Of a DNA stretch of 64,000 nucleotides, positions 1 through 64,000 are shown piece after piece. Source of the DNA: an uncultured bacterium (GTDB lineage: Bacteria; Acidobacteriota; HRBIN11; JAKEFK01); assembly GCA_963837395.1 (NCBI GenBank), contig CAWINI010000003.1:430889-494888 (forward strand), read 5' to 3'. Made by a program: the position numbers and the translations under genes. The number at the start of each line of letters is the position of its first letter. Within the stretch, counting starts at the first letter, position 1. The notes under the pieces are model-generated. The model did no database searches and was not told where the DNA came from. It worked only from the letters and a program-made list of their open reading frames with translations.

Positions 1-55
1 CAAGAATTTTTCATCGCATGTAACATTACATGAAGAAATTCGCGTTTTCGAAAGA

Positions 56-1132
56 ATGTTGGCGCTCAATATTTCACCGGTTTTTGATTCCGAAGGAATC
101 CAGACCGGAACCTTCATTGTGATGCGTGATGTTACCGATCAAAAAGCACAAGAAGAACGGAGGAATGAATTTCTTTCGGTGATTTCACACGAACTCCGAA
201 CACCACTTGCAAGTATCCGCGGCTCACTCGATCTTGTTTTCAAAGAAGTACTCGGCCCCCTTGCTGAAAAACAAAGACGCTATCTTGAACTCGCTCGCGC
301 AAGTTGTGAAAAGTTGAATAATGTAATCGGTGACTTGCTTGATCTTTCCAAATTTGAAAAAGGCAGGATGGAAATCAAACTCGGTCCTGTGATGCTGAAT
401 CGCGTCGTTGACGAAGTTGTAGAACGCTTTCAGCCATACGCAATGGAAAAAGGAGCAAGCATTAAGTTTTCGCATCCCGAATCGGAAGCTCAGGTTTATG
501 GCGATGGGAATCGATTGATTCAAGTGCTGAACAACTTGATGAGCAATGCAGTGAAATACACACCGCCTGGGGGAAAAATTGAAGTTGAATTATTTGTTCC
601 CGCAATCATGCCGCCTCAAGTCGGTGTAAGTGTAAAAGATAGTGGACCCGGAATTCGTCCTGAAGATTTAGATCAAATCTTTGATAAATATGGAAAGCCA
701 TATCCATCTGCAGGACCTGGCGGTACTGGACTTGGCTTAGCAATCAGCCGAAGCATCATTGAAGCGCACCGCGGAAAAATTTGGGCGGAAAGCATCCCAG
801 GCAAAGGCGCAAAATTTATTTTCATTTTGCCGGTTGAAAAAAGAAGCGGTCCGCATGCTGAAGTTTATGCTGAGCTGACGAATCTATCGCACAGGGAAGA
901 ATTAGATGCGCTAGTTGTCAGCGCAGATGATGCAGCGGCGTATGCGCTAAAAGGAATTTTGATGGAACGCAGGTTCCGCGTAATGTTAGCTCGCAGCACA
1001 GAAGAAGCACAGGCTGCACTTCGTGAACGGACCCGCATTTGCTGGTTGCTGATCTGGATGCAGATTCCAAAATCATTGATGGCTGGATTGATTTTCTGGA
1101 ACATGATGCAGAAACCGAAAGAATTCCAGTAA
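56..1132 (+). CDS. Sensor histidine kinase, 5'-partial (PAS-like region, HisKA 'SHELRTPL', HATPase_c 'GLGLAISRSI') running into a receiver domain. The frame breaks near 1035-1045 and continues in the next ORF.
   Basis: H-box and G-box motifs are read directly from the translation. Receiver-like 'ALVVSADDAAAY' is followed after a +1 shift by 'LLVADLDADS...IPVILFS' in ORF 1039..2244. Confidence 0.8.
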   Translation: MLALNISPVFDSEGIQTGTFIVMRDVTDQKAQEERRNEFLSVISHELRTPLASIRGSLDLVFKEVLGPLAEKQRRYLELARASCEKLNNVIGDLLDLSKFEKGRMEIKLGPVMLNRVVDEVVERFQPYAMEKGASIKFSHPESEAQVYGDGNRLIQVLNNLMSNAVKYTPPGGKIEVELFVPAIMPPQVGVSVKDSGPGIRPEDLDQIFDKYGKPYPSAGPGGTGLGLAISRSIIEAHRGKIWAESIPGKGAKFIFILPVEKRSGPHAEVYAELTNLSHREELDALVVSADDAAAYALKGILMERRFRVMLARSTEEAQAALRERTRICWLLIWMQIPKSLMAGLIFWNMMQKPKEFQ

Positions 1133-2244
1133 TCTTGTTCTCACAAAATCCATCGCGAATTCGTCCGCGCGCAAATGTTTTAACGGGCACGAAACCGATT
1201 GATGCCCACCAATTCCTGCAACTATTACCTGAAGCATTAATGAAGATGTACGGCGGCGAACAAAGAAAGAGTGTGCTTGTTGTGGATGATGACGCGGACT
1301 TGAGAATGATTTGCCGCGAGGCTCTTGAATTCGAACGTTATCGTGTTTTGGAAGCAGGAAGCAGCCGTGAAGCATTTGAACATCTCCGACGCTTTACTCC
1401 CGATTTAATTCTTCTGGATTTGATGCTTCCCGATCGAAATGGTTTTGAAATCGCGCAAACTTTGAAGTCCGATATTTTACTATCGCGAATCCCGATCGTA
1501 TTCCTTACAGCGCGAAGTCAGACGGAAGATAAAGTAAAAGCGTTACGCGCCGGAGGCGCTGATTATCTTGTTAAGCCGTTTGACACAACAGAACTTGGTG
1601 CGCGCATCGAAAGTATTCTGCGCAGAGCAGAAGAAGAATTGCATGCAAGTCCAACTACCAAATTACCTGGAAGTGCTGCAATTGAAAAAGAAATCAATCG
1701 GCTGATATCGTTGCAAAAGAAATTTGCGCTTTGTTATCTGGATATTGATCATTTGAAATCCTACAACGATACCTACGGTTATGCGAAAGCAGATGGAGTT
1801 GTGCGGCAAACTGGCGATATCATACGCGATACGATTCTGCGAAACGGCAATCCTGGAGATTTTGCCGGACACGTAGCAGGTGATGACTTCATTTTCATTA
1901 CTTCACCCGAAAAAGTAGATGAACTTTGCGGTCAGATCATTGCACATTTTGATGCAATCATTCCGTTTTATTACAAACGTGAAGATCGCGAACGTGGTTA
2001 TCTGGAAGCAGAAGACAGATATGGGGAATGGCGGAGATTTCCATTAATGTCCGTTTCCATCGCGTGTTTAACAAATGAAGATCGCGCATTAACCGATCAT
2101 ATCCAGATTGCAACTTTAGCTGCGGAATATAAACGGGTTGCAAAAGCGATTCGCGGGTCATCGTATATTAGAAATGGCGTAACTCAATTAGGATCGGTAG
2201 CGACTGAAAGTGAAGCACCAACAGACTTTGAGGAAAATATATGA
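1039..2244 (+). CDS. Response-regulator receiver(s) fused to a degenerate GGDEF-like domain. It is likely the C-terminal continuation of the hybrid kinase.
   Basis: REC motifs 'VLVVDDDADL', 'DLILLDLMLPDRNG', 'KPFD'. GGDEF-like block 'YLDIDHLKSYNDTYGY...GHVAGDDFIFI' carries AGDDF instead of GGDEF. Confidence 0.75.
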   Translation: MLVADLDADSKIIDGWIDFLEHDAETERIPVILFSQNPSRIRPRANVLTGTKPIDAHQFLQLLPEALMKMYGGEQRKSVLVVDDDADLRMICREALEFERYRVLEAGSSREAFEHLRRFTPDLILLDLMLPDRNGFEIAQTLKSDILLSRIPIVFLTARSQTEDKVKALRAGGADYLVKPFDTTELGARIESILRRAEEELHASPTTKLPGSAAIEKEINRLISLQKKFALCYLDIDHLKSYNDTYGYAKADGVVRQTGDIIRDTILRNGNPGDFAGHVAGDDFIFITSPEKVDELCGQIIAHFDAIIPFYYKREDRERGYLEAEDRYGEWRRFPLMSVSIACLTNEDRALTDHIQIATLAAEYKRVAKAIRGSSYIRNGVTQLGSVATESEAPTDFEENI

Positions 2245-3209
2245 AAGCAATCCGCGTTGAAAAAGTAGGCGGACCTGAAGTATTGCAATTACGAGATGTG
2301 CCGGTGCTTGAACCAGGCAAAGTACAAGCGCGAATTAAGCTCGAAGCAATCGGCGTAAATTTTATTGATGTCTATCATCGAACCGGTTTATATCCACTTC
2401 CATTGCCTTTTATTCCAGGCGGTGAAGGCGCAGGAATTGTTGATGCTATCGGACCGGATGTAACTGAAGTGAAAGTAGGAGATCGTGTTGCATATGCGAT
2501 GGGCACTGCGAGTTATGCAGAATACGTGGTTATGCCTGCATGGAAATTAGTGAAATTACCGGAATGGATGTCAACGCAAGATGCCGCTGCTGTGATGTTG
2601 CAAGGCTTGACTGCTCATTATTTGTTACGCAGCACATATGAAGTAAAAAAAGGGGATCCGATTATGGTTCATGCCGCGGCAGGTGGTGTAGGTTTGTTGA
2701 TGGTTCAAGCGGCAAAACAACTTGGAGCATTTGTAATCGGAACAGTTTCCACTGAAGAAAAAGCGCAAACCGTGCGAGAAGCAGGCGCAGATGAGGTGAT
2801 CTTATATACGAAACAGGATTTCTTAGAAGAAACGAAAAAGATTATGCGTGGCTCTGGAGTTGCTGCAGTTTATGATTCGGTGGGCCAATCAACATTTGAA
2901 CGCAGTCTTGATTGTTTACGACCTAGAGGCATTTTAGTTTTATTCGGACAATCCAGCGGTCCGGTTCTATCGTTTAATCCGTCCGCACTTGCACAAAAAG
3001 GATCGTTATATTTAACACGGCCGAGTCTCGCACATTACATGCTCACGCGAGAAGAATTGATGCAACGAACATCGGAATTATTTGATTGGATTCAATCAGG
3101 CGCAGTAAAACTTCGCATCGATTCCACTTTTCCTTTAGCGAAAGTTGCTGATGCACATCATAAACTCGAAAGCCGGGCCTCCAGCGGTAAGATTCTCCTA
3201 ACTCCCTGA
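2241..3209 (+). CDS. qor: NADPH:quinone oxidoreductase, a zinc-type medium-chain dehydrogenase/reductase.
   Basis: 'MKAIRVEKVGGPEVLQL...GVNFIDVYHRTGLY' and Rossmann motif 'AAAGGVG'. Its ATG overlaps the upstream stop as ATGA. Confidence 0.85.
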   Translation: MKAIRVEKVGGPEVLQLRDVPVLEPGKVQARIKLEAIGVNFIDVYHRTGLYPLPLPFIPGGEGAGIVDAIGPDVTEVKVGDRVAYAMGTASYAEYVVMPAWKLVKLPEWMSTQDAAAVMLQGLTAHYLLRSTYEVKKGDPIMVHAAAGGVGLLMVQAAKQLGAFVIGTVSTEEKAQTVREAGADEVILYTKQDFLEETKKIMRGSGVAAVYDSVGQSTFERSLDCLRPRGILVLFGQSSGPVLSFNPSALAQKGSLYLTRPSLAHYMLTREELMQRTSELFDWIQSGAVKLRIDSTFPLAKVADAHHKLESRASSGKILLTP

Positions 3210-4757
3210 CCGCAAAGGCACAGAGTCTTGAATTTTTGATTGTGGCAGCAGAACGGTTACGGTCGTACCACTCCCTTGTTTACTCTGTACTTCGATGCGG
3301 CCGCCATGTTCTTCAATATTTTTTCTGGCAATCGGGAGTCCTAAACCACTGCCTCCTGATTTTGTAGAAAAATAAGGTTCAAATAATCGCGGAAGAATTT
3401 CCGGCGGCACTCCCTGTCCGCTATCATGAATTCGAGTCCTCACGAACCCATTTGGATCGCGATCAGCTTCCACAATAATTTTGCCCTGACCATTAATGGC
3501 CTGTAATCCATTCTCAATAATATTCATCAACGCACCGCGTAATTTTTCGGGATCTCCTTTTACCGGCGGCAGATCCGGCTCAAACCTGGTTTCAATTTCA
3601 ATCCCTTCAGGCAAATGACTTCCATAGCTATTCACAAGATCTTGAAGAAATTTATCCATACGAATTTCTTCACGATCTAAGATTGATGGTCTACCATATT
3701 GCGAAAAATCAGATACCAGGCGCCGCAGCGCTTTTACCTGTCTTTGAATTGCATCACTACAACTCAAAAGAACTTTTTCAAAATCCGGGGATCGGTCATA
3801 CCACACCCGCATTAAATGTTCGACCGCAAGCTGAATCGGAGTTAGCGGATTTTTAACCTCATGCGCGACCCGCCGCGCCATTTCAGCCCATGCGGAAAGG
3901 CGATTGGAACGGATGATATCGGAAATATCCTCAACCAGCACTACTGCTCCTGTCCATTGTTCGTTATCAAATAGAGGTACATACACCAGCCGGAAGTTCT
4001 GCTCGCGGTTGGTCAAAAAAATTGAGACCTCTTTTATTTGAAAATGTTCAGGGCTTTTAATGAAATCATCCAGAGTACGTTGAATATCGGACAATGGGGC
4101 GTTTATCCCGATTAGATCACTTAGTGGGCCGCGATAATCAGAATCGGCGCCAAACATTTTTATGGCCGATGGATTCATTGTTGTTACATTCATAGTACGA
4201 TCAACAGATATTACACCCGTAGTAATATTGTTGAGAATGTTTTCGATATATGCCCGGCGTTGATCCAGAGTCTGTCGTTGTTCCGCCAGTGAAGCCGCCA
4301 TGGCATTAAATGCTCGAACTACTTGCAAGAATTCGTCGCGATACACCGCAGTAATCCGGTGTTGCAAATTGCCCCTGGCAAATTCTGCTGCACCTTCGAT
4401 CAACACATGCACCGGCCGCGTGAAACGGCTGGCCAGGAACCAACCGAGTAACGCTGAAAGCAAGACCAATCCTGCCCCCGCAAGAACCATGTATTCCTTT
4501 AGCGCATTGATTTCACGTTCCACGCTCCGTTCTTCAATTTGAAATGGAATAGAGATGATCATTTCTTGTTTTACTTTGCCGCGATAAATCCGGCCGCTTA
4601 AATTCAGATATTGAAGATCGCCGATTTGGATCTGTCCTACACTATGTTTTTGTCCGCGCAATGTAAGATCAACATCCGCTTTTCCATCAATCAATTCGCC
4701 CAGGAATCCTGCGTCATATAATTCTTCCCTGCTGGTTGCGATTAAGTCTCTTCGCAA
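3198..4757 (-). CDS. Sensor histidine kinase with TM, HAMP, PAS, HisKA and HATPase_c domains. The true N-terminus may lie upstream and may be joined to ORF 4814..7558.
   Basis: H-box 'AHEVKNPLTPI' and G-boxes 'DSGQGVPPE' and 'GGSGLGLPIARK'. The TTG start in the track is arbitrary and the frame is open upstream to about 4880. Confidence 0.8.
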   Translation of the reverse strand: MRRDLIATSREELYDAGFLGELIDGKADVDLTLRGQKHSVGQIQIGDLQYLNLSGRIYRGKVKQEMIISIPFQIEERSVEREINALKEYMVLAGAGLVLLSALLGWFLASRFTRPVHVLIEGAAEFARGNLQHRITAVYRDEFLQVVRAFNAMAASLAEQRQTLDQRRAYIENILNNITTGVISVDRTMNVTTMNPSAIKMFGADSDYRGPLSDLIGINAPLSDIQRTLDDFIKSPEHFQIKEVSIFLTNREQNFRLVYVPLFDNEQWTGAVVLVEDISDIIRSNRLSAWAEMARRVAHEVKNPLTPIQLAVEHLMRVWYDRSPDFEKVLLSCSDAIQRQVKALRRLVSDFSQYGRPSILDREEIRMDKFLQDLVNSYGSHLPEGIEIETRFEPDLPPVKGDPEKLRGALMNIIENGLQAINGQGKIIVEADRDPNGFVRTRIHDSGQGVPPEILPRLFEPYFSTKSGGSGLGLPIARKNIEEHGGRIEVQSKQGSGTTVTVLLPQSKIQDSVPLRSGS

Positions 4758-4813
4758 AAAGAAACTGACATCCTGGTGTACAACCTGACCCAGGAGTTCA
4801 GCAACTGAATTGT

Positions 4814-7558
4814 CTACTGGCGAATCGACCTGCGAAGGGGCTCCCGTCCGTAGAGATATTGAGTAATGGTTTCTGACACAACCGAAAATGAATTCAGCGC
4901 GCGATCGGTAACTTCGGCAGCACGTTTTACATAAATGTAATTCCGGATTAGTGCAGTGAGTGAAAGTAATGGAACGAGTGAGAATAATACAAATGCAATC
5001 AACATTTTCTGGAAGAAACTAAATCGAATCGGAGTTTCTTCCTGGAAGTGAAGTAACAAATACGGTTTAAAGAAGAAGACGAAAGTTAATGTAAACGCAA
5101 GGAGCCAGAAAAAGTTCAGCAGTACAAGACCTATGATTAGAACGAGATGCGAAAGTGCTTTTCGCACAGGCACTGCAAGAGCGGCAAACCCATCCTGAAG
5201 ATGAAAATAATAAACATTAAATCCCTGACCGCTGCAGGTTTGTCGAACCCAGACACTTCCGGTTTGTTCAAGTGCATCTCTAGCACGATCCACTCTTGGC
5301 GAAACATCAGGATCTGATTGATATATGGGATGCCAGAACGAATCATACACATTTAGATCGGGAACGATTGATCCAGGCCGCTCCGGCCGCTGACGAAATA
5401 ATTCCTGAAAAGGACTTTCGGAAGGAACAAAAGTCAAATTTTCATGGTTGGCCATTGCTTCAACCACAAGATAAAAAGAATTATTTACAATACGGACACT
5501 AATCAAAATCGGTTTCTTAATTGTTCCAAATAAGACATTAGCCGATTTCGTATTCCAGTCATTTCCCGCACCACGACCGGTTACATTGATGTTCAATGAA
5601 GGCAAAGCAAGCGAGAAACGGCTTAAAAGTTGTCCATTTAAACTGTACAAGCTGACTGCAGATCGCAAACCCTGCCGCGCCATTTCCGTACGGATCCAAA
5701 GCCGATATGCAAGATCAGGAATGCGGGTATCAAGGGACACCGTACCAACTGCGCGATCGAGATCCTGTAATGAAATGTTCACTGCCTCCTGAACGTGTTT
5801 TCGGATTTCGTAAACTTGTGGCGCTGCAACGCTCTCAATGTATTTCTGTTGAAAATCTTTTGTGTAATGAAATCGGGTGAAATAAAAGACAACGCTGATT
5901 GCGGAACACAAAACTACCGTAATGATAAATCGCGTTAAGAGATTTACGTGTTCAAACCAATTCCAAAGTCCTGGTGTGTAATAAACGAAAAGTGAAATCC
6001 CAAGAAACAATGCTGCTGCTGGAATCAGCGGCATTGAAAAGGAAGGCTGGAAGATAAAGAAAAATGCAGCGAAAGCCGCAATCTGAGTTCCCGCAACTGT
6101 AAGTGCTTTCCATTTTGTTAATGGAAGTTTTCTTATGAAAAACGAAAACAGCAATGAAATTACGACAGTAAATGAAATGTCCAGCCATACTAAACCGAAT
6201 GCAGTAGAAGCTTGTGCAACTTCACCTTCTTCAAAGAAGAATGGCTGAAATCCCATAACGCTTCCGGTGACAAATTCTTTTTGAAGCTTGAAATACGCGA
6301 GAAACAAATATCCAACAAGGAAAGATGAAAGAAATAATGCCGCAATTCGGAAAGCTTTGTTATTGCTTTTCAAATGAAGTTTCAATCTTCGAAACAGCAG
6401 AACTAATGAGAAAACTGCATTCAATGCAAAAAATGAAGTGAAGATTAGATGTCCTGGTGTGTGAAAAATATTTCCATAACCGGCCACATGAAAAACATTT
6501 GTGTTGAACAATGTGCGCGTGCCAAATGTCGAAAATGATCCGAGCGTCAGCACAGAAAGAATTGTGCAACCCAGGAATATCAACCAGTAAGGAACGAGGC
6601 CCGGGCATCCTGGTTGTCCGCAAAAACCAACAAAACTAAATGTCAGAATTATTGTTGTGTAGATGAAGAAGACAAGCGCTAAGCATTCGATCCACCAGTG
6701 CAAATATCGGAATTGAGAAAGCAACATCTTGCCGTAATGTTGTTTGTCATAAACGGCAGAGAGCGAAAATTCATCAGTAATTTTAAAACTCGAAATTTTT
6801 AAGTCAGGCGAGCCTACAGTTGATTCTGTACTGGTGTATAAAAGTCTTGGACGAACAGGTAATCCATCCGTTAAGCGGTTATAAGTGCGCAAATAATAAT
6901 TTTCGACACCGTAATCGGCAGCGATTGGCAACAAGACGGTTACATAATAGAGATCTTCCTTAACACTCATTTCGCGTTTTACTTTCAGGAATTGTTGGTG
7001 CAGATCGTTATAGATGGAAACTTCTTCGGCGCCATAGGCAGGAAAATCTTCGTGGGTGCGTGGTTGACCCCGCCATGTTAGGAGTCGTCCTTCACGATAT
7101 ACGCCCCACCAGTAATCAACATCTCCAAATTTTTGCTGTAGCCGGATTTGGATTTGACCGGGATTCATGCCCGCAGTGCCGCGTAGTTCGTCTTGTATTG
7201 AAGTGAGCCGATCACGAGCTTGCTGCAAAAAGCGAGTAGTGCGTTCCTGTACTACTTTTGTACTGCGATCAACTTCACGTTGAAAATTTGCTTCAGAATA
7301 ATTGTGGTAAGCAACGAGCTGAAAGAATTCAACCAACAGAAGAATGGTGATTGAGAACCAGAGCAGCGCAACACCATAACGAGGTCTACCTTCAATAACC
7401 TTGAGCAGTAGTGGAATTACTGCAATAAAAAGAAGGGCAGCTAAGAAAAGGGCAACAGCATGAGTATGAACCTGCGGTTCTATCCGCATCCAGAGGTAAA
7501 GGAGTAGAAACGGTACGACGATAAAGCAGCGCTTTATTTCCGGGGACAGCCATTTCAT
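4814..7558 (-). CDS. Large polytopic membrane protein (about 14 TM segments plus two soluble loops). It is probably the sensor module of the adjacent histidine kinase.
   Basis: Many hydrophobic segments in a 914-aa ORF. It sits directly upstream and co-oriented with HK ORF 3198..4757, whose open frame overlaps its 3' end. Confidence 0.55.
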   Translation of the reverse strand: MKWLSPEIKRCFIVVPFLLLYLWMRIEPQVHTHAVALFLAALLFIAVIPLLLKVIEGRPRYGVALLWFSITILLLVEFFQLVAYHNYSEANFQREVDRSTKVVQERTTRFLQQARDRLTSIQDELRGTAGMNPGQIQIRLQQKFGDVDYWWGVYREGRLLTWRGQPRTHEDFPAYGAEEVSIYNDLHQQFLKVKREMSVKEDLYYVTVLLPIAADYGVENYYLRTYNRLTDGLPVRPRLLYTSTESTVGSPDLKISSFKITDEFSLSAVYDKQHYGKMLLSQFRYLHWWIECLALVFFIYTTIILTFSFVGFCGQPGCPGLVPYWLIFLGCTILSVLTLGSFSTFGTRTLFNTNVFHVAGYGNIFHTPGHLIFTSFFALNAVFSLVLLFRRLKLHLKSNNKAFRIAALFLSSFLVGYLFLAYFKLQKEFVTGSVMGFQPFFFEEGEVAQASTAFGLVWLDISFTVVISLLFSFFIRKLPLTKWKALTVAGTQIAAFAAFFFIFQPSFSMPLIPAAALFLGISLFVYYTPGLWNWFEHVNLLTRFIITVVLCSAISVVFYFTRFHYTKDFQQKYIESVAAPQVYEIRKHVQEAVNISLQDLDRAVGTVSLDTRIPDLAYRLWIRTEMARQGLRSAVSLYSLNGQLLSRFSLALPSLNINVTGRGAGNDWNTKSANVLFGTIKKPILISVRIVNNSFYLVVEAMANHENLTFVPSESPFQELFRQRPERPGSIVPDLNVYDSFWHPIYQSDPDVSPRVDRARDALEQTGSVWVRQTCSGQGFNVYYFHLQDGFAALAVPVRKALSHLVLIIGLVLLNFFWLLAFTLTFVFFFKPYLLLHFQEETPIRFSFFQKMLIAFVLFSLVPLLSLTALIRNYIYVKRAAEVTDRALNSFSVVSETITQYLYGREPLRRSIRQ

Positions 7559-7569
7559 ATGTAGATTCT

Positions 7570-7745
7570 ACTTCGTGATAATAGACATTAATTGTGCTGG
7601 TTTTCAACCCGACGTCGTCGAGACCTATTAATCACGGAAATTCGGAAGGCACAGAATTCACGGAATGCTTATTTTAGTCACGAAAAGACTGAAATCACGG
7701 AATATGATTTTCTTAATTCAGTGCATTCAGTGCTTCCGTGATTAA
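7570..7745. promoter_or_regulatory. Array of TCACGGAA-type octamers (four direct copies flanked by two inverted copies) in a divergent intergenic region.
   Basis: Direct copies atcacggaa (7631), ttcacggaa (7657), gtcacgaaa (7678), atcacggaa (7694). Inverted copies ttcgtgat (7573) and ttccgtgat (7733). Confidence 0.5.
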
Positions 7746-7767
7746 AAGCCCGGTGTAACATAAGACT

Positions 7768-8964
7768 ATGGATTCTATGAACTTTTCAGAGCGCGCAAAA
7801 CGGATGGAACCTTCCGCTATCCGTGCAATGTCGAAACTTGCTGCTGCCGCTGGCCCTGAGTTGATCTCGCTTGCTGGAGGAATGCCCGATCCTGCTACAT
7901 TTCCTTTGGACCGGCTTGCTGAAGTAGCTGCATCTGAAATCCGCGATCATTATGGCAAAAGCCTTCAATACGGCCAGACTGCAGGATTTCGTCCGTTGCT
8001 GGATTGGATTTGTCGCTATATTGCGCGTTACAAGGTCCAATCTTCACCCGAAAATGTCATGTGTGCCACAGGATCGCAACAAGCATTGGACCTGATTACC
8101 GATGTGATGATCGATCCAGGCGATTTGATATTTGTGGAGTCGCCCACTTACATCGGCGCTTTGATCGTTTTCCGAAAAAGTGGCGGTGTAATGGTTGCGA
8201 TTCGTCAAGACAACGATGGAGTTGTTGTTGAAGATCTTGAAGAAAAACTTCGATCCGCTCCGCAAAATAAAAAGAAGCTGATTTACTTAATCAGCAATTT
8301 TCAAAATCCTTCCGGTGTCAGCATTACAGCTGAAAGACGGGCACGTGTTGCCGAAGTTGTGGAACGTTATGGGGCTTATTTGATTGAAGATGATCCTTAC
8401 GGTGAAATTTATTTTGATGAAATACCTCCCGATCCGATTGCAAGCATAATTCCAGATCGGACATTTTATCTGGGTACATTTTCGAAAATTGTGGCGCCAA
8501 CGTTTCGCACCGGATTCATTTCTGCACCGGAATCATTCACACGAAAATTTGAACTAGCGAAAGAAACATCGGACTTATGCAGCTCTTTGTTGGATCAAAG
8601 AATTTTGATGCGATTCTGTGCATCACCGGAATTTCCAGAACATCTACAGAAATTGCGATTGTTTTATTCAGAAAGAGGGCAAACCATTCAGAGTGCTCTG
8701 AGTGAAAATATGCCGCAGACTTTAACGTGGACTCATCCTACCGGCGGATTTTTTGTCTGGATGCGCCTGCCTGAAACTCTAGATTCAGAAAGTTTTCTGG
8801 AAGAAGCAGTCAGCAAGGAAAAAGTATCCTATTTAATAGGCAGACCATTCACCTGCGATCATTCGGCCCGGAATTATTTGCGGCTTGCGTTTTCAGCTGA
8901 ACCACCCGATCGCATTCGCGAAGCCGTCAGACGCCTCGCGACCGTAATCAAACGCAGAATATAA
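7768..8964 (+). CDS. PLP-dependent aminotransferase, class I/II (AAT/LysN-like).
   Basis: N-terminal 'ERAKRMEPSAIRAMSKL', 'LAGGMPDP', and Lys-containing 'TFSKIVAPTFRTGF'. Confidence 0.8.
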   Translation: MDSMNFSERAKRMEPSAIRAMSKLAAAAGPELISLAGGMPDPATFPLDRLAEVAASEIRDHYGKSLQYGQTAGFRPLLDWICRYIARYKVQSSPENVMCATGSQQALDLITDVMIDPGDLIFVESPTYIGALIVFRKSGGVMVAIRQDNDGVVVEDLEEKLRSAPQNKKKLIYLISNFQNPSGVSITAERRARVAEVVERYGAYLIEDDPYGEIYFDEIPPDPIASIIPDRTFYLGTFSKIVAPTFRTGFISAPESFTRKFELAKETSDLCSSLLDQRILMRFCASPEFPEHLQKLRLFYSERGQTIQSALSENMPQTLTWTHPTGGFFVWMRLPETLDSESFLEEAVSKEKVSYLIGRPFTCDHSARNYLRLAFSAEPPDRIREAVRRLATVIKRRI

Positions 8965-8973
8965 CCACGAAGG

Positions 8974-9198
8974 TTAAATTCCTACGAATAGCGGATCAAC
9001 GATTTCCCCTGCTTTAAACACACGTACATTGCCATCAACCATGAATTCATATTCGCGATCTTGATCTGTAATCGTCTTTCCTTTCGTTACTTCGCGAACA
9101 TATTTTCCGCGAATAGTTTCTCCGGTTGTTTTAAGACGGAAGCGATAAATACGCACCGGTTGAAATGGATCGAAACTCCAAACGTTCCCGGCGTACAT
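8974..9198 (-). CDS. Hypothetical small protein. It is in the same frame as ORF 9202..9429 and separated from it by a single TAA.
   Basis: ORF track. An in-frame stop at 9202-9204 lies one codon upstream of its ATG. Confidence 0.4.
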   Translation of the reverse strand: MYAGNVWSFDPFQPVRIYRFRLKTTGETIRGKYVREVTKGKTITDQDREYEFMVDGNVRVFKAGEIVDPLFVGI

Positions 9199-9201
9199 GG
9201 C

Positions 9202-9429
9202 TTACCTTCTCAACATCGGTTCTAGATTTTCTTCGGTTACAGTCATCAACGAATAGATGGATGGTTGAAGACATTCATCATGCACCGGAATTGTCATTCC
9301 TTTGGTGAGGTGCAAATACGCTCCCCAACGAGGTACGCAGTTTGGAACTTCTGCTTGATGTTTTTGAAACCGGTAGTTACCACTCACCGGTGCGATATCA
9401 CCTGATTTGAAAAGCTGCTTCTCTTTCAT
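9202..9429 (-). CDS. Hypothetical small protein, possibly the N-terminal half of an interrupted gene that continues in 8974..9198.
   Basis: Same frame as the downstream ORF. Confidence 0.4.
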   Translation of the reverse strand: MKEKQLFKSGDIAPVSGNYRFQKHQAEVPNCVPRWGAYLHLTKGMTIPVHDECLQPSIYSLMTVTEENLEPMLRR

Positions 9430-9508
9430 TTCTTTGTACCTACCTCCCCCTTCATAAGTTGGAGATACTTAAGATCAACATTCACATTTAGCTTTGACCT
9501 TCTGATCA

Positions 9509-11026
9509 CTACGAGCTCCGTGTTTGCGTCTGTGTCTGTGTTTGAGTCTGAGTCTGTGACTGTGATTCTAACATAGGCTCAGTTTCCGCTTCAGGCTCCT
9601 CTTCGGTTTGCGTTTGAATCTGCGTCTGCGTTTGCGTTTGTGTCTGCGTTTGCGTTTGTGTCTGAGTCTGCGTTTGCGATTGCGTGGCCTCAGTTTCCGG
9701 AGGTGGAGGCGGCTGTCGTGTCAGACAGACTAAGTGTCCATCGTTCAAACCAAGAAACAAACGATCATTCGCCGTCATTGGCGCAGAACGGATACGAACG
9801 CCGGCATTGAAGTCTCCAACTCGTAAGCCTGTGTGTGGATCAAATCCTAAAACTACAGTTCCAAATGGAGCAAGAAATATGAGTGCACGATCAAAATGCA
9901 TTCGATTGTAAACGCGAGACAATGTCGGACTCAACCATGTATGCCCACCATTTTTGATTTTGAAACTGTAAAGGAAATTATCGAATGAAGATGTAATAAC
10001 GTCTTCAACACGATTCAATCTTTCATTCTTATAAAACATCGGCACACCGCGAATCGCTGCACCAGTTTTATACTTCCAATACTGTATTCCTGTTTCAGGA
10101 TCTAATCGATAAAATGTTCCATCTTCGGTTCCAAAGAAAACACCTTCCGGACCAGCAATTGGTGAACCTTGAATTTCAGCACCTGCAACAAATTTCCATT
10201 TAACAAATCCCGCTTGAGTATCAACCGCGTAGAGCGTTTTATCATTGCAACCTACGAAAACTTTTTTGTTGTACACCCATGGTGAAGTCATACAAGGCGC
10301 ATCAATTTTAAAACGCCATCCGGGATCGCCTGTCTTTGCATTAATGCTGACGATAGATCCTTTCTGGCTAACAAAATACAAATTCTTTTCATCTGCCATC
10401 GGACGTGTCATGAAACTTTCACCATCAAATTGTTTTCGCCAATAAGCTTTTCCCGTGTCTGCTGAAATCGCGAAAATTTTTCCACCAGTCGTTCCAACAA
10501 ACAAAGCACGATTAATCAAAATAAACGCTTCTTCAATTCCATCACCTACATTCGCACGCCATACAGCCTGGCCATTTTCCTGACTCACCCGATGGATTCC
10601 GCCGGTTTTACTTGCGACATAAACAGTTGATTCATCCGTTTGTGGCTGAGCAACCAAAGGTGCAGGCGTTTTGTATTTCCAGCCCAACTGTAATGGAAAA
10701 CCAATGTAAAGATACTGCGATTGTGGCTGTGTTTGAGTTTGGGTCTGGGTTTGGGTTTGGGTCTGTGTTTGCGTTTGAGTTTGTGTTTGAGTTCGCGAAG
10801 TTTGAGTAGGTTTCGTTTGAGCCAGAACTTGCGCAAGGAGCTTAGCGCCAACAGATTCATCAACCGTAGGGTTTTGAAAAAACTCAGGCTCTGAATGATC
10901 CTTGTGCTGAATCAATTGGACAATTCGCTGAGACGCACGTACGGTGAGATTCAAATAAAGGCCGGATAATACTAGCGTCAGTACGATCAGTAACTTGTTG
11001 AGCTTCATAACTCGAATTCTTGCCAT
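9509..11026 (-). CDS. Exported PQQ-repeat beta-propeller protein flanked by (TQ)n low-complexity tracts. An alternative start at 11008 overlaps the upstream stop as ATGA.
   Basis: Repeated 'G.I.A.D..TG...W..' motifs such as 'GKIFAISADTGKAYWRKQF', 'LYAVDTQAGFVKWKF' and 'FYRLDPETGIQYWKY'. Signal-like N-terminus. TQTQTQ runs at both ends. Confidence 0.75.
   Translation of the reverse strand: MARIRVMKLNKLLIVLTLVLSGLYLNLTVRASQRIVQLIQHKDHSEPEFFQNPTVDESVGAKLLAQVLAQTKPTQTSRTQTQTQTQTQTQTQTQTQTQTQPQSQYLYIGFPLQLGWKYKTPAPLVAQPQTDESTVYVASKTGGIHRVSQENGQAVWRANVGDGIEEAFILINRALFVGTTGGKIFAISADTGKAYWRKQFDGESFMTRPMADEKNLYFVSQKGSIVSINAKTGDPGWRFKIDAPCMTSPWVYNKKVFVGCNDKTLYAVDTQAGFVKWKFVAGAEIQGSPIAGPEGVFFGTEDGTFYRLDPETGIQYWKYKTGAAIRGVPMFYKNERLNRVEDVITSSFDNFLYSFKIKNGGHTWLSPTLSRVYNRMHFDRALIFLAPFGTVVLGFDPHTGLRVGDFNAGVRIRSAPMTANDRLFLGLNDGHLVCLTRQPPPPPETEATQSQTQTQTQTQTQTQTQTQTQIQTQTEEEPEAETEPMLESQSQTQTQTQTQTQTRSS
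9510..9700 (-). repeat. Hexanucleotide-period coding repeat (ACN-CAR)n encoding the C-terminal (TQ)n/(QT)n tracts.
   Basis: Plus-strand text reads gtytgngtytgn... (for example gtttgcgtctgtgtctgtgtttgagtctgag). Confidence 0.8.
10725..10800 (-). repeat. Hexanucleotide-period coding repeat encoding the N-terminal (TQ)n tract.
   Basis: gtttgggtctgggtttgggtttgggtctgtgtttgcgtttgag. Confidence 0.8.
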
Positions 11027-11913
11027 TCCTTAGCAACGTGATAAGACGTTTTTGAAAAGCTTTTAGCTTCATCAGTATCCGGATCAAGCAACGGATTGGT
11101 ATGATTTAAATGCGTAAAAAAAATCTGAGACTTCAGTTGCGGAATTGAATTCAGGAATTCAATTGAATTCTGAATTGTAGGATGTGGTACAAGCCGGATA
11201 TTGCGTCCTGGCAATTCATCACCGGAGTAGAACGTCCCATCGAGCAAAGCGTACGTACTTTTTGATAACCAATCTGTGATTTGAGTGCGCACCGGATCCC
11301 AGGAATCAATATCGGGAATATACAACAGCGAATTGCGCGAACCTTGAATCAGAAAGCCATGAGTATCGGTAAATTCTTTGCGATGCGGAACGGCGAGTGG
11401 AGTGATGCTCAATGATCCAATTTGCACTGGCTTTCCGGATTCAAATGTGTGCAATTCAATATTTCCATTAGAGGCAAGTAAACTCCAGGGCGCATTCCGG
11501 GTTAAGTAGTCGGACATTTCAGCGCTACACCATACCGGAACTTTCTTTGTGGAAATTGACTCTTTACCCAGGTAAAGCAAGCCAGTGTAATGTCCCATAT
11601 GTGCGTGAGTCAACAAAATTCCGTCCAACAAATTCGGACGCACTGTCTGCGGAAACCTTCGCGTTAATTCCGCATATTGTTCACGAAGGTCAGGCGTAGC
11701 ATCGATCAAAACCAGCGAATTCTGATCCACCAGTGCCAGCGAACTAACAAAATGTTTTTGTGTTTTACAAATCTTCTGCGTGCATCCGATTTGCGGAATT
11801 CCTCCATCCTGCGCGATCCCGAGGACGATTGCCTTGGGCAAAGGTCCTGGAACAATTGCAAAGATCAACAGGGCCAGGAACCCTACTGCGCAATATGCCG
11901 TTTGTGTTTGCAT
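11005..11913 (-). CDS. PqqB-like metallo-beta-lactamase-fold hydrolase with a signal peptide.
   Basis: 'VLGIAQDGGIPQIGCTQKIC' resembles PqqB 'VLGSAAGGGFPQWNCNC..C'. 'LLTHAHMGHYTGLL' is an MBL His motif. Hydrophobic N-terminus. Confidence 0.65.
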   Translation of the reverse strand: MQTQTAYCAVGFLALLIFAIVPGPLPKAIVLGIAQDGGIPQIGCTQKICKTQKHFVSSLALVDQNSLVLIDATPDLREQYAELTRRFPQTVRPNLLDGILLTHAHMGHYTGLLYLGKESISTKKVPVWCSAEMSDYLTRNAPWSLLASNGNIELHTFESGKPVQIGSLSITPLAVPHRKEFTDTHGFLIQGSRNSLLYIPDIDSWDPVRTQITDWLSKSTYALLDGTFYSGDELPGRNIRLVPHPTIQNSIEFLNSIPQLKSQIFFTHLNHTNPLLDPDTDEAKSFSKTSYHVAKEWQEFEL

Positions 11914-11950
11914 TTATTTTCACTCATAATTCGATCGACAGAATAATAAG

Positions 11951-12727
11951 ATGATAAGAAGAATATTCCTAGCAGCGGGAGTATTGGCCTTACTTCTCAG
12001 TTTAGTTTGGTCGGCTATTTTAATATCGAACTCGATAAAAGAGAAACGCGTCTCCGACCGTTGGGCTAAGGAATTTGTATCGCTAGAATCATTTCCTGAT
12101 CGGTTTCCAACCACGAAAACAAATCAATCAGCATTAGAACTCGAAAAACTTTCGGCGCAGCTTGGGATTGAATTGGCTCCAAAATATGCCGCCAATCGGA
12201 TCCGTCCTTCAATTGCGCAACAAAAAGCATATAAAGCCCTAAGTAAAGAAATAAAGGCTCTTCTAAATAAAAGACTAAGTGATGGAATTTCAACCGATTT
12301 CAAAATTTCAGATGAATTACAAAAGTTTCTCGCAACAAACGAAAATAAATTGAATGAAATCGTTGAGTATGTTCTTCATCATGAAGTTCCTTTATGGGAT
12401 ATAGATCTTACGAAACATGTCAACGCTCCAATTCCCAATCTTCTGGGCCATATTGCTCTTCAATATCTTCTTAACCTCCGAGCTTCCCTTCTTTTTCAGC
12501 AATCTCGAATAACTGAGGCACAAGAGACTCTGGAAGCCTCTTGGAAAATTAACCAGCAATTACTTCAACGGCCGGAGATGATGAGCTATCTGGTTGGAGT
12601 TAACATACTAAGAGTTCAATCCGGCAATGTACGTCAAGTTCCAGTTGGATATACCACCTGGCATCCACGGCTAGTCGATTCCAAAATCCATGATCAACTC
12701 TGGACTGTAATGGAAGCTGACGTTTAG
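11951..12727 (+). CDS. Hypothetical membrane-anchored or secreted protein.
   Basis: N-terminal TM 'IFLAAGVLALLLSLVWSAILI'. No recognisable motif. Confidence 0.5.
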   Translation: MIRRIFLAAGVLALLLSLVWSAILISNSIKEKRVSDRWAKEFVSLESFPDRFPTTKTNQSALELEKLSAQLGIELAPKYAANRIRPSIAQQKAYKALSKEIKALLNKRLSDGISTDFKISDELQKFLATNENKLNEIVEYVLHHEVPLWDIDLTKHVNAPIPNLLGHIALQYLLNLRASLLFQQSRITEAQETLEASWKINQQLLQRPEMMSYLVGVNILRVQSGNVRQVPVGYTTWHPRLVDSKIHDQLWTVMEADV

Positions 12728-12750
12728 GCTTGTAAAAGGAGCGAGAGAAG

Positions 12751-13248
12751 GTGTTCTTTTCGATGCGGGGAGCGAAAAAGCCCACCGTCATGGACAAAAC
12801 TTTGAGTCCTTACTTTCGAAGTATGATTCTTAATTATGCCGAAGTAATGCTCCAATTCATTACCGATTTGAAGACGCGCGATCCTTGCTCTCCAAAAAAA
12901 GTAATAAAAGACTACGACGAAATCAAAAAGGTTTTCCCCAAATGGAACCGAATCGGCCCTGTTGCATTTTGGGATCCTGGAGGGTGGTGGAATCGCGAGG
13001 CGCGTCTTCGTGTAGATTTAGAACTTACGGACAAAATCTTACAAATAAAAGAAGAACTCAAGAAAACAAATTCATTAAAAAACAACGAAACTTTTAAGTC
13101 AGAGATTTGTCCTGGTCAAACTTGGAACTATGCCAATGAAAGCAATTCGTGCACGATTTCTTTTTCCAAAAAGGTTGACTGGTCGAAAGTAGACGAAATT
13201 CCCGAAGGCACCCTAATTCTTCCGCTTACATACAAATCGCCGCAATAG
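12751..13248 (+). CDS. Hypothetical protein.
   Basis: ORF track. Co-oriented 23 bp after the previous ORF. Confidence 0.45.
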   Translation: MFFSMRGAKKPTVMDKTLSPYFRSMILNYAEVMLQFITDLKTRDPCSPKKVIKDYDEIKKVFPKWNRIGPVAFWDPGGWWNREARLRVDLELTDKILQIKEELKKTNSLKNNETFKSEICPGQTWNYANESNSCTISFSKKVDWSKVDEIPEGTLILPLTYKSPQ

Positions 13249-13304
13249 ATTTTTTGTAATTGCGCGAAAGATGCCCGCGCTCATCCATATTTACGTTTTA
13301 CGTT

Positions 13305-13928
13305 TCACTTTTTTTCTTTTTCCCGGATCCGTTCTTGCCGGAAGTAAAAGCGGGTTTTTACTTCTTTTTGTTCGAAGTACAAAAAATCGAAATCAAGTTT
13401 GAAATCTAGAGCTTTTTGGGGAAGTGGAGGGAATAACAAAAATTTGCTTATCACATCGCCGTGTTTAATGATTTCCGGCGAATGGAAAATTGCTTTCTCC
13501 AGAATTTTGCGTTCATTCGCACTAAAGACTTCCAGTATGCTAAGCAAAGTTGAATATTCCAGCGGAAAAGAGGCTTCGGTTCCAATACGGATTGTGATCA
13601 TTCCCGGTGTGAAAGTGGCGTTCCCATTGGTTCGATTAAAAATCGTCACCAGAAAAATAGTGGGGTTCTCAAATTCTTGTTGCAAAAACGGATTGCCAAT
13701 CCAGCCAGCGCCGCGTTCTCCGAAATAATTCGCGGCCTCGTCTCCCCTGACGGCCTTCATAATAATGCCCGCATTTCCGCTGCGGAAGTGGATTTCCTCC
13801 TGATTCACCACTTCGTAACCTTCATGTTCCACCGGATGGATCCAGAACGAATCGGCCCAAGCACTATAGTACGACGATAATAGTATTATTAGTATAGTGA
13901 CAGCGCTCAGGCTGTAGCTTTTTGACAT
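13305..13928 (-). CDS. Hypothetical secreted protein.
   Basis: Signal-like 'LSAVTILIILLSSYYSAWA'. Confidence 0.5.
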   Translation of the reverse strand: MSKSYSLSAVTILIILLSSYYSAWADSFWIHPVEHEGYEVVNQEEIHFRSGNAGIIMKAVRGDEAANYFGERGAGWIGNPFLQQEFENPTIFLVTIFNRTNGNATFTPGMITIRIGTEASFPLEYSTLLSILEVFSANERKILEKAIFHSPEIIKHGDVISKFLLFPPLPQKALDFKLDFDFLYFEQKEVKTRFYFRQERIREKEKK

Positions 13929-15040
13929 ACAAAAATCATATCCAGCGAAAGTTGGGGAAGAACTCTACCGAGCCGGTTAAACATTTTCATTAGCGGAACA
14001 TATTTTTGTTGATTCCATTCCGCCTGTAAATAATCACGCCGCGGATTTCCACTCAGCCAGTTTAACAGTACCTCCACATAAATTCCTGTGCTAACCACAA
14101 CTTTAAATCCGGACTTGGGAAGCACTTCATCGCGAAGTTCTTTATAAGACAACTCGTGCAAATGATCGGGCGAATAAGGACGTTCCCTGCCTTCAATTCT
14201 GGACAACAATCGTTCGCGATTTGGAGTCGTTAAGATCAGCATCCCTCCTGGCTTTAATATCCGCTTCCATTCTTCCAGCGCAAGTGCGGGATCGTTTACA
14301 TGTTCAATGATTTCGCCAACGAATAATGCATCAAAATATTCACTTCGAAATGGAACATGCAAAACATCGGAAATAAACCAGTAATTCTGCGGCACTTCCG
14401 CTTTCCGTTCCTTAATCAGGCCCGGATCTAGATCACCGGCAAAAATCTTGAATGGCCAATTCGGTTGAATATCAGTAAACAAACAGCGTCCGCAGCCAAG
14501 ATCCAACGCATTGCCGCCAGTGGGAATATGACGCGTAAATAATTTCTTCAAAACATCCAGCTTGTAGTAATGCATTGTTGGAAGAAACGGCAGAGGTGTT
14601 CCGTAACCGCCGGCGGCGTGTAAGCGCGCATAAAATTGCTTGAGTACTTGAGGATCATCAATTTTCATGATCACGTGTTCAAGCTGTTCAATCTTCATCG
14701 CACCATCACGAAGCACCAATTGAAGGTCCTGGAGCGGATCAAACAGATACGATGGATTCACCCAATACTCGCCACTGGAAATTTTGTTTCCATCCACGAT
14801 CATTTTTACTGAATATTGATCGATGGTTCGGAAGTCTACATGAACTTGAATCAGCCGCTTGCCGGGTGGAAGCTGAAATGACCACCAACCTAAGTGTGTT
14901 TCTGGATGTTCCTGGCGCAGATAGGAATAAATATCAACCGTAAACACGTGCGGCTTCTGGCGGAAATCCAACTCCACCGGAACTGCACCTTGAAATTCAT
15001 TCAGGCGAAAACTTCGCGTGAGTGGCGTTAATGTTTTCAT
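13907..15040 (-). CDS. Class I SAM-dependent methyltransferase with an uncharacterised N-terminal domain.
   Basis: Motif I 'ALDLGCGRCLF' and post-I 'GGMLILTTPN'. Confidence 0.7.
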   Translation of the reverse strand: MKTLTPLTRSFRLNEFQGAVPVELDFRQKPHVFTVDIYSYLRQEHPETHLGWWSFQLPPGKRLIQVHVDFRTIDQYSVKMIVDGNKISSGEYWVNPSYLFDPLQDLQLVLRDGAMKIEQLEHVIMKIDDPQVLKQFYARLHAAGGYGTPLPFLPTMHYYKLDVLKKLFTRHIPTGGNALDLGCGRCLFTDIQPNWPFKIFAGDLDPGLIKERKAEVPQNYWFISDVLHVPFRSEYFDALFVGEIIEHVNDPALALEEWKRILKPGGMLILTTPNRERLLSRIEGRERPYSPDHLHELSYKELRDEVLPKSGFKVVVSTGIYVEVLLNWLSGNPRRDYLQAEWNQQKYVPLMKMFNRLGRVLPQLSLDMIFVCQKATA

Positions 15041-15073
15041 CAGTACAAAATCACGGAGGGATAACCAACTGCC

Positions 15074-15313
15074 TTAGCCGAGCAGCTCGTAAATTTTTTC
15101 CCGCGCCTCCGGGTTCGTATAATAACCATCTTCGGAACGTCGCGGACCTGGAACGACCTTCAAAAAATCACGTGCAAGCATTCCTTCAACAAATACTTCC
15201 ACATCTTTTGGTGAAAAATTCAAACCACGAGCGATTTCTTCCACCGTAGTTTTATGACGCTGGCTCCGGATAAATCGGAGAATTTCAATTTCTTTCTGAC
15301 TTAGTTCTTCCAT
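15074..15313 (-). CDS. Small winged-helix-like DNA-binding protein (hypothetical).
   Basis: 79 aa with 'TTVEEIARGLNFSPKDVEVFVEGMLARDFLKV', which is HTH-like. Confidence 0.4.
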   Translation of the reverse strand: MEELSQKEIEILRFIRSQRHKTTVEEIARGLNFSPKDVEVFVEGMLARDFLKVVPGPRRSEDGYYTNPEAREKIYELLG

Positions 15314-15385
15314 TGTGAGTCTAATTTTGAACAGGACATTCTAGCATAGGTCTCAGCGTCTCAGTGGTCAAAATCCAAATTTTTG

Positions 15386-15414
15386 TTGACAAATTGTCGA
15401 GATTTTGCTACATA
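15386..15414 (+). promoter_or_regulatory. Sigma70-like promoter candidate (TTGACA, 17 bp spacer, TACATA) upstream of the M23 peptidase gene.
   Basis: Perfect -35 at 15386-15391 and a -10-like hexamer at 15409-15414. ATG at 15427. Confidence 0.4.
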
Positions 15415-15426
15415 AAGGTTGGCACA

Positions 15427-16755
15427 ATGAGAGAGGACTCGAACCGCCGATTTCGTTTTTCATATTATCACCTGGTAGTTTTAGGACTATTCGCAATTTC
15501 TGTCGTCTTTTACCTTGCCCATCGCGATTTGTCCCAGGAACTCACCGTTGAACCGAAAGCCGCTCTCATGTCCATTACGCCGATCACCCCAACACTGAGT
15601 TTCAAACCGAAACCGCCTGAACCAACGACCAAAGAAGTTGTCATCGCAAAAAATCAAACCTTCAGTGAAGTAATGGAATCGCAAGGGTTTGATTCCGACA
15701 CCATTTTTCAGATCTATGAAGGCGCACGTGATGTTTATGATCTCGCTCGTCTTAGCGCAGGAAAAGCATTTCTGATTACCAGGGCAGCTGATGATAGTTT
15801 TGCAAAACTCGAATATGCAATCGATCCATTCCAAAAGTTGATCATCAGCAATATCGATAACGCCATTCATGCAGAGATTGAGCGCTACAGCGCTGATGTT
15901 ATGGTGCATGAACTCGGCGGGGAAATTCAAGGATCGCTTTACAACACAATCGACAAATTGGGCGAAGATGATGAACTGGTAATCCGGTTTGCTGAAATTT
16001 TTGAATGGGATGTCGATTTCTTTAAAGACTTACAGGCCGGCGACACTTTCAGCATTGTTTATGAAAAACAATTTGTGCGAGGCGAACCTTACGGTTATGG
16101 AAAATTATTAGCAGCAGAATTGGTAAATAAAGGAAAAGTTTATCAGGCAGTTGGTTATCAGCATGGAAAGGATTGGGAATATTTTTCGCCTGATGGAAAA
16201 GCGATGAAGAAAGCATTTCTTGCTTCGCCCTTAAAATTCACTCGCATAAGCTCAGGATTTACTACACGCAGATATCATCCAGTTTTGAAAACATATCGTG
16301 CACATTATGGAATCGATTATGCAGCGCCTTCAGGAACGCCGGTTCGTGCGATCGGAAAAGGTCAGGTGATTTTAGCTGGCTGGGCAGGCGGTGCCGGCAA
16401 GACAATCAAGATTAGACATGATCGCGCAATTACAACGGTCTATTGTCACTTGTCGAAATTCGCAAGTGGAGTACGCGCCGGTGCATCGGTTTCACAAGGG
16501 CAGGTCATCGGATATGTTGGTTCTACTGGCTTAGCAACCGGCCCGCATCTGGATTTCCGTTATTTGAGGAATGGACAGTATGTAAATTTCCTCAGCGTGA
16601 AAGCTCCGCAAGCCGAACCTTTGAGCAGCAGCGAAATTGCACAATTTAAGTCAGCTTCAGCCGCAATGTTTGACCAGCTTCAAAACGTGAAAATCGTTTC
16701 GGTTGATGATCAGAAAATTGCGTCCCTTCCAGGCTCTGCATACTTCACTCAATAA
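15427..16755 (+). CDS. M23 family metallopeptidase (LytM/NlpD-like) with an N-terminal TM and a large periplasmic region.
   Basis: 'HYGIDYAAPSGTPVRA', 'HLSKF' and 'STGLATGPHLDFR' (HxxxD and HxH motifs). The start was moved to the internal ATG at 15427 after the promoter. Confidence 0.8.
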   Translation: MREDSNRRFRFSYYHLVVLGLFAISVVFYLAHRDLSQELTVEPKAALMSITPITPTLSFKPKPPEPTTKEVVIAKNQTFSEVMESQGFDSDTIFQIYEGARDVYDLARLSAGKAFLITRAADDSFAKLEYAIDPFQKLIISNIDNAIHAEIERYSADVMVHELGGEIQGSLYNTIDKLGEDDELVIRFAEIFEWDVDFFKDLQAGDTFSIVYEKQFVRGEPYGYGKLLAAELVNKGKVYQAVGYQHGKDWEYFSPDGKAMKKAFLASPLKFTRISSGFTTRRYHPVLKTYRAHYGIDYAAPSGTPVRAIGKGQVILAGWAGGAGKTIKIRHDRAITTVYCHLSKFASGVRAGASVSQGQVIGYVGSTGLATGPHLDFRYLRNGQYVNFLSVKAPQAEPLSSSEIAQFKSASAAMFDQLQNVKIVSVDDQKIASLPGSAYFTQ

Positions 16756-17383
16756 TTAACCGCAAAGACCCAAAAGAACTCCAAAAGTAGTCTGGATTCA
16801 TTGATCGAAGTTCATCGGAACTGTTTCCACCGGTGGCGATAAGAGCTACAGGAATACCAGCATTCCTGGCAGTCTCAACATCGATAACCATATCGCCAAC
16901 ATACAAGGTTTCCTTTTTGTCAGCGGTCAATTCCTTCATCAATTCTTCCAGCATTGCAGGATGCGGTTTCGGCTGTTTTACAACATCTGGCCCATAACAC
17001 GCTTCGAAAAATGGATTCAATTCGAAGCTCTCAAGAATTGTTCGGCTGTAAATGGAAGGCTTATTACTGGCTATTGCCATCTTAATTCCCTTTTCATATA
17101 AAGCCTGGATTGTCTCAGCCACTTCTGGAAGCAAAAAAGTTCCACGCATGACAGTTTCATCGTAACTTTTGCGGAACAATGCAATCGCCTGCTCTTTTCT
17201 CTGATCTCCAACAGCTTGCTGCATCAAATTTTCCAAACCTCTACCCACCATCTTTTTGACTGTTGCCAAATCGACTTTTGCAAGTCCGTAATTTTCCAAA
17301 ACGTAATTCAGACTTTCTTCAATTGCCTGATAAGAATCGATGAGGGTTCCATCTAGATCGAAGATGATTGTCTTAAATTTCAT
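16745..17383 (-). CDS. HAD-superfamily hydrolase (phosphoglycolate phosphatase-like).
   Basis: 'MKFKTIIFDLDGTLIDS' (motif I), 'ASNK' and 'YVGDMVIDVETA'. The track ORF start at 17464 overlaps ffh, so the internal ATG is preferred. Confidence 0.75.
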   Translation of the reverse strand: MKFKTIIFDLDGTLIDSYQAIEESLNYVLENYGLAKVDLATVKKMVGRGLENLMQQAVGDQRKEQAIALFRKSYDETVMRGTFLLPEVAETIQALYEKGIKMAIASNKPSIYSRTILESFELNPFFEACYGPDVVKQPKPHPAMLEELMKELTADKKETLYVGDMVIDVETARNAGIPVALIATGGNSSDELRSMNPDYFWSSFGSLRLIIE

Positions 17384-17417
17384 TAGCTCAAACCACCAAG
17401 ACTCTTGGTGGTTTCTT

Positions 17418-18740
17418 TTAACGTGGGAATGGGAAGCGCATTTTTTTCGGATCCATGTTGGCAACTTGCTTAATCATTTTCTGCGCCTGCACAAATTGTT
17501 TCAGGAGTCGATTGACTTCTTCAACCGTAGTTCCGCTGCCTTTGGCAATCCGTTTTCTACGACTTCCATTAATGATGCTGTGATTGGCACGTTCGCCGGG
17601 TGTCATTGAATTGATGATTGCTTCAATGCGAACCAGAGCCTTATCATCCACATTCAGATTTTTCATCATGCTGGAATTCACTCCAGGCAACATGCTCATG
17701 ATTTGTGAAATCGGACCAAGCTTTTTGATTTGTAAAAGTTGATCACGAAAATCTTCCAGTGTGAATGCTTCTTTTCTTAACTTTCTCTCTAGTTTTTCCG
17801 CTTGCTTGCGATCGAAAGCTTCTTCTGCTTTTTCAATCAACGAAAGCACATCGCCCATTCCCAAAATTCTGGAAGCAAGACGATCCGGATAGAAAACTTC
17901 AAGCTCGCTAACCTTCTCGCCAGTGCCCACCATCTTGATCGGCTTTTGGGTGACCATTCTAATCGACAGCGCTGCACCACCTTTTGCATCACCATCCATT
18001 TTGGTCAGGATCATCCCTGTAAGATCGAGTGCTTTATTAAATGCATCTGCGCTTTTGACTGCATCCTGTCCAGTCATTGCATCCGCAATGAATAAAATTT
18101 CTTTCGGATTGATTGCTGCCTTCATCCGCTCCAATTCTTTCATCAGATCTTCATCCAGATGAAGACGTCCTGCGGTATCAACCAGCACAATGGAGTATCC
18201 GGTATTCTTCGCTTCATAAACAGCTTTCTTTGCAAGGTCGACCGGATCTTGATCAGGAGTCGATGGATAAAATGGAACCTGGATCTGTTTTGCTAAAACT
18301 GCAAGCTGATCCATAGCTGCAGGACGATACACATCGGTGGAAACTAAATATGGAGAGCGGCCATTTTTGCGCAGCCACAATGCCAGCTTTCCTGAAGTTG
18401 TAGTTTTACCGGAACCTTGTAAACCAACCAGCATGTAAACAGTGGGCGGCTCAGTGAAAGCCAGACTAGAATTGCTGTCACCTAAAATGTGGATCAATTC
18501 ATCGCGGACGATTTTGACTACTTGTTGTCCGGGAGTTAATGAATCCAGAACTTCCTGGTTCAAACACTTTGATTGGACCGAATCGATAAATCCTTTAACA
18601 ACCTTAAAATTTACGTCCGCTTCCAACAACGCGATCCGGATTTCGCGCATTCCTTCTTCGATGTGTTTCGCAGTAAGCCTGCCCTCACCCTTGAGGTTTT
18701 TCAGTGTTCGTTGAAGCCTTTCGCTTAGTTGGTCAAACAT
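17418..18740 (-). CDS. ffh: Signal recognition particle protein Ffh.
   Basis: 'MFDQLSERLQ', 'LVGLQGSGKTTT', 'DTAGR' and an M-domain. Confidence 0.92.
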   Translation of the reverse strand: MFDQLSERLQRTLKNLKGEGRLTAKHIEEGMREIRIALLEADVNFKVVKGFIDSVQSKCLNQEVLDSLTPGQQVVKIVRDELIHILGDSNSSLAFTEPPTVYMLVGLQGSGKTTTSGKLALWLRKNGRSPYLVSTDVYRPAAMDQLAVLAKQIQVPFYPSTPDQDPVDLAKKAVYEAKNTGYSIVLVDTAGRLHLDEDLMKELERMKAAINPKEILFIADAMTGQDAVKSADAFNKALDLTGMILTKMDGDAKGGAALSIRMVTQKPIKMVGTGEKVSELEVFYPDRLASRILGMGDVLSLIEKAEEAFDRKQAEKLERKLRKEAFTLEDFRDQLLQIKKLGPISQIMSMLPGVNSSMMKNLNVDDKALVRIEAIINSMTPGERANHSIINGSRRKRIAKGSGTTVEEVNRLLKQFVQAQKMIKQVANMDPKKMRFPFPR

Positions 18741-18761
18741 ATTTTGCGTCTCTGTGGTTGA

Positions 18762-19238
18762 TTATTTGAAGAATGCGGTCATTGCGAACAAACCATAAAA
18801 CTTTTCATTCGTTGCTCGCAATCTCGAAGTTAAAATGCGGCAAAATTCCCAGAGGAATTTAGAGGCAAGTCCTGAATTCCGTTTCAGTAAGTCATGAAGA
18901 TCGGGGATCGAAATTTCCATCAATACGCAATTAGAATTTGCAAATGCACATGCTGATCTTACCGATTCATCCACAAGCGCCATTTCACCAAAAAAGTGAC
19001 CGGGACGTAATAAGGCCAGTGCTTCCTCACCCATGCCAGGGATTATTTTTGAAATCCGTACTTCGCCCTCACGAATAATATAAAATCGCGATGCTGGATC
19101 CCCTTCTGCAAAAATCTGACTGCCGGCTGGATATTGCCGGGTTACACAAATGCTAAGAATTTCAACCAGCTCGTAGTCTTCAAGCGGTTGAAATAAATTT
19201 ATTTGCCGCAAAAAATCGTGGTTATTGGTTTCAGTCAC
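18762..19238 (-). CDS. Cyclic-nucleotide-binding domain protein with no HTH.
   Basis: 'FFGEMALVDESVRSA', a cNMP-binding signature. Confidence 0.7.
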   Translation of the reverse strand: MTETNNHDFLRQINLFQPLEDYELVEILSICVTRQYPAGSQIFAEGDPASRFYIIREGEVRISKIIPGMGEEALALLRPGHFFGEMALVDESVRSACAFANSNCVLMEISIPDLHDLLKRNSGLASKFLWEFCRILTSRLRATNEKFYGLFAMTAFFK

Positions 19239-19241
19239 GTC

Positions 19242-20480
19242 TTAAACTCCGGTAAGTAAATGTCCCATTTTTTCTTTTTTAGTCCGGAGATATTTCAAAT
19301 TATTTCCAGTAGGTTCTATTTCAATCGGGACACGCTCTACAAGTTCCAATCCGTAACCCTTAAGGCCGACATATTTCGAAGGATTGTTTGTCATTAATCT
19401 CATTTTTTGAACGCCGAGTTCGCGCAAAATTTGCGCTCCAATTCCATAATCGCGTTGATCAGCTTTGAATCCTAGCGTCTCATTCGCTTCAACCGTATCT
19501 TCACCATGATCCTGCAATTCGTACGCTTTCAACTTATTCACAAGTCCGATTCCGCGGCCTTCGAATTTATCACCATGCAAATATAAAACAAGACCTTTGC
19601 CTTCTTGCTGGATCATTTCCAATGCTTTTTCCAATTGCTGTCCGCAATCACATCGCCAGGAATGAAAAATATCGCCGGTTAAGCATTGTGAATGAACCCG
19701 AACCAGCACCGCATCGTTCGGTTGAATATCGCCGCAAACGATTGCGAGGTGCACGGCATCATCAAGAATACTTTCATATGCTTTAACAGAAAATTCACCA
19801 AAACGGGTAGGAAGTCTGGTATCGGCAACTTTGCGAACCAGACGTTCGTTCGCCATGCGATATTGAATCAGATCTGCGATTGTAATCATCCGGATGCGAT
19901 GCTTCTTACAGAATTTCGTCAGTTGCGGAACACGCGCCATTGTTCCGTCATCATTCATTACTTCACAAATCACACCGGCAGGATACAAGCCAGCAAGCTT
20001 CGCGAGATCAACTGCTGCTTCGGTTTGTCCGGCACGACGCAATACGCCGCCCTTTCTTGTACGGAGTGGAAAGACGTGTCCGGGACGAGCTAAATCATAA
20101 GGTTTTGTTGCAGGATCGATCGCTGTTCGGATTGTTTTTGCGCGATCTTGCGCAGAGATTCCAGTAGTTACATCGTGCTTTGCTTCAATCGAAACGCAAA
20201 ATGCTGTTTCGTATTTTGCAGTATTTTCCGTGACTTGCATCGGGATCTGCAAATCATCAAGCCGTTCGCCAGTCATCGCCAGGCAAATTAACCCGCGGCC
20301 ATATTTAGCCATGAAATTAATTGCATCAGGTGTGATTTTTTCAGCAGCAATTGTCAAATCACCTTCATTCTCACGATCCTCATCATCAACAACCACAATC
20401 ATGCGTCCTTGACGGATCTCATCAAGCGCTTCAGGTATCGTAATAAATGGCAAATGAACTGACTTCCTTTTTAGACTCAC
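19242..20480 (-). CDS. ribBA: Bifunctional 3,4-dihydroxy-2-butanone-4-phosphate synthase / GTP cyclohydrolase II.
   Basis: '[18 protein letters not shown]' (RibB) and '[10 protein letters not shown]...CDCG' (RibA). Confidence 0.92.
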
Positions 20481-20516
20481 GACTCAGCCCCCGTTCGAAA
20501 CTGCGGCCTATCTAAT

Positions 20517-20593
20517 TTACCGCAGAGAACGCTGAGATCGCAGAATTAAATTTTTACCAGAATTTCTGCGTTCTCTGCATACTCTGGCGGTAA
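20517..20593. repeat. Imperfect palindromic REP-like element, TTACCGCAGAGAACGC...GCGTTCTCTGC...GGCGGTAA.
   Basis: Inverted arms are read directly. A second copy lies at 24437..24505 and a partial copy near 27888. Confidence 0.6.
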
Positions 20594-20599
20594 GAACAA

Positions 20600-21205
20600 T
20601 TACCGGCTCCGCAATCTCCCCTTATCATAGGTGTTTTTCACGACGCTGACAACATACCGCCCAATCATGTCCGTCTCAACATTGACGAGATCTCCCTTCT
20701 TTAAATCACTGAGATTAGTATGCTCCAGCGTATATGGAATCAGTGAGATTTCGATCCGATTCTTTTGCATTGCTGCAACCGTCAGGCTCACACCATTGAG
20801 CGCAATCGAACCTTTGGGAACACAATATTGTGCAAGGTTATAAGGCAATTTCACACAAAGCCTTACATCTTTGTTGTGATTCTTCCATTTGAGAGCTTGC
20901 GCGACACCTTCAACATGTCCTTGAACATAATGACCGCTGATGAAGGTTTGCGCGGTGATCGGCAATTCCAAATTTACACGCATCCCATTTTCTCGCTTGA
21001 GCAAATTCGTTCGAGACCATGTTTCAGGCGAGATATCTAGTGCGACTTTTTTGCCGGTGCGACGCGCGACTGTTAAACAAATTCCATCGACTGCAAGACT
21101 ATCACCGAGTTTCAATTTGGATGCAAGCGAACCAACCTTTAGAACTAAATGAGCTTTATCAATGGAAATGATTTTTCCAGTAGTTTCAATAATTCCATTA
21201 AACAT
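20600..21205 (-). CDS. ribE: Riboflavin synthase alpha subunit.
   Basis: 'MFNGIIETTGKI' and two lumazine-binding repeats. Confidence 0.9.
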   Translation of the reverse strand: MFNGIIETTGKIISIDKAHLVLKVGSLASKLKLGDSLAVDGICLTVARRTGKKVALDISPETWSRTNLLKRENGMRVNLELPITAQTFISGHYVQGHVEGVAQALKWKNHNKDVRLCVKLPYNLAQYCVPKGSIALNGVSLTVAAMQKNRIEISLIPYTLEHTNLSDLKKGDLVNVETDMIGRYVVSVVKNTYDKGRLRSR

Positions 21206-21252
21206 ATTTTTCTTACCGCGAAGGCACTGAGTCTCCGTTACTCCGTGGTTAA

Positions 21253-22323
21253 TTATTTGCGTAGTCGGACGATTACATCGCCATCTAATTCTTGAGGTGG
21301 ATCAACCTGGTATCGTTGCGTTTCAGAAAGCGATTGTTCCGGTCCGCCTAAAATATTCAAAAAGTGTTTTCCGGTTAGAAGTCGTGGAGCGATCATAAGG
21401 ACATATTCATCAATGAATCCGGATGTGTGAAACAAGGTGAAAATTTTTTGTCCGCCTTCAACAAGAATCTTTGAAAGTCCGCGTTTAAACAACGCCGGTA
21501 ACAAAGTGGAGATACCCTGGAATCGAAGAATATCAACGTTTTTGCGTTCGCGCCAAAGTCTTTCACGCTCTTGCGAAGCAGTTTCCGCACAACAAATCAA
21601 AACTGGAGCATCGCTTTCCAGAAGTGAACAATCGTCAGGATTCAACTTTAGACGGGAATCCAAAACAATCCGGATTGGTTTTCGGATAATTCCTGGAGTT
21701 CTAACTGTAAGATGCGGGCGATCCAGAATTACTGTATCAGCGCCCACCACCACTGCATCACATTGAGCGCGGAGATGATGCACCCAGGTCAAACTCCATT
21801 CATTTGTAATCCATCTTGAATTTCGATCTGCGGGTGAAATAATCCCATTTGCCGTCGTGCCAACTTTGGCGATGACATAAGGACGTTGTTTCAGAATCGA
21901 ATGAAAGAAAGGCGCATAGAAATATTTAACTGACGGCAATTCAATCTGTTCAACCGTAATTCCAGCAGTGAGCAATTGTTCCTGCCCTTTTCCATTTACC
22001 ATTGGATTTTGATCAATTGCCGAAAATACAACTCGCTTAATACCTGCATCTTTAATTGCATTCACGCAAGGCGGCGTTTTTCCTTGATGTACGCAAGGCT
22101 CTAAACTGCAATACAAAGTCGCATCCTTAGCAGCGGAGGCAGCTTTGCGAAGTGCGAGTACTTCTGCGTGAGGTTCACCGGCGGCTGGATGAAATGCAGT
22201 ACTTAACATTTGTCCATCTTTAACAACAACGGCACCAACAGATGGATTCGGTGATGTTTTGCCTGCATTTTGAATGGCAAGATGATATGCGAGATTTAAA
22301 TAATAATGATCCATTTCCACCAC
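21253..22323 (-). CDS. ribD: Bifunctional riboflavin biosynthesis deaminase/reductase.
   Basis: CMP/dCMP deaminase 'HAEVLAL...PCVHQGKTPPC' plus a RibD C-terminal reductase domain. Confidence 0.9.
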   Translation of the reverse strand: MVEMDHYYLNLAYHLAIQNAGKTSPNPSVGAVVVKDGQMLSTAFHPAAGEPHAEVLALRKAASAAKDATLYCSLEPCVHQGKTPPCVNAIKDAGIKRVVFSAIDQNPMVNGKGQEQLLTAGITVEQIELPSVKYFYAPFFHSILKQRPYVIAKVGTTANGIISPADRNSRWITNEWSLTWVHHLRAQCDAVVVGADTVILDRPHLTVRTPGIIRKPIRIVLDSRLKLNPDDCSLLESDAPVLICCAETASQERERLWRERKNVDILRFQGISTLLPALFKRGLSKILVEGGQKIFTLFHTSGFIDEYVLMIAPRLLTGKHFLNILGGPEQSLSETQRYQVDPPQELDGDVIVRLRK

Positions 22324-22335
22324 AGAGTCACAAAA

Positions 22336-23271
22336 TTATTCCAGTAATGCGTTGATGAATTTTGCCGGGTCGAATGGGATGAGATCATCAAGATCTTCCC
22401 CAACCCCTAAGAATTTAATGGGCACACCTAATTCTTTTGCAATGCTGACAACAATTCCGCCTTTCGCGGTGCCATCAATCTTGGTCAGGATAATTCCTGT
22501 AATCGGTGTGATATTCATAAATTCGCGGGCTTGAACAATTCCGTTCTGTCCAACCGTAGCATCCAGAACTAACCAGCTTTCATGCGGAGCGCCCGGAACT
22601 TCGCGCTGTGCAATCTTTCGCATCTTTGCCAGTTCTTGCATCAAGTTTGATTTTGTATGAAGTCTACCGGCTGTATCAATCAAAACAAGATCTTTGTTCT
22701 GCGCTTTCGCTGCGCTTAATGCATCAAACACCACTGCTGCCGGATCTGATCCTTGACTCTGTTTCAGCAAATCCACTCCAATCCGGTCAGCCCAGACCTG
22801 GAGTTGTTCAACAGCAGCTGCTCGAAAAGTATCTGCTGCACAAATCAACAATTTTTTGTTTTGTTTCTTGTATTCATGTGCGAGCTTTGCAATCGTTGTT
22901 GTTTTCCCAACTCCATTCACACCAATGATTAAAAATACTGCAGGTTTCGGATATCTTTTCTCCCACCATGGATCCGTATTTTTAAAGATCAGCATTAACT
23001 CATCGTGAATTAATTTCTTTACTGCTGCAGCATCGGATAGCTGATGACTTCTTACTCTTTCATTCACCAGGTCCATTAAATGCATCGTTAACCCGACTCC
23101 GATATCGGATTGCAGTAAGGCTTCTTCAAGCTGCGAAAGAATCTCATCATCGACTTCGCGGCCGATCTTCATCATGTTGTCGATCTGGGTGCCGAGCCCC
23201 TCTTTGGTCTTCTTCAGACCATTTTTGAGCTTTTGTAAAAACGTTTTCTCTTCGGTTATAAATTCAAACAT
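22336..23271 (-). CDS. ftsY: Signal-recognition-particle receptor FtsY.
   Basis: 'GVNGVGKTTTIAKLA', 'DTAGR' and 'TKIDGTAKGG'. Confidence 0.92.
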   Translation of the reverse strand: MFEFITEEKTFLQKLKNGLKKTKEGLGTQIDNMMKIGREVDDEILSQLEEALLQSDIGVGLTMHLMDLVNERVRSHQLSDAAAVKKLIHDELMLIFKNTDPWWEKRYPKPAVFLIIGVNGVGKTTTIAKLAHEYKKQNKKLLICAADTFRAAAVEQLQVWADRIGVDLLKQSQGSDPAAVVFDALSAAKAQNKDLVLIDTAGRLHTKSNLMQELAKMRKIAQREVPGAPHESWLVLDATVGQNGIVQAREFMNITPITGIILTKIDGTAKGGIVVSIAKELGVPIKFLGVGEDLDDLIPFDPAKFINALLE

Positions 23272-23613
23272 TTATAATTCCTCTTCGATCAAAGCGTAGA
23301 TTTCCTGGAATGCAAATTGAACGCGCACATAATTTAGATCCCTGGAAAGCAGTGCGCAAATAAAATAACCATCCTTTAAATAGTGCGTCAAAATAGAAAG
23401 CCGATCGTAACATGTGACCATCGTTCGAGTGGGTGGTAGCCCAAGATTATGCAGAGTGGACATAATAATTCCTTGATATGCGCCCAATATTTTTAACTGA
23501 TCACTATTGTTCGTACTGCAAGTCAGGATTGCTTCGCCTTCATGATCCAGGAATGCAACTGCCTCGACGCCTTCCACAGTCATCATTCGATTTAATAATT
23601 CCTGGAAAGACAT
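23272..23613 (-). CDS. Roadblock/LC7 (MglB-like) domain protein.
   Basis: 113 aa with 'GVEAVAFLDHEGEAIL'. Confidence 0.6.
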   Translation of the reverse strand: MSFQELLNRMMTVEGVEAVAFLDHEGEAILTCSTNNSDQLKILGAYQGIIMSTLHNLGLPPTRTMVTCYDRLSILTHYLKDGYFICALLSRDLNYVRVQFAFQEIYALIEEEL

Positions 23614-23616
23614 TAT

Positions 23617-24390
23617 CTAATTGGGGGATTTCGAACAATTCAAACCTTTTATTGCCGCAATTGATTTTTGGGCGAAGTCACTGAGCGGGTCCACATCAAT
23701 TACTTTCTTGTAATATTCTCTCGCTTCACAAGGCAGATTTTGTTGTTGCAAAACCGTAGCCAGATGATAGCAAGCCTCAACACTGTCCGGAGCCAATTTC
23801 AAAATTTCTTTGAATTGAACTGCCGCTTCATCGAAGCGATTTAATTTTTCAAGAGAAAATGCATACACTAGACGCGGAGCTGTTTCTTTTGGCGAAAATT
23901 CCAAAACCTTTTTCGCCAGCGCGCGGGACTCTTCATATTGTTGTTCCGTGTATGCCAACTTCGACAGGTTGTAATACGGTCCCACTTTTGGATATTGAGG
24001 ATCTTCCAGAGCTTTCAAAAAGTGAACGCGAGCTTCTTTATTATTTTTTAACTCCATATATGCAATGCCCAGATTGTTATGAACATCGGAATATGTTGGA
24101 GCGATAGTGATTGCTTGCGTAAATGCGGGTACCGCATCTTGAAACTTTCCATCACAAAGATAAGCAATACCCAATGAATTCCAACCTTGCGCATCTTTTG
24201 GATATTTTTCCAGGAATTTATGATAAGCAGTAACTGCCTCTGCACATCGTTTGTGAATTAGAAATTGATCAGCTTGTTTTAACTCAGCGACAGGATTATC
24301 CGGTGTTTTGGGCGCCTTCATCTCTTTTTTGCTGCTGCAAGAAACGAACGACAGTGTAAGAATCAAAATTAAATAGCAAGCACACTTCAT
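23617..24390 (-). CDS. TPR-repeat lipoprotein.
   Basis: Lipobox 'LSFVSC'. Several TPRs ('AYHKFLEKYPKDAQGWNSLGIAY...'). The track start at 24459 translates a REP element, so the internal ATG is preferred. Confidence 0.7.
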   Translation of the reverse strand: MKCACYLILILTLSFVSCSSKKEMKAPKTPDNPVAELKQADQFLIHKRCAEAVTAYHKFLEKYPKDAQGWNSLGIAYLCDGKFQDAVPAFTQAITIAPTYSDVHNNLGIAYMELKNNKEARVHFLKALEDPQYPKVGPYYNLSKLAYTEQQYEESRALAKKVLEFSPKETAPRLVYAFSLEKLNRFDEAAVQFKEILKLAPDSVEACYHLATVLQQQNLPCEAREYYKKVIDVDPLSDFAQKSIAAIKGLNCSKSPN

Positions 24391-24436
24391 GGGAGCAAAG
24401 TATACCAGATGCCGGATGCCGGATTCCAGATCCTTT

Positions 24437-24505
24437 TTACCGCAGAGATCGCAGAGCACGCTGAATATTTATTATTTCTGCGAACTCTGCGTGCTCTGCG
24501 GTAAA
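24437..24505. repeat. REP-like palindrome TTACCGCAGAGATCGCAGAGCACGC...GCGTGCTCTGCGGTAA.
   Basis: Near-perfect inverted arms. Same family as 20517..20593. Confidence 0.65.
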
Positions 24506-24509
24506 AATT

Positions 24510-25898
24510 CTAGGCGACGGGTTGTCGGGGGCGGGGCCGTGAAGGTTTATGCAAGGTAACTTTGCCTTCTTCGCAAGCTCTTCCGAATGCATCAACAATT
24601 TTCGGATCGTATTTTACATTTGCCATGGTACGGATCCGATTTAATGCAAACTCCAATGTAAAAGCTTTTTGATACGGCCGATCAGTGGTCATTGCATCAA
24701 ATGTATCTGCAACTGTAATCACACGGCCAAACAGTGGGATATCTTCGCCTTTCAATCCCTGCGGATAACCACTGCCATCATAATTTTCATGGTGAGCACG
24801 CATTCCCGGAATAATGTCACGTAATTGTTCGATCTGCGCAAGAATTGCTGCACCTTTATCTGGATGCGTTTTCATAATTTCAAATTCATCAGGCGTAAGA
24901 TTGGTTGGCTTGCGAAGAATTCGATCATCAATTCCGATTTTGCCTACATCGTGCAGCAAAGCTGCGATTTCCAAACGCTCTAACTCTGCGGCACTGAATC
25001 CTAAAGAACGCCCAATTACCATGGTGTAGTCTTTTACACGCTCAGAATGTCCGCGTGTATACGGATCTTTTGCATCGATTGCTGCTGCAAGCATCCGGAT
25101 CGAACTCATAAACAATTCTTTGTTTTCACGCGCAGCAGCTTGAAGACCAAGAATGTTTTGTTTCACCTCATCTGTCATGTAATTGAAAGTGTCAGCAAGC
25201 TGTTGAATTTCGTTGCTTGCTTTCATCTCAATTTTTTTATCGAAGGTCTGATTGCGGCCAACATCCAGTGCGTGTTGTGCCAATTTTTGAATCGGCTGCG
25301 TAATCCACCGCGCAAATAAGAAGCCAACCACCGCAGCTAGAAGTGCAAATAGAATACTGAGTCCCACTGAAGAGCGGATCATTTGCCCTACGGATGCAAA
25401 TGCAACATCGCGTTCAATTTGAACGATGACTCCCCAGCCAACATCTTTCACTGCAGAATTGGATCCGAGAACTTCAAGCGTTTTATTTCCTTGCTTTTCT
25501 TCATATAACCGTACTGTAGAAACACGACCTTGTGTGCGAATGAAATCACTTACAATTGCAGTCTTAGAAAGATCGCGTCTTTGCTGCATATCTTGTTTTT
25601 TCGGACTTAAAATTAATTTCCCGTCATGATCTACAACATAAACATTGATTGCCCCAACACTTTCGTCATTCAAAATTTGAAACAATGGATCTGCACTAAC
25701 AATCACACTCAAAACGCCAATTATGTTGTCTGATGCATCCTTCAATGGTTCCGCAATTAGAATTACTGCAGTGTTATCTTCAGCGATGTAATAAGGATCG
25801 CTAATGAACGATTTACCCTGGATCGCAATATTGAATGCTTTTTCTTCTTCATCCATTACGCTTCTATCATCAAACTCAGGACGCTTTGCTCTAGGCAC
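24510..25898 (-). CDS. HAMP / HD-GYP phosphodiesterase, the C-terminal part of a Cache-type sensor. It is separated from 25891..26250 by a frameshift.
   Basis: 'LLHDVGKIGI', 'HHENYDGSGYP' and a HAMP domain after the TM. The frame is open upstream to about 25930. Confidence 0.8.
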   Translation of the reverse strand: MPRAKRPEFDDRSVMDEEEKAFNIAIQGKSFISDPYYIAEDNTAVILIAEPLKDASDNIIGVLSVIVSADPLFQILNDESVGAINVYVVDHDGKLILSPKKQDMQQRRDLSKTAIVSDFIRTQGRVSTVRLYEEKQGNKTLEVLGSNSAVKDVGWGVIVQIERDVAFASVGQMIRSSVGLSILFALLAAVVGFLFARWITQPIQKLAQHALDVGRNQTFDKKIEMKASNEIQQLADTFNYMTDEVKQNILGLQAAARENKELFMSSIRMLAAAIDAKDPYTRGHSERVKDYTMVIGRSLGFSAAELERLEIAALLHDVGKIGIDDRILRKPTNLTPDEFEIMKTHPDKGAAILAQIEQLRDIIPGMRAHHENYDGSGYPQGLKGEDIPLFGRVITVADTFDAMTTDRPYQKAFTLEFALNRIRTMANVKYDPKIVDAFGRACEEGKVTLHKPSRPRPRQPVA

Positions 25899-26250
25899 CT
25901 CTGCCTGATGGGGCGTAAACCGCTGCCTTGATCATGTTGAGATCTTTAAGAAATGTTGGCATTTCAGCTCGGACTGAAGGGGCATCAAGATTTCTAACAA
26001 ATTCTGATGCCTTTGGAGTTAATTCACGAATCTGATACCGGTAATTATCGATGTAAGATGAGATTCTTCCGGACACACTTGTAGAAATCGAAAAGAAACT
26101 TTCTTGAAGATTTGTTTGCAGCCCTTCCCGGTTATTTCGGATTAAGATGAACGAACTAACCGCTAACGGGATAACCCCAATCGCCAGGAATAGCAATGTC
26201 AATGTGACAAGTATGCTGTTCTTAATCTTCCGTTCAGTAAAGATTGCCAA
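25891..26250 (-). CDS. N-terminal TM and the start of a periplasmic Cache-like domain. It is probably the 5' part of the HD-GYP gene.
   Basis: TM 'ILVTLTLLFLAIGVIPLAV'. It overlaps the next ORF by 8 nt in another frame. Confidence 0.55.
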   Translation of the reverse strand: MAIFTERKIKNSILVTLTLLFLAIGVIPLAVSSFILIRNNREGLQTNLQESFFSISTSVSGRISSYIDNYRYQIRELTPKASEFVRNLDAPSVRAEMPTFLKDLNMIKAAVYAPSGRGA

Positions 26251-26276
26251 GAGATCTCACCACAAAGTCACAGATT

Positions 26277-27875
26277 TTACTTCTTTTTTTCGGAGATGAC
26301 CTCGTAAACTTTGGTCATCTGTTCCAAACCTTTGAGACTGAATTCGCCTAGTTCCTTAATTTCGAAATGATCCTTAACAAGTTCATACGTATTGGCTCCA
26401 ATGACGATCTGTCCGGGCTTTGCAACCCCCGTTTCAATTCTTTGGGCAATATTCACAGTGTTTCCAAGAACAGTGTATTCAATACGTTTTGGTGAGCCGA
26501 TATCACCAGCTACAACAGGACCGCTGTTGATGCCAATTCGAACGTTGATTTTTTGTTGGCCAAACTTTTCATCATTGAACTCGTTCAGTTTCTCACGCAT
26601 TTCCAGAGCTGTCTTCACCGCGCGTACGGCGTGATCTTCCATTGCTAACGGTGCACCGAACACAGCCATGATTGCATCGCCAATAAACTTGTCCAGTGTC
26701 CCTTCATATTTAAAAATGATTTCGGTCATTTCGCCAAAATATTCATTCAGCAAAAGTGCAACCCGATGCGGCTCCATCTTTTCTGACATTCCGGTGAAAC
26801 CGACAATATCTGAAAAGATCACGGTCGTATCTACTTCCTGAGCATCGAGTGATTGATCGCTTTCGGTGGCATTTAAGATTCGATTAATTACTGACGGAGA
26901 GTGATAGCGTTCCAATTGTCCACGCCGTTTAATTTCTTCCTTAATCTTTTCGTTCAATCTTGCTTGCTCAATTCCGATTGCCGCGTAATTCGCCAGAGCT
27001 GTGAGTAAATCAAGATCCGCCGGCGTGAATGTTCCGGTGCGTGTTGTGGAATCAACAAACACAACACCGATTACATCATCTTTGTTCCATAATGGTGCAC
27101 ACATCGCGGAACGGATGTTATGAAAAATAATGCTGGCCCCTCCATCGAAACGCGGATCAAAAAGTGCATCAGAAGTCAAAATTGAGACTTTGTCTGTGAA
27201 GACTTTATTCGTAATCGTTTTGCTGATTGTGATTTTTCCCACGTCAGCTTGCGGATCGTGATACTTCACAACTTTTGGAATCAAATCGCGAGAGTGCTCA
27301 TCATAAAGCATCAAAAAACCGCGTTCCGCATTTAAGTGTTCAAAGATTAAGTTCATCACAAGATTTAAAACTTCATCAAGAGGTTGCACTGTAAGCAGTG
27401 ATTTTGCAACTTGAATCAGAATTGCCAGAATCTGATTACTTTTTTGAATATCACTAAGTACAGGTTGTTCTTCTGGTTTGCTTTCCGGAATTAGATCCGG
27501 AATAAATTTTTGAAGTTCGCTGATCGGTTTTATAAAGGTACCTGGACTTAGAAAATTATCTCCAGTATCCTGCAATTGAACTTTATCATCCGTGGTTTTT
27601 GTAAAGCGGAGCAAAAATTTACCGAGATTGATTTCATCACCATCACGCAAATCGCCACGCGTTACAAGAATGTTATTCACGCGGGTCCCGTTACGGGAAT
27701 TTAAATCGACAATGTAGGATTCTTTATCGTTGAGTGAAATGCGGCAATGATGGCGGGAAACACCGAAGTCATTAATGATGATGTCATTATCGGATGCACG
27801 TCCGATTGAGACATCACTCTTTTCAACCGGAAAGGAAGTTGTTTTATCCCCCTCCTTATAGACCAGCTTATACAT
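26277..27875 (-). CDS. FHA-GAF-class III adenylate/guanylate cyclase.
   Basis: FHA 'VSIGRASDNDIIINDFGVSRHHCRI...SRNGTRVNN'. Cyclase 'TVIFSDIVGFT' and 'KFIGDAIMAVFGAP'. Confidence 0.85.
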   Translation of the reverse strand: MYKLVYKEGDKTTSFPVEKSDVSIGRASDNDIIINDFGVSRHHCRISLNDKESYIVDLNSRNGTRVNNILVTRGDLRDGDEINLGKFLLRFTKTTDDKVQLQDTGDNFLSPGTFIKPISELQKFIPDLIPESKPEEQPVLSDIQKSNQILAILIQVAKSLLTVQPLDEVLNLVMNLIFEHLNAERGFLMLYDEHSRDLIPKVVKYHDPQADVGKITISKTITNKVFTDKVSILTSDALFDPRFDGGASIIFHNIRSAMCAPLWNKDDVIGVVFVDSTTRTGTFTPADLDLLTALANYAAIGIEQARLNEKIKEEIKRRGQLERYHSPSVINRILNATESDQSLDAQEVDTTVIFSDIVGFTGMSEKMEPHRVALLLNEYFGEMTEIIFKYEGTLDKFIGDAIMAVFGAPLAMEDHAVRAVKTALEMREKLNEFNDEKFGQQKINVRIGINSGPVVAGDIGSPKRIEYTVLGNTVNIAQRIETGVAKPGQIVIGANTYELVKDHFEIKELGEFSLKGLEQMTKVYEVISEKKK

Positions 27876-27944
27876 CTCTACGGACTCCGCGAGTTTTGCG
27901 GTAAAAATTCTTACGGCTAAGAACCGTCTTTAGCACATTAGGCT

Positions 27945-28703
27945 TTAGCTTTCCTTCTCCGTATCAAATGCAGAAGATATTTTCTGCGCTTCAGGTTGTT
28001 GCTGCTGTTGTTGTTGAGATGCGGCCGGTTCTTTTGTTAACCCCATCTTCCGTTTTAAATCATCCAGCGCCTGATCAACTTTTACCTTTCCCGTTAGCTG
28101 ATCCAATTGTTTATCCAGCTCATCACCCTCGCTTACCGCAATTTTATCGTATGCCGCCAGCTTATCGGATTGCTCTTGTATCTGTGATGCAGCATTGTCG
28201 AAGGTGCTCATTGCACCATCAATATTGTATTTATCGGTAATCTCAAGCATTTTGCGTTGAGCTTCATTCATTGCAGCAATCGATTTCAGCTCACCTAGCT
28301 TCCGGATTTTTTCCTGAACTTTTTCTTCTTCAACTTTTAATTTGGCGCGCGAAGCATCCGCTCGAACTTTTGCACTCTTATACATTTGATCTGCACGATC
28401 CAGTTCACCTTGTGCTTCAATTTGTAGTTGGAGAGCACGGCGTGCGAGCTTTTCATTGCCCTGGGTCAAAGCTTCTTCAGCTTGTGTTTGTAATGTTTTT
28501 ACGCGCTCCCTCTTCACTTTAAATTCCCTTTCCTGGCGCGCTTCAAACCCCAATGTCATTGCTGTCGCCTCACGGAGGGACTTCAGGCTTTCCAGCATTT
28601 CCCGAACCGTCTGTTCCAACATGGGAACAGTCATTTGTGATTCGGTCTTCCCCATTAACCAGTTGAACATCGCGGAAAACATCCGACGTACGCGCTGAAA
28701 CAT
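27945..28703 (-). CDS. PspA/IM30 (Vipp1) family protein with a C-terminal poly-Q tract.
   Basis: 'MFQRVRRMFSAMFNWLMGKTE...' and a long coiled coil. SD aaggagg lies 6 nt upstream. Confidence 0.8.
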   Translation of the reverse strand: MFQRVRRMFSAMFNWLMGKTESQMTVPMLEQTVREMLESLKSLREATAMTLGFEARQEREFKVKRERVKTLQTQAEEALTQGNEKLARRALQLQIEAQGELDRADQMYKSAKVRADASRAKLKVEEEKVQEKIRKLGELKSIAAMNEAQRKMLEITDKYNIDGAMSTFDNAASQIQEQSDKLAAYDKIAVSEGDELDKQLDQLTGKVKVDQALDDLKRKMGLTKEPAASQQQQQQQPEAQKISSAFDTEKES

Positions 28704-28785
28704 ACTGTCCTCCTTAGCTTTACAGGCGAGTCAACAAACGACTAGTCTGAAATTATAGCATAGTAAATATTATAGAAATTCTGGC

Positions 28786-28845
28786 TGTAGTGGCGACCGG
28801 AAAGTCGCCTGCTATCAAACTAGGCGACCTTCCGGTCGCCACTAC
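28786..28845. repeat. Nested 24-bp-arm palindrome, TGTAGTGGCGACCGGAAAGTCGCC...GGCGACCTTCCGGTCGCCACTACA.
   Basis: One mismatch between the arms, and each arm is itself palindromic. A second copy lies at 46219..46283. Confidence 0.8.
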
Positions 28846-28886
28846 AAATGCATTTTAGAAAAGACGCAAAAATTTCCCGTAAGTTC

Positions 28887-28915
28887 TTGACTAAGAAATA
28901 TTCCTAGTTGATAAT
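28887..28915 (+). promoter_or_regulatory. Sigma70-like promoter candidate (TTGACT, 17 bp spacer, GATAAT) for the Rieske/cytochrome b operon.
   Basis: Motifs are read about 65 nt upstream of the ATG at 28980. Confidence 0.35.
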
Positions 28916-28979
28916 CTTGCTTGTGTTTTTTTGATTTTTTTTCTGCACTTCATAAACCGTCACTGCAAAAGAGAGGAGC

Positions 28980-29474
28980 ATGGCAGAGGCGATCTCCCGT
29001 AGAAAGTTCTTTTCCTGGTTAGGTTTAGCGTGGGGCGCATTTGCCGCCTCTATGGGCGTGGCATTGACTGCCACCATGCGCTTCCTATTTCCTAACGTCT
29101 TATTTGAACCTCCATCGTCATTTATTGCCGGATTTCCTGAAGACTATGCAGTCAACAAAGTTGATGAACGTTGGAAGGAAAAACGTGCATGCTGGATTGT
29201 TCGTACGAATGAAATCATTTATGTACTCAGTACCGTTTGTACACATTTAGGATGTACTCCGAATTGGCTGGAAGCGGAAAACAAATTTAAGTGTCCTTGT
29301 CATGGCAGCGGTTTTTACATGACTGGAATCAATTTTGAAGGTTCAGCTCCGCGGCCATTAGAACGTTTTAGAATCTCAATCGCTGATGATGGCCAATTAG
29401 TTGTAGATAAAAGCAAAAAATTTCAACAGGAAAAGGGTGAATGGAGCGATCCCGAATCGTTCGTTCGAGTTTAG
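28980..29474 (+). CDS. Rieske [2Fe-2S] subunit of a cytochrome bc-type complex.
   Basis: Tat-like 'SRRKFFSWLG'. Cluster boxes 'CTHLGC' and 'CPCHGS'. Confidence 0.88.
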   Translation: MAEAISRRKFFSWLGLAWGAFAASMGVALTATMRFLFPNVLFEPPSSFIAGFPEDYAVNKVDERWKEKRACWIVRTNEIIYVLSTVCTHLGCTPNWLEAENKFKCPCHGSGFYMTGINFEGSAPRPLERFRISIADDGQLVVDKSKKFQQEKGEWSDPESFVRV

Positions 29475-29503
29475 AAATTTAACCACAGAACTAGGGAAGG
29501 AAA

Positions 29504-30292
29504 ATGGCACCACCAAAACGCGGCATTTGGTCTCAAATAACGCGCTCACAAGTTTGGAAATCAATTTTCCGGCATTCTGTGCCGAAAGATACACGCGGGC
29601 GCGCACTCGCAGTTCTCAACAATGTATTTTTGCATTTGCATCCTGTGCGTATTCGAAAATCCGGAATCGCGCTCGGTTATACATGGTGCATGGGTGGGCT
29701 AACTTTTTTTCTTTTCCTGGTTGAAGTGTTCACCGGTCTGCTGTTGATGTTCTATTATCGTCCAACTCTGGAATATGCATATATGGATATCGTGGAGTTG
29801 GGTGAGCAGGTTCCATTGGGTGTAATGCGCGAATTACATCGGTGGGGCGCACACGCAATGGTAATCACGGTTTGGCTCCACATGTTGCGCGTATTTTTAA
29901 CTGGAAGTTATAAACCACCACGTGAGTTTAACTGGATCGTTGGAGTACTTCTTTTGGTGCTTACATTGTTGCTGAGCTTTACAGGATATTTGTTGCCCTG
30001 GGATCAATTAGCAATTTGGGCTATCACTGTTGGATCCAACATGGCGCGTGCAACTCCGTTCTTAGGGCATGAAGGTCCAGGTGCAAGCCTTTTGAAAATT
30101 GGCGATCTTGCAATGGTTCATGCCGGAGATGATGCGCGATTTGCGCTTTTAGGCGGACGCTTTGTTGGCGCTGGAGCGTTATTGAGATTTTACGTTTTGC
30201 ATTGCGTGGCAATTCCAGTTGTTGCAAGCATCCTGATGGCAGTTCACTTCTGGCGCGTTCGTAAAGATGGCGGAATTTCCGGACCGATGTAG
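29504..30292 (+). CDS. Cytochrome b, N-terminal (b6-like) half of a split cytochrome b.
   Basis: Four TM helices with conserved His pairs ('HRWGAHAMV', 'HMLRVF'). Confidence 0.8.
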
Positions 30293-30300
30293 GAGACGTT

Positions 30301-31044
30301 ATGGAGTTCTTCAAATCTATAGTTAATGTCCTTACAAATCCTCCGATTCTAATCTCGACTGCAATGATCCTGTTTCTCATTGTGGTAAACCTGCGCGGAT
30401 TCTGGAAACCACTTCCTGCAAAAATCCTTTTCGCACTCGCCGCCGCCTTCATGCTCATCAGCATTCAAGATCCAAACTTTAGAAAAATTGTTGTCGCACC
30501 TGATAACGTTCCAATTGTAGGAATGCTTTTCCTGGTTGGATTTTTTGTGTGGTACGCACTGTATAAAGCGAAATCAAATGATGAACGCTTAGAACAAAAT
30601 TTGCCGGTACGTGAAGCGGAAGATAATGAAAAAGTTTTGGTGTGGCCGAATCTTGTTTACACTGAAATGATCTGTCTCGTGATTTGTACCGCGATTCTGA
30701 CAATCTGGGCAATCGGTTTGAAAGCTCCATTAGAGGCGCCGGCCAATCCTGCTGATTCACCCAATCCATCCAAAGCACCATGGTATTTTCTCGGCCTTCA
30801 AGAAATGCTTGTTTATTACGATCCATGGCTGGCGGGAGTTGTGTTTCCAAGTCTGATCATTTTTGGATTGATGGCAATTCCATTCATTGATGTAAATCCA
30901 AAAGGCAGCGGCTACTACACATTCAAAGAAAGGAAATGGGAAATTTCGATTTTCCTTTTCGGTTTTGTGATCCTGTGGGTCATGTTAATCACGCTTGGAA
31001 CATTTTTGCGCGGCCCAAACTGGAACTTCTTTGGGCCCCTATGA
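30301..31044 (+). CDS. Cytochrome b C-terminal half, subunit IV-like.
   Basis: TM protein directly after cytochrome b6. 'PEWY'-region-like 'PWYFLGLQEML'. Confidence 0.7.
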   Translation: MEFFKSIVNVLTNPPILISTAMILFLIVVNLRGFWKPLPAKILFALAAAFMLISIQDPNFRKIVVAPDNVPIVGMLFLVGFFVWYALYKAKSNDERLEQNLPVREAEDNEKVLVWPNLVYTEMICLVICTAILTIWAIGLKAPLEAPANPADSPNPSKAPWYFLGLQEMLVYYDPWLAGVVFPSLIIFGLMAIPFIDVNPKGSGYYTFKERKWEISIFLFGFVILWVMLITLGTFLRGPNWNFFGPL

Positions 31045-31377
31045 ATTTTGGGATGTACACAAAGTTCTCGTTTTAAACAACGTTAATTTATCGGAATATT
31101 TTTGGGTAATTGCCTTAGGCAAAGGGTTGCCATCACAATGGTGGCTCCGTGAAAGCCTCGGATTTTTGTTAGTCGGCTTTTACATTCTGGTGCTTCCAGT
31201 TTTGCTGGCAAAAACAATCTTCAAACGGTTTTACGTAAAGATGGGACCGGCAAGATTTTACATCGGTGTTTTTTTATTTTTAGCGATGTTTGCATTACCG
31301 CTAAAAATGTATTTACGCTGGCTATTTAACTTGAAGTACATAATCGCTATACCGGAGGCCTTCTTTAATATATAGAA

Positions 31378-31465
31378 AATCGTAATCTTACTCTTACTCG
31401 TACTCGTAATCGGAAAAAACGAATCGAGTAAGAGTAAGAGTAAGAGTACGATTACGAGTACGATT
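31378..31465 (+). repeat. Hexamer-repeat hairpin element, copy A. AATCGTA-(CTYNTA)n, loop, (TAAGAG/TACGAG)n-TACGATT, ending 2 nt before the ATG at 31468.
   Basis: Left arm aatcgtaatcttactcttactcgtactcgtaatcg, loop gaaaaaac, right arm gaatcgagtaagagtaagagtaagagtacgattacgagtacgatt. Confidence 0.8.
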
Positions 31466-31467
31466 TT

Positions 31468-34365
31468 ATGGCAAAGAAAGACTCAGATCACGCATACGAC
31501 ATCAATAAGTTGAACATGTTTTTTGCGATTTCCAGCATCATCATGTTCGCATTTTTTGCATGGATGTTATGGCAGGATTTCAATCGTGATTGGAAACGTG
31601 TTCAAGCTCAATTCCGGCGTTTAGAAAAAGCTCGTACTGCATCACTCATACAAAAAGAAGAAGCTACGCTCCAAAGCAATCCGGAATACACAAAAGTTCA
31701 GCAAGAATTAGAAGCAGCAAAAGCGGAACAAAAACAGCAACAAGCTGAATTCGAAAAAGCACAGAAAGATCAAAAAGACATTCAGGGAGTGTGGTACAAG
31801 GCGGATCAGGCATTTCGATTTAAGAAGGCAGAATATGAAGCCAAGCGCTACGATTATGAAGAAGCAGAGGCTGAGCATCCGAAAAGTGCCGCAAAAAAGA
31901 AGGAAGAGCTTGATAAAAGTTTTAATGCTATGCAAGATCTCCAGCACAAACTAGATGAAGTGAATGGCAAGAAATCGGCAATCGATGCGAATGTAGAAAA
32001 ATACACGAAACGGATCGATGATCTGGACAAAGAAAAGACAAAGATTCAGACGAAGTTAGATCGGATGGAACGCAAGGAGGCTAATTTTTCGGCTTCCCCT
32101 GCAAATATTTTCCGCAATCTTCCATTAGTTGATTTCATCGGACCTTCCATCAAAATTCAGCAGGTTGTTGTTGACAATATATATGAAGATATCAACTTCA
32201 CCCGAATTCAACGTGTCGATCGCTGTATGACCTGCCATGCATCAATTGATCAGGATGGATATAACGAAGGCGACAAAATTCCGGACTACGGCGAGATCAA
32301 ACAGCCATTCGTTTCACATCCGAAGTTAGATATTTTCGTTGGTACTACATCAAAGCATCCGATGGATCGATTCGGATGCACTTCATGTCATCTTGGAAGA
32401 GGACGTTCTACAGATTTTGTTGGTGCTGTTCATGTTCCGGACAATGAGGAAGAAAAGAAGCGTTGGGAAAAAGATCATGATTGGCACAAGATGCATCATT
32501 GGGAATATCCGATGTATCCAAAGAGCATGGTGGAAGCTTCGTGCATTAAATGCCATCAAGGTGTTGCTCAAATTCCTGGCGGCGAAAAAATCAACGTGGC
32601 TCGATATCTGTTCATTGAAAACGGTTGTCATGGCTGCCATCTGACAAAAGGATTTGAAAATCTTCCGAAAGTTGGCCCGGATTTGCATCATATTAGCAGC
32701 AAGGTAACGAAAGAATGGGCTTTCAAATGGATCAAAAATCCAAAAGCTTTTCGTCCGACTACACGTATGCCCCGTTATTTCGGAAACTCTAACAACAGCG
32801 ATCCTGAAGATGTTGCACGTAATGAAGTTGAAATCCGATCGATGGTTGAGTATCTATTCGCAAAAGCTGAACCGATCGATTATGAACCTGTAACACTTTC
32901 CGGCGATCCAGCAAACGGCAAAACGCTCGTTCACGACCTGGGATGCGTAGGATGCCATCTGGCAGAAGGAGATACGCCATCTGGCATAAATACCCGCCGC
33001 CGTTTCGGGCCGCCATTGGTGAAGCTGGGATCGAAGACAAATGCTACCTGGCTGTTTAACTGGTTAAAAGAACCCCGCAATTATGCACCACAGACCCGGA
33101 TGCCCAACATGAAGCTAAGCGATCAAGAAGCAATGGACATCGCTGCTTATTTGCTATCAATTCGAGATACGGCATGGGAAGGGCAAAAAGTTCCGACTCT
33201 TCAAGAAAAATATTTGAAAGATGAAATCGTATTCCATTTAAAACGGCAGTACGGTATTGCAGCAGAAGAACAATACAACAAAATGTCTGAGCAAGAACGC
33301 TGGATGTTCTTAGGTGAAAAATCGATCTCACGTTACGGCTGTTCCGGTTGTCATTTGATACCCGGATTTGAAACAGCAAAAGGGATCGGTACATCGCTTT
33401 CGGAAGAAGGAAGCAAGAAAGTTACAAAGTTTGATTTTGGATTTGTTGATATTGAACATGAAGTACCGGATTACATCACACAAAAATTGCATGATCCGCG
33501 TTCATTTGATCATGAACGTGTGAAACGGTGGGATGAAAAGTTGATCATGCCCAATTTTGATTTCAGTAATGAAGAAACTGCATCACTGACAATGTTGATC
33601 ATGGGATTGACCAATGAGCGCGTTCCGGCAGAGTCGCAGGCAGTGCTGAATGATAGTCAGCAAGTTGCAGAACGTGGGCGTTGGTTAGTATTGCAGAAAA
33701 ATTGTGTCGCATGTCACAACATTGATGGATGGGGCGGTGAAATTCGTGAAGTCATCAAAGAAGAAGGAATGGCCCCGCCGTTGCTGATTGAAGAAGGTGA
33801 TAAAGCGCAATCAGATTGGTTGTTCCAATTTTTGAAAGCGCCGGGGCATATTCGTCCGTGGTTAAAAGTACGAATGCCGAATTTCCGGTTATCGGATGAA
33901 GAAGCGAATACGCTGGTGCAATTCTTTATGGCGGCAACAAAGAGTGGTCCGTTTAATAGTCCACCTGATATTACAAATCATCTTGCAGAAGGCGAGCACA
34001 TCTTCAAAACATTCCAGTGTTCAGTGTGTCACGTTATTCAAGGAGTTGTTCCTCCAAACAGAGCTGCGGCAGATCTTGCACCGGATCTCAGCATGGCGCG
34101 AACCAGATTGCGTGCGAGCTGGATTTTGAAATGGTTGGAAGATCCGCAAAAATTACAGCCCGGCACTCGTATGCCTGACTTCTTCCCTGAGGCAGCGATG
34201 CCAGGTGTTTTGAATGGCGATCCGAATTTGCAAAAGGAAGCGATCCGCAACTATATTTACAGCCTCGGCCAGGGAAATCTTGCATCGATTTTGAGTCCGG
34301 CAGAAGCTGCGTGGTATGAACCTAAAAAAGCGCACGCGACTGCAGAGAATGTTGGAACAAAATAG
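31468..34365 (+). CDS. Membrane-anchored multihaem c-type cytochrome with eight CxxCH motifs.
   Basis: CMTCH, CTSCH, CIKCH, CHGCH, CVGCH, CSGCH, CVACH, CSVCH. N-terminal TM and K/E-rich coiled coil. Four repeats of 'W.F.W.K.P...TRMP'. Confidence 0.85.
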   Translation: MAKKDSDHAYDINKLNMFFAISSIIMFAFFAWMLWQDFNRDWKRVQAQFRRLEKARTASLIQKEEATLQSNPEYTKVQQELEAAKAEQKQQQAEFEKAQKDQKDIQGVWYKADQAFRFKKAEYEAKRYDYEEAEAEHPKSAAKKKEELDKSFNAMQDLQHKLDEVNGKKSAIDANVEKYTKRIDDLDKEKTKIQTKLDRMERKEANFSASPANIFRNLPLVDFIGPSIKIQQVVVDNIYEDINFTRIQRVDRCMTCHASIDQDGYNEGDKIPDYGEIKQPFVSHPKLDIFVGTTSKHPMDRFGCTSCHLGRGRSTDFVGAVHVPDNEEEKKRWEKDHDWHKMHHWEYPMYPKSMVEASCIKCHQGVAQIPGGEKINVARYLFIENGCHGCHLTKGFENLPKVGPDLHHISSKVTKEWAFKWIKNPKAFRPTTRMPRYFGNSNNSDPEDVARNEVEIRSMVEYLFAKAEPIDYEPVTLSGDPANGKTLVHDLGCVGCHLAEGDTPSGINTRRRFGPPLVKLGSKTNATWLFNWLKEPRNYAPQTRMPNMKLSDQEAMDIAAYLLSIRDTAWEGQKVPTLQEKYLKDEIVFHLKRQYGIAAEEQYNKMSEQERWMFLGEKSISRYGCSGCHLIPGFETAKGIGTSLSEEGSKKVTKFDFGFVDIEHEVPDYITQKLHDPRSFDHERVKRWDEKLIMPNFDFSNEETASLTMLIMGLTNERVPAESQAVLNDSQQVAERGRWLVLQKNCVACHNIDGWGGEIREVIKEEGMAPPLLIEEGDKAQSDWLFQFLKAPGHIRPWLKVRMPNFRLSDEEANTLVQFFMAATKSGPFNSPPDITNHLAEGEHIFKTFQCSVCHVIQGVVPPNRAAADLAPDLSMARTRLRASWILKWLEDPQKLQPGTRMPDFFPEAAMPGVLNGDPNLQKEAIRNYIYSLGQGNLASILSPAEAAWYEPKKAHATAENVGTK

Positions 34366-34404
34366 GTCTTAGCGTCTCCGCGGTAAAGATCGGACCTCCC
34401 CTGC

Positions 34405-34524
34405 ATGCTAAGCTCAAACATACTAATCTTGATTGTATGCATCGTTCTGATCATCGGTGCATGGTTTTTGTTTCAATGGGGAATTCATAGAGCGGAAAAA
34501 AATGATAAGGAACATCAAGAATGA
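34405..34524 (+). CDS. Small hydrophobic protein of 39 aa. It is not in the ORF track and overlaps the next start as ATGA.
   Basis: 'MLSSNILILIVCIVLIIGAWFLFQWGIHRAEKNDKEHQE' has one TM. Its stop shares the ATGA at 34521-34524. Confidence 0.45.
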   Translation: MLSSNILILIVCIVLIIGAWFLFQWGIHRAEKNDKEHQE

Positions 34525-35402
34525 AAGAAGATGAAGTTCAGCCGCAACAACTAGAAGATCCGGAAGAACAGCAGAAAGAAAAAGGAATTTTGGTTCTATT
34601 CCGTTTTGTTGTTGTGCCGCTGATTCTGGTTGGGTTCATTGTTTTCCTTATTCTTCTTTTCGGAAATATGGCGCTGAAAGAAAAATCGGTACGCGATTAT
34701 CTTTACGATATCAGGACCGGCAGTCAATCTGAACGCTGGCAAGCTGCATATCATCTTTCCAATTTACTGGCCAGTCCAACGAAGGATTATCGATCGGATG
34801 CAAAGAAAGAACTTCCGGAAATGATGCTGATTTTTCGAAATGAAAAAGGAAAAGATCCGCAAATCCGCCGTTATCTGGCATTAGCAATGGGTGGGCTTCA
34901 AGATTCTCGCGCGGTGCCGGCATTGCAGGAAGCAATTCAAGATGAAGATTCGCAAACTGCATTTTATTCGATCTGGGCAATCGGAAATATTGGTGACAAA
35001 GAGTCAACTCCAATGATCATTGAAACTCTGGAAAGTAGCGATAGTGGAATCCGGATCATCAGTGCTTACGTTCTTGGAGCGCTTGGCGATTCGCGTTCGA
35101 TTCCGCCTTTGCAAGCACATCTTGAAGATTCAGAGCCGGAAGTTCGCTGGAATTCGGCAATTGCACTCAGCCGATTAAACAACGATGCTGGCGCAGGTGT
35201 TCTAATGGACCTGATGAAGCGCGAATATCTTGCTACTTTTAGCAAGCTTTCAGAAGAACGAAAAGAAGAGTTAATGGTCAATGCAATCAAGGCTTCCGCA
35301 AAGTTAAAAAAACCGGAATTGTTAGAGCAAATCAAAAAATTAAGTACCTCTGATCCGAATCCACGCGTGCGTGATGCCGCAATCAAAATCACAAAGAGTT
35401 AA
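34521..35402 (+). CDS. HEAT / PBS-lyase-repeat protein with an N-terminal TM.
   Basis: Repeated 'VR..AA.ALG.LGD' units ('IRRYLALAMGGLQDSRAVPAL', 'VRWNSAIALSRL'). Confidence 0.7.
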   Translation: MKEDEVQPQQLEDPEEQQKEKGILVLFRFVVVPLILVGFIVFLILLFGNMALKEKSVRDYLYDIRTGSQSERWQAAYHLSNLLASPTKDYRSDAKKELPEMMLIFRNEKGKDPQIRRYLALAMGGLQDSRAVPALQEAIQDEDSQTAFYSIWAIGNIGDKESTPMIIETLESSDSGIRIISAYVLGALGDSRSIPPLQAHLEDSEPEVRWNSAIALSRLNNDAGAGVLMDLMKREYLATFSKLSEERKEELMVNAIKASAKLKKPELLEQIKKLSTSDPNPRVRDAAIKITKS

Positions 35403-35417
35403 GATAAAATAACGTTC

Positions 35418-35924
35418 ATGGATGCTGAACAGTGGCGCAGAGAGACTTTGCGAAAAATGAAAAGCTCACGCGCTGCTACGCTCCGTTTATTTGATCGCAT
35501 CAACGCGCGCATGATGATCAAACCTGAACTTCAAGGAAGGTGGTCCATTAAAGATGTGTTTGCGCACATGGTAGCCTGGGAAAATGAAGCTTCGAAACGG
35601 TTGGAGCTGATTTTAAATGGAAAGTCAGATCGAATTTATTACTACGAAGACTCCAGTGTGATGCACAGATTCAATGCGCGTGTTGTATCAAAATATAAAC
35701 GACTTTCAATGAATCAATTGTTAAAAGAGGCTGCGGAAATTCGCACGGGGCTCATGGCTCGATTGAAAAAAATTCCAGTGGTTGAAATCGATAATTCATC
35801 CCACCTTCATCCCGTTTCAGAATGGTTGCCGGAATTCACATATATCCACGAGCAAGATCATCGCAAACGGATTCAGAAATGGATTTCCGCTCGTAACAGG
35901 GACAGGCAAAAAGGCCGTTCTTGA
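35418..35924 (+). CDS. DinB/ClbS-like four-helix-bundle protein.
   Basis: 'WSIKDVFAHMVAWENE' and 'HEQDHRKRI'. Confidence 0.5.
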   Translation: MDAEQWRRETLRKMKSSRAATLRLFDRINARMMIKPELQGRWSIKDVFAHMVAWENEASKRLELILNGKSDRIYYYEDSSVMHRFNARVVSKYKRLSMNQLLKEAAEIRTGLMARLKKIPVVEIDNSSHLHPVSEWLPEFTYIHEQDHRKRIQKWISARNRDRQKGRS

Positions 35925-36232
35925 TGACTCCATTCGACCCATCATCAAGGTCATTCCGCTTTATCATCCTTCCAATCTGCGTTGCGTACTTTCTGATTTG
36001 TGTACTGTTCGGCGGTTGGCCTTTCAATCTGATTTTTCTGGATTCGCTCTTCAATAGCCGTATCGCACTCATTTTGGTGACGATTTGCATTCTGCACTCT
36101 CGAAACATTTTCCAAAAAATCACACGCCAAACTGTTCTGGAAACGTTAGGTTTTTTTGTAATCATCGGAATCGCAGCTTACCTGCGGTTTAAAGGAATTC
36201 GTAATCTTGAGCTTTTAGCGACCTACGGTTGA
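35921..36232 (+). CDS. Small membrane protein (hypothetical).
   Basis: 103 aa, about 3 TM. Confidence 0.4.
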   Translation: MMTPFDPSSRSFRFIILPICVAYFLICVLFGGWPFNLIFLDSLFNSRIALILVTICILHSRNIFQKITRQTVLETLGFFVIIGIAAYLRFKGIRNLELLATYG

Positions 36233-36245
36233 TGAACCAATTCTG

Positions 36246-37646
36246 GTGGATCCTGTACTTCGGATGTTGCGAACCGGATCCTATGATTTCATGAATTATG
36301 AATACGGTGGTGTGTATTTTTATGTACTCGCCATCGCTTTCATCCTGATGATTTTTCGCAGCATCTCCCACTTCTGGCATCGCGATATAAGTGAGATTCC
36401 GGAAGTCGCATATTACACTGCCGGACGAATGATAACTGCATTTTTGAGTCTTGCTATAGTTGCATGCACCTACGGAATCGCACGGAAATATTTCGGAAAG
36501 ATTCCGGCAATTGCCGCAAGTTTTATTCTGACGTTTTCTGCCCTTTCGTTTACTGTTGCACATGAGGTACGACTGGATTTCGCTCTTGCTTTATGGATTC
36601 TGCTGGCACACTGGTTCTTTTTGCGAATGCTGGATGAGCCTTCAACGTTGAATTACGCAGTTGCAGGAATCTTTTGTGGACTCGCCATGGGCACGAAATA
36701 CACAGTTGTCACGATCTTCATCCCATTTCTGATTACGCATGCGCTTTCAAAAAAAGGAAAATGGTTTGATTGGAATTTGCTGCTCGGTCTTTTTTGCGGC
36801 TTAGCAATTTACATACTGACCAACCTCTATGCTTTAATCCATCTCAACACCTTTCTGATCCGATTGTCTATTGCTGTCTATCACAATCTCAATCCACTGC
36901 ACTGGAGTCATACTTCCAATCGCGCTTTTGAATACACCATTATTTTGATCAGGGAGGGAATCGGACTGGCAGCTCTAATCACAGCATTGATCACTCTCCC
37001 CCGCATTTTTTCGAGGCCCGGCTTTGCGGAGGTTGCGCGGACGCCTCGAGGCCCGGCATTGCGGTGGCAGGGTGCGAAAGCCGGGCCTCAGATCGTTTAT
37101 TACTTCTTTCGGACCTTCCCTCTTCTGCATTTACTATTTCTCGGTTCCTATCCATCCGGCTTTGCACGTTACATAATTCCAATCCTGCCTTTATTAGCCA
37201 TTCTTGCCGGCGAAGGAGTACGAATTATTGTGGAATGGATCAAGATCAAAGCAAAAATGGAGCCGCGCACAAATAAGTTCGTGGCAACCGCAGTACTTGC
37301 TTTATTAGTTGTATACCCTGCGTGGAGCGCTTATCGATATTATGCTGAACTCGCAAAAGCACTCTCACCGAAAGAAGTTATTACATGGATTCAAAAGAAT
37401 ATTCCGGAAGGTTCAACAATTCTGATTGATCCTACAGGACCCGTCGTTCCTTCGAATCACTATAAGGTCACTTCGCTGAACTATGCTCAATTCAAGGAAA
37501 CAAGAAGCGTTAAAGGTTTTGACTACGTTTGTGTAACAGAAGATTTGTTTAAGCGCGTCCCTCGCTCCTATGAAGTACTGCACGAATTCCCATCGCGCAC
37601 GAAAGCACTGGATCGTGCGGTGCGAATCTACAAGGCTGTCGAGTGA
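36246..37646 (+). CDS. Polytopic membrane protein, GT39/ArnT-like, carrying a GC-rich in-frame insertion near 37012-37091.
   Basis: At least 10 TM segments. The family assignment is weak. Insert 'SRPGFAEVARTPRGPALRWQGAKAGPQ' is encoded by a palindromic GC-rich element. Confidence 0.45.
   Translation: MDPVLRMLRTGSYDFMNYEYGGVYFYVLAIAFILMIFRSISHFWHRDISEIPEVAYYTAGRMITAFLSLAIVACTYGIARKYFGKIPAIAASFILTFSALSFTVAHEVRLDFALALWILLAHWFFLRMLDEPSTLNYAVAGIFCGLAMGTKYTVVTIFIPFLITHALSKKGKWFDWNLLLGLFCGLAIYILTNLYALIHLNTFLIRLSIAVYHNLNPLHWSHTSNRAFEYTIILIREGIGLAALITALITLPRIFSRPGFAEVARTPRGPALRWQGAKAGPQIVYYFFRTFPLLHLLFLGSYPSGFARYIIPILPLLAILAGEGVRIIVEWIKIKAKMEPRTNKFVATAVLALLVVYPAWSAYRYYAELAKALSPKEVITWIQKNIPEGSTILIDPTGPVVPSNHYKVTSLNYAQFKETRSVKGFDYVCVTEDLFKRVPRSYEVLHEFPSRTKALDRAVRIYKAVE
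37012..37091. repeat. GC-rich palindromic element inside a CDS (cgaggcccggc, cgaggcccggc, gccgggcctc).
   Basis: The local GC is far above the surrounding CDS. There is a direct repeat plus an inverted copy, with a similar motif after folB at 56692..56735. Confidence 0.7.
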
Positions 37647-37648
37647 TT

Positions 37649-37673
37649 TGTAGCGCCGGCGGCTCGCCGGCGC
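37649..37673. repeat. 25-bp palindromic repeat TGTAGCGCCGGCGGCTCGCCGGCGC. It is the inverted partner of 37805..37829.
   Basis: Exact reverse complement of the 37805..37829 copy, with 131 bp between them. Confidence 0.85.
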
Positions 37674-37804
37674 GGGTTTGCTTTGCATCTAATTTGTCCT
37701 CTGTGGGTGAAAACGAGCAAATATACTAAAGAATTTCTTCACAATTTAGGCTGTTCATGCTCGCTCCCGCTCGCATAAAACTTTTCAGTGTATTTACTAA
37801 GCCA

Positions 37805-37829
37805 GCGCCGGCGAGCCGCCGGCGCTACA
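37805..37829. repeat. 25-bp repeat GCGCCGGCGAGCCGCCGGCGCTACA.
   Basis: Perfect inverted partner of 37649..37673. A third, similar copy lies at 61853..61876. Confidence 0.85.
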
Positions 37830-37858
37830 AAGCTTCACCACTCTCAAAATTGGGTATA

Positions 37859-38566
37859 ATGTATGGTTTTATGAGGACAACACGGCGGGAGCCGAAGACA
37901 AAGCGAGCAGCGGCAGCATTTTACGACCTTGATGGTACGCTGGTAAAAACGAACCTGGTACATGTCCTGTTTTTTCAAGCCCGTAATCAGCAAGGAATTT
38001 TGCGTAGCATCACCAAAACTGCCACAGTGATGTCAGCGGTTCCGGCTTTTCTGCTGACAGATGCTTACAGCCGTACCGCATTCCAGGAATTATTTTTCAA
38101 GATGTACAAAGGTGAATCGGAGGATCGTATCCGATTTTTGTCTGAAGAATTATTTGAAGATGTAATTCAACCTTCGATTTTTCCGGGTGCATACGATCTC
38201 ATTGAAAAATCACGCAGTCTCGGACTTCGCCAGGTCCTTGTTACTGGCGCGCTTGATACCACAGTTGCACCGCTTGCACGTCATTTGAAAATTGATGATT
38301 GGATCACGAACCGATTGGAATTTGTTGACGGATTTGCTACAGGCCGATTGTTGCCGCCAGTAATGGCGAATGCATCGAAAGCATCCTGGATCCGTTCGTA
38401 TGCCGAAAAAGAAGGATTGAGTTTGAGCGCAAGTTATTGTTATACAGATAGCATCAGTGATCTTCCGATGCTATCGGTGGTTGGACATCCCACAGCGGTT
38501 CATCCTGATTTTCGTTTGAAAAGCACTGCAATCTCCAGCCATTGGCCAATTTTAGATTTGAGGTAA
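37859..38566 (+). CDS. HAD-IB family hydrolase (phosphoserine-phosphatase-like).
   Basis: 'AAAFYDLDGTLVKTN', 'LVTGALD' and 'YTDSISDLPML'. The start was moved past the N-terminal extension that translates the repeat. TATAAT overlaps the ATG at 37859 and the next ATG is at 37871. Confidence 0.7.
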   Translation: MYGFMRTTRREPKTKRAAAAFYDLDGTLVKTNLVHVLFFQARNQQGILRSITKTATVMSAVPAFLLTDAYSRTAFQELFFKMYKGESEDRIRFLSEELFEDVIQPSIFPGAYDLIEKSRSLGLRQVLVTGALDTTVAPLARHLKIDDWITNRLEFVDGFATGRLLPPVMANASKASWIRSYAEKEGLSLSASYCYTDSISDLPMLSVVGHPTAVHPDFRLKSTAISSHWPILDLR

Positions 38567-38572
38567 ACGAAG

Positions 38573-39721
38573 ATGAGCCTTATACTTCGCCGCCGTCTTG
38601 AAGAAAACATTACTTATATTGACAGCGATTCTGAACCGCGAATTCTGCATAATGGTGAAGACTTTTTGTTGGAAGATTTGCCTGTTGGTACGCGCGTAAT
38701 TTACCCGAAATCCCCGATTGCTGGGTTGCCGAATCCTGAAGCTGCAATCCGTTATGCGTTAAATCGTCCTCTGGGATGTGATCCGCTTCATGCTCAACTC
38801 TTTCCAGGAATGAAAGTCACAATTGCGGTTGATGACATTAGTCTTCCTTTGCCTCCCATGAAAACTCCGGAAGTTCGCCAACAAATTCTGGAAATTGTTC
38901 TGGATATGTTAACCGGCCATGGCGTTGATGATATTCACATCATTGTCGCCAATTCTTTGCATAGAAAAATGACAGAACCGGAAATGAAGCGGATGGTTGG
39001 ATCAAAAATCCATAAAGCATATTACCCCGATCGTTATTACTGTCATGATGCTGAAGATCCTGAAGGGATGATCAATCTTGGCGAAACAAAACATCATGAA
39101 GTGGTAAATATGAATCGCCGCGCGGCCGACAGTGATCTTGTTATCTACATCAACATCAATTTAGTTCCGATGGATGGCGGCCATAAATCGGTAACTGTCG
39201 GATTATGCGATTACGAAAGTCTGCGCCCTCATCATGAACCGCAAACTATTATCGATTCTGATAGTTACATGGATCCGGCGCGTTCTGAGCTCAGCCGCAA
39301 ATGCGAACGGATGGGCAAAATTGTTGATCAACACATGAATGTGTTTCACATTGAAACGGCATTGAACAACGATATGTTTCTTGGCCCGATGGGTTTCTTG
39401 AACAAGAATGAAGATAACTTCACGGACGCTGATTGGGCGATGTTTAATCTTACAAAAGCAACGCTGGAAAAACTTCCGCGCAATGCAAAACGGAAAATGT
39501 TTTTCCAAATTCCATCCAATTACAAAATGATCGGTTGTTATGCCGGAAAGACTGAGTTGGTGCACGAAAAAATTTTGCAGCATTGTTTTGAGCAATACGC
39601 TGTTCCGGTAAAGAATCAGGCCGATATTTTGATCACCGGAATTCCATACATTTCTCCGTACAATGTGAATTCTATTTTGAATCCTGTTTTGGTTCAGGTG
39701 ATGGGCCGGTTATTTCTTTAA
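38573..39721 (+). CDS. LarA-like (DUF2088) nickel-dependent racemase/epimerase family protein, N-terminal part.
   Basis: Weak resemblance only. Conserved His/Lys-rich core '[14 protein letters not shown]' and '[10 protein letters not shown]'. It is continued out of frame by 39723..40166. Confidence 0.4.
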
Positions 39722-39722
39722 C

Positions 39723-40166
39723 ATGTACAGGAATAAACCTGTGGTGAAAAAAGGTGGAGTCCTGATTTTGACTCATCCCTGTTATGACGAATTTGATCCC
39801 AATTTCCATCCGAGTTATATCGAATTTTTTCACCGCTTATTACCGGAAACGAAAGATAGTTTTGAATTGCGCGAAAAATATGAACAGGAATTTGCGCATG
39901 ATCCGAATTACATCCAGATGTATCGCCGCGGCAATGCATATCATGGCGCTCATCCTTTTTTCATGTGGTATTGGGCTGAAAATGGCAGGAAACATCTCAG
40001 CAAAATTATCGCTGTTGCCGGAAATTCATATGTTCCGGAAATGCTTGGATGGGAGCGTGCCTCAACATTAACGGAAGCGATTTACATGGCAAGAAGTCAT
40101 ATGGGACGCACCGCAGAAATTACCATGCTTCATCATCCACCGATTTTTATTTCGGATATGGAGTAA
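39723..40166 (+). CDS. Probable C-terminal continuation of the LarA-like gene after a frameshift.
   Basis: It starts 2 nt after the previous stop in a different frame. Confidence 0.35.
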
Positions 40167-40218
40167 AATATATTGCATCATTGATTCGCTATAATTCAAT
40201 GGTGGGGGGACGAACATT

Positions 40219-41949
40219 ATGGCGCGGTTAGTGCTGAATCCGGGCCAAACAAATGAGCAGGTCTTTGATTTAAAAAAAGGACCAACCACTATCGGTCGGG
40301 CTAAAGAAAACGACATTGTCATTCTGGACGCAAGTCTGTCTCGCATGCACGCCCGTGTCGATGTAAATGGTGATCGGATCGTTTTAAGCGATCTGCAAAG
40401 CAGTAATGGCACTTTCGTAAATGGCGATCGGATCACGCACTGCGTCTTGAAACACGGCGATACAGTAATGTGCGGCGATGTTGCACTTCAGTTCCGTGAA
40501 GATCTCCACATCCTTCATGAAATTTCTTCAGGTGTTCGCAAAGGATTTGCAGAATTACTTGTAGTTGATAAACCGCGCGATAAGGTAAGTACCTCTGCGT
40601 TAAAAATCAAACAAAAAGATGCTCAGCAGAGATCAAAAGACAAACTTCAAATCCTGCTGGAAGTCAGCGAATTACTTTCCAATCCTGAAGAGATCGATGT
40701 TTTGCTTCAAAAAATTGTGGAATTTTTGTTCGTGATCATGGATGTAGATCGCGCTGCAATTCTGATGGTGAACGAAGAAACTGGAATTCTTGAGCCGCGC
40801 ATTACGAGATCCGGTGTTGAAGTGCATGAAGGTGAAACCATATACAGCCGCAGTATTGTAAATTATGTTTTGCAAAAAAATGTTTCAGTTATTTCATCCG
40901 ATGCACGCGAAGATCCGAGATTCGGAGACACAGGATCGATCATGCGCCAGTCAATTCGATCTTCCATCTGTGTACCTTTAAAAACCCGTGACAAAGTGAT
41001 CGGCGTTTTGTATGTGGATAATGTATCAGTACCGATGAGATTTATCGCAGAGGATCTGGAATTCTTAAGCGTATTTGGAAATCAAGCTGCGGTAGCAATT
41101 GAAAATTCTAAGCTGTACAACAAGATCGAAGAAGATGCCAGAGGCCGTGAGCAGGAATTAATGTCACTTGTGGAAGATCGTACGCGCAATCTGCAGGTCG
41201 AAAAAGAGAAAGCAGAAAAAGCGATGTCTGTAGCTGAAGAAGCAAATAAATTTAAAAGCCAATTCCTGGCCAACATGAGTCACGAATTGCGGACGCCATT
41301 AAATGCAATCATCGGTTACAGCGAAATGTTGCAAGAGGAAGCGGAAGAACTTGGCGTATCCGATTTAAATGGTGATTTGCAAAAAATTCAAGCTGCAGGA
41401 AAACATCTTCTGGCGCTGATCAATGACATTCTCGATCTATCAAAAATCGAAGCCGGCAAAATGGAATTGTTTCTGGAAAATTTCGGACTAACCGGATTAC
41501 TGGATGAAGTGGTCACAACAGTTCGGCCGCTGATGAAGAAAAACAACAACACATTGATATTTGAATCGAATCAAAACCTTGGTTCGATGCATGCGGATGT
41601 GACTCGTGTTCGCCAGGTATTGTTTAATTTGTTAAGCAATGCATCCAAGTTCACTAAAGATGGAAAAGTTTCGCTAGCAGTTGATAAGGGCACTGAAAAT
41701 GGTTCGGGATGGATTACTTTTCGCGTTTCTGATACCGGCATCGGAATGACATCGGAACAAGTGGGACGATTGTTCCAGGCATTTTCACAAGCGGATGCTT
41801 CTACCTCGCGCAAATATGGCGGTACAGGTTTAGGACTGGTAATCAGCCTGCGATTCTGCCAGATGATGGGCGGAACAATTACGGTAGAAAGTGAACCAAA
41901 TGCCGGCACCACGTTTACTGTAAAGCTTCCTGCACTGGTCTCTGTTTAA
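40219..41949 (+). CDS. FHA-GAF-histidine kinase.
   Basis: FHA 'TTIGRAKENDIVILDASLSRMHARV...SSNGTFVNG'. H-box 'SHELRTPLNAI'. G-box 'GGTGLGLVIS'. Confidence 0.88.
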   Translation: MARLVLNPGQTNEQVFDLKKGPTTIGRAKENDIVILDASLSRMHARVDVNGDRIVLSDLQSSNGTFVNGDRITHCVLKHGDTVMCGDVALQFREDLHILHEISSGVRKGFAELLVVDKPRDKVSTSALKIKQKDAQQRSKDKLQILLEVSELLSNPEEIDVLLQKIVEFLFVIMDVDRAAILMVNEETGILEPRITRSGVEVHEGETIYSRSIVNYVLQKNVSVISSDAREDPRFGDTGSIMRQSIRSSICVPLKTRDKVIGVLYVDNVSVPMRFIAEDLEFLSVFGNQAAVAIENSKLYNKIEEDARGREQELMSLVEDRTRNLQVEKEKAEKAMSVAEEANKFKSQFLANMSHELRTPLNAIIGYSEMLQEEAEELGVSDLNGDLQKIQAAGKHLLALINDILDLSKIEAGKMELFLENFGLTGLLDEVVTTVRPLMKKNNNTLIFESNQNLGSMHADVTRVRQVLFNLLSNASKFTKDGKVSLAVDKGTENGSGWITFRVSDTGIGMTSEQVGRLFQAFSQADASTSRKYGGTGLGLVISLRFCQMMGGTITVESEPNAGTTFTVKLPALVSV

Positions 41950-41996
41950 CTTAGTGCCTTTGTGGTTAACTTGACAAAAACCGACCGGTCGGTTGA

Positions 41997-42416
41997 CTAC
42001 AGTTTAGAACTGCGAGTTTGACGCCATGAAGAAATGCCGCGCAGTAGCGAACCTGCGAACACCAAATAAACTCCCATTGCTGTGATCGGCCGATCGATCA
42101 CTGTTCGCGGACTTTCCATGCAGAAGCCAATAAAAATCAGCACAGGAGCGGTCAGGAGAAAAACAGAACCGATGATCGAAACAACCGTTTCTTTACGATC
42201 GCTCGCTGTGCCGAATGCAAAATTCAACAAACCAGACATCAGCAAATAAATATGAGCGCTTCGAAATAAAACACGGATTGAATCACCCAGATCTGACATC
42301 GGCGGCTGATGAAAGCGCATGAACATTCCGGTGCCAAGAAAAACAATGATGATGATCAATCCATAATACCGATGGATCAAAATCCATTTTGATGACACCG
42401 GTAGCGAAGTTTCCAT
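41997..42416 (-). CDS. Membrane protein (hypothetical, about 4 TM).
   Basis: Hydrophobic segments only. Confidence 0.45.
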   Translation of the reverse strand: METSLPVSSKWILIHRYYGLIIIIVFLGTGMFMRFHQPPMSDLGDSIRVLFRSAHIYLLMSGLLNFAFGTASDRKETVVSIIGSVFLLTAPVLIFIGFCMESPRTVIDRPITAMGVYLVFAGSLLRGISSWRQTRSSKL

Positions 42417-42421
42417 ACAAA

Positions 42422-42478
42422 AATTTTTGTCCGCCGCGGCGGACGATCCCCAATGCGGACTAAAGTCCGCGTTCCTTC
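42422..42478 (-). terminator. Two GC-rich hairpins, the second followed by A/T-rich sequence (terminator-like), downstream of 42480..42935.
   Basis: gcggactttagtccgc and gtccgccgcggcggac followed by aaaaattttt on the minus strand. Confidence 0.4.
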
Positions 42479-42479
42479 G

Positions 42480-42935
42480 TTAGTCTGTTCCGCCTTTCCA
42501 GCTTTCTTTTTCAACTCTCCAGGTCTTGTCTTCAAGAACCATGTGAACTTCGCCAGTTTGTTTCGATGCGGCGCCTTCAGCCTTCCCTTCTACGTTTAAT
42601 GTCGCTTCTTTAGACGTCATAGTGCCGCCAATGATTTTGATGTCTTTCGGTTCAAGCGCTTGCATCATTGGAAGCATCTCTTTCATCTGCGGATCATCCA
42701 ATTTTTTCGCGCGATCCGCTGTGACCATTTTCTTGAGAGCCGGTATGTCACCAGCTGAAAACGCTTTGGTATATGCCAGATAAGCTTTTCCGGGCTCGCC
42801 GCCATCAGCTGGTAATGCTGTAGGCTTTTCTGCATCAGCAGCAAACAGTGGAGGTGAAATTAGCAGTACGAACACGAACAGAATCGTAAATCTCTTGAGC
42901 ATCGAGTCCTCCTTGATTGCACCAAATCCTATCAC
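42480..42935 (-). CDS. Secreted hypothetical protein.
   Basis: Signal peptide 'FTILFVFVLLISPPLFAADA'. Confidence 0.5.
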   Translation of the reverse strand: MIGFGAIKEDSMLKRFTILFVFVLLISPPLFAADAEKPTALPADGGEPGKAYLAYTKAFSAGDIPALKKMVTADRAKKLDDPQMKEMLPMMQALEPKDIKIIGGTMTSKEATLNVEGKAEGAASKQTGEVHMVLEDKTWRVEKESWKGGTD

Positions 42936-42981
42936 AGGATCTTTGCAACTTTAATAATGCGAATTCGTCTGTTTAAATAAT

Positions 42982-43060
42982 AATCGTACTCAAACTCGTA
43001 CTCTTAATCTTACTCGGAGGATTACGAGTACGAGTACGATTACGAGTACGAGTACGAGTA
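42982..43060 (+). repeat. Hexamer-repeat hairpin element, copy B, ending 7 nt before the ATG at 43068.
   Basis: aatcgtactcaaactcgtactcttaatcttactcg, loop gagg, attacgagtacgagtacgattacgagtacgagtacgagta. Confidence 0.8.
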
Positions 43061-43067
43061 AAAAGAG

Positions 43068-43892
43068 ATGCTAACCACCAGGATCGACATTCTGCCGGAA
43101 CTACAAAATCTTGAAATCGCTGAAACGACTTACAATGATCACGAGTTTCCACGTCATTTGCATGAAACTTATGTAATCGAAGTTGTAATTCAGGGGACCG
43201 TTGAGTTTGAATGTGGAGGCAAACAACATCTTGCTCCAGCCGGCAGCCTCATCCTTTTTCACCCCGGAGATGTCCACACCGGCAGGTCATTATGTAACCA
43301 CACGGTTACATATTCCAGTTTTTGTCCTACGGCTGATTGGATGCAATGGTTTTTAAAAACCACGGATTCTCCCGATCGGACAATAATCTTTCCATCACCT
43401 ACGATGAATGATCCCAAAGTTGCCCGGCTTTTAAAAGCTGCACATGATGCTTTGCAAAATCAAGCCGAAATGTTGCATTCCGAATCCCTGATGATTCTGG
43501 CATTTTCGTATTTGCTACAAAATGAGGCCCCGAAACTGTCGAAACAAAATGAACCACGGGCTATTCAAAAAGCAAAAGAGTACATGACTGCAAAATTTTC
43601 TGATCAAATTCATTTAACCGATCTCGCACAAACTTCGGGTCTCAGTCCATATTATTTTTTGCGATCATTTCAAAAAGCGACCGGGTTAACGCCGCATGAA
43701 TATTTGTGCAACTTGCGAGTCGAAAGAGCGCGAAAGTTATTAGCAAGCGGGGCTTCAATCTCAGATGCGGCTGTGCAGACTGGATTTTTCGATCAAAGCC
43801 ATCTGCATCGCCATTTCCGCCGCCTGCTGGGAATCACCCCTGGCCAGTACAGAGCAATTTTGTACAAGAAGCGCTCAATCCTTCCAGTTTAA
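43068..43892 (+). CDS. AraC-family transcriptional regulator with a cupin-like N-terminal domain.
   Basis: C-terminal 'LSPYYFLRSFQKATGLTPHEYL...QTGFFDQSHLHRHFRRLLGITPGQY'. Confidence 0.85.
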   Translation: MLTTRIDILPELQNLEIAETTYNDHEFPRHLHETYVIEVVIQGTVEFECGGKQHLAPAGSLILFHPGDVHTGRSLCNHTVTYSSFCPTADWMQWFLKTTDSPDRTIIFPSPTMNDPKVARLLKAAHDALQNQAEMLHSESLMILAFSYLLQNEAPKLSKQNEPRAIQKAKEYMTAKFSDQIHLTDLAQTSGLSPYYFLRSFQKATGLTPHEYLCNLRVERARKLLASGASISDAAVQTGFFDQSHLHRHFRRLLGITPGQYRAILYKKRSILPV

Positions 43893-43915
43893 GATCACAC
43901 TACAGAGGAGTGTTT

Positions 43916-45016
43916 ATGAGAATTTCCAAAGCTTTGGTATTGCTATTGATCTTATTCCCTTATTTATTCTTCGCTCAGACTCAAACAAAAAATGCGGCCG
44001 AATATGTTTGCCCACCTTGTGGATGTTCAAACGATGATAAAGTTTTTAATGCTCCTGGAAGTTGCCCAGTTTGCGGAATGCAACTTGTTCCCAAACAACA
44101 AAACCAGGAACAACAACAGTCTATGAAAGCAGCAATCCTTATTTTCGATGGTGTACAGATTATCGATTTCACCGGACCTTATGAAGTTCTGGGTCAAGCC
44201 GGAATTGATGCTTTCACGGTTGGAGAAAAAGCAAATCCAATTCGAACAACCATGGGAATGACAGTCACGCCTACGTATACATTTGAAAACGCTCCACCTG
44301 CTCAACTTCTGATCGTTCCCGGCGGCGATGTACAAACCCAAAATAAAAACATCATTCAATGGATTCAGCAAAGAGCGAAATCTGCTGATTATGTTCTTTC
44401 CGTTTGTAATGGAGCTTTTTATCTTGCAGAAGCAGGATTGCTGGATGGCCGCGATGCTACAACGTTTTACAATTTGATTGATGACCTACAAAAAACTTAC
44501 CCGAAGGTACATGTTGTAACAAACAAACGTTATGTGGATAACGGCAAAATCATCACATCTGCTGGATTGTCATCAGGCATCGATGGAACCCTGTATTTAA
44601 TCTCAAAGATTCATGGAAAAGGAATCGCGCAACAAGTTGCTCTGAACATGGAATACAACTGGCAGCCAGGATCTACTTATGCGCGTGCGGATTTCGCGGA
44701 CAAATATTTGCGCCGGATGACGAATCGCAGGCTTCAACTTGAAATTCCAAATCAAGTGGACGCGAAGGTGGTGAATACCCATGGCAGTGACGATCAGTGG
44801 GAAGCAGAATGGGAACTTCAGGCGAATTCCAGTATGCCTGAAATCAAAAACTATTTGGAAGACAAGCTTCAAGGACTTGGCAAATGGTCACGTGACGGTT
44901 CGGGTTGGAAATTTACTGGAGATAATGGAGAAAAATGGGCCGGGAATCTGAATGTCACTCCGATTGATGGCAAACAGAATTTTTATTTGATCAACCTAAA
45001 AATTCACAAGATTTAG
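43916..45016 (+). CDS. Exported DJ-1/PfpI-family protein with an N-terminal Cys-rich metal-binding motif and an extra C-terminal domain.
   Basis: Signal peptide 'ALVLLLILFPYLFFAQT'. 'CPPCGCSNDD...CPVCGM'. DJ-1 core 'LSVCNGAFYLAEAGLLDG'. SD gaggag precedes the internal ATG. Confidence 0.7.
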   Translation: MRISKALVLLLILFPYLFFAQTQTKNAAEYVCPPCGCSNDDKVFNAPGSCPVCGMQLVPKQQNQEQQQSMKAAILIFDGVQIIDFTGPYEVLGQAGIDAFTVGEKANPIRTTMGMTVTPTYTFENAPPAQLLIVPGGDVQTQNKNIIQWIQQRAKSADYVLSVCNGAFYLAEAGLLDGRDATTFYNLIDDLQKTYPKVHVVTNKRYVDNGKIITSAGLSSGIDGTLYLISKIHGKGIAQQVALNMEYNWQPGSTYARADFADKYLRRMTNRRLQLEIPNQVDAKVVNTHGSDDQWEAEWELQANSSMPEIKNYLEDKLQGLGKWSRDGSGWKFTGDNGEKWAGNLNVTPIDGKQNFYLINLKIHKI

Positions 45017-45076
45017 CTCAGTTTAAAACCGCGTTTGGTCGGAATATTATAGAGAACATACCAACAGGAGTTCTCT

Positions 45077-46216
45077 ATGGCCTACACACAAACCAAGTTT
45101 CGCCCTTTCTTGATCGGCATGGCGGTCGGTGTGGCCGTCATGTTTATTTTGTGGCGTCCATCATTGGATCGCGTCAGTAGCAATCCTCAAAACTTAAAAG
45201 ATGATGGTCCCAGTCCAACGGCGATTTTATTAGCTCAGTCTCCGGATTTATTGCCTGATGAAAAAAATACGGTTGCTGTTTTCCAGGAAAATGCACCATC
45301 TGTAGTTTTCATCACCAACAGAGGATTACAACAAGATATCTTTACGTTAAATGAGACTGAGATTCCGCAAGGTGCCGGAAGCGGATTCATCTGGGATAAA
45401 CAAGGACATGTCGTTACAAATTATCATGTCATTCAAAATGCACATTCATTAAGCGTTAAACTCAACGATCAAAAAACGTTTGAAGCTGAGATTGTTGGTT
45501 CGGAACCGAATAAAGATATTGCAGTAGTCCGGATCAAAGCTCCTGATAATGAGTTGAAAGCAGTACAGCCTGGAGCTTCTGACAAATTGCTCACCGGACA
45601 AAAAGTAATTGCAATTGGAAATCCATTTGGTTTGGATCAAACATTAACAGTTGGTGTTGTTAGTGCAGTAGGCCGTGAAATTCAATCAGTGACGAATCGC
45701 ACGATCCGCGATGTGATTCAAACTGATGCTGCAATCAATCCAGGAAACAGTGGTGAACCGTTGTTGGATGCGCATGGACGTTTGATTGGAATGAATACGG
45801 CGATTGTCAGCCCCAGTGGTGCTTATGCCGGAATCGGATTTGCTGTGCCTGTAAACACGATAAAGAGTATCGTGCCCGAATTAATCCAACATGGCAAAAT
45901 TGTTCGTCCTGGACTTGGAATTAACATATTGCCGGATCAAATCGCGGAAAATGCAGGTATTGAAGGAGTGGTTGTTGCAACTGTTGTGAAAGGTGGAGCT
46001 GCCGATCAAGCCGGACTGAAAGGGATTAAACGCACGTTTTTTGGAGAAACGGAAGTTGGCGATGTTATTACTGCTGTTGATGGGAAAAAAGTGAAAACAG
46101 CAGATGAGTTAGCAACGGAACTAGAGAGTCACAAGATTGGTGATGAAGTAACGATCACGTATCAGCGGGATGGCAAAGAACAAAAAGCGAAGATCCGTTT
46201 GCAAGAAATTGGGTAG
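45077..46216 (+). CDS. HtrA/DegP-family serine protease with a PDZ domain.
   Basis: 'GSGFIWDKQGHVVTNYHVI', 'GNSGEPLLD' and a PDZ domain. Confidence 0.88.
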   Translation: MAYTQTKFRPFLIGMAVGVAVMFILWRPSLDRVSSNPQNLKDDGPSPTAILLAQSPDLLPDEKNTVAVFQENAPSVVFITNRGLQQDIFTLNETEIPQGAGSGFIWDKQGHVVTNYHVIQNAHSLSVKLNDQKTFEAEIVGSEPNKDIAVVRIKAPDNELKAVQPGASDKLLTGQKVIAIGNPFGLDQTLTVGVVSAVGREIQSVTNRTIRDVIQTDAAINPGNSGEPLLDAHGRLIGMNTAIVSPSGAYAGIGFAVPVNTIKSIVPELIQHGKIVRPGLGINILPDQIAENAGIEGVVVATVVKGGAADQAGLKGIKRTFFGETEVGDVITAVDGKKVKTADELATELESHKIGDEVTITYQRDGKEQKAKIRLQEIG

Positions 46217-46218
46217 TA

Positions 46219-46283
46219 TGTAGTGGCGAGCGGAAGCTCGCCTATTCAATTTTGTCGAGGGCGACCTTCCGGTCGCCCCTACT
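46219..46283. repeat. Second copy of the nested palindrome TAGTGGCGAGCGGAAGCTCGCC...GGCGACCTTCCGGTCGCCCCTACTA.
   Basis: Same family as 28786..28845. Confidence 0.75.
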
Positions 46284-46291
46284 AGCGCACA

Positions 46292-46300
46292 TGTTATAAT
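46292..46300 (+). promoter_or_regulatory. Extended -10 (TGTTATAAT) ending 7 nt before the ATG at 46308, a candidate leaderless promoter for the ElbD-like gene.
   Basis: TGnTATAAT is read directly. No SD lies between it and the ATG. Confidence 0.4.
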
Positions 46301-46307
46301 TTCTCCC

Positions 46308-49300
46308 ATGCGAATTTCCCCCTCCTGGATCTTTCGAGGCCGAAACATTTTCTTCGTCGGCGGAACAGGTTTCCTGGGCAAAGTTACTCTCAGCACGCTG
46401 CTCGAGAGATTTCCAGACATTGGCAAAATTTATTTGATGGTTCGGGCTGGCTCAGGAGACGATAGTGAGGAACGATTTTGGAATAATGTTTTTACGTCCC
46501 CGGCTTTCGATCCCATTCGCGAACGTTATGGCGATCAAGTTAAATCATACCTGAGCGAAAAGCTGATTATTGTTGGCGGCGACATCACACACGATAACCT
46601 CGGCTACACCGAAGAACAAGCTCAGAAAATTGCCAGTGACATTGATCTTGTTCTGAATTCATCCGGTAACGTTAGTTTTAATCCTCCGCTGGAAACAGCG
46701 ATGAAAACGAATGTTACCGGCACCAAGAATTTGCTGGCATTTGTAAAACGGATGAAACGTCCGGCGTTTGTTCATACCAGCACATGTTTTGTTGCTGGAA
46801 ATCGAAAAGGTCAAATCTGGGAAGACGATCCAGTGATTGGATATTTTCCGCGCCGCGATGAATTAACAGAGGTAACGTTTTCAGTTGAACAAGAGCTGAA
46901 AGATTCTGAACGTTTAACTCGAAACATTGTTGAAGAAGCGGAGGATGCAACTTTAAACGCTGAATTCAGATCGACCGCGCGCAAACGTTTGATTGAAGAA
47001 GGTCGTGATCCTGATGAAGGCAATACATTAAATTTAGCCGCAGCACGCGAACGAAAAGATTGGATTCGCAATAAAATGAGCGATCTTGGATTGCAACGCG
47101 CGCAATGGTGGGGCTGGCCCAATATTTATACCTACACCAAGAGCATGGCAGAACAATTAATTGCTGCTGAAACTGGAATCGCTCGCGCTATCGTTCGGCC
47201 TGCAATTGTAGAAAGCTCAGTCTCGTATCCATTTCCGGGTTGGAATGAAGGCTTCAATACTACTGCCCCTCTGATTTTGTTTGCATTAAATGGACAAAGC
47301 ATTTATCCACTTAATCAAAATGTGATTCTCGACATTATTCCAGTTGATTACGTTGCATCTGCAATGCTCAGTGTCGCAGCACAAACGATTGTTGAACAAC
47401 CAAGACTTGTTTATCAGCTTTGTTCTGGCGATAGCAATCCGATCAAACTCAGAAGAATCGTTACGCTGCTTGGTCTTTATAAGCGCTCCTATTTTCAAGA
47501 TAAAAAAACCGGTAACCGTTTCTTGAACGCAATTGCTGCACGGATGGAAGCCAGTGCAGTTGAAGATGCACCATTCAGAAAGATTGTTCCGCGATTACGC
47601 GATGCAGTGGAAGAAATTTCAAAATCGTTAGCCAAAACGAAATCATATGGCGTGTTAAGTGGAATAAAAGGGCAACTCAAAAAAGGCGCCGATCATGCTG
47701 AAGCATTTTTGCATGAAGGACTTGAAGCATACGAACAATTTCGTCCATTCACAGTCTTGAACGATTATCATTTCCGCGCTGATAATGTCCGAGCGTTGTT
47801 CGAACGTATGCCTGATGAAGATCGGCAGATTTTAACCTGGGCTCCTGAAACACTCGATTGGTATCATTACTGGCTGAAAATTCACTTTCCTGGTTTGAAC
47901 CGTTGGGTATTTCCAAAAATGGAAGAAATTGGAAAGCCCAAACCAAAGCGTGTTTATACCTACCGCACACTTGTTGAATTGTTTGATTCCGTAACAAAGC
48001 TACATGCGGATCGGATCGGAATGCGGATCGAACGCGATGGAAAGCTTGAAGAATACACTTACGCCGATTTGCGCGAATTAATTCTGCACTGTGCCGCATT
48101 TCTGCGGGGTCATAGCATTGGCGCTGATGATCATGTTGCATTAATTGCTGAAAATTCTCCGGAGTGGGGAATCAGCTATTTCGGTATTATCCGCGCAGGC
48201 GCAACGTCCATTCCAATGGACAAAGATTTAACAACAGATGAAATTGTAAATCTGATCCGCGCGGGAAATGCAAAAGCAATTATTGTTAGCAATAAAATCC
48301 GCCGCAAACATTCAAAGTTAGAAAAGAAGCTGCAAGATCTAAATCTGAAAGTTCATCTATGGACATTTGATGATGTTTTTGCGCTGGGTGATGAGCAAAC
48401 TGAAAAAGAGCAGATTGCACAACTTCCAAAAGCCAGACCAGGAGCGATCGCATCTTTAATATTCACATCAGGCACAACCGGTCATCCGAAGGGCGTCATG
48501 CTGACGCAAAAAAATCTGACCAGCATGATGTCCCAATTGTTGAAGGTTTATGATGTTACAAAGGAAGACGGATTTTTAAGTATCCTTCCTTTGCATCATA
48601 CATTCGAATTTTCTACAGGGTTTTTGCTTCCATTCAGCCGCGGATCGCAAATTACCTACTTGCAAGAATTGACCGGTGATTCAATTTCCGATGCGTTTAA
48701 AACCAGCCATGTCACGATGATGGTTGGCGTTCCAGCACTTTGGGATTTATTGCGCAGACGGATCTTAAACAAATTCGGTGATAAATCGAAAAAACTTGAA
48801 GGCTTCGTGAAGTCTCTGATCAGTGTGAATCGCTGGATTCGTGAAAAAACTTCTCTGAATGTCGGACCATTCTTATTCTTCCCTGTTCATCATGGATTAG
48901 GCGGCCGCATCCGATATCTCATCAGTGGTGGTTCATCATTATCAGAAAAGACGTACGACACTTTTTATGGTTTGGGATTCTCGCTGAATGAAGGTTACGG
49001 ACTAACCGAAAGCTCACCGGTGCTGACTGTCACCCGGCCCGGAGCAAAACCAAAAATCGGAAGTGTTGGTGAAGCCTTGCCTGGCGTGGAAATTAGAATT
49101 TTGAATGCGAATGAAAAAGGTGTAGGCGAAGTGATTGCGCGCGGTCCAAATATCATGTCTGGCTATTATGAAAATAAGGAAGCAACCGAAACAACCATCA
49201 TCGATGGATGGCTTCATACCGGTGATCTTGGATACGTAGATGAAGACGGCAATTTGTTTTTGGTAGGCCGATCAAAAGATCTGATCTTAGGTCCAAGTGG

Positions 49301-50687
49301 AAAAAATATTTATCCTGATGAATTAGAAGATCTGTACCGCGATTCACCTTACGTTAAGGAAATGAGCATTGTTGGTTTGCCTGATCAAAATGGAGAGCGG
49401 ATCGCGTGTCTTGTTGTTCCTGATCATGAACATGATGAATCGCTTTCCCATGATCAGGTTCGCAGGAAAATTGAAGAACACTTCCGAAAGATTGCAGCCG
49501 GACTCCCGGTTTGGAAACGCGTAACAACTCTGGAATTTCAGGATGATGATTTGCCCAAAACCGGAACACGAAAAGTAAAACGGCGTGAAGTGATTTCGAT
49601 ACTGCAAGAACTTCATCGAAAAATTCCTGCCGCACCATTGGAACTTCCGGCATCTTCAGAATTTCAGGCACTCACCGAAATCATTAGTTCTGTTTGCGGT
49701 AAACCAATTTCCGAAATTCACCGAGATACAACATTCGATGAACTGGGATTTGATAGCTTGATGTACACCGAACTCGGTGCAGCTATTGAACATTCAGGCC
49801 GAACACTGCCATCGTTCGAAGCATTAAGTTCGATCACAACGGTCAGACATCTCGCTGATTTCTTGCACGTCTCTTCCAGAACTCATACGGTGGAAAAATC
49901 TACGACACCTGATGAAATTGAAGCGGAAAAGGAAGCTTCATTGCCTTCGTCATTAGGAGACCTTGGCGGAGCTGCCCTGGATTACATGAACGATGTCTTT
50001 TATGACTCCTACATGAAAGCTGAAATCATCGGAAATCAAAATGTACCGGTCCATACCAATTTTATTGTTGCGCCAAATCATAGCTCTCATCTTGATACAG
50101 GATTGGTAAAGAAAGCGCTGGGCGATGCAGGCCAAAATCTCGCGGCGCTTGCTGCAAAAGATTATTTCTTCAACAACAAACTGAAACGAACCTTCTTCGA
50201 AAATTTTACGAATCTGGTTCCGATGGAACGCGAAGGTTCAATTCATGAATCTTTAAAACTCGCAGTTCAAACTTTGCAGAAAGGATTTAATCTTTTGATC
50301 TTCCCTGAAGGCACACGATCGAAGACCGGACAAATATCGGAATTCAAATCCAGTTTGGGTTACCTGGCACTTCGAGCTAAGCGAGGAATTCTACCAATTC
50401 ATCTGAGTGGAACTTTTGATGCGATGCCGAAAGGTACAAAGTTTCCGAAAAAGAAAAAGGTAAAAGCGGTGATTGGTCCATTCCTTTCGTATGAATCGCT
50501 GGAGAAATTGGTTGAAGGCTTACCTCGCAATGATGCGAACCGGTTAATAACTTTGCTGGTCGAACAAATGGTGCGCAAGTTGAAAAATGGTCAAATTCAA
50601 ATGCCTGATTTGAAAGCGGTGCGGCAACAATGGGATCACGAAAACCAGCCCAAGCTTCATGAAAACGCATCCGCATTAGGCGATTAG
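46308..50687 (+). CDS. Four-domain lipid-biosynthesis megaenzyme: fatty-acyl reductase (NAD_binding_4), long-chain acyl-AMP/CoA ligase, acyl carrier protein, and 1-acylglycerol-3-phosphate acyltransferase (ElbD-like).
   Basis: 'FFVGGTGFLGK...YTYTK' (reductase). 'TSGTTGHPKGVMLT' and 'GYGLTES' (AMP-binding). 'LGFDSLMYTE' (PP-binding Ser). 'NHSSHLDTG' and 'FPEGTRS' (AGPAT HX4D). Confidence 0.85.
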   Translation: MRISPSWIFRGRNIFFVGGTGFLGKVTLSTLLERFPDIGKIYLMVRAGSGDDSEERFWNNVFTSPAFDPIRERYGDQVKSYLSEKLIIVGGDITHDNLGYTEEQAQKIASDIDLVLNSSGNVSFNPPLETAMKTNVTGTKNLLAFVKRMKRPAFVHTSTCFVAGNRKGQIWEDDPVIGYFPRRDELTEVTFSVEQELKDSERLTRNIVEEAEDATLNAEFRSTARKRLIEEGRDPDEGNTLNLAAARERKDWIRNKMSDLGLQRAQWWGWPNIYTYTKSMAEQLIAAETGIARAIVRPAIVESSVSYPFPGWNEGFNTTAPLILFALNGQSIYPLNQNVILDIIPVDYVASAMLSVAAQTIVEQPRLVYQLCSGDSNPIKLRRIVTLLGLYKRSYFQDKKTGNRFLNAIAARMEASAVEDAPFRKIVPRLRDAVEEISKSLAKTKSYGVLSGIKGQLKKGADHAEAFLHEGLEAYEQFRPFTVLNDYHFRADNVRALFERMPDEDRQILTWAPETLDWYHYWLKIHFPGLNRWVFPKMEEIGKPKPKRVYTYRTLVELFDSVTKLHADRIGMRIERDGKLEEYTYADLRELILHCAAFLRGHSIGADDHVALIAENSPEWGISYFGIIRAGATSIPMDKDLTTDEIVNLIRAGNAKAIIVSNKIRRKHSKLEKKLQDLNLKVHLWTFDDVFALGDEQTEKEQIAQLPKARPGAIASLIFTSGTTGHPKGVMLTQKNLTSMMSQLLKVYDVTKEDGFLSILPLHHTFEFSTGFLLPFSRGSQITYLQELTGDSISDAFKTSHVTMMVGVPALWDLLRRRILNKFGDKSKKLEGFVKSLISVNRWIREKTSLNVGPFLFFPVHHGLGGRIRYLISGGSSLSEKTYDTFYGLGFSLNEGYGLTESSPVLTVTRPGAKPKIGSVGEALPGVEIRILNANEKGVGEVIARGPNIMSGYYENKEATETTIIDGWLHTGDLGYVDEDGNLFLVGRSKDLILGPSGKNIYPDELEDLYRDSPYVKEMSIVGLPDQNGERIACLVVPDHEHDESLSHDQVRRKIEEHFRKIAAGLPVWKRVTTLEFQDDDLPKTGTRKVKRREVISILQELHRKIPAAPLELPASSEFQALTEIISSVCGKPISEIHRDTTFDELGFDSLMYTELGAAIEHSGRTLPSFEALSSITTVRHLADFLHVSSRTHTVEKSTTPDEIEAEKEASLPSSLGDLGGAALDYMNDVFYDSYMKAEIIGNQNVPVHTNFIVAPNHSSHLDTGLVKKALGDAGQNLAALAAKDYFFNNKLKRTFFENFTNLVPMEREGSIHESLKLAVQTLQKGFNLLIFPEGTRSKTGQISEFKSSLGYLALRAKRGILPIHLSGTFDAMPKGTKFPKKKKVKAVIGPFLSYESLEKLVEGLPRNDANRLITLLVEQMVRKLKNGQIQMPDLKAVRQQWDHENQPKLHENASALGD

Positions 50688-51701
50688 ATGCAACCGCAGA
50701 AACGCAAAGTTTTGGTGACCGGCGGGACCGGTTTTCTGGGCAAACATTTACTCGATTATCTAAAGCTCAAAAAAGAAAAGAATGTCAGGGTGCTGACAAC
50801 ATCTGCGCCTTCGTGGTTAGAAGATAGTGGATTTGAAATCATAGAAGGTTCGATCACCTCGCCGGATATCGTAAAAGTTGCAGTCGAAAACGTTCAGCAA
50901 ATTTATCACCTCGCGGGCAAAGTTTCGCGCACGAAAGAAGATCCGCGCGACATGCATGCAAGCCATGTTGATGGAACGCGTTTACTTTGTGAAGCGGCGA
51001 AAGCAGCAGGAGTTCAGCGCATGGTATTAGCTTCCAGCAGCGGAACAATTGCAGTCACTGAAGATGGCTTTGAAATTCCCGATGAATCATGGCCCACACC
51101 GGTAGAAATCATCACAAAATTTCCATATTACTCCAGCAAGTGGTATCAAGAACGAACAGCAATTAAATCCTGTGGTGATGCGTTTGAGCTGATCATTTTG
51201 AATCCCAGCTTACTTCTCGGACCTGGAGATGAACGCTTGAGTTCGACTCAGGATGTTTTGAAATTCATCGCTGGTGATATTCCAGCGATTCCATCCGGTG
51301 GAATTAATTTTGTTGATGTCCGTGACGCCGCTGCAGCATTTCACACTGCGATGCAGCGCGGCAAACCAGGTGAGCGCTATTTATTGGGCGGACCGAATTG
51401 GACTCTGGATAAATTTTTCGGACACCTTGAGCGGATCACAAAAGTAAAAGCACCACGAATTAAAGTTCATAAAAAGCTGCACTCGGTCACATCGAAATTA
51501 ATTGAAGGTGTATTTGAAGGAATCGGAAAAGAGCCGCCAGTAGAGCCAGTCAGTATGGAGATGTCGCGTTACTTCTGGTATGTCGATTCTTCTAAAGCAA
51601 AACGGGAGCTTGGTTTTGTATCACGCGATCCGGGCGAAACGCTATTTGATACGGTGGAATATCTTCGCAAAAATTTCTTAGGCGCAGGCATCTTCAAGTA
51701 A
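50688..51701 (+). CDS. NAD-dependent epimerase/dehydratase (extended SDR).
   Basis: 'VLVTGGTGFLGKHL'. Its start abuts the stop of the ElbD-like gene (TAGATG). Confidence 0.8.
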   Translation: MQPQKRKVLVTGGTGFLGKHLLDYLKLKKEKNVRVLTTSAPSWLEDSGFEIIEGSITSPDIVKVAVENVQQIYHLAGKVSRTKEDPRDMHASHVDGTRLLCEAAKAAGVQRMVLASSSGTIAVTEDGFEIPDESWPTPVEIITKFPYYSSKWYQERTAIKSCGDAFELIILNPSLLLGPGDERLSSTQDVLKFIAGDIPAIPSGGINFVDVRDAAAAFHTAMQRGKPGERYLLGGPNWTLDKFFGHLERITKVKAPRIKVHKKLHSVTSKLIEGVFEGIGKEPPVEPVSMEMSRYFWYVDSSKAKRELGFVSRDPGETLFDTVEYLRKNFLGAGIFK

Positions 51702-51726
51702 AATTTACCGCAAAGGCGCAAAACAC

Positions 51727-52653
51727 TTAACTTCGTATTTGCAAAGCTTCTGGCAATAATTCGATCGTTGCTGGCAACCGGCCGGGCGCTTCACCATCAA
51801 CTTCAATCAACACAGGATCACTTCCATTCACCGGCGTCGCTTCAATGCGAGTGCCAAGAGTGAAACCAACTTTATCAATTTTCAAATGCGTTCCGGAATA
51901 AAGACGATACGACTTCGTTAGTTTTTCTACCATACTCAAATCGCCAATCATCACCACATCAAAATATCCGTCATTCAGTTTTGCATCAGGGGCAATCTTC
52001 ATTCCCCCGCCCCAATATTTCCCATTCGCAACGCAAACGGATGCAACCTTCATGCGCCGCTTTTCCTGCTGATCAATTTGCAGATACACATCGGAATTTG
52101 AATCAGCCAGTGTACTTCTTAAAGTAGCCGCAGCAAAAGTTAAACGTCCACCTAACAATTTCTTGGAAGATTCATTCGCCCGGATTGCAACACCGCCGCT
52201 CATCCCAAATGAAGCTGTATTCACAAAATAACGTATAGCTTCTTTGCCTTCGTTATCTAAAAAACGGATACGGCCTGCATCGACCCGCCGTAATGTTCCT
52301 TCACGCAATTGGCGAGCTGCTTTGCTTAAATCTTTAGGAAGATTCAGGCTGCGGCAAAAATCTCCGCCTGTTCCATGCGGCAAAATTCCAAGTTCCACCG
52401 ATTTTCCTGAGCACAATATTCCTGTTGATACTTCAGAAATTGTGCCATCCCCTCCCATTGCTACAATTAGTTTTCTTCCTTGGTTCGCTTCTTTTTCAGC
52501 AATGCGGATAGCATCACCTGAATCGCGGGTAAATTCAAAATCAAATGGGCCAAGATTGTTGTGAATTTGCAACGTGATCGATGCCCATTTTTTTTCGGTG
52601 AGACCACGCCCCGATTTCGGATTCACAATAATAAAAGGAAGATTGTCATTCAT
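51727..52653 (-). CDS. Diacylglycerol-kinase-family lipid kinase (YegS/BmrU-like).
   Basis: DAGK_cat 'IVAMGGDGTISEV'. Confidence 0.75.
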   Translation of the reverse strand: MNDNLPFIIVNPKSGRGLTEKKWASITLQIHNNLGPFDFEFTRDSGDAIRIAEKEANQGRKLIVAMGGDGTISEVSTGILCSGKSVELGILPHGTGGDFCRSLNLPKDLSKAARQLREGTLRRVDAGRIRFLDNEGKEAIRYFVNTASFGMSGGVAIRANESSKKLLGGRLTFAAATLRSTLADSNSDVYLQIDQQEKRRMKVASVCVANGKYWGGGMKIAPDAKLNDGYFDVVMIGDLSMVEKLTKSYRLYSGTHLKIDKVGFTLGTRIEATPVNGSDPVLIEVDGEAPGRLPATIELLPEALQIRS

Positions 52654-53398
52654 GAGATTTAACGACCAGTTTATCTAAAATCGAAACATATCGTGGATCA
52701 GATCTGATCGAATCGAACTCCGGAGAATATGGAAGATAAAGAAGGACATTTTTCTCTTGATATGCCTTTTCAAGTTCCTCAAAAAATCGATCCATTTGAT
52801 TGAGTCCCAAATATGCACGCGCAAAATTCAATGGTGCAACATATTCGGTGCGGCTTCGATCCTTCATTTGAGCAAGAAGTTCTTCCGCTTCATGTGTAGA
52901 TCCAAATTTCGCATAAGCCATTGCTAAATATGCAATGAAAAACGTGCCGCCTTGTGAAATATCAACAGCGCGTTTAAAAAAATTGATCGACTGCTCCGGC
53001 ATCTCTTTATTCATAAACGCCATGCCGGAAAACCAGATAGCTAACAAAAATTGCGGTTCAATTTCCAGTGCTTTGTTGAGTTCTTGAAGCGCTCTATCGT
53101 AGCGTCGATCACCGTAGTAATGCATTCCAGCAAAAGACGAATAGAGTGGATTCAATGGATCCAATTCTTGTGCCTTTTGGATCGCTTTCGCAGCCTCTTC
53201 ATGCCGGCCACCCCATGTCAAAAATCCGCTGTACCAGCAATATCCAAATGCAAATTGAGGATTCAATTCCAACGCTCTTTTCATTGCCTTCTCACCGCGA
53301 ATCCAATCAGCATCAAAATACAAAAGAGCAGCTCCCAATGATAAATGACCTTCAGGCAAAAGCGGATCGATCTGCAGCGCTTTTTCGGCAGCTTCCAT
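52646..53398 (-). CDS. TPR-repeat C-terminal region of the Ser/Thr kinase gene, after a frameshift.
   Basis: TPR units. The frame extends upstream as 'DPNYALAHAGIADAFSTLGF...' to about 53500. Confidence 0.6.
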   Translation of the reverse strand: MEAAEKALQIDPLLPEGHLSLGAALLYFDADWIRGEKAMKRALELNPQFAFGYCWYSGFLTWGGRHEEAAKAIQKAQELDPLNPLYSSFAGMHYYGDRRYDRALQELNKALEIEPQFLLAIWFSGMAFMNKEMPEQSINFFKRAVDISQGGTFFIAYLAMAYAKFGSTHEAEELLAQMKDRSRTEYVAPLNFARAYLGLNQMDRFFEELEKAYQEKNVLLYLPYSPEFDSIRSDPRYVSILDKLVVKSHE

Positions 53399-54981
53399 CG
53401 CTTTAGGATAAGCTTCCAGCGGTGGAATAAAGGTATAAAAACCCAGGGTTGAAAAAGCGTCCGCAATGCCAGCGTGAGCCAGCGCATAATTTGGTCCTTA
53501 TCGATTGCTTGTTGAAAATATTCAATCGATTTATTGAGTCCGGCATGTGTTCTGAATTTCCAAAAATGTCTGCCTTTCAAATAGAGGTTATATGCTTCGA
53601 TGTTATCTGTATAACGCCGCACTAATTTTGGGAAAAGTTGATCGAGCCGGTCATATGATTCACTGAGATCTTTTTCTAAGCCTTGATCGGCCGCACCCAC
53701 AAGTTTTAAATGCAAAGTTTGTACGATCGTGCGCGCCATTTCGTCCTGGATGAAAAAAATATCTTCCATGTCACGATCATATTTTTCAGACCACAGATGA
53801 TAACCATCCGCCGTATTAATCAATTCCGCGGTAATGCGAAGTCTATTTCCTGATTTACGGACACTTCCATCCAAGATTGTTTCTACGTTGAGCTGTCTTC
53901 CTATTTCGCGAATATCTGCTTGATGCTTCTTGTATTGAAACGCAGAAGTTCTGGATGCAACACGCAAATCTTGAATCTTCGTTAATGCCGTGATCAGCTC
54001 TTCAGCAAGTCCATCGCAAAAATACTCATGATCTTTTTGCGGACTCATATCTATGAACGGAAGTACTGCAATTGAATGAGCAAGGACATCTGATTTTGTT
54101 CTTATTTGCTCTTTGCTGCTTTGCAAAAATAGATTTGCCTCAATCATTCGTAACGCAAACGTCAAATCGCGCGCAGATTGAAAACGGTTAGATGGATTCT
54201 TTTCCAGGCAGTGCGCGAGTACATGAAGCAACTCGGCAGGAACCTTATTCTTCAGTTCATTGTAATCGGCTTCATCTCTTAAAATGGCGCTCATTAGATC
54301 AGCCGAAGATCCGCCGGTAAACGGCCTTTTGCCGGCTAACATTTCATATAAGAGAGCACCAAACGAAAAGATATCGGAACGCGCATCGACTTCCTGCGTA
54401 CGTACCTGTTCCGGCGACATATATGCAACCGTTCCCAGCAGTATTCCAGGGTCAGTATTTGGAGTGGTAGGAAGCTGAGAAGCGGTTTGATTCGGTTCGA
54501 CTTTGCGTAACTTAGCTAATCCGAAATCCAGAATTTTGATAATCCCATCGCGAGTTACAAAAATGTTTTCCGGTTTTAAATCACGATGAATGATTCCTCG
54601 TTCATGCGCAGCTGCCAGTCCTGAAGAAATCTGTACAGCATAATGTACTGCTGACCGTGCTGATAGTTGTTCATGCATCATCAATGAACGAAGAGTTTCG
54701 CCTACGAGCAATTCAACAATGATATAAGCGATTTGATCCTGAACTCCGAAATCATAAATCGCCAGAATATTCGGATGGCTTAATGCTCCTTGCGCCCGTG
54801 CTTCTTGTTCGAAGCGCCGCATCCGTTCTTCATCTTCAGCAAAATCAGATGGCAGAATTTTTACAGCGACGTCACGCAGCAAACGTGTATCAGTCGCACG
54901 AAAGACTTCACCCATCCCGCCGGCTCCGAGCTGCGCCAGGATTTCGTACGGACCAAGACGGTCACCAATCTGAATCTTCAT
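53281..54981 (-). CDS. Ser/Thr protein kinase (Hanks-type) with a regulatory domain. The last roughly 70 aa in the track are out-of-frame read-through.
   Basis: 'LGAGGMGEVFRA', 'VAVKIL', 'HRDLKPENI', 'DFGLA' and 'SPEQ'. Confidence 0.8.
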   Translation of the reverse strand: MKIQIGDRLGPYEILAQLGAGGMGEVFRATDTRLLRDVAVKILPSDFAEDEERMRRFEQEARAQGALSHPNILAIYDFGVQDQIAYIIVELLVGETLRSLMMHEQLSARSAVHYAVQISSGLAAAHERGIIHRDLKPENIFVTRDGIIKILDFGLAKLRKVEPNQTASQLPTTPNTDPGILLGTVAYMSPEQVRTQEVDARSDIFSFGALLYEMLAGKRPFTGGSSADLMSAILRDEADYNELKNKVPAELLHVLAHCLEKNPSNRFQSARDLTFALRMIEANLFLQSSKEQIRTKSDVLAHSIAVLPFIDMSPQKDHEYFCDGLAEELITALTKIQDLRVASRTSAFQYKKHQADIREIGRQLNVETILDGSVRKSGNRLRITAELINTADGYHLWSEKYDRDMEDIFFIQDEMARTIVQTLHLKLVGAADQGLEKDLSESYDRLDQLFPKLVRRYTDNIEAYNLYLKGRHFWKFRTHAGLNKSIEYFQQAIDKDQIMRWLTLALRTLFQPWVFIPLFHRWKLILKRWKLPKKRCRSIRFCLKVIYHWELLFCILMLIGFAVRRQ

Positions 54982-55553
54982 TGCATCGGCTCTAAATCAT
55001 AATAATGATCATTAAAAAAGTAATTGATCCGCTTGATTGCAAATTTTCCATGAATCCGTTTCCAAAAGCCGGGAGCATCGGAAGCCGAAACCTTGACGAA
55101 TTCGCCATGGGTATACATGCCATCACCAAAAATCACTTCATAGCTGTCCAGGAATTTCCAGCCTGCAGATTTTCGATTCGGGCCAATACCCACTTGCTTA
55201 TCGCCGACTTTGAACTCAACAGTTTTACCGGCATCCCATTCCTTATATAAAGAAAACGGCTCATCCTCTACGTATTCGTTCAAAGTCTCACAAAAGCATT
55301 TTGGATTTTTGGTTCCTTCCACTTCTTCAAAAGCGACGTTTGCTTGTTGATTTTTCTTTGGCAAAGCCGCAAGAGATGGAAGAATCACAACACCGAAATC
55401 GCCTTCCTTACTGGAAAAAAACCATTCGCCTGACGCTGCAAGATTCTTGCGGTAAACGGTTGTTCCTGATGCTTCGGCATATTGAATCTGAAAAGTCTCT
55501 TTTGAAGAAAAAGGGCGGTAAGCTATTTCCCTGGTTCGATTTCTCGCCAGCAC
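54978..55553 (-). CDS. Hypothetical protein, probably continuous with 55408..55866 (a secreted N-terminus) through a frameshift.
   Basis: Overlapping ORFs in different frames. Signal peptide on the upstream piece. Confidence 0.4.
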   Translation of the reverse strand: MLARNRTREIAYRPFSSKETFQIQYAEASGTTVYRKNLAASGEWFFSSKEGDFGVVILPSLAALPKKNQQANVAFEEVEGTKNPKCFCETLNEYVEDEPFSLYKEWDAGKTVEFKVGDKQVGIGPNRKSAGWKFLDSYEVIFGDGMYTHGEFVKVSASDAPGFWKRIHGKFAIKRINYFFNDHYYDLEPMQ

Positions 55554-55866
55554 GCAAATAACCTTCTGATACTGAAATAGATGTCTGGGTCTGTTTTAAA
55601 GGATCGTAAAGGTATTCATCAATATCTTTATCAAAATGGATGGCCCCATAAAGGGGTTGAATCAAAGAAATTGAATCTTCGCAAGGTTGATCAGGATCGA
55701 TTTCAAGCAGAACGATCGGCGCATCGGTTGAATTTACAATTTCAAATTTGAAATTTGAAAGGTGTCCGATGGTGGCAGATTCGACAGGCTTTATACTCAT
55801 TTGCAAATCTTCGGCTTCTGCGAATGCCGCAAGAATTACCACAAAAACACTAAGTAATCGGATCAT
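55408..55866 (-). CDS. Secreted hypothetical N-terminal fragment.
   Basis: 'LLSVFVVILAAFAEA' signal. Confidence 0.4.
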   Translation of the reverse strand: MIRLLSVFVVILAAFAEAEDLQMSIKPVESATIGHLSNFKFEIVNSTDAPIVLLEIDPDQPCEDSISLIQPLYGAIHFDKDIDEYLYDPLKQTQTSISVSEGYLRAGEKSNQGNSLPPFFFKRDFSDSICRSIRNNRLPQESCSVRRMVFFQ

Positions 55867-55918
55867 TGGAATTCATTGTACGCTGGAATCAATCCCGTCA
55901 TAAACCTATACTGAAATT

Positions 55919-56203
55919 GTGAAAATGTTGCGGATCGGTTTCGGAAATGCAGTAGTAGCCTCAAGGGTACGGAAGATTTTATCTCTGAAAACGCCAGCAG
56001 GACGCCGCTGGCAACAAGAAGCTGATGAAATCGGAAAATTGATCGATGCAACCGCGGGCAGACACACCCGTACGGTTTTAATTACCGATAGCGGTCATAT
56101 CATCTTGTCATCCCTGACATCGGAAATGTTAAAGGAACGCTGGAAAGTGTTGACAGAGGAAGCTGAAGAATCTTTTATTGACAAAGACGAGGGCGTCCAA
56201 TAA
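55919..56203 (+). CDS. RemA/DUF370-family protein.
   Basis: 'GFGNAV...LIDATAGRHTRTVLITDSGHIILS' matches the RemA core (GFGN, IDAT.GRRTR, DS.H). Confidence 0.7.
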   Translation: MKMLRIGFGNAVVASRVRKILSLKTPAGRRWQQEADEIGKLIDATAGRHTRTVLITDSGHIILSSLTSEMLKERWKVLTEEAEESFIDKDEGVQ

Positions 56204-56239
56204 CATTTCCAATCGTTGTGCCCGTCGATAAATCCAGAG

Positions 56240-56262
56240 TTGGGCTAACCAAGTGCATTTCC
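56240..56262 (+). other. Perfect 9-bp-stem hairpin tcccctcctt-ggat-aaggagggga.
   Basis: Read directly. It contains the SD-like AAGGAGG. Confidence 0.5.
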
Positions 56263-56307
56263 CCTCCTTGGATAAGGAGGGGATTAAGGGGTGGTTGAAT
56301 CTAAAAA

Positions 56308-56685
56308 ATGCATCAAGACAGAATCATCATAAAAGGACTTCACTGTTCGGTGCGGGTTGGTGTTCGCAAAGAGGAACAGGAAGTGCGCAGGAATTGTGAA
56401 ATTGATACTACTTTGTATTTTGATTTGTCCAATGCGGCTGAAAGCGATCACCTGGAAAAAACCATTAACTACAGCAAGGTAATCGACATTATTCTGGATC
56501 ATTCCAGAACGGTACAGTTTAAACTTTTGGAATCATTTGCATATTTCTTGTTTCAGGAAATCTTTAAAAACACCGCTGCAGAGCGTGTGCATTTGCGTGT
56601 GAAAAAGATGAATCCCCCAATTGAAGGACGCTTTCAATACGTTGGGGTGGAGTTGAGCCGGACCCGAAAGGACTTTGGTTTGTGA
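56308..56685 (+). CDS. folB: Dihydroneopterin aldolase.
   Basis: 'IIIKGLHCSVRVGVRKEEQ...' shows typical DHNA length and motifs. Confidence 0.8.
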   Translation: MHQDRIIIKGLHCSVRVGVRKEEQEVRRNCEIDTTLYFDLSNAAESDHLEKTINYSKVIDIILDHSRTVQFKLLESFAYFLFQEIFKNTAAERVHLRVKKMNPPIEGRFQYVGVELSRTRKDFGL

Positions 56686-56691
56686 ATTGTT

Positions 56692-56735
56692 CTGAGGCCG
56701 GCAGTCGCGCCCTGCCTCCGCAGCCGGCCTCGAAG
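56692..56735. repeat. GC-rich hairpin ctgaggccggc...gccggcctcgaag followed by GGTTATAAT and the ATG at 56747.
   Basis: Inverted repeat read directly. Confidence 0.6.
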
Positions 56736-56746
56736 GTTATAATACT

Positions 56747-58774
56747 ATGCATATAGTACTACCAGCGCGCTTAAAAGAAGGCCAAAAATTAAAGGATCTG
56801 GCCGATGATCAGCCGAATGCAATTTCGGCTTCGAAAAACATAATCCGCGGCAAAGCGCTCATTTTTTGGGACCAAAAACATCCCGGCAAGAAACTAGATG
56901 CGATCGATACCGATCAAATCACTCCTTCAAAATTTTGTGTTTCCGAGAGTTTAGAATCGCTGGATGAGAAATGGAAAGAAGGAGCCTTCCGCTATTTGAT
57001 GCGGGATTTTCGAGAGCGTGTGCATCGCGGCGAGACATTTGTCATCGCCGGTGATCGTTTTGGAATTGGTTCTTCGCGCGAAATGAGTCCTGCCGGTCTT
57101 AAAGCAATTGCAGAAGAAGTTGGCTTACAGATGGTGATTGTTTGCGGAAACAACATGGGTGATATTTTTCGCCGGAATGCATTTAATCTCGGCCTTCAAG
57201 TGGTTCAATCACCTGAAGCTGTTCAAGATGCGCAGGATGGTGATGAGTTTACGTTCGATGTTCTATCGCGCAAATTAACCAATGTAACTCAAGAAAAGGG
57301 ATACGAGCCCCAACCCTTAACACCGAAAGAGGATGAGATTCGAAGAACCGGTGGAATTTTCGCATTAGGCCGCAGAGAATTTCGCGAGTCAGTTGCACGT
57401 AAACCGGAAATTGTTTGGCCCGATCCGGAAACTGCAAAAAAGATGACAACCACAGAACAAATCGTTTGGGCTCATCGTGTGGATAAAGATGCTGTGGTAA
57501 AACCCGGCGCTACTTTGCGGGTGTTTGCAGATTTGCTACCAGCATCTGATGGCACTGCCCCGTTTTCGATTCACACTTTTAATCAAATCACTGGCGGCAA
57601 TACGATCTATCCAAGACAAGCCGCGGTCGCAAATGATCATTTTGTGTTTACCGGAAAAGCAGAAGACGAAGCGCAGACTTCCATCTCACGTGAATTCGCG
57701 AAGATACATAAAATTGAAAAACCATATTATGCAGATCCCGGTGATGGTATCTTTCATTTTTATTTTCCAGAACAAGGACTGGTATATCCCGGACAATTTA
57801 TTCCGGGTGCCGATTCACACAGCCGAGCTTATGGTGCATATGGCGCAGTCGGATTCGGTGTTGGATCAACAACTCTTGGATTTGGATGGTCGACAGGTTA
57901 CGTTTACTTTACTCTTGCGCGCGCACGCCGGGTAATTTTTGCCGGCAAACTTCAGCCATGGGTAAGCGGTAAAGATATCGTTTTGAAATTATTGGAACGA
58001 TGGGGAACCGCACAATCACAAGGGATGTCGGTTGAATTCGTGGATCAAAACAAACAATTGCCTGTTGCGTACCGAAATACAATCGCAAACATGATGGCTG
58101 AAGGTGAAGCACAAAACGGAATTTTTGCGCCAGATGAATTGACGTATGAATGGTATCGCCAAAAAGGGATTACAGAACTTCCCTATCCATCACTGCAACC
58201 CGGTTCTGAAGCATTTTATGAAATCGCTGAAACATTAAATTTAAGTGATGTTGTTCCGATGATTGCGAAACCATTCAGCCCCGGAAATGCATATCCTGCG
58301 GAAGAGGTGGCGAAAGAACATATTCCTTTTGATAAGGCTTACATCGGTTCATGTACGAATGGAAGTTATGATGATTTACTGCAGGCAGCATTGGTGATCC
58401 GTGCGGCACGAAAAGCAGGAATACACAAGACAGCGCGCGATCTGGTGATTTTTCCAGGATCAGGTGGTGTGAAGAAAGCGATCGAAATTTCGGATCCACG
58501 TTTAGGAAATGAATCGATCGCCGATGTGTTTCGATCCGTGGGTGGAGAGATTCGAAATTCGTGGTGTGGTCCGTGTTTTGGGCAAGGTCCGGATGCATTG
58601 AAAATCGGACAACGTGCAATCACATCCTTTAATCGCAACTGGCAAAATCGTATGGGGGTTGGTGGCGAAGGTTATCTTGCAAGTCCGGCTGTGGTTGCAT
58701 CTTCAGCAATGGTTGGATATATGGCTCCTCCAACCGAACTGAATATTAAATGGACCGCGGAACAAAATATATAA
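56747..58774 (+). CDS. Aconitase-superfamily Fe-S hydro-lyase with permuted domain order: a LeuD-like swivel domain N-terminal to a LeuC-like catalytic core.
   Basis: 'FVIAGDRFGIGSSRE' (swivel). 'SCTNGSYDDL' and 'WCGPCFGQG' (cluster ligands). Confidence 0.7.
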   Translation: MHIVLPARLKEGQKLKDLADDQPNAISASKNIIRGKALIFWDQKHPGKKLDAIDTDQITPSKFCVSESLESLDEKWKEGAFRYLMRDFRERVHRGETFVIAGDRFGIGSSREMSPAGLKAIAEEVGLQMVIVCGNNMGDIFRRNAFNLGLQVVQSPEAVQDAQDGDEFTFDVLSRKLTNVTQEKGYEPQPLTPKEDEIRRTGGIFALGRREFRESVARKPEIVWPDPETAKKMTTTEQIVWAHRVDKDAVVKPGATLRVFADLLPASDGTAPFSIHTFNQITGGNTIYPRQAAVANDHFVFTGKAEDEAQTSISREFAKIHKIEKPYYADPGDGIFHFYFPEQGLVYPGQFIPGADSHSRAYGAYGAVGFGVGSTTLGFGWSTGYVYFTLARARRVIFAGKLQPWVSGKDIVLKLLERWGTAQSQGMSVEFVDQNKQLPVAYRNTIANMMAEGEAQNGIFAPDELTYEWYRQKGITELPYPSLQPGSEAFYEIAETLNLSDVVPMIAKPFSPGNAYPAEEVAKEHIPFDKAYIGSCTNGSYDDLLQAALVIRAARKAGIHKTARDLVIFPGSGGVKKAIEISDPRLGNESIADVFRSVGGEIRNSWCGPCFGQGPDALKIGQRAITSFNRNWQNRMGVGGEGYLASPAVVASSAMVGYMAPPTELNIKWTAEQNI

Positions 58775-58857
58775 ATGGGAGGGCGGGCTCTGTGCCCGCC
58801 GTCGGATTGGCGGGCAGGGACGCCCGCCCTCCAGACGCGTTTTATTTTGGAGGCTTT

Positions 58858-59976
58858 ATGACAATTGAAGCAATAAACCCGGCAACCGAAGAAATCATCC
58901 GAACTTATGAGCAAACGACCTGGGAACAAATCGAATCAATTCTTGATGAAATGCAAAAGACGTTTTTAAGCTGGAAAGAAACGAACTTTGCGGAGCGCAC
59001 CCAAAAAATGAAAGTAGCTGCGCGCATTCTCAGGGATCATAAAGACGAATACGCACGATTGATGGCAGATGAAATGGGAAAACCGCTTGCGCAAGGTAAA
59101 GCTGAAGCCGAAAAGTGCGCATGGTGTTGCGATTATTATGCAGACAATGCTAAGAAATTCCTGGCACCTGAAGTTGTAGAAACGGATGCATCGAAAAGTT
59201 TTGTCAGCTATCAACCGTTAGGAATTGTACTTGCAGTAATGCCCTGGAATTTTCCTTTCTGGCAAGTTTTTAGATTTGCAGCGCCAGCATTAATGGCCGG
59301 GAATGCAGGTTTATTGAAACATGCCTCCAATGTTCCAGGTTGCGCACTGGCGATTGAAAAGATCTTTCATGATGCGGGGTTTCCAAAGAATTTATTTCGA
59401 AGTGTTCTTATAAGCAATGATGTTGTCGCCCGCATTATTGAACATCCTGATGTTAAAGCGGCAACTTTAACTGGCAGTACTCCAGCAGGAAAAGCGGTTG
59501 CATCAAAAGCGGGCGAAGTTCTTAAAAAAACTGTACTCGAACTTGGCGGAAGCGATCCATACGTAATCCTGAAAGATGCTGATTTGGATTCCGCTGTTGA
59601 TACCTGTGTTACATCACGATTAATTAATGGCGGACAAAGCTGCATCGCTGCTAAGCGATTTATTGTTGTAAAAGAAGTCAGGAAGAATTTCGAAGATAAA
59701 TTTGTAGCAAAAATGAAATCGAAAAAAATGGGCAATCCGCTGGAAGAAGGAGTGGATGTGGGGCCGCAAGCAAGAATCGATTTGAGGAATGCATTGCATC
59801 GCCAGGTTGTGATCAGCATTGAAAAAGGGGCCCGTTTACTTTTGGGAGGGACGATTCCAGATCACAAAGGCGCGTATTACGAGCCCACAGTTCTAACGGA
59901 TGTGAAAAAAGGGATGCCTGCATATGATGACGAATTGTTTGGGCACTGTTGCCGCAATCATTCCGGTGGAAAATGA
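58858..59976 (+). CDS. NAD(P)-dependent aldehyde dehydrogenase (succinate-semialdehyde-DH-like), N-terminal about 360 aa. It is frameshifted near 59930.
   Basis: 'VMPWNFPFWQ', 'LELGGSDP' and 'GQSCIAAKR' (catalytic Cys). SD ggagg precedes the internal ATG. Confidence 0.8.
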   Translation: MTIEAINPATEEIIRTYEQTTWEQIESILDEMQKTFLSWKETNFAERTQKMKVAARILRDHKDEYARLMADEMGKPLAQGKAEAEKCAWCCDYYADNAKKFLAPEVVETDASKSFVSYQPLGIVLAVMPWNFPFWQVFRFAAPALMAGNAGLLKHASNVPGCALAIEKIFHDAGFPKNLFRSVLISNDVVARIIEHPDVKAATLTGSTPAGKAVASKAGEVLKKTVLELGGSDPYVILKDADLDSAVDTCVTSRLINGGQSCIAAKRFIVVKEVRKNFEDKFVAKMKSKKMGNPLEEGVDVGPQARIDLRNALHRQVVISIEKGARLLLGGTIPDHKGAYYEPTVLTDVKKGMPAYDDELFGHCCRNHSGGK

Positions 59977-60226
59977 AGAAGAAGCAATTCAGGTTGCAAA
60001 CGATTCTGTGTTTGGACTTGGTGCTGCTGTGTTTACACAAGATCTAAAACGCGGGGAAAAAATTGCGGAAGAAAGATTGGAGGCCGGATCTTGTTTTGTA
60101 AATACGTTTGTGAAATCAGATCCGCGTCTTCCGTTTGGCGGGATCAAAGAATCAGGATATGGACGCGAGCTTTCGTATTTTGGAATCAGGGAGTTTGTAA
60201 ACATCAAAACGGTTTACATCAAATAA
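59924..60226 (+). CDS. Aldehyde dehydrogenase C-terminal segment after the frameshift.
   Basis: 'AAIIPVENEEEAIQVANDSVFGLGAAVFT...PFGGIKESGYGRE'. Confidence 0.75.
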   Translation: MMTNCLGTVAAIIPVENEEEAIQVANDSVFGLGAAVFTQDLKRGEKIAEERLEAGSCFVNTFVKSDPRLPFGGIKESGYGRELSYFGIREFVNIKTVYIK

Positions 60227-60230
60227 AATC

Positions 60231-60307
60231 AACCACGAAGCACACGAAGAAGCACGAAGTAAAAAATACTTCAAAAACCTTTGTGGCACTTCGTGATCTT
60301 CGTGGTT
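60231..60307 (+). repeat. CACGAAG heptamer array (three copies) with a downstream inverted copy (CTTCGTG, CTTCGTGG). It lies upstream of the M20 gene.
   Basis: aaccacgaagcacacgaagaagcacgaagt...ggcacttcgtgatcttcgtggtt. Confidence 0.75.
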
Positions 60308-60325
60308 AAAAAAGGGAGGGGATCT

Positions 60326-61759
60326 ATGAAAATCACACTCATCAGCTTACTAATCGTTTGGTCATTGTTCATTACTTTCACTTTCGCGGATGACGCTCTA
60401 AAAAAATCCGCAGTGGCAAACATCGAAAAACGCGCCACAGAAATGACTGCATTGAGCGATCAAATCTGGGAATATGCAGAGCTTGCATTGCGCGAGACCA
60501 AATCATCGAAAGCATTGGCGGACTATGCGGAACAGCAAGGATTTAAAGTAACGCGCGGCGTTGCAGAAATGCCCACCGCATTTATCGCTGAATTTGGCGA
60601 AGGGCGACCGTTGATTGCAATCCTTGGTGAATATGATGCGCTGCCAGGCATTTCGCAAAAAGCCTCATCACATAAAGAAGCATTGCAAGCTGGAGCTCCC
60701 GGTCATGGTTGCGGACACAATTTGTTTGGAGTTGCCAGTCTTGGTGCCGCCATTGCGATCAAAGATTTAATTCAAGCCGGCAAACTGAAAGGAACAATCC
60801 GCTTTTACGGCACACCCGCGGAAGAATCAGTTGGCGGTAAAGCGTACATGGTGCGTGAGGGTTTGTTTAAGGATGTTGATGTTGCATTAGCATGGCATCC
60901 GGATGATGAAACAGAAGCGGATACAGACAGCACTCAAGCGATGGTTGATTTCATTGTGGAGTTTAAAGGGAAAGCAGCGCATGCTGCAGCCGATCCATGG
61001 AATGGAAGAAGCGCATTAGATGGATTGGAGCTTTTTACGCATGCATTAAATATGATGCGAGAACATGTACGTCCTACAGTACGAATGCATTACGTGATCC
61101 AATCCGGCGGAGATGTTCCGAACGTCGTCCCGGAATATGCAAAGTTATGGTGTTGGGTTCGTGATTCCAAAAAAGTCAGAGTCGACGAATTGCTTGAACG
61201 TGTAAAAAAGATGGCAGAAGGTTCAGCAATGTCAGCAGGTGTGGAAGCAAAGCTCACAGTTCAAGGCGGATCACCGGAAGTTCTGGTGAACATGACCGGC
61301 GAAAAAATACTTGATGCAAATTTGCGATGGCTCGGACCTGTGAAATTCACGCCAGAGGAACAAGCCTTTGCAAAAGCAATTCAAAAAGAAACTGGCGTAA
61401 AAGAAGTTGGCTTAACTGAAAAAATCAATGATTTGAACTTAAACCCTGGTGAACCGGAAGGTGGATCTACGGATGTTGCCGACGTGAGCTGGGTCGTTCC
61501 AACATTACATGTTTCAGTGGTTACTGCTGCAAAAGATGCACCATGGCACGCATGGCCAGTGGTTGCAACCGGTGGAATGTCGATTGGACACAAAGGAATG
61601 ACGTATGCGTCAAAAGCTCTTGCTGCCACCATGATCGATCTATACAAAGATCCGAAAAAGGTTGAGGCCGTGAAAAAAGATTTCGCGGATAAAAAAGGCG
61701 ACGTTATATATAAAGGATATATTCCCGACGGCCCGCCCAAGGTTTTGAATAATAAGTAA
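60326..61759 (+). CDS. Exported M20-family amidohydrolase/peptidase.
   Basis: Signal 'LISLLIVWSLFITFTFA'. 'GHGCGHN' and 'HAAADPWNG' (M20 metal ligands). SD gggagggg. The track start at 60281 translates the repeat. Confidence 0.8.
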   Translation: MKITLISLLIVWSLFITFTFADDALKKSAVANIEKRATEMTALSDQIWEYAELALRETKSSKALADYAEQQGFKVTRGVAEMPTAFIAEFGEGRPLIAILGEYDALPGISQKASSHKEALQAGAPGHGCGHNLFGVASLGAAIAIKDLIQAGKLKGTIRFYGTPAEESVGGKAYMVREGLFKDVDVALAWHPDDETEADTDSTQAMVDFIVEFKGKAAHAAADPWNGRSALDGLELFTHALNMMREHVRPTVRMHYVIQSGGDVPNVVPEYAKLWCWVRDSKKVRVDELLERVKKMAEGSAMSAGVEAKLTVQGGSPEVLVNMTGEKILDANLRWLGPVKFTPEEQAFAKAIQKETGVKEVGLTEKINDLNLNPGEPEGGSTDVADVSWVVPTLHVSVVTAAKDAPWHAWPVVATGGMSIGHKGMTYASKALAATMIDLYKDPKKVEAVKKDFADKKGDVIYKGYIPDGPPKVLNNK

Positions 61760-61765
61760 TTTTTT

Positions 61766-61841
61766 AACCACGAAGTACACGAAGGGCACGAAAAAAAGAA
61801 TCATAGAAAAACTTCTTGCTTCTTGGTGAACTTCGTGGTGT
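61766..61841 (+). repeat. Second CACGAAG array with inverted partner, downstream of the M20 gene in the same orientation.
   Basis: aaccacgaagtacacgaagggcacgaa...gaacttcgtggtg. Confidence 0.7.
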
Positions 61842-61852
61842 GTTCTTGGAAT

Positions 61853-61876
61853 GCCGGCGAGGCCGCCGGCGTTACA
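61853..61876. repeat. Third copy of the GCCGGCGAG(G)CCGCCGGCG(T)TACA palindrome, abutting the stop of the Rieske oxygenase gene.
   Basis: gccggcgaggccgccggcgttaca. Confidence 0.75.
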
Positions 61877-62978
61877 AACTGCTGCTCAAGAATTCGTGCA
61901 GCAACACGTGAAAATGGTGAACGCCATTTTCACGCTTCACTGAAAAGCGTCCACGAACATAGGTTTTTGATTTCAAACCACGCTGCACAGCTTCACAAAT
62001 TTCGATATCTTCTTTTTGAATCTGATCGCTGAACGCTATCGATTCATTCAACGACTCCCATCCTGAAGCCGATCCTGGATCATTGAAGTACCATTCGAAA
62101 ATTGTTAGTGTTTGTTGATGATCGAGCGGTAGTATGTGATTGAATTGCAAATTATCCGGATATATGTTGATCATCCAGTTTGGAAACAGCCAATAATACA
62201 GAGCTTTTGATTCTTCACTTGATCTCACATACCGCCGATCGCGCCCGTGCAAATCTCCGGGCTTCAAGTCTCGAATTGGAGCATGGGCAGAACTGTAATA
62301 GCGGAATGTGTCTACCCGATATTTTTCATAATCCACTTCACGAAACAATTCCGGATGGGCGATTGGAATATGATATCCCTCCAAATAATTATCAATGTAA
62401 ACTTTCCAATTGCAGTTCACAATGTAATCACGCCGTTCAACCAGCCGCATTTTATTTAAATCGACACCCATTTCTTGAACTTCATCGTTGATCTTTCCCA
62501 TGTAGTCTCGAAGCGGCATTGGATGCGATTTCAAATTTACATAAACAAACGGTCCCCAGGATTCTACTGTTGCAGATGGAAGACAAATTTCATCTTTGTT
62601 CCAGTTTTTTACACCTTCAAAATCAGGTTGTGTTAAAAGGCGGCCATCAAGACTGTAAGTCCAGCCATGATATCGGCACTGCAAACTCTTTCGATTTCCT
62701 TTTCCAACAGCAACAGGCCCGGCACGATGGCGGCAAACATTTGACATCGCATGCAGCTTTTCATCGGTCCCATTTGTTACAACCAATGGTTCCCCCGCAA
62801 TTTCGCAAGCATGAAAATCACCCGGACGTTGCAGCAATTCGGTTCTGCTTACTGGCTGCCATGTTTGGGAAAAGATTTTTTGTTTTTCAAATTCTAAGAA
62901 AGCAGGATCGGTGTACCAGCGTGCGGGAATAGTTGAGGCGAGGGATAAGTCCGGTTCGGGATCGTAATCTTTGAACAT
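61872..62978 (-). CDS. Rieske [2Fe-2S] non-haem-iron oxygenase alpha subunit (GbcA / choline-monooxygenase-like).
   Basis: 'CRHRAGPV...LQCRYHGWTY' and catalytic-domain His/Asp motifs. Confidence 0.8.
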   Translation of the reverse strand: MFKDYDPEPDLSLASTIPARWYTDPAFLEFEKQKIFSQTWQPVSRTELLQRPGDFHACEIAGEPLVVTNGTDEKLHAMSNVCRHRAGPVAVGKGNRKSLQCRYHGWTYSLDGRLLTQPDFEGVKNWNKDEICLPSATVESWGPFVYVNLKSHPMPLRDYMGKINDEVQEMGVDLNKMRLVERRDYIVNCNWKVYIDNYLEGYHIPIAHPELFREVDYEKYRVDTFRYYSSAHAPIRDLKPGDLHGRDRRYVRSSEESKALYYWLFPNWMINIYPDNLQFNHILPLDHQQTLTIFEWYFNDPGSASGWESLNESIAFSDQIQKEDIEICEAVQRGLKSKTYVRGRFSVKRENGVHHFHVLLHEFLSSSL

Positions 62979-63062
62979 AATCGTACTCTTACTCTTACTC
63001 TTACTCTTACTCGTACTCTCAATCTAGCTTTCGATTACGATTAAGAGTAAGAGTACGAGTAT
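62979..63062 (-). repeat. Hexamer-repeat hairpin element, copy C. It fills the intergenic gap and, in minus sense, ends ...GAGTACGATT-ATG.
   Basis: aatcgtactcttactcttactcttactcttactcgtactctcaatc, loop tagctttc, gattacgattaagagtaagagtacgagtatg. Confidence 0.8.
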
Positions 63063-63064
63063 GA

Positions 63065-63934
63065 TTATTCCAGTTGCTTTAAGAATTCGGAGGCAACTTG
63101 TTTAACATCGCGGTGATCAACATCGATTTCCGCATTCAGCCGCCTCATTTCATCGGCTGAGATTTTACCACCCAGCTGATTCAACACATCACGCAATTCC
63201 GGATACTGCGCAAGCGTTGCACTTCGAATTACCGGTGCTGCTTCATAAGGCGGAAAATAATGCTGGTCATCTTCCAACACAAACAAATCAAGTTTTGCTA
63301 TAACACCATTTGTCACATCGCCCGCAGCAAAATCTATTTGTTTATTGGCAAGTGCCTTATAACTTAATGTCAAATCCATCACACGCGGCGGTTCCTTGAA
63401 TTTAAGCCCATACAATGCTGCCATTCCAGGATAACCATCTTTGCGTTCCATAAATTCATAACCAAATCCAGCGATCCACTGTGGCGCATATCGTGCCGCT
63501 TCAGAAATCGTTTTGATACCCAGCTTTCGTGCATCTTCACCACGTATCAAAATCGCAAAAGTATTGTTAAAGCCAAGCGGCTTCAACCATTCCAAATTGA
63601 ACTGCTTCACATAACTATCATGGACAATTTTGAATACAGTTGATGCATCATTTTGTGGTTCCATTTTCAGGATCGCAGTCAAAGCAGTGCCGGTGTATTC
63701 AACGTAGGTATCCATCCCACCGGCTGTTAAAGCTTGATGGCAAATAAAGCTTCCACCTAAATTTAGCTTTCTTTGAACTTTTAACGTGGTCTTGTTTTCA
63801 ATTTGCTGCGCGATGATTTCACCCAGCAGTACCTGCTCACTAAAATTTTTTGAGCCAACAACAATTTCATTATTTTTGCTGTTACATCCCGCAAAAGCAG
63901 TGATAATCAGAATCAGGATGAATATTTTTTTCAT
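63065..63934 (-). CDS. ABC-transporter substrate-binding lipoprotein, glycine betaine/choline type (OpuAC-like).
   Basis: Lipobox 'ITAFAGC'. The OpuAC-fold assignment rests on overall resemblance. Confidence 0.75.
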   Translation of the reverse strand: MKKIFILILIITAFAGCNSKNNEIVVGSKNFSEQVLLGEIIAQQIENKTTLKVQRKLNLGGSFICHQALTAGGMDTYVEYTGTALTAILKMEPQNDASTVFKIVHDSYVKQFNLEWLKPLGFNNTFAILIRGEDARKLGIKTISEAARYAPQWIAGFGYEFMERKDGYPGMAALYGLKFKEPPRVMDLTLSYKALANKQIDFAAGDVTNGVIAKLDLFVLEDDQHYFPPYEAAPVIRSATLAQYPELRDVLNQLGGKISADEMRRLNAEIDVDHRDVKQVASEFLKQLE

Positions 63935-64000
63935 TTTGATATGTGCGTTAATTTCTTTTGAATCAATCCCAGTACACCATCTGCAAACAGTGCAAGAATT
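63931..64000 (-). CDS. 3' end of an ABC-transporter permease gene (partial at the window edge). Its stop overlaps the next ATG as ATGA.
   Basis: Minus-frame translation '...ILALFADGVLGLIQKKLTHISK*'. Confidence 0.45.
   Translation of the reverse strand, partial: ILALFADGVLGLIQKKLTHISK

Follow-up and report, generated by a model that had tools for sequence, protein, structure and literature searches.

CACGAAG-heptad hairpins around an M20 amidohydrolase gene resemble a mini mobile element of a kind not yet described in bacteria

MITEs of bacteria (Correia, RUP and Nezha, for example) are small, non-coding, multi-copy and intergenic sequences with terminal inverted repeats, and they have longer relatives that carry an ORF inside the same termini. 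REP and REPIN sequences, which go with the RAYT protein (TnpA_REP), are dispersed extragenic palindromes, often placed at the 3' ends of genes, and they flank one particular small protein gene. The elements described here resemble both. Two of them, A and B, stand on either side of an M20/M25/M40 amidohydrolase gene in a stretch of 64 kb from an uncultured bacterium of the Acidobacteriota, the whole of which was analysed and is called the window below. They have the look of a mini mobile element that has not been described before in bacteria, and not that of a switch of the M20 gene. The family of genes to which we relate them, GxxExxY, has thousands of homologues with, to our knowledge, no known function, and is annotated by the name of its motif alone.

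Elements A and B are imperfect palindromes of about 75 nt (73-78), devoid of any ORF, with the terminal inverted repeats ACCACGAAG.. and ..CTTCGTGGT. Their arms are tandem CACGAAG heptads, two or three per arm with a spacing of 9-10 nt, and have the terminus TTTM-ACCACGAAG. In A, the forward CACGAAG is exact at 60234, 60243 and 60253, and the inverted units are CTTCGTG at 60289 and 60298, with a degenerate CTTTGTG at 60280. The left arm of B reads AACCACGAAG-ta-CACGAAG-gg-CACGAAa and its right arm CTTCTTG-CTTCTTGGTG-aa-CTTCGTGGT, with exact heptads at 61769 and 61778, a degenerate CACGAAA at 61787, an inverted CTTCGTG at 61831 and degenerate CTTGGTG/CTTCTTG units. That arrays flank the M20 gene, as the original prediction had it, is borne out by these positions and by first-order Markov simulations of the window: three or more matches within 80 nt appeared in 0 of 1000, against two clusters observed (five and three matches). 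An 18-nt arm pattern, ACCACGAAGNNCACGAAG, finds six matches in the window with up to three mismatches, where 0.26 are expected, and the arms of A and B fit it with none or one. Folded as RNA, A reaches -32.4 kcal/mol (z -7.2) and B -28.6 kcal/mol (z -4.7), while their loops have no visible likeness. Several details of the first description have to be amended. Three forward copies were announced for both elements, which is right for A, whereas B has two exact copies and a degenerate one; the inverted partner of each array does exist, but within a long hairpin both arms of which are arrays; and the direct orientation ascribed to A and B carries no information, since a palindrome reads alike on both strands. 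A third arm of the CACGAAG family lies 3.75 kb outside the window. A and B are two independent ORF-less copies of a dispersed palindromic repeat of the foldback type, in which the inverted arms are linked by a short loop of no conserved sequence.

Table 1. Features of the window, with positions counted from its first letter
Feature	Positions	Strand	Remarks
Element A, CACGAAG-family foldback hairpin	60231..60308	.	78 nt; motif positions and folding
Element A, left arm	60231-60259		
Element A, loop	60260-60279		
Element A, right arm	60280-60308		
M20/M25/M40 amidohydrolase gene	60326..61759	+	477 aa; domains Peptidase_M20 and M20_dimer
Element B, CACGAAG-family foldback hairpin	61766..61839	.	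74 nt; more degenerate than A
REP-like hairpin, GC-rich	61843..61870	.	GCCGGCGAGGCCGCCGGC with TTACAAAC tail; directly after element B
CACGGAA-type sister-family foldback element	7630..7743	.	9-nt period; folding
CGCAGAG-family foldback hairpin	20516..20599	.	TTTACCGCAGAG-aa-CGCTGAG-at-CGCAGAA ... inverted; between minus-strand ribE and ribBA
CGCAGAG-family foldback hairpin, nearly perfect	24434..24507	.	-45.7 kcal/mol; between a Cache-HAMP-HD gene and a TPR gene
Solo arm	27876..27911	-	ACCGCAAAA-ct-CGCGGAG-tc-CGTAGAG; abuts the ATG of an FHA-GAF-cyclase gene

Element A has the stop codon of an ALDH gene (60226) on one side and the Shine-Dalgarno sequence and ATG of the M20 gene (60314/60326) on the other; B lies between convergent genes, M20 (stop 61759) and a Rieske oxygenase gene (stop 61872). 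Such a setting had suggested operator sites through which a local transcription factor, of the AraC or wHTH kind, would govern M20, or else the boundaries of a cassette in which M20 moves between the arrays. Heptads repeated at about one helical turn do resemble operator or iteron arrays, and A and B do flank one gene. Yet the same element turns up next to unrelated genes in metagenomes, in over 100 stretches; it also occurs inside operons such as ribE|ribBA, and close relatives do not have it at the same site. Furthermore, B is downstream of M20, each element is a self-contained palindrome, and a CACGAAG array was found beside M20 at 0 of 80 homologue loci from other genomes. As for mobility of the gene, Pfam identified neither RAYT (Y1 HUH) nor another transposase-like protein within the window, and no transposase, integrase or other mobile-element gene among the window proteins scanned. 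Both versions of this explanation are very improbable. The M20 gene is a bystander between A and B and belongs to neither; the arrays tell nothing specific about its regulation, and A and B are not dedicated M20 regulators. Its closest relatives, in a scan of genome contigs, share 69% identity and come from Acidobacteriota/Blastocatellia MAGs. Three of the 80 homologue loci (L004, L012 and L072) carry arrays of other heptad types just downstream of M20, and no orthologous 'empty site' for A or B was present among these loci, at identities of 69% or less.

A scan of metagenomes for CACGAAG arms returned at least 120 stretches, on contigs that include soil and sediment, most of them with the same hairpin anatomy among unrelated neighbouring genes. 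The matches listed contain 48 complete elements, for the most part of 53-98 nt, and 154 arms yield the consensus AAAA-NN-TTT[A/C]-ACCACGAAG, where the A-rich stretch at -10..-7 and the TTT[A/C] at -4..-1 appear though the search pattern did not demand them. In these 154 arms a third CACGAAG at +20..+26 is kept at 57-79% per position, and conservation falls off past +28. Heptads that are conserved while spacers are free fit sequence-specific recognition: the likeness of first spacers is 0.385 between arms of the same element and 0.351 between arms of different ones (507 of 2000 permutations reach the observed value), and no compensatory covariation of the 2-nt spacers between arms was found.

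Could such arrays simply arise in place? Replication slippage would lengthen the short repeats of a quasi-palindrome on one side, and template switching would copy the change to the other arm, with an independent origin at each site and no mobility. Unit number does vary between arms and between copies, and the arms of L012 display a 31-nt unit expanded at a higher order; slippage may explain the variation in unit number within the family. As an account of the elements themselves this mutational by-product is the least credible of those considered, as it leaves unexplained both the 38-nt arm consensus, TTTM-ACCACGAAG included, that is identical in contigs of 38-72% GC, and the way the arms bracket a conserved ORF exactly. 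A separate pair of loci, L101 and L157, was considered as orthologous copies and rejected: they are dispersed copies of a composite repeat, with non-homologous flanks.

The ORF in question belongs to the sole family that recurs next to the matches listed, GxxExxY (TIGR04256, E about 1e-44; PF13366). It codes for 123-131 aa (123 aa where the arms are of CACGAAG type), with a PDDEXK_3 / Cas4-like nuclease fold and an invariant D..ExK motif whose catalytic residues are intact. CACGAAG arms bracket it exactly at L092, L097, L134 and L203-L213, and L101 has an array upstream of it and a distal terminal arm. The ATG directly adjoins the final heptad of the left arm. Our sample consists of 10 independent contexts: inverted heptad arrays are found on both sides of the gene at four loci among the metagenome matches listed and at all six further independent loci, where the heptads are CACAGAG (L216), CGCAGAG (L220, L229), CGCAAAG/CGCGAAG (L224/L225) or stand in composite arrangements (L226, L228). 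CACGGAA-type arms were not seen around the ORF in these 10 contexts. The type of heptad follows the similarity of the proteins, those of CACGAAG type being 65-91% identical to one another and 48-56% to the others, while two CGCAGAG-type proteins share 74% identity. Since heptad and protein co-vary, a protein-DNA (or protein-RNA) recognition code lends itself to direct testing.

Neither tblastn nor HMM searches detected GxxExxY in the window, the copies of which are ORF-less; their arms have the inverted heptads of 9-nt period and the ACC-type terminus of the cassettes. The most satisfactory explanation, which we hold to be probably correct, is that A and B belong to the GxxExxY cassette family as MITE-like foldback elements that have no ORF. 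They would be the non-autonomous counterparts of the cassettes; the heptads would be sites of recognition, with the cassette nuclease as the likeliest protein to bind them, and would let the elements spread through transposition, homing or gene conversion. The idea that the arrays serve one family of DNA-binding proteins is kept in this altered form, conserved heptads and free spacers being in keeping with recognition, with the GxxExxY nuclease as the candidate binder.

The order of events may also be reversed. Heptad hairpins, either maintained by the host or self-spreading, would be primary, and GxxExxY a selfish ORF of the homing type that enters their loops using the arms as sites of homology or recognition, in which case the window copies are 'empty' targets and not decayed cassettes. 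PD-(D/E)XK enzymes do include homing endonucleases, and most elements lack an ORF. Of those longer than 100 nt, 13 of 16 have heterogeneous cores unrelated to GxxExxY, so that simple internal deletion does not account for the elements in general; ORFs may have invaded arms that serve as a generic hairpin scaffold. At L228, L229 and L226 the ORF has a complete ORF-less hairpin on one side and a single additional arm on the other; at L226 a 23S_rRNA_IVP gene flanked by 9-nt periodic arrays further adjoins the cassette. On the other hand, L144 retains a GxxExxY remnant, internally deleted between intact arms, which speaks of decay and not of an empty site; co-variation of heptad and protein fits a co-inherited unit equally well; and no locus turned up at which alleles with and without the ORF both occur. 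Invasion of pre-existing hairpins is, in our opinion, a rather doubtful scenario.

Ascription of A and B to the cassette family is best seen together with the other repeats of the window. CACGAAG, CACGGAA and CGCAGAG elements have a common plan: a terminal (T)TWA(C/T)C followed by C-R-C-R-R-A-R heptads with a 9-nt period, in two inverted arms. The CACGGAA array previously placed at 7570-7745 is indeed present, but its four direct copies are three exact ones plus variants, and its left 'inverted' copy (7571) is a variant, CTTCGTG. CACGGAA is exact at 7633, 7659 and 7696 (+) and at 7734 (-), with the variants TTCGGAA, CACAGAA and CACTGAA, in strict 9-nt period in both arms. The left arm reads AATCACGGAA-at-TTCGGAA-gg-CACAGAA-tt-CACGGAA and the right one, as its reverse complement, AATCACGGAA-gc-CACTGAA-tg-CACTGAA. 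This element, which folds at -36.4 kcal/mol (z -4.9), lies between the divergent genes 4814..7558 (-) and 7768..8964 (+). The CACGGAA and CGCAGAG elements of the window are sister families of the CACGAAG elements. The notion of one repeat lineage stands in that broad sense, CACGAAG- and CGCAGAG-type arms both bracketing GxxExxY elsewhere. The REP-like hairpin next to B is outside the heptad family and related to GTAG-tagged copies at about 37647-37831; GTAG-tagged REP-like hairpins constitute a separate family within the same window (28783-28852 and about 37650-37828).

Relatives differ in their content of such elements. At ribE|ribBA a syntenic Acidobacteriota relative (L237/L238) lacks the hairpin, and a JGI relative has only a 20-nt spacer. 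In L237, the site of the nearly perfect CGCAGAG hairpin has only a solo arm, AAACCGCAAAGACACAGAG, and the site of the solo arm of the window has a solo right arm of the CACGAAG family, in the same intergenic region. These comparisons indicate that close relatives gain elements at orthologous intergenic sites, lose them there or have others in their place, as seen for the sister-family elements of the window. A distinct observation concerns the Polaribacter pair L224/L225, which differs by an 88-nt insertion (L225 versus L224) that carries a solo hairpin and is flanked by a 23-nt duplication; it is a single insertion polymorphism with sequence-level resolution, and a duplication of 23 nt is atypical for transposition. 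Among the 48 complete elements there was no direct-repeat signal of a target-site duplication, at any offset or length.

Turnover of this kind bears on the possibility that the elements are RNA devices of benefit to the host, after the manner of REP sequences: transcribed hairpins would act as mRNA stabilisers, RNase III processing sites or intercistronic factor-dependent terminators, and their spread would be secondary. Very stable hairpins are predicted, intergenic gaps are tightly filled by the elements, and short elements are found between tandem (9) or convergent (8) genes more than between divergent ones (2). Cassettes are even found within the operons sufBD|X|sufS and hemL|X|hemE, with no obvious polarity. 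Yet presence is not kept between close relatives, two elements of the window sit between divergent genes, and the arm spacers are without compensatory pairing. Terminator and promoter scans found nothing at A or B, with no terminator-like site on either strand, and their tails (AAAAAAGGG and GTGTTCTTGG) lack the U-tract of an intrinsic terminator. Comparison with Rfam gave no match in the whole window at the gathering threshold and chance-level ones only (E > 1) at the locus with a relaxed E-value; a tRNA/tmRNA scan found none. A host function as the reason for their existence is unlikely. If the elements are MITE-like members of the cassette family, as we favour, those that are transcribed would still form stable hairpins and may incidentally affect mRNA processing or stability.

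A bolder proposal, which we put forward as tentative, is that GxxExxY proteins are minimal Cas4-like PD-(D/E)XK enzymes of an unrecognised class of prokaryotic mobile elements, made of a cassette of about 440 bp with inverted, clade-specific heptad ends, and of ORF-less foldbacks that would number hundreds per genome in intergenic regions of Acidobacteriota, Bacteroidota, Planctomycetota and other phyla. The GxxExxY/PDDEXK_3 family is very large, with at least 8000 matches in each of both protein searches, and a survey of PD-(D/E)XK enzymes lists PDDEXK_3 as 'unknown'. PADLOC reports weak Cas4 similarity only; there was no match in PHROGs or in a PDB sequence search with the GxxExxY profile, and no confirmed match of GxxExxY relatives in a scan of viral contigs. 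Literature searches, with the exact strings of four heptad types and by concept, returned no description of such elements. If true, the proposal would provide the first functional context for this family, and it would account for a class of hairpins that is conspicuous between genes of Acidobacteriota and other soil phyla; such hairpins break short-read assemblies, mislead ORF callers and can pass for regulatory sites, as they did here. Inverted ends of 9-nt-period heptads, with a heptad that co-varies with a protein, are unusual for a bacterial repeat, and small programmable nucleases or a new mechanism of transposition or homing might be gained from their study.

How, then, do these elements compare with known systems? 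As in MITEs, we find small non-coding sequences with terminal inverted repeats, dispersed in many copies and, for sister-family elements, polymorphic in their presence; longer forms have an ORF inside the same termini, with L144 as an internally deleted intermediate. Unlike those of MITEs, the termini are tandem arrays of heptads in place of one repeat; no duplication of the target site was seen in the 48 complete elements, and the ORF of the long form codes for a 123-aa PD-(D/E)XK protein, outside known transposase families. REP/REPIN sequences differ in that the present elements have periodic heptads in their arms and no GTAG/CGTC tag, and that the gene flanked is GxxExxY (PD-(D/E)XK) in place of a Y1 HUH transposase. 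Integron attC sites are imperfect palindromes of similar size, just downstream of ORFs; here palindromes stand on both sides of a single gene, their ends AACCACGAAG / CTTCGTGGT[T/G] do not fit R''(RYYYAAC) / R'(GTTRRRY), their arms are tandem arrays, some lie in housekeeping operons or between divergent genes, and no integrase was among the window proteins scanned. Intervening sequences of 23S rRNA (with the four-helix-bundle '23S_rRNA_IVP') similarly hold a small, selfish-looking ORF inside complementary long-stem flanks, but in rRNA helices and with another ORF family, whereas our elements are in mRNA intergenic regions. The foldback (FB) transposons of Drosophila and other eukaryotes are kilobase-scale and unrelated in their sequences and proteins, a design analogy and not a matter of family membership; yet they too have long inverted termini made of short tandem repeats in variable number, a central loop that is variable or nearly absent, and occasional copies that bear an ORF.

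The M20 amidohydrolase gene (60326..61759) lies between two CACGAAG palindromes, elements A and B, both members of one family of dispersed palindromic repeats. Direct reading of 60100-62000 and 7450-7850 bore out the motifs of the original prediction. It did not bear out the architecture proposed there, an array plus one inverted partner: both arms of each element are arrays, and each element is therefore a hairpin, for which the 'direct orientation' ascribed to the pair is meaningless. Local regulation of the M20 gene by the arrays, or mobility of that gene, likewise found no support. By sequence reading, B is more degenerate than A. CACGAAG occurs 18 times within the window against 7.4 expected, the real signal being clustering more than overall count: the window holds two clusters of at least three copies within 80 nt, found in 0 of 1000 Markov simulations. 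An 18-nt arm pattern matched four arms at 0-1 mismatch, where 0.26 were expected at up to 3 mismatches. Short-read Logan contigs of the organism that the window comes from carry a third CACGAAG arm, some 3.75 kb past the window end. The neighbouring aldehyde dehydrogenase gene is split into overlapping ORFs, which indicates a frameshift or assembly error near 59924-59976; an independent short-read contig, L081, starts close by, at 59947.

Repeat elements and associated features, in the window unless a locus (L) is named
Feature	Position	Sequence or context	RNA folding (kcal/mol)
Element A	60231-60308	left arm AACCACGAAG-ca-CACGAAG-aag-CACGAAG; A/T-rich 20-nt loop; right arm CTTTGTG-gca-CTTCGTG-at-CTTCGTGGTT; between tandem genes	-32.4 (z -7.2)
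Element B	61766-61839	left arm AACCACGAAG-ta-CACGAAG-gg-CACGAAa; loop; right arm CTTCTTG-CTTCTTGGTG-aa-CTTCGTGGT; between convergent genes	-28.6 (z -4.7)
CACGGAA element	7630-7743	CACGGAA-at-TTCGGAA-gg-CACAGAA-tt-CACGGAA; strict 9-nt period, both arms	-36.4 (z -4.9)
CGCAGAG-type hairpin	20516-20599	starts TTTACCGCAGAG, period 9 nt; repeat and folding scans	
CGCAGAG-type hairpin	24434-24507	same start, period and scans	
Solo arm	27876-27911	same start, period and scans	
Hexamer-armed palindromes (three)	31380-31463; 42980-43060; 62977-63068	(YACTCK)n .. (MGAGTR)n	
GC-rich REP/REPIN-like hairpins	28783-28852; 46216-46311; 37650-37679 with 37799-37828; 61843-61870; 58776-58835	several with classical 5' GTAG tag: GTAGTGGCGACCGGAAAGTCGCC; GTAGCGCCGGCGGCTCGCCGGCGC	
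6/12-nt periodic runs	9501-9697; 10704-10822	TGCGTTTGCGTCTG...; inside ORF 9509..11026 (-)	
Aldehyde dehydrogenase gene	58750-60226	ORFs 58750..59976 (Aldedh positions 8-371) and 59924..60226 (368-461)	
Cache-HAMP-HD gene	24510-26250 (-)	ORFs of 462 aa and 119 aa	
GxxExxY locus	L216	Acidobacteriota genome CP065000.1, sufBD-X-sufS; AACCACAGAG-ga-CACAGAG-ag-CACAGAG	
GxxExxY loci	L220 (planctomycete), L229	CACCGCAGAG arrays; heptad of the window's CGCAGAG family	
GxxExxY loci	L224/L225	Polaribacter, hemL-X-hemE; AACCGCGAAG/CGCAAAG	
Composite GxxExxY loci	L226, L228, L229	ORF adjoins a complete hairpin lacking an ORF, with one additional arm	
Polaribacter insertion	L225 2897-3026 vs L224 2897-2938	88 nt, immediately after GxxExxY cassette	
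Relative's solo arm	L237 2556-2582	PspA/cyclase site	
Composite repeat, ~135 nt	L101 1728-1860; L157 2271-2400	CACGAAG hairpin + GAAATCTGTTTTTACTTTTTGGTTGCGGCTTCGCCGC.TTGGGTC	
Giant hairpin	L012 7856-8079	Blastocatellales MAG	-134 (261-nt folded region)
23S_rRNA_IVP gene	L226 670-1400	~10 copies of 9-nt unit (AAACGGCTT/AAACTGCTT) on both sides	

CACGAAG, CACGGAA and CGCAGAG are families of one common design within the window, the sister families sharing that of A and B. The gene contexts of the window's elements vary further, from ribE/ribBA inside the riboflavin operon to divergent genes (7630; 42980). No transposase, integrase, RAYT or GxxExxY gene is found in the 64-kb window, no Rfam family covers its elements, and no terminator-like site occurs at them. 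The RNA may have a role at host level, as a stabiliser or a site of processing, but the data can be accounted for without one. The hexamer palindromes are a family of their own in the window, and so are the GC-rich REP-like hairpins with GTAG tags, which occur in a 44% GC genome and are distinct from the heptad-armed elements. The hexamer palindromes occupy whole intergenic gaps, their purine-rich 3' arm reaching the downstream ATG. The Logan contigs of this organism match the window at 100% identity and break inside a hexamer palindrome: L081 (59947-63010) and L082 (62984-67812) both terminate within the copy at 62977-63068, hinting at a repeat of high copy number. A PQQ/beta-propeller protein gene has the 6/12-nt runs at either end, where they presumably encode low-complexity repeats.

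The CACGAAG family reaches far beyond this genome. A metagenome scan with ACCACGAAGNNCACGAAG matched at least 120 stretches, among which a 16-base pattern in so large a collection is expected to give some chance matches, and a few are clearly coding sequence. Among the matches listed, 154 arms are conserved also where the pattern made no demand (an A-rich block at -10..-7, TTT[A/C] at -4..-1, a third CACGAAG at +20..+26 with 57-79% per position), conservation fading past +28; the same matches hold 48 complete elements, mostly of 53-98 nt, on contigs of 38-72% GC, the short ones found more often between convergent (8) or tandem (9) than between divergent (2) genes. At the first 2-nt spacer, arms of the same element resemble each other no more closely than arms of different elements do (0.385 vs 0.351; 507 of 2000 permutations reached the observed value). 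A modest correlation within elements is seen for the four bases just outside the first heptad (9 of 2000). What is conserved are the heptads and the terminus, not perfect complementarity of the arms. No target-site duplication was detectable in the 48 elements. The two copies of a composite repeat in L101 and L157 have identical heptads, different spacers and loop, and otherwise non-homologous flanks. Array hairpins also occur in loci picked solely by M20 homology (L004, L012, L019, L021 and L027 in Acidobacteriota, L072 in Bacteroidota). The M20 gene itself is patchily distributed, its closest homologues (L001-L080, 55-69% identity) coming from scattered MAGs of Acidobacteriota, Planctomycetota, Opitutales, Gammaproteobacteria and Bacteroidota. 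In L012 a giant hairpin, its arms composed of a 31-nt higher-order unit (TTTACCGCAAAGGCCGCGAAGGTAGCAAAGG) present three times, lies a few hundred nucleotides downstream of an M20 homologue.

The arms of the A/B family also form the ends of GxxExxY gene cassettes. When ORFs adjoining the arrays were clustered, the sole family at more than two loci, among the matches listed, was a 123-aa protein, TIGR04256 'GxxExxY' (E about 1e-44; PF13366 PDDEXK_3). Three metagenome loci (L092, L097, L134) bracket this ORF exactly, with ..TTTCC-ACCACGAAG-ga-CACGAAG-ag-CACGAAG-ATG upstream and stop-(4-20 nt)-CTTCGTG-ct-CTTCGTG-tc-CTTCGTGGT-GAGA downstream. The same bracketing recurs for the proteins P0039 and P0066, at a conserved yaaH-X-recN-like site; in L101 the array before the ATG is shorter and without the ACC terminus, the full terminal arm standing at the distal end, and in L144 an internally deleted ORF remnant lies between intact arms. 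A second protein search, with an artificial consensus query, sampled other GxxExxY subfamilies: inverted heptad arrays lie on both sides of the ORF in all six further independent contexts, and heptad type tracks protein similarity. About 1.2 kb upstream of the L226 cassette, in a WYL/Cas3 neighbourhood, the periodic flanks of a 23S_rRNA_IVP (four-helix-bundle) gene make it a second small 'selfish-looking' ORF family of this kind.

Elements come and go between relatives. RibBA homologues put the window in Acidobacteriota and yielded a syntenic relative (L237/L238, GC 43.8%, RibBA 87% identical) comparable at three sites. Between ribE and ribBA, the window's 84-nt hairpin is missing in this relative, and a further one has a 20-nt spacer only; at the HD/TPR site a full hairpin in the window corresponds to a solo arm, AAACCGCAAAGACACAGAG; at the PspA/cyclase site the window's solo CGCAAAA/CGCGGAG arm abuts the ATG, the relative having a solo right arm of the CACGAAG family. 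In the Polaribacter pair, the insertion comprises a solo CGCAAAG hairpin with no ORF and a 23-nt flank duplication (TTAATMAAATATTATGATAAAAA) including the hemE start codon. The window's solo arm meets the FHA-GAF-adenylate cyclase ATG just as left arms meet that of GxxExxY, a hint that translation may be initiated from such purine-rich arms. The split Cache-HAMP-HD gene, a single 579-aa gene in L237, is possibly a second frameshift.

The window elements would be non-autonomous, MITE-like foldback elements that spread by transposition, homing or gene conversion, with heptads as putative sites of recognition, probably by the nuclease that the cassette encodes. The main competing reading differs from this one in order alone: hairpins came first and ORFs homed into their loops. 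Heterogeneous cores in 13 of the 16 longer elements, like the composite arrangements, leave room for this order.

Neither heptad arrays nor GxxExxY-flanking repeats are described in Rfam or in the searchable literature outside subscription journals; an earlier description may exist. We rate the elements as interspersed palindromic, MITE-like repeats, a known kind in a new form; we see a real, though less than even, chance that the GxxExxY cassette represents a mobile element of a new class. The cassette-associated ORF is not among known transposases. By their respective tests, the window elements are neither tagged REPs, nor terminators, nor integron attC sites; in behaviour they resemble bacterial MITEs or REPINs, in appearance eukaryotic foldback transposons on a miniature scale.
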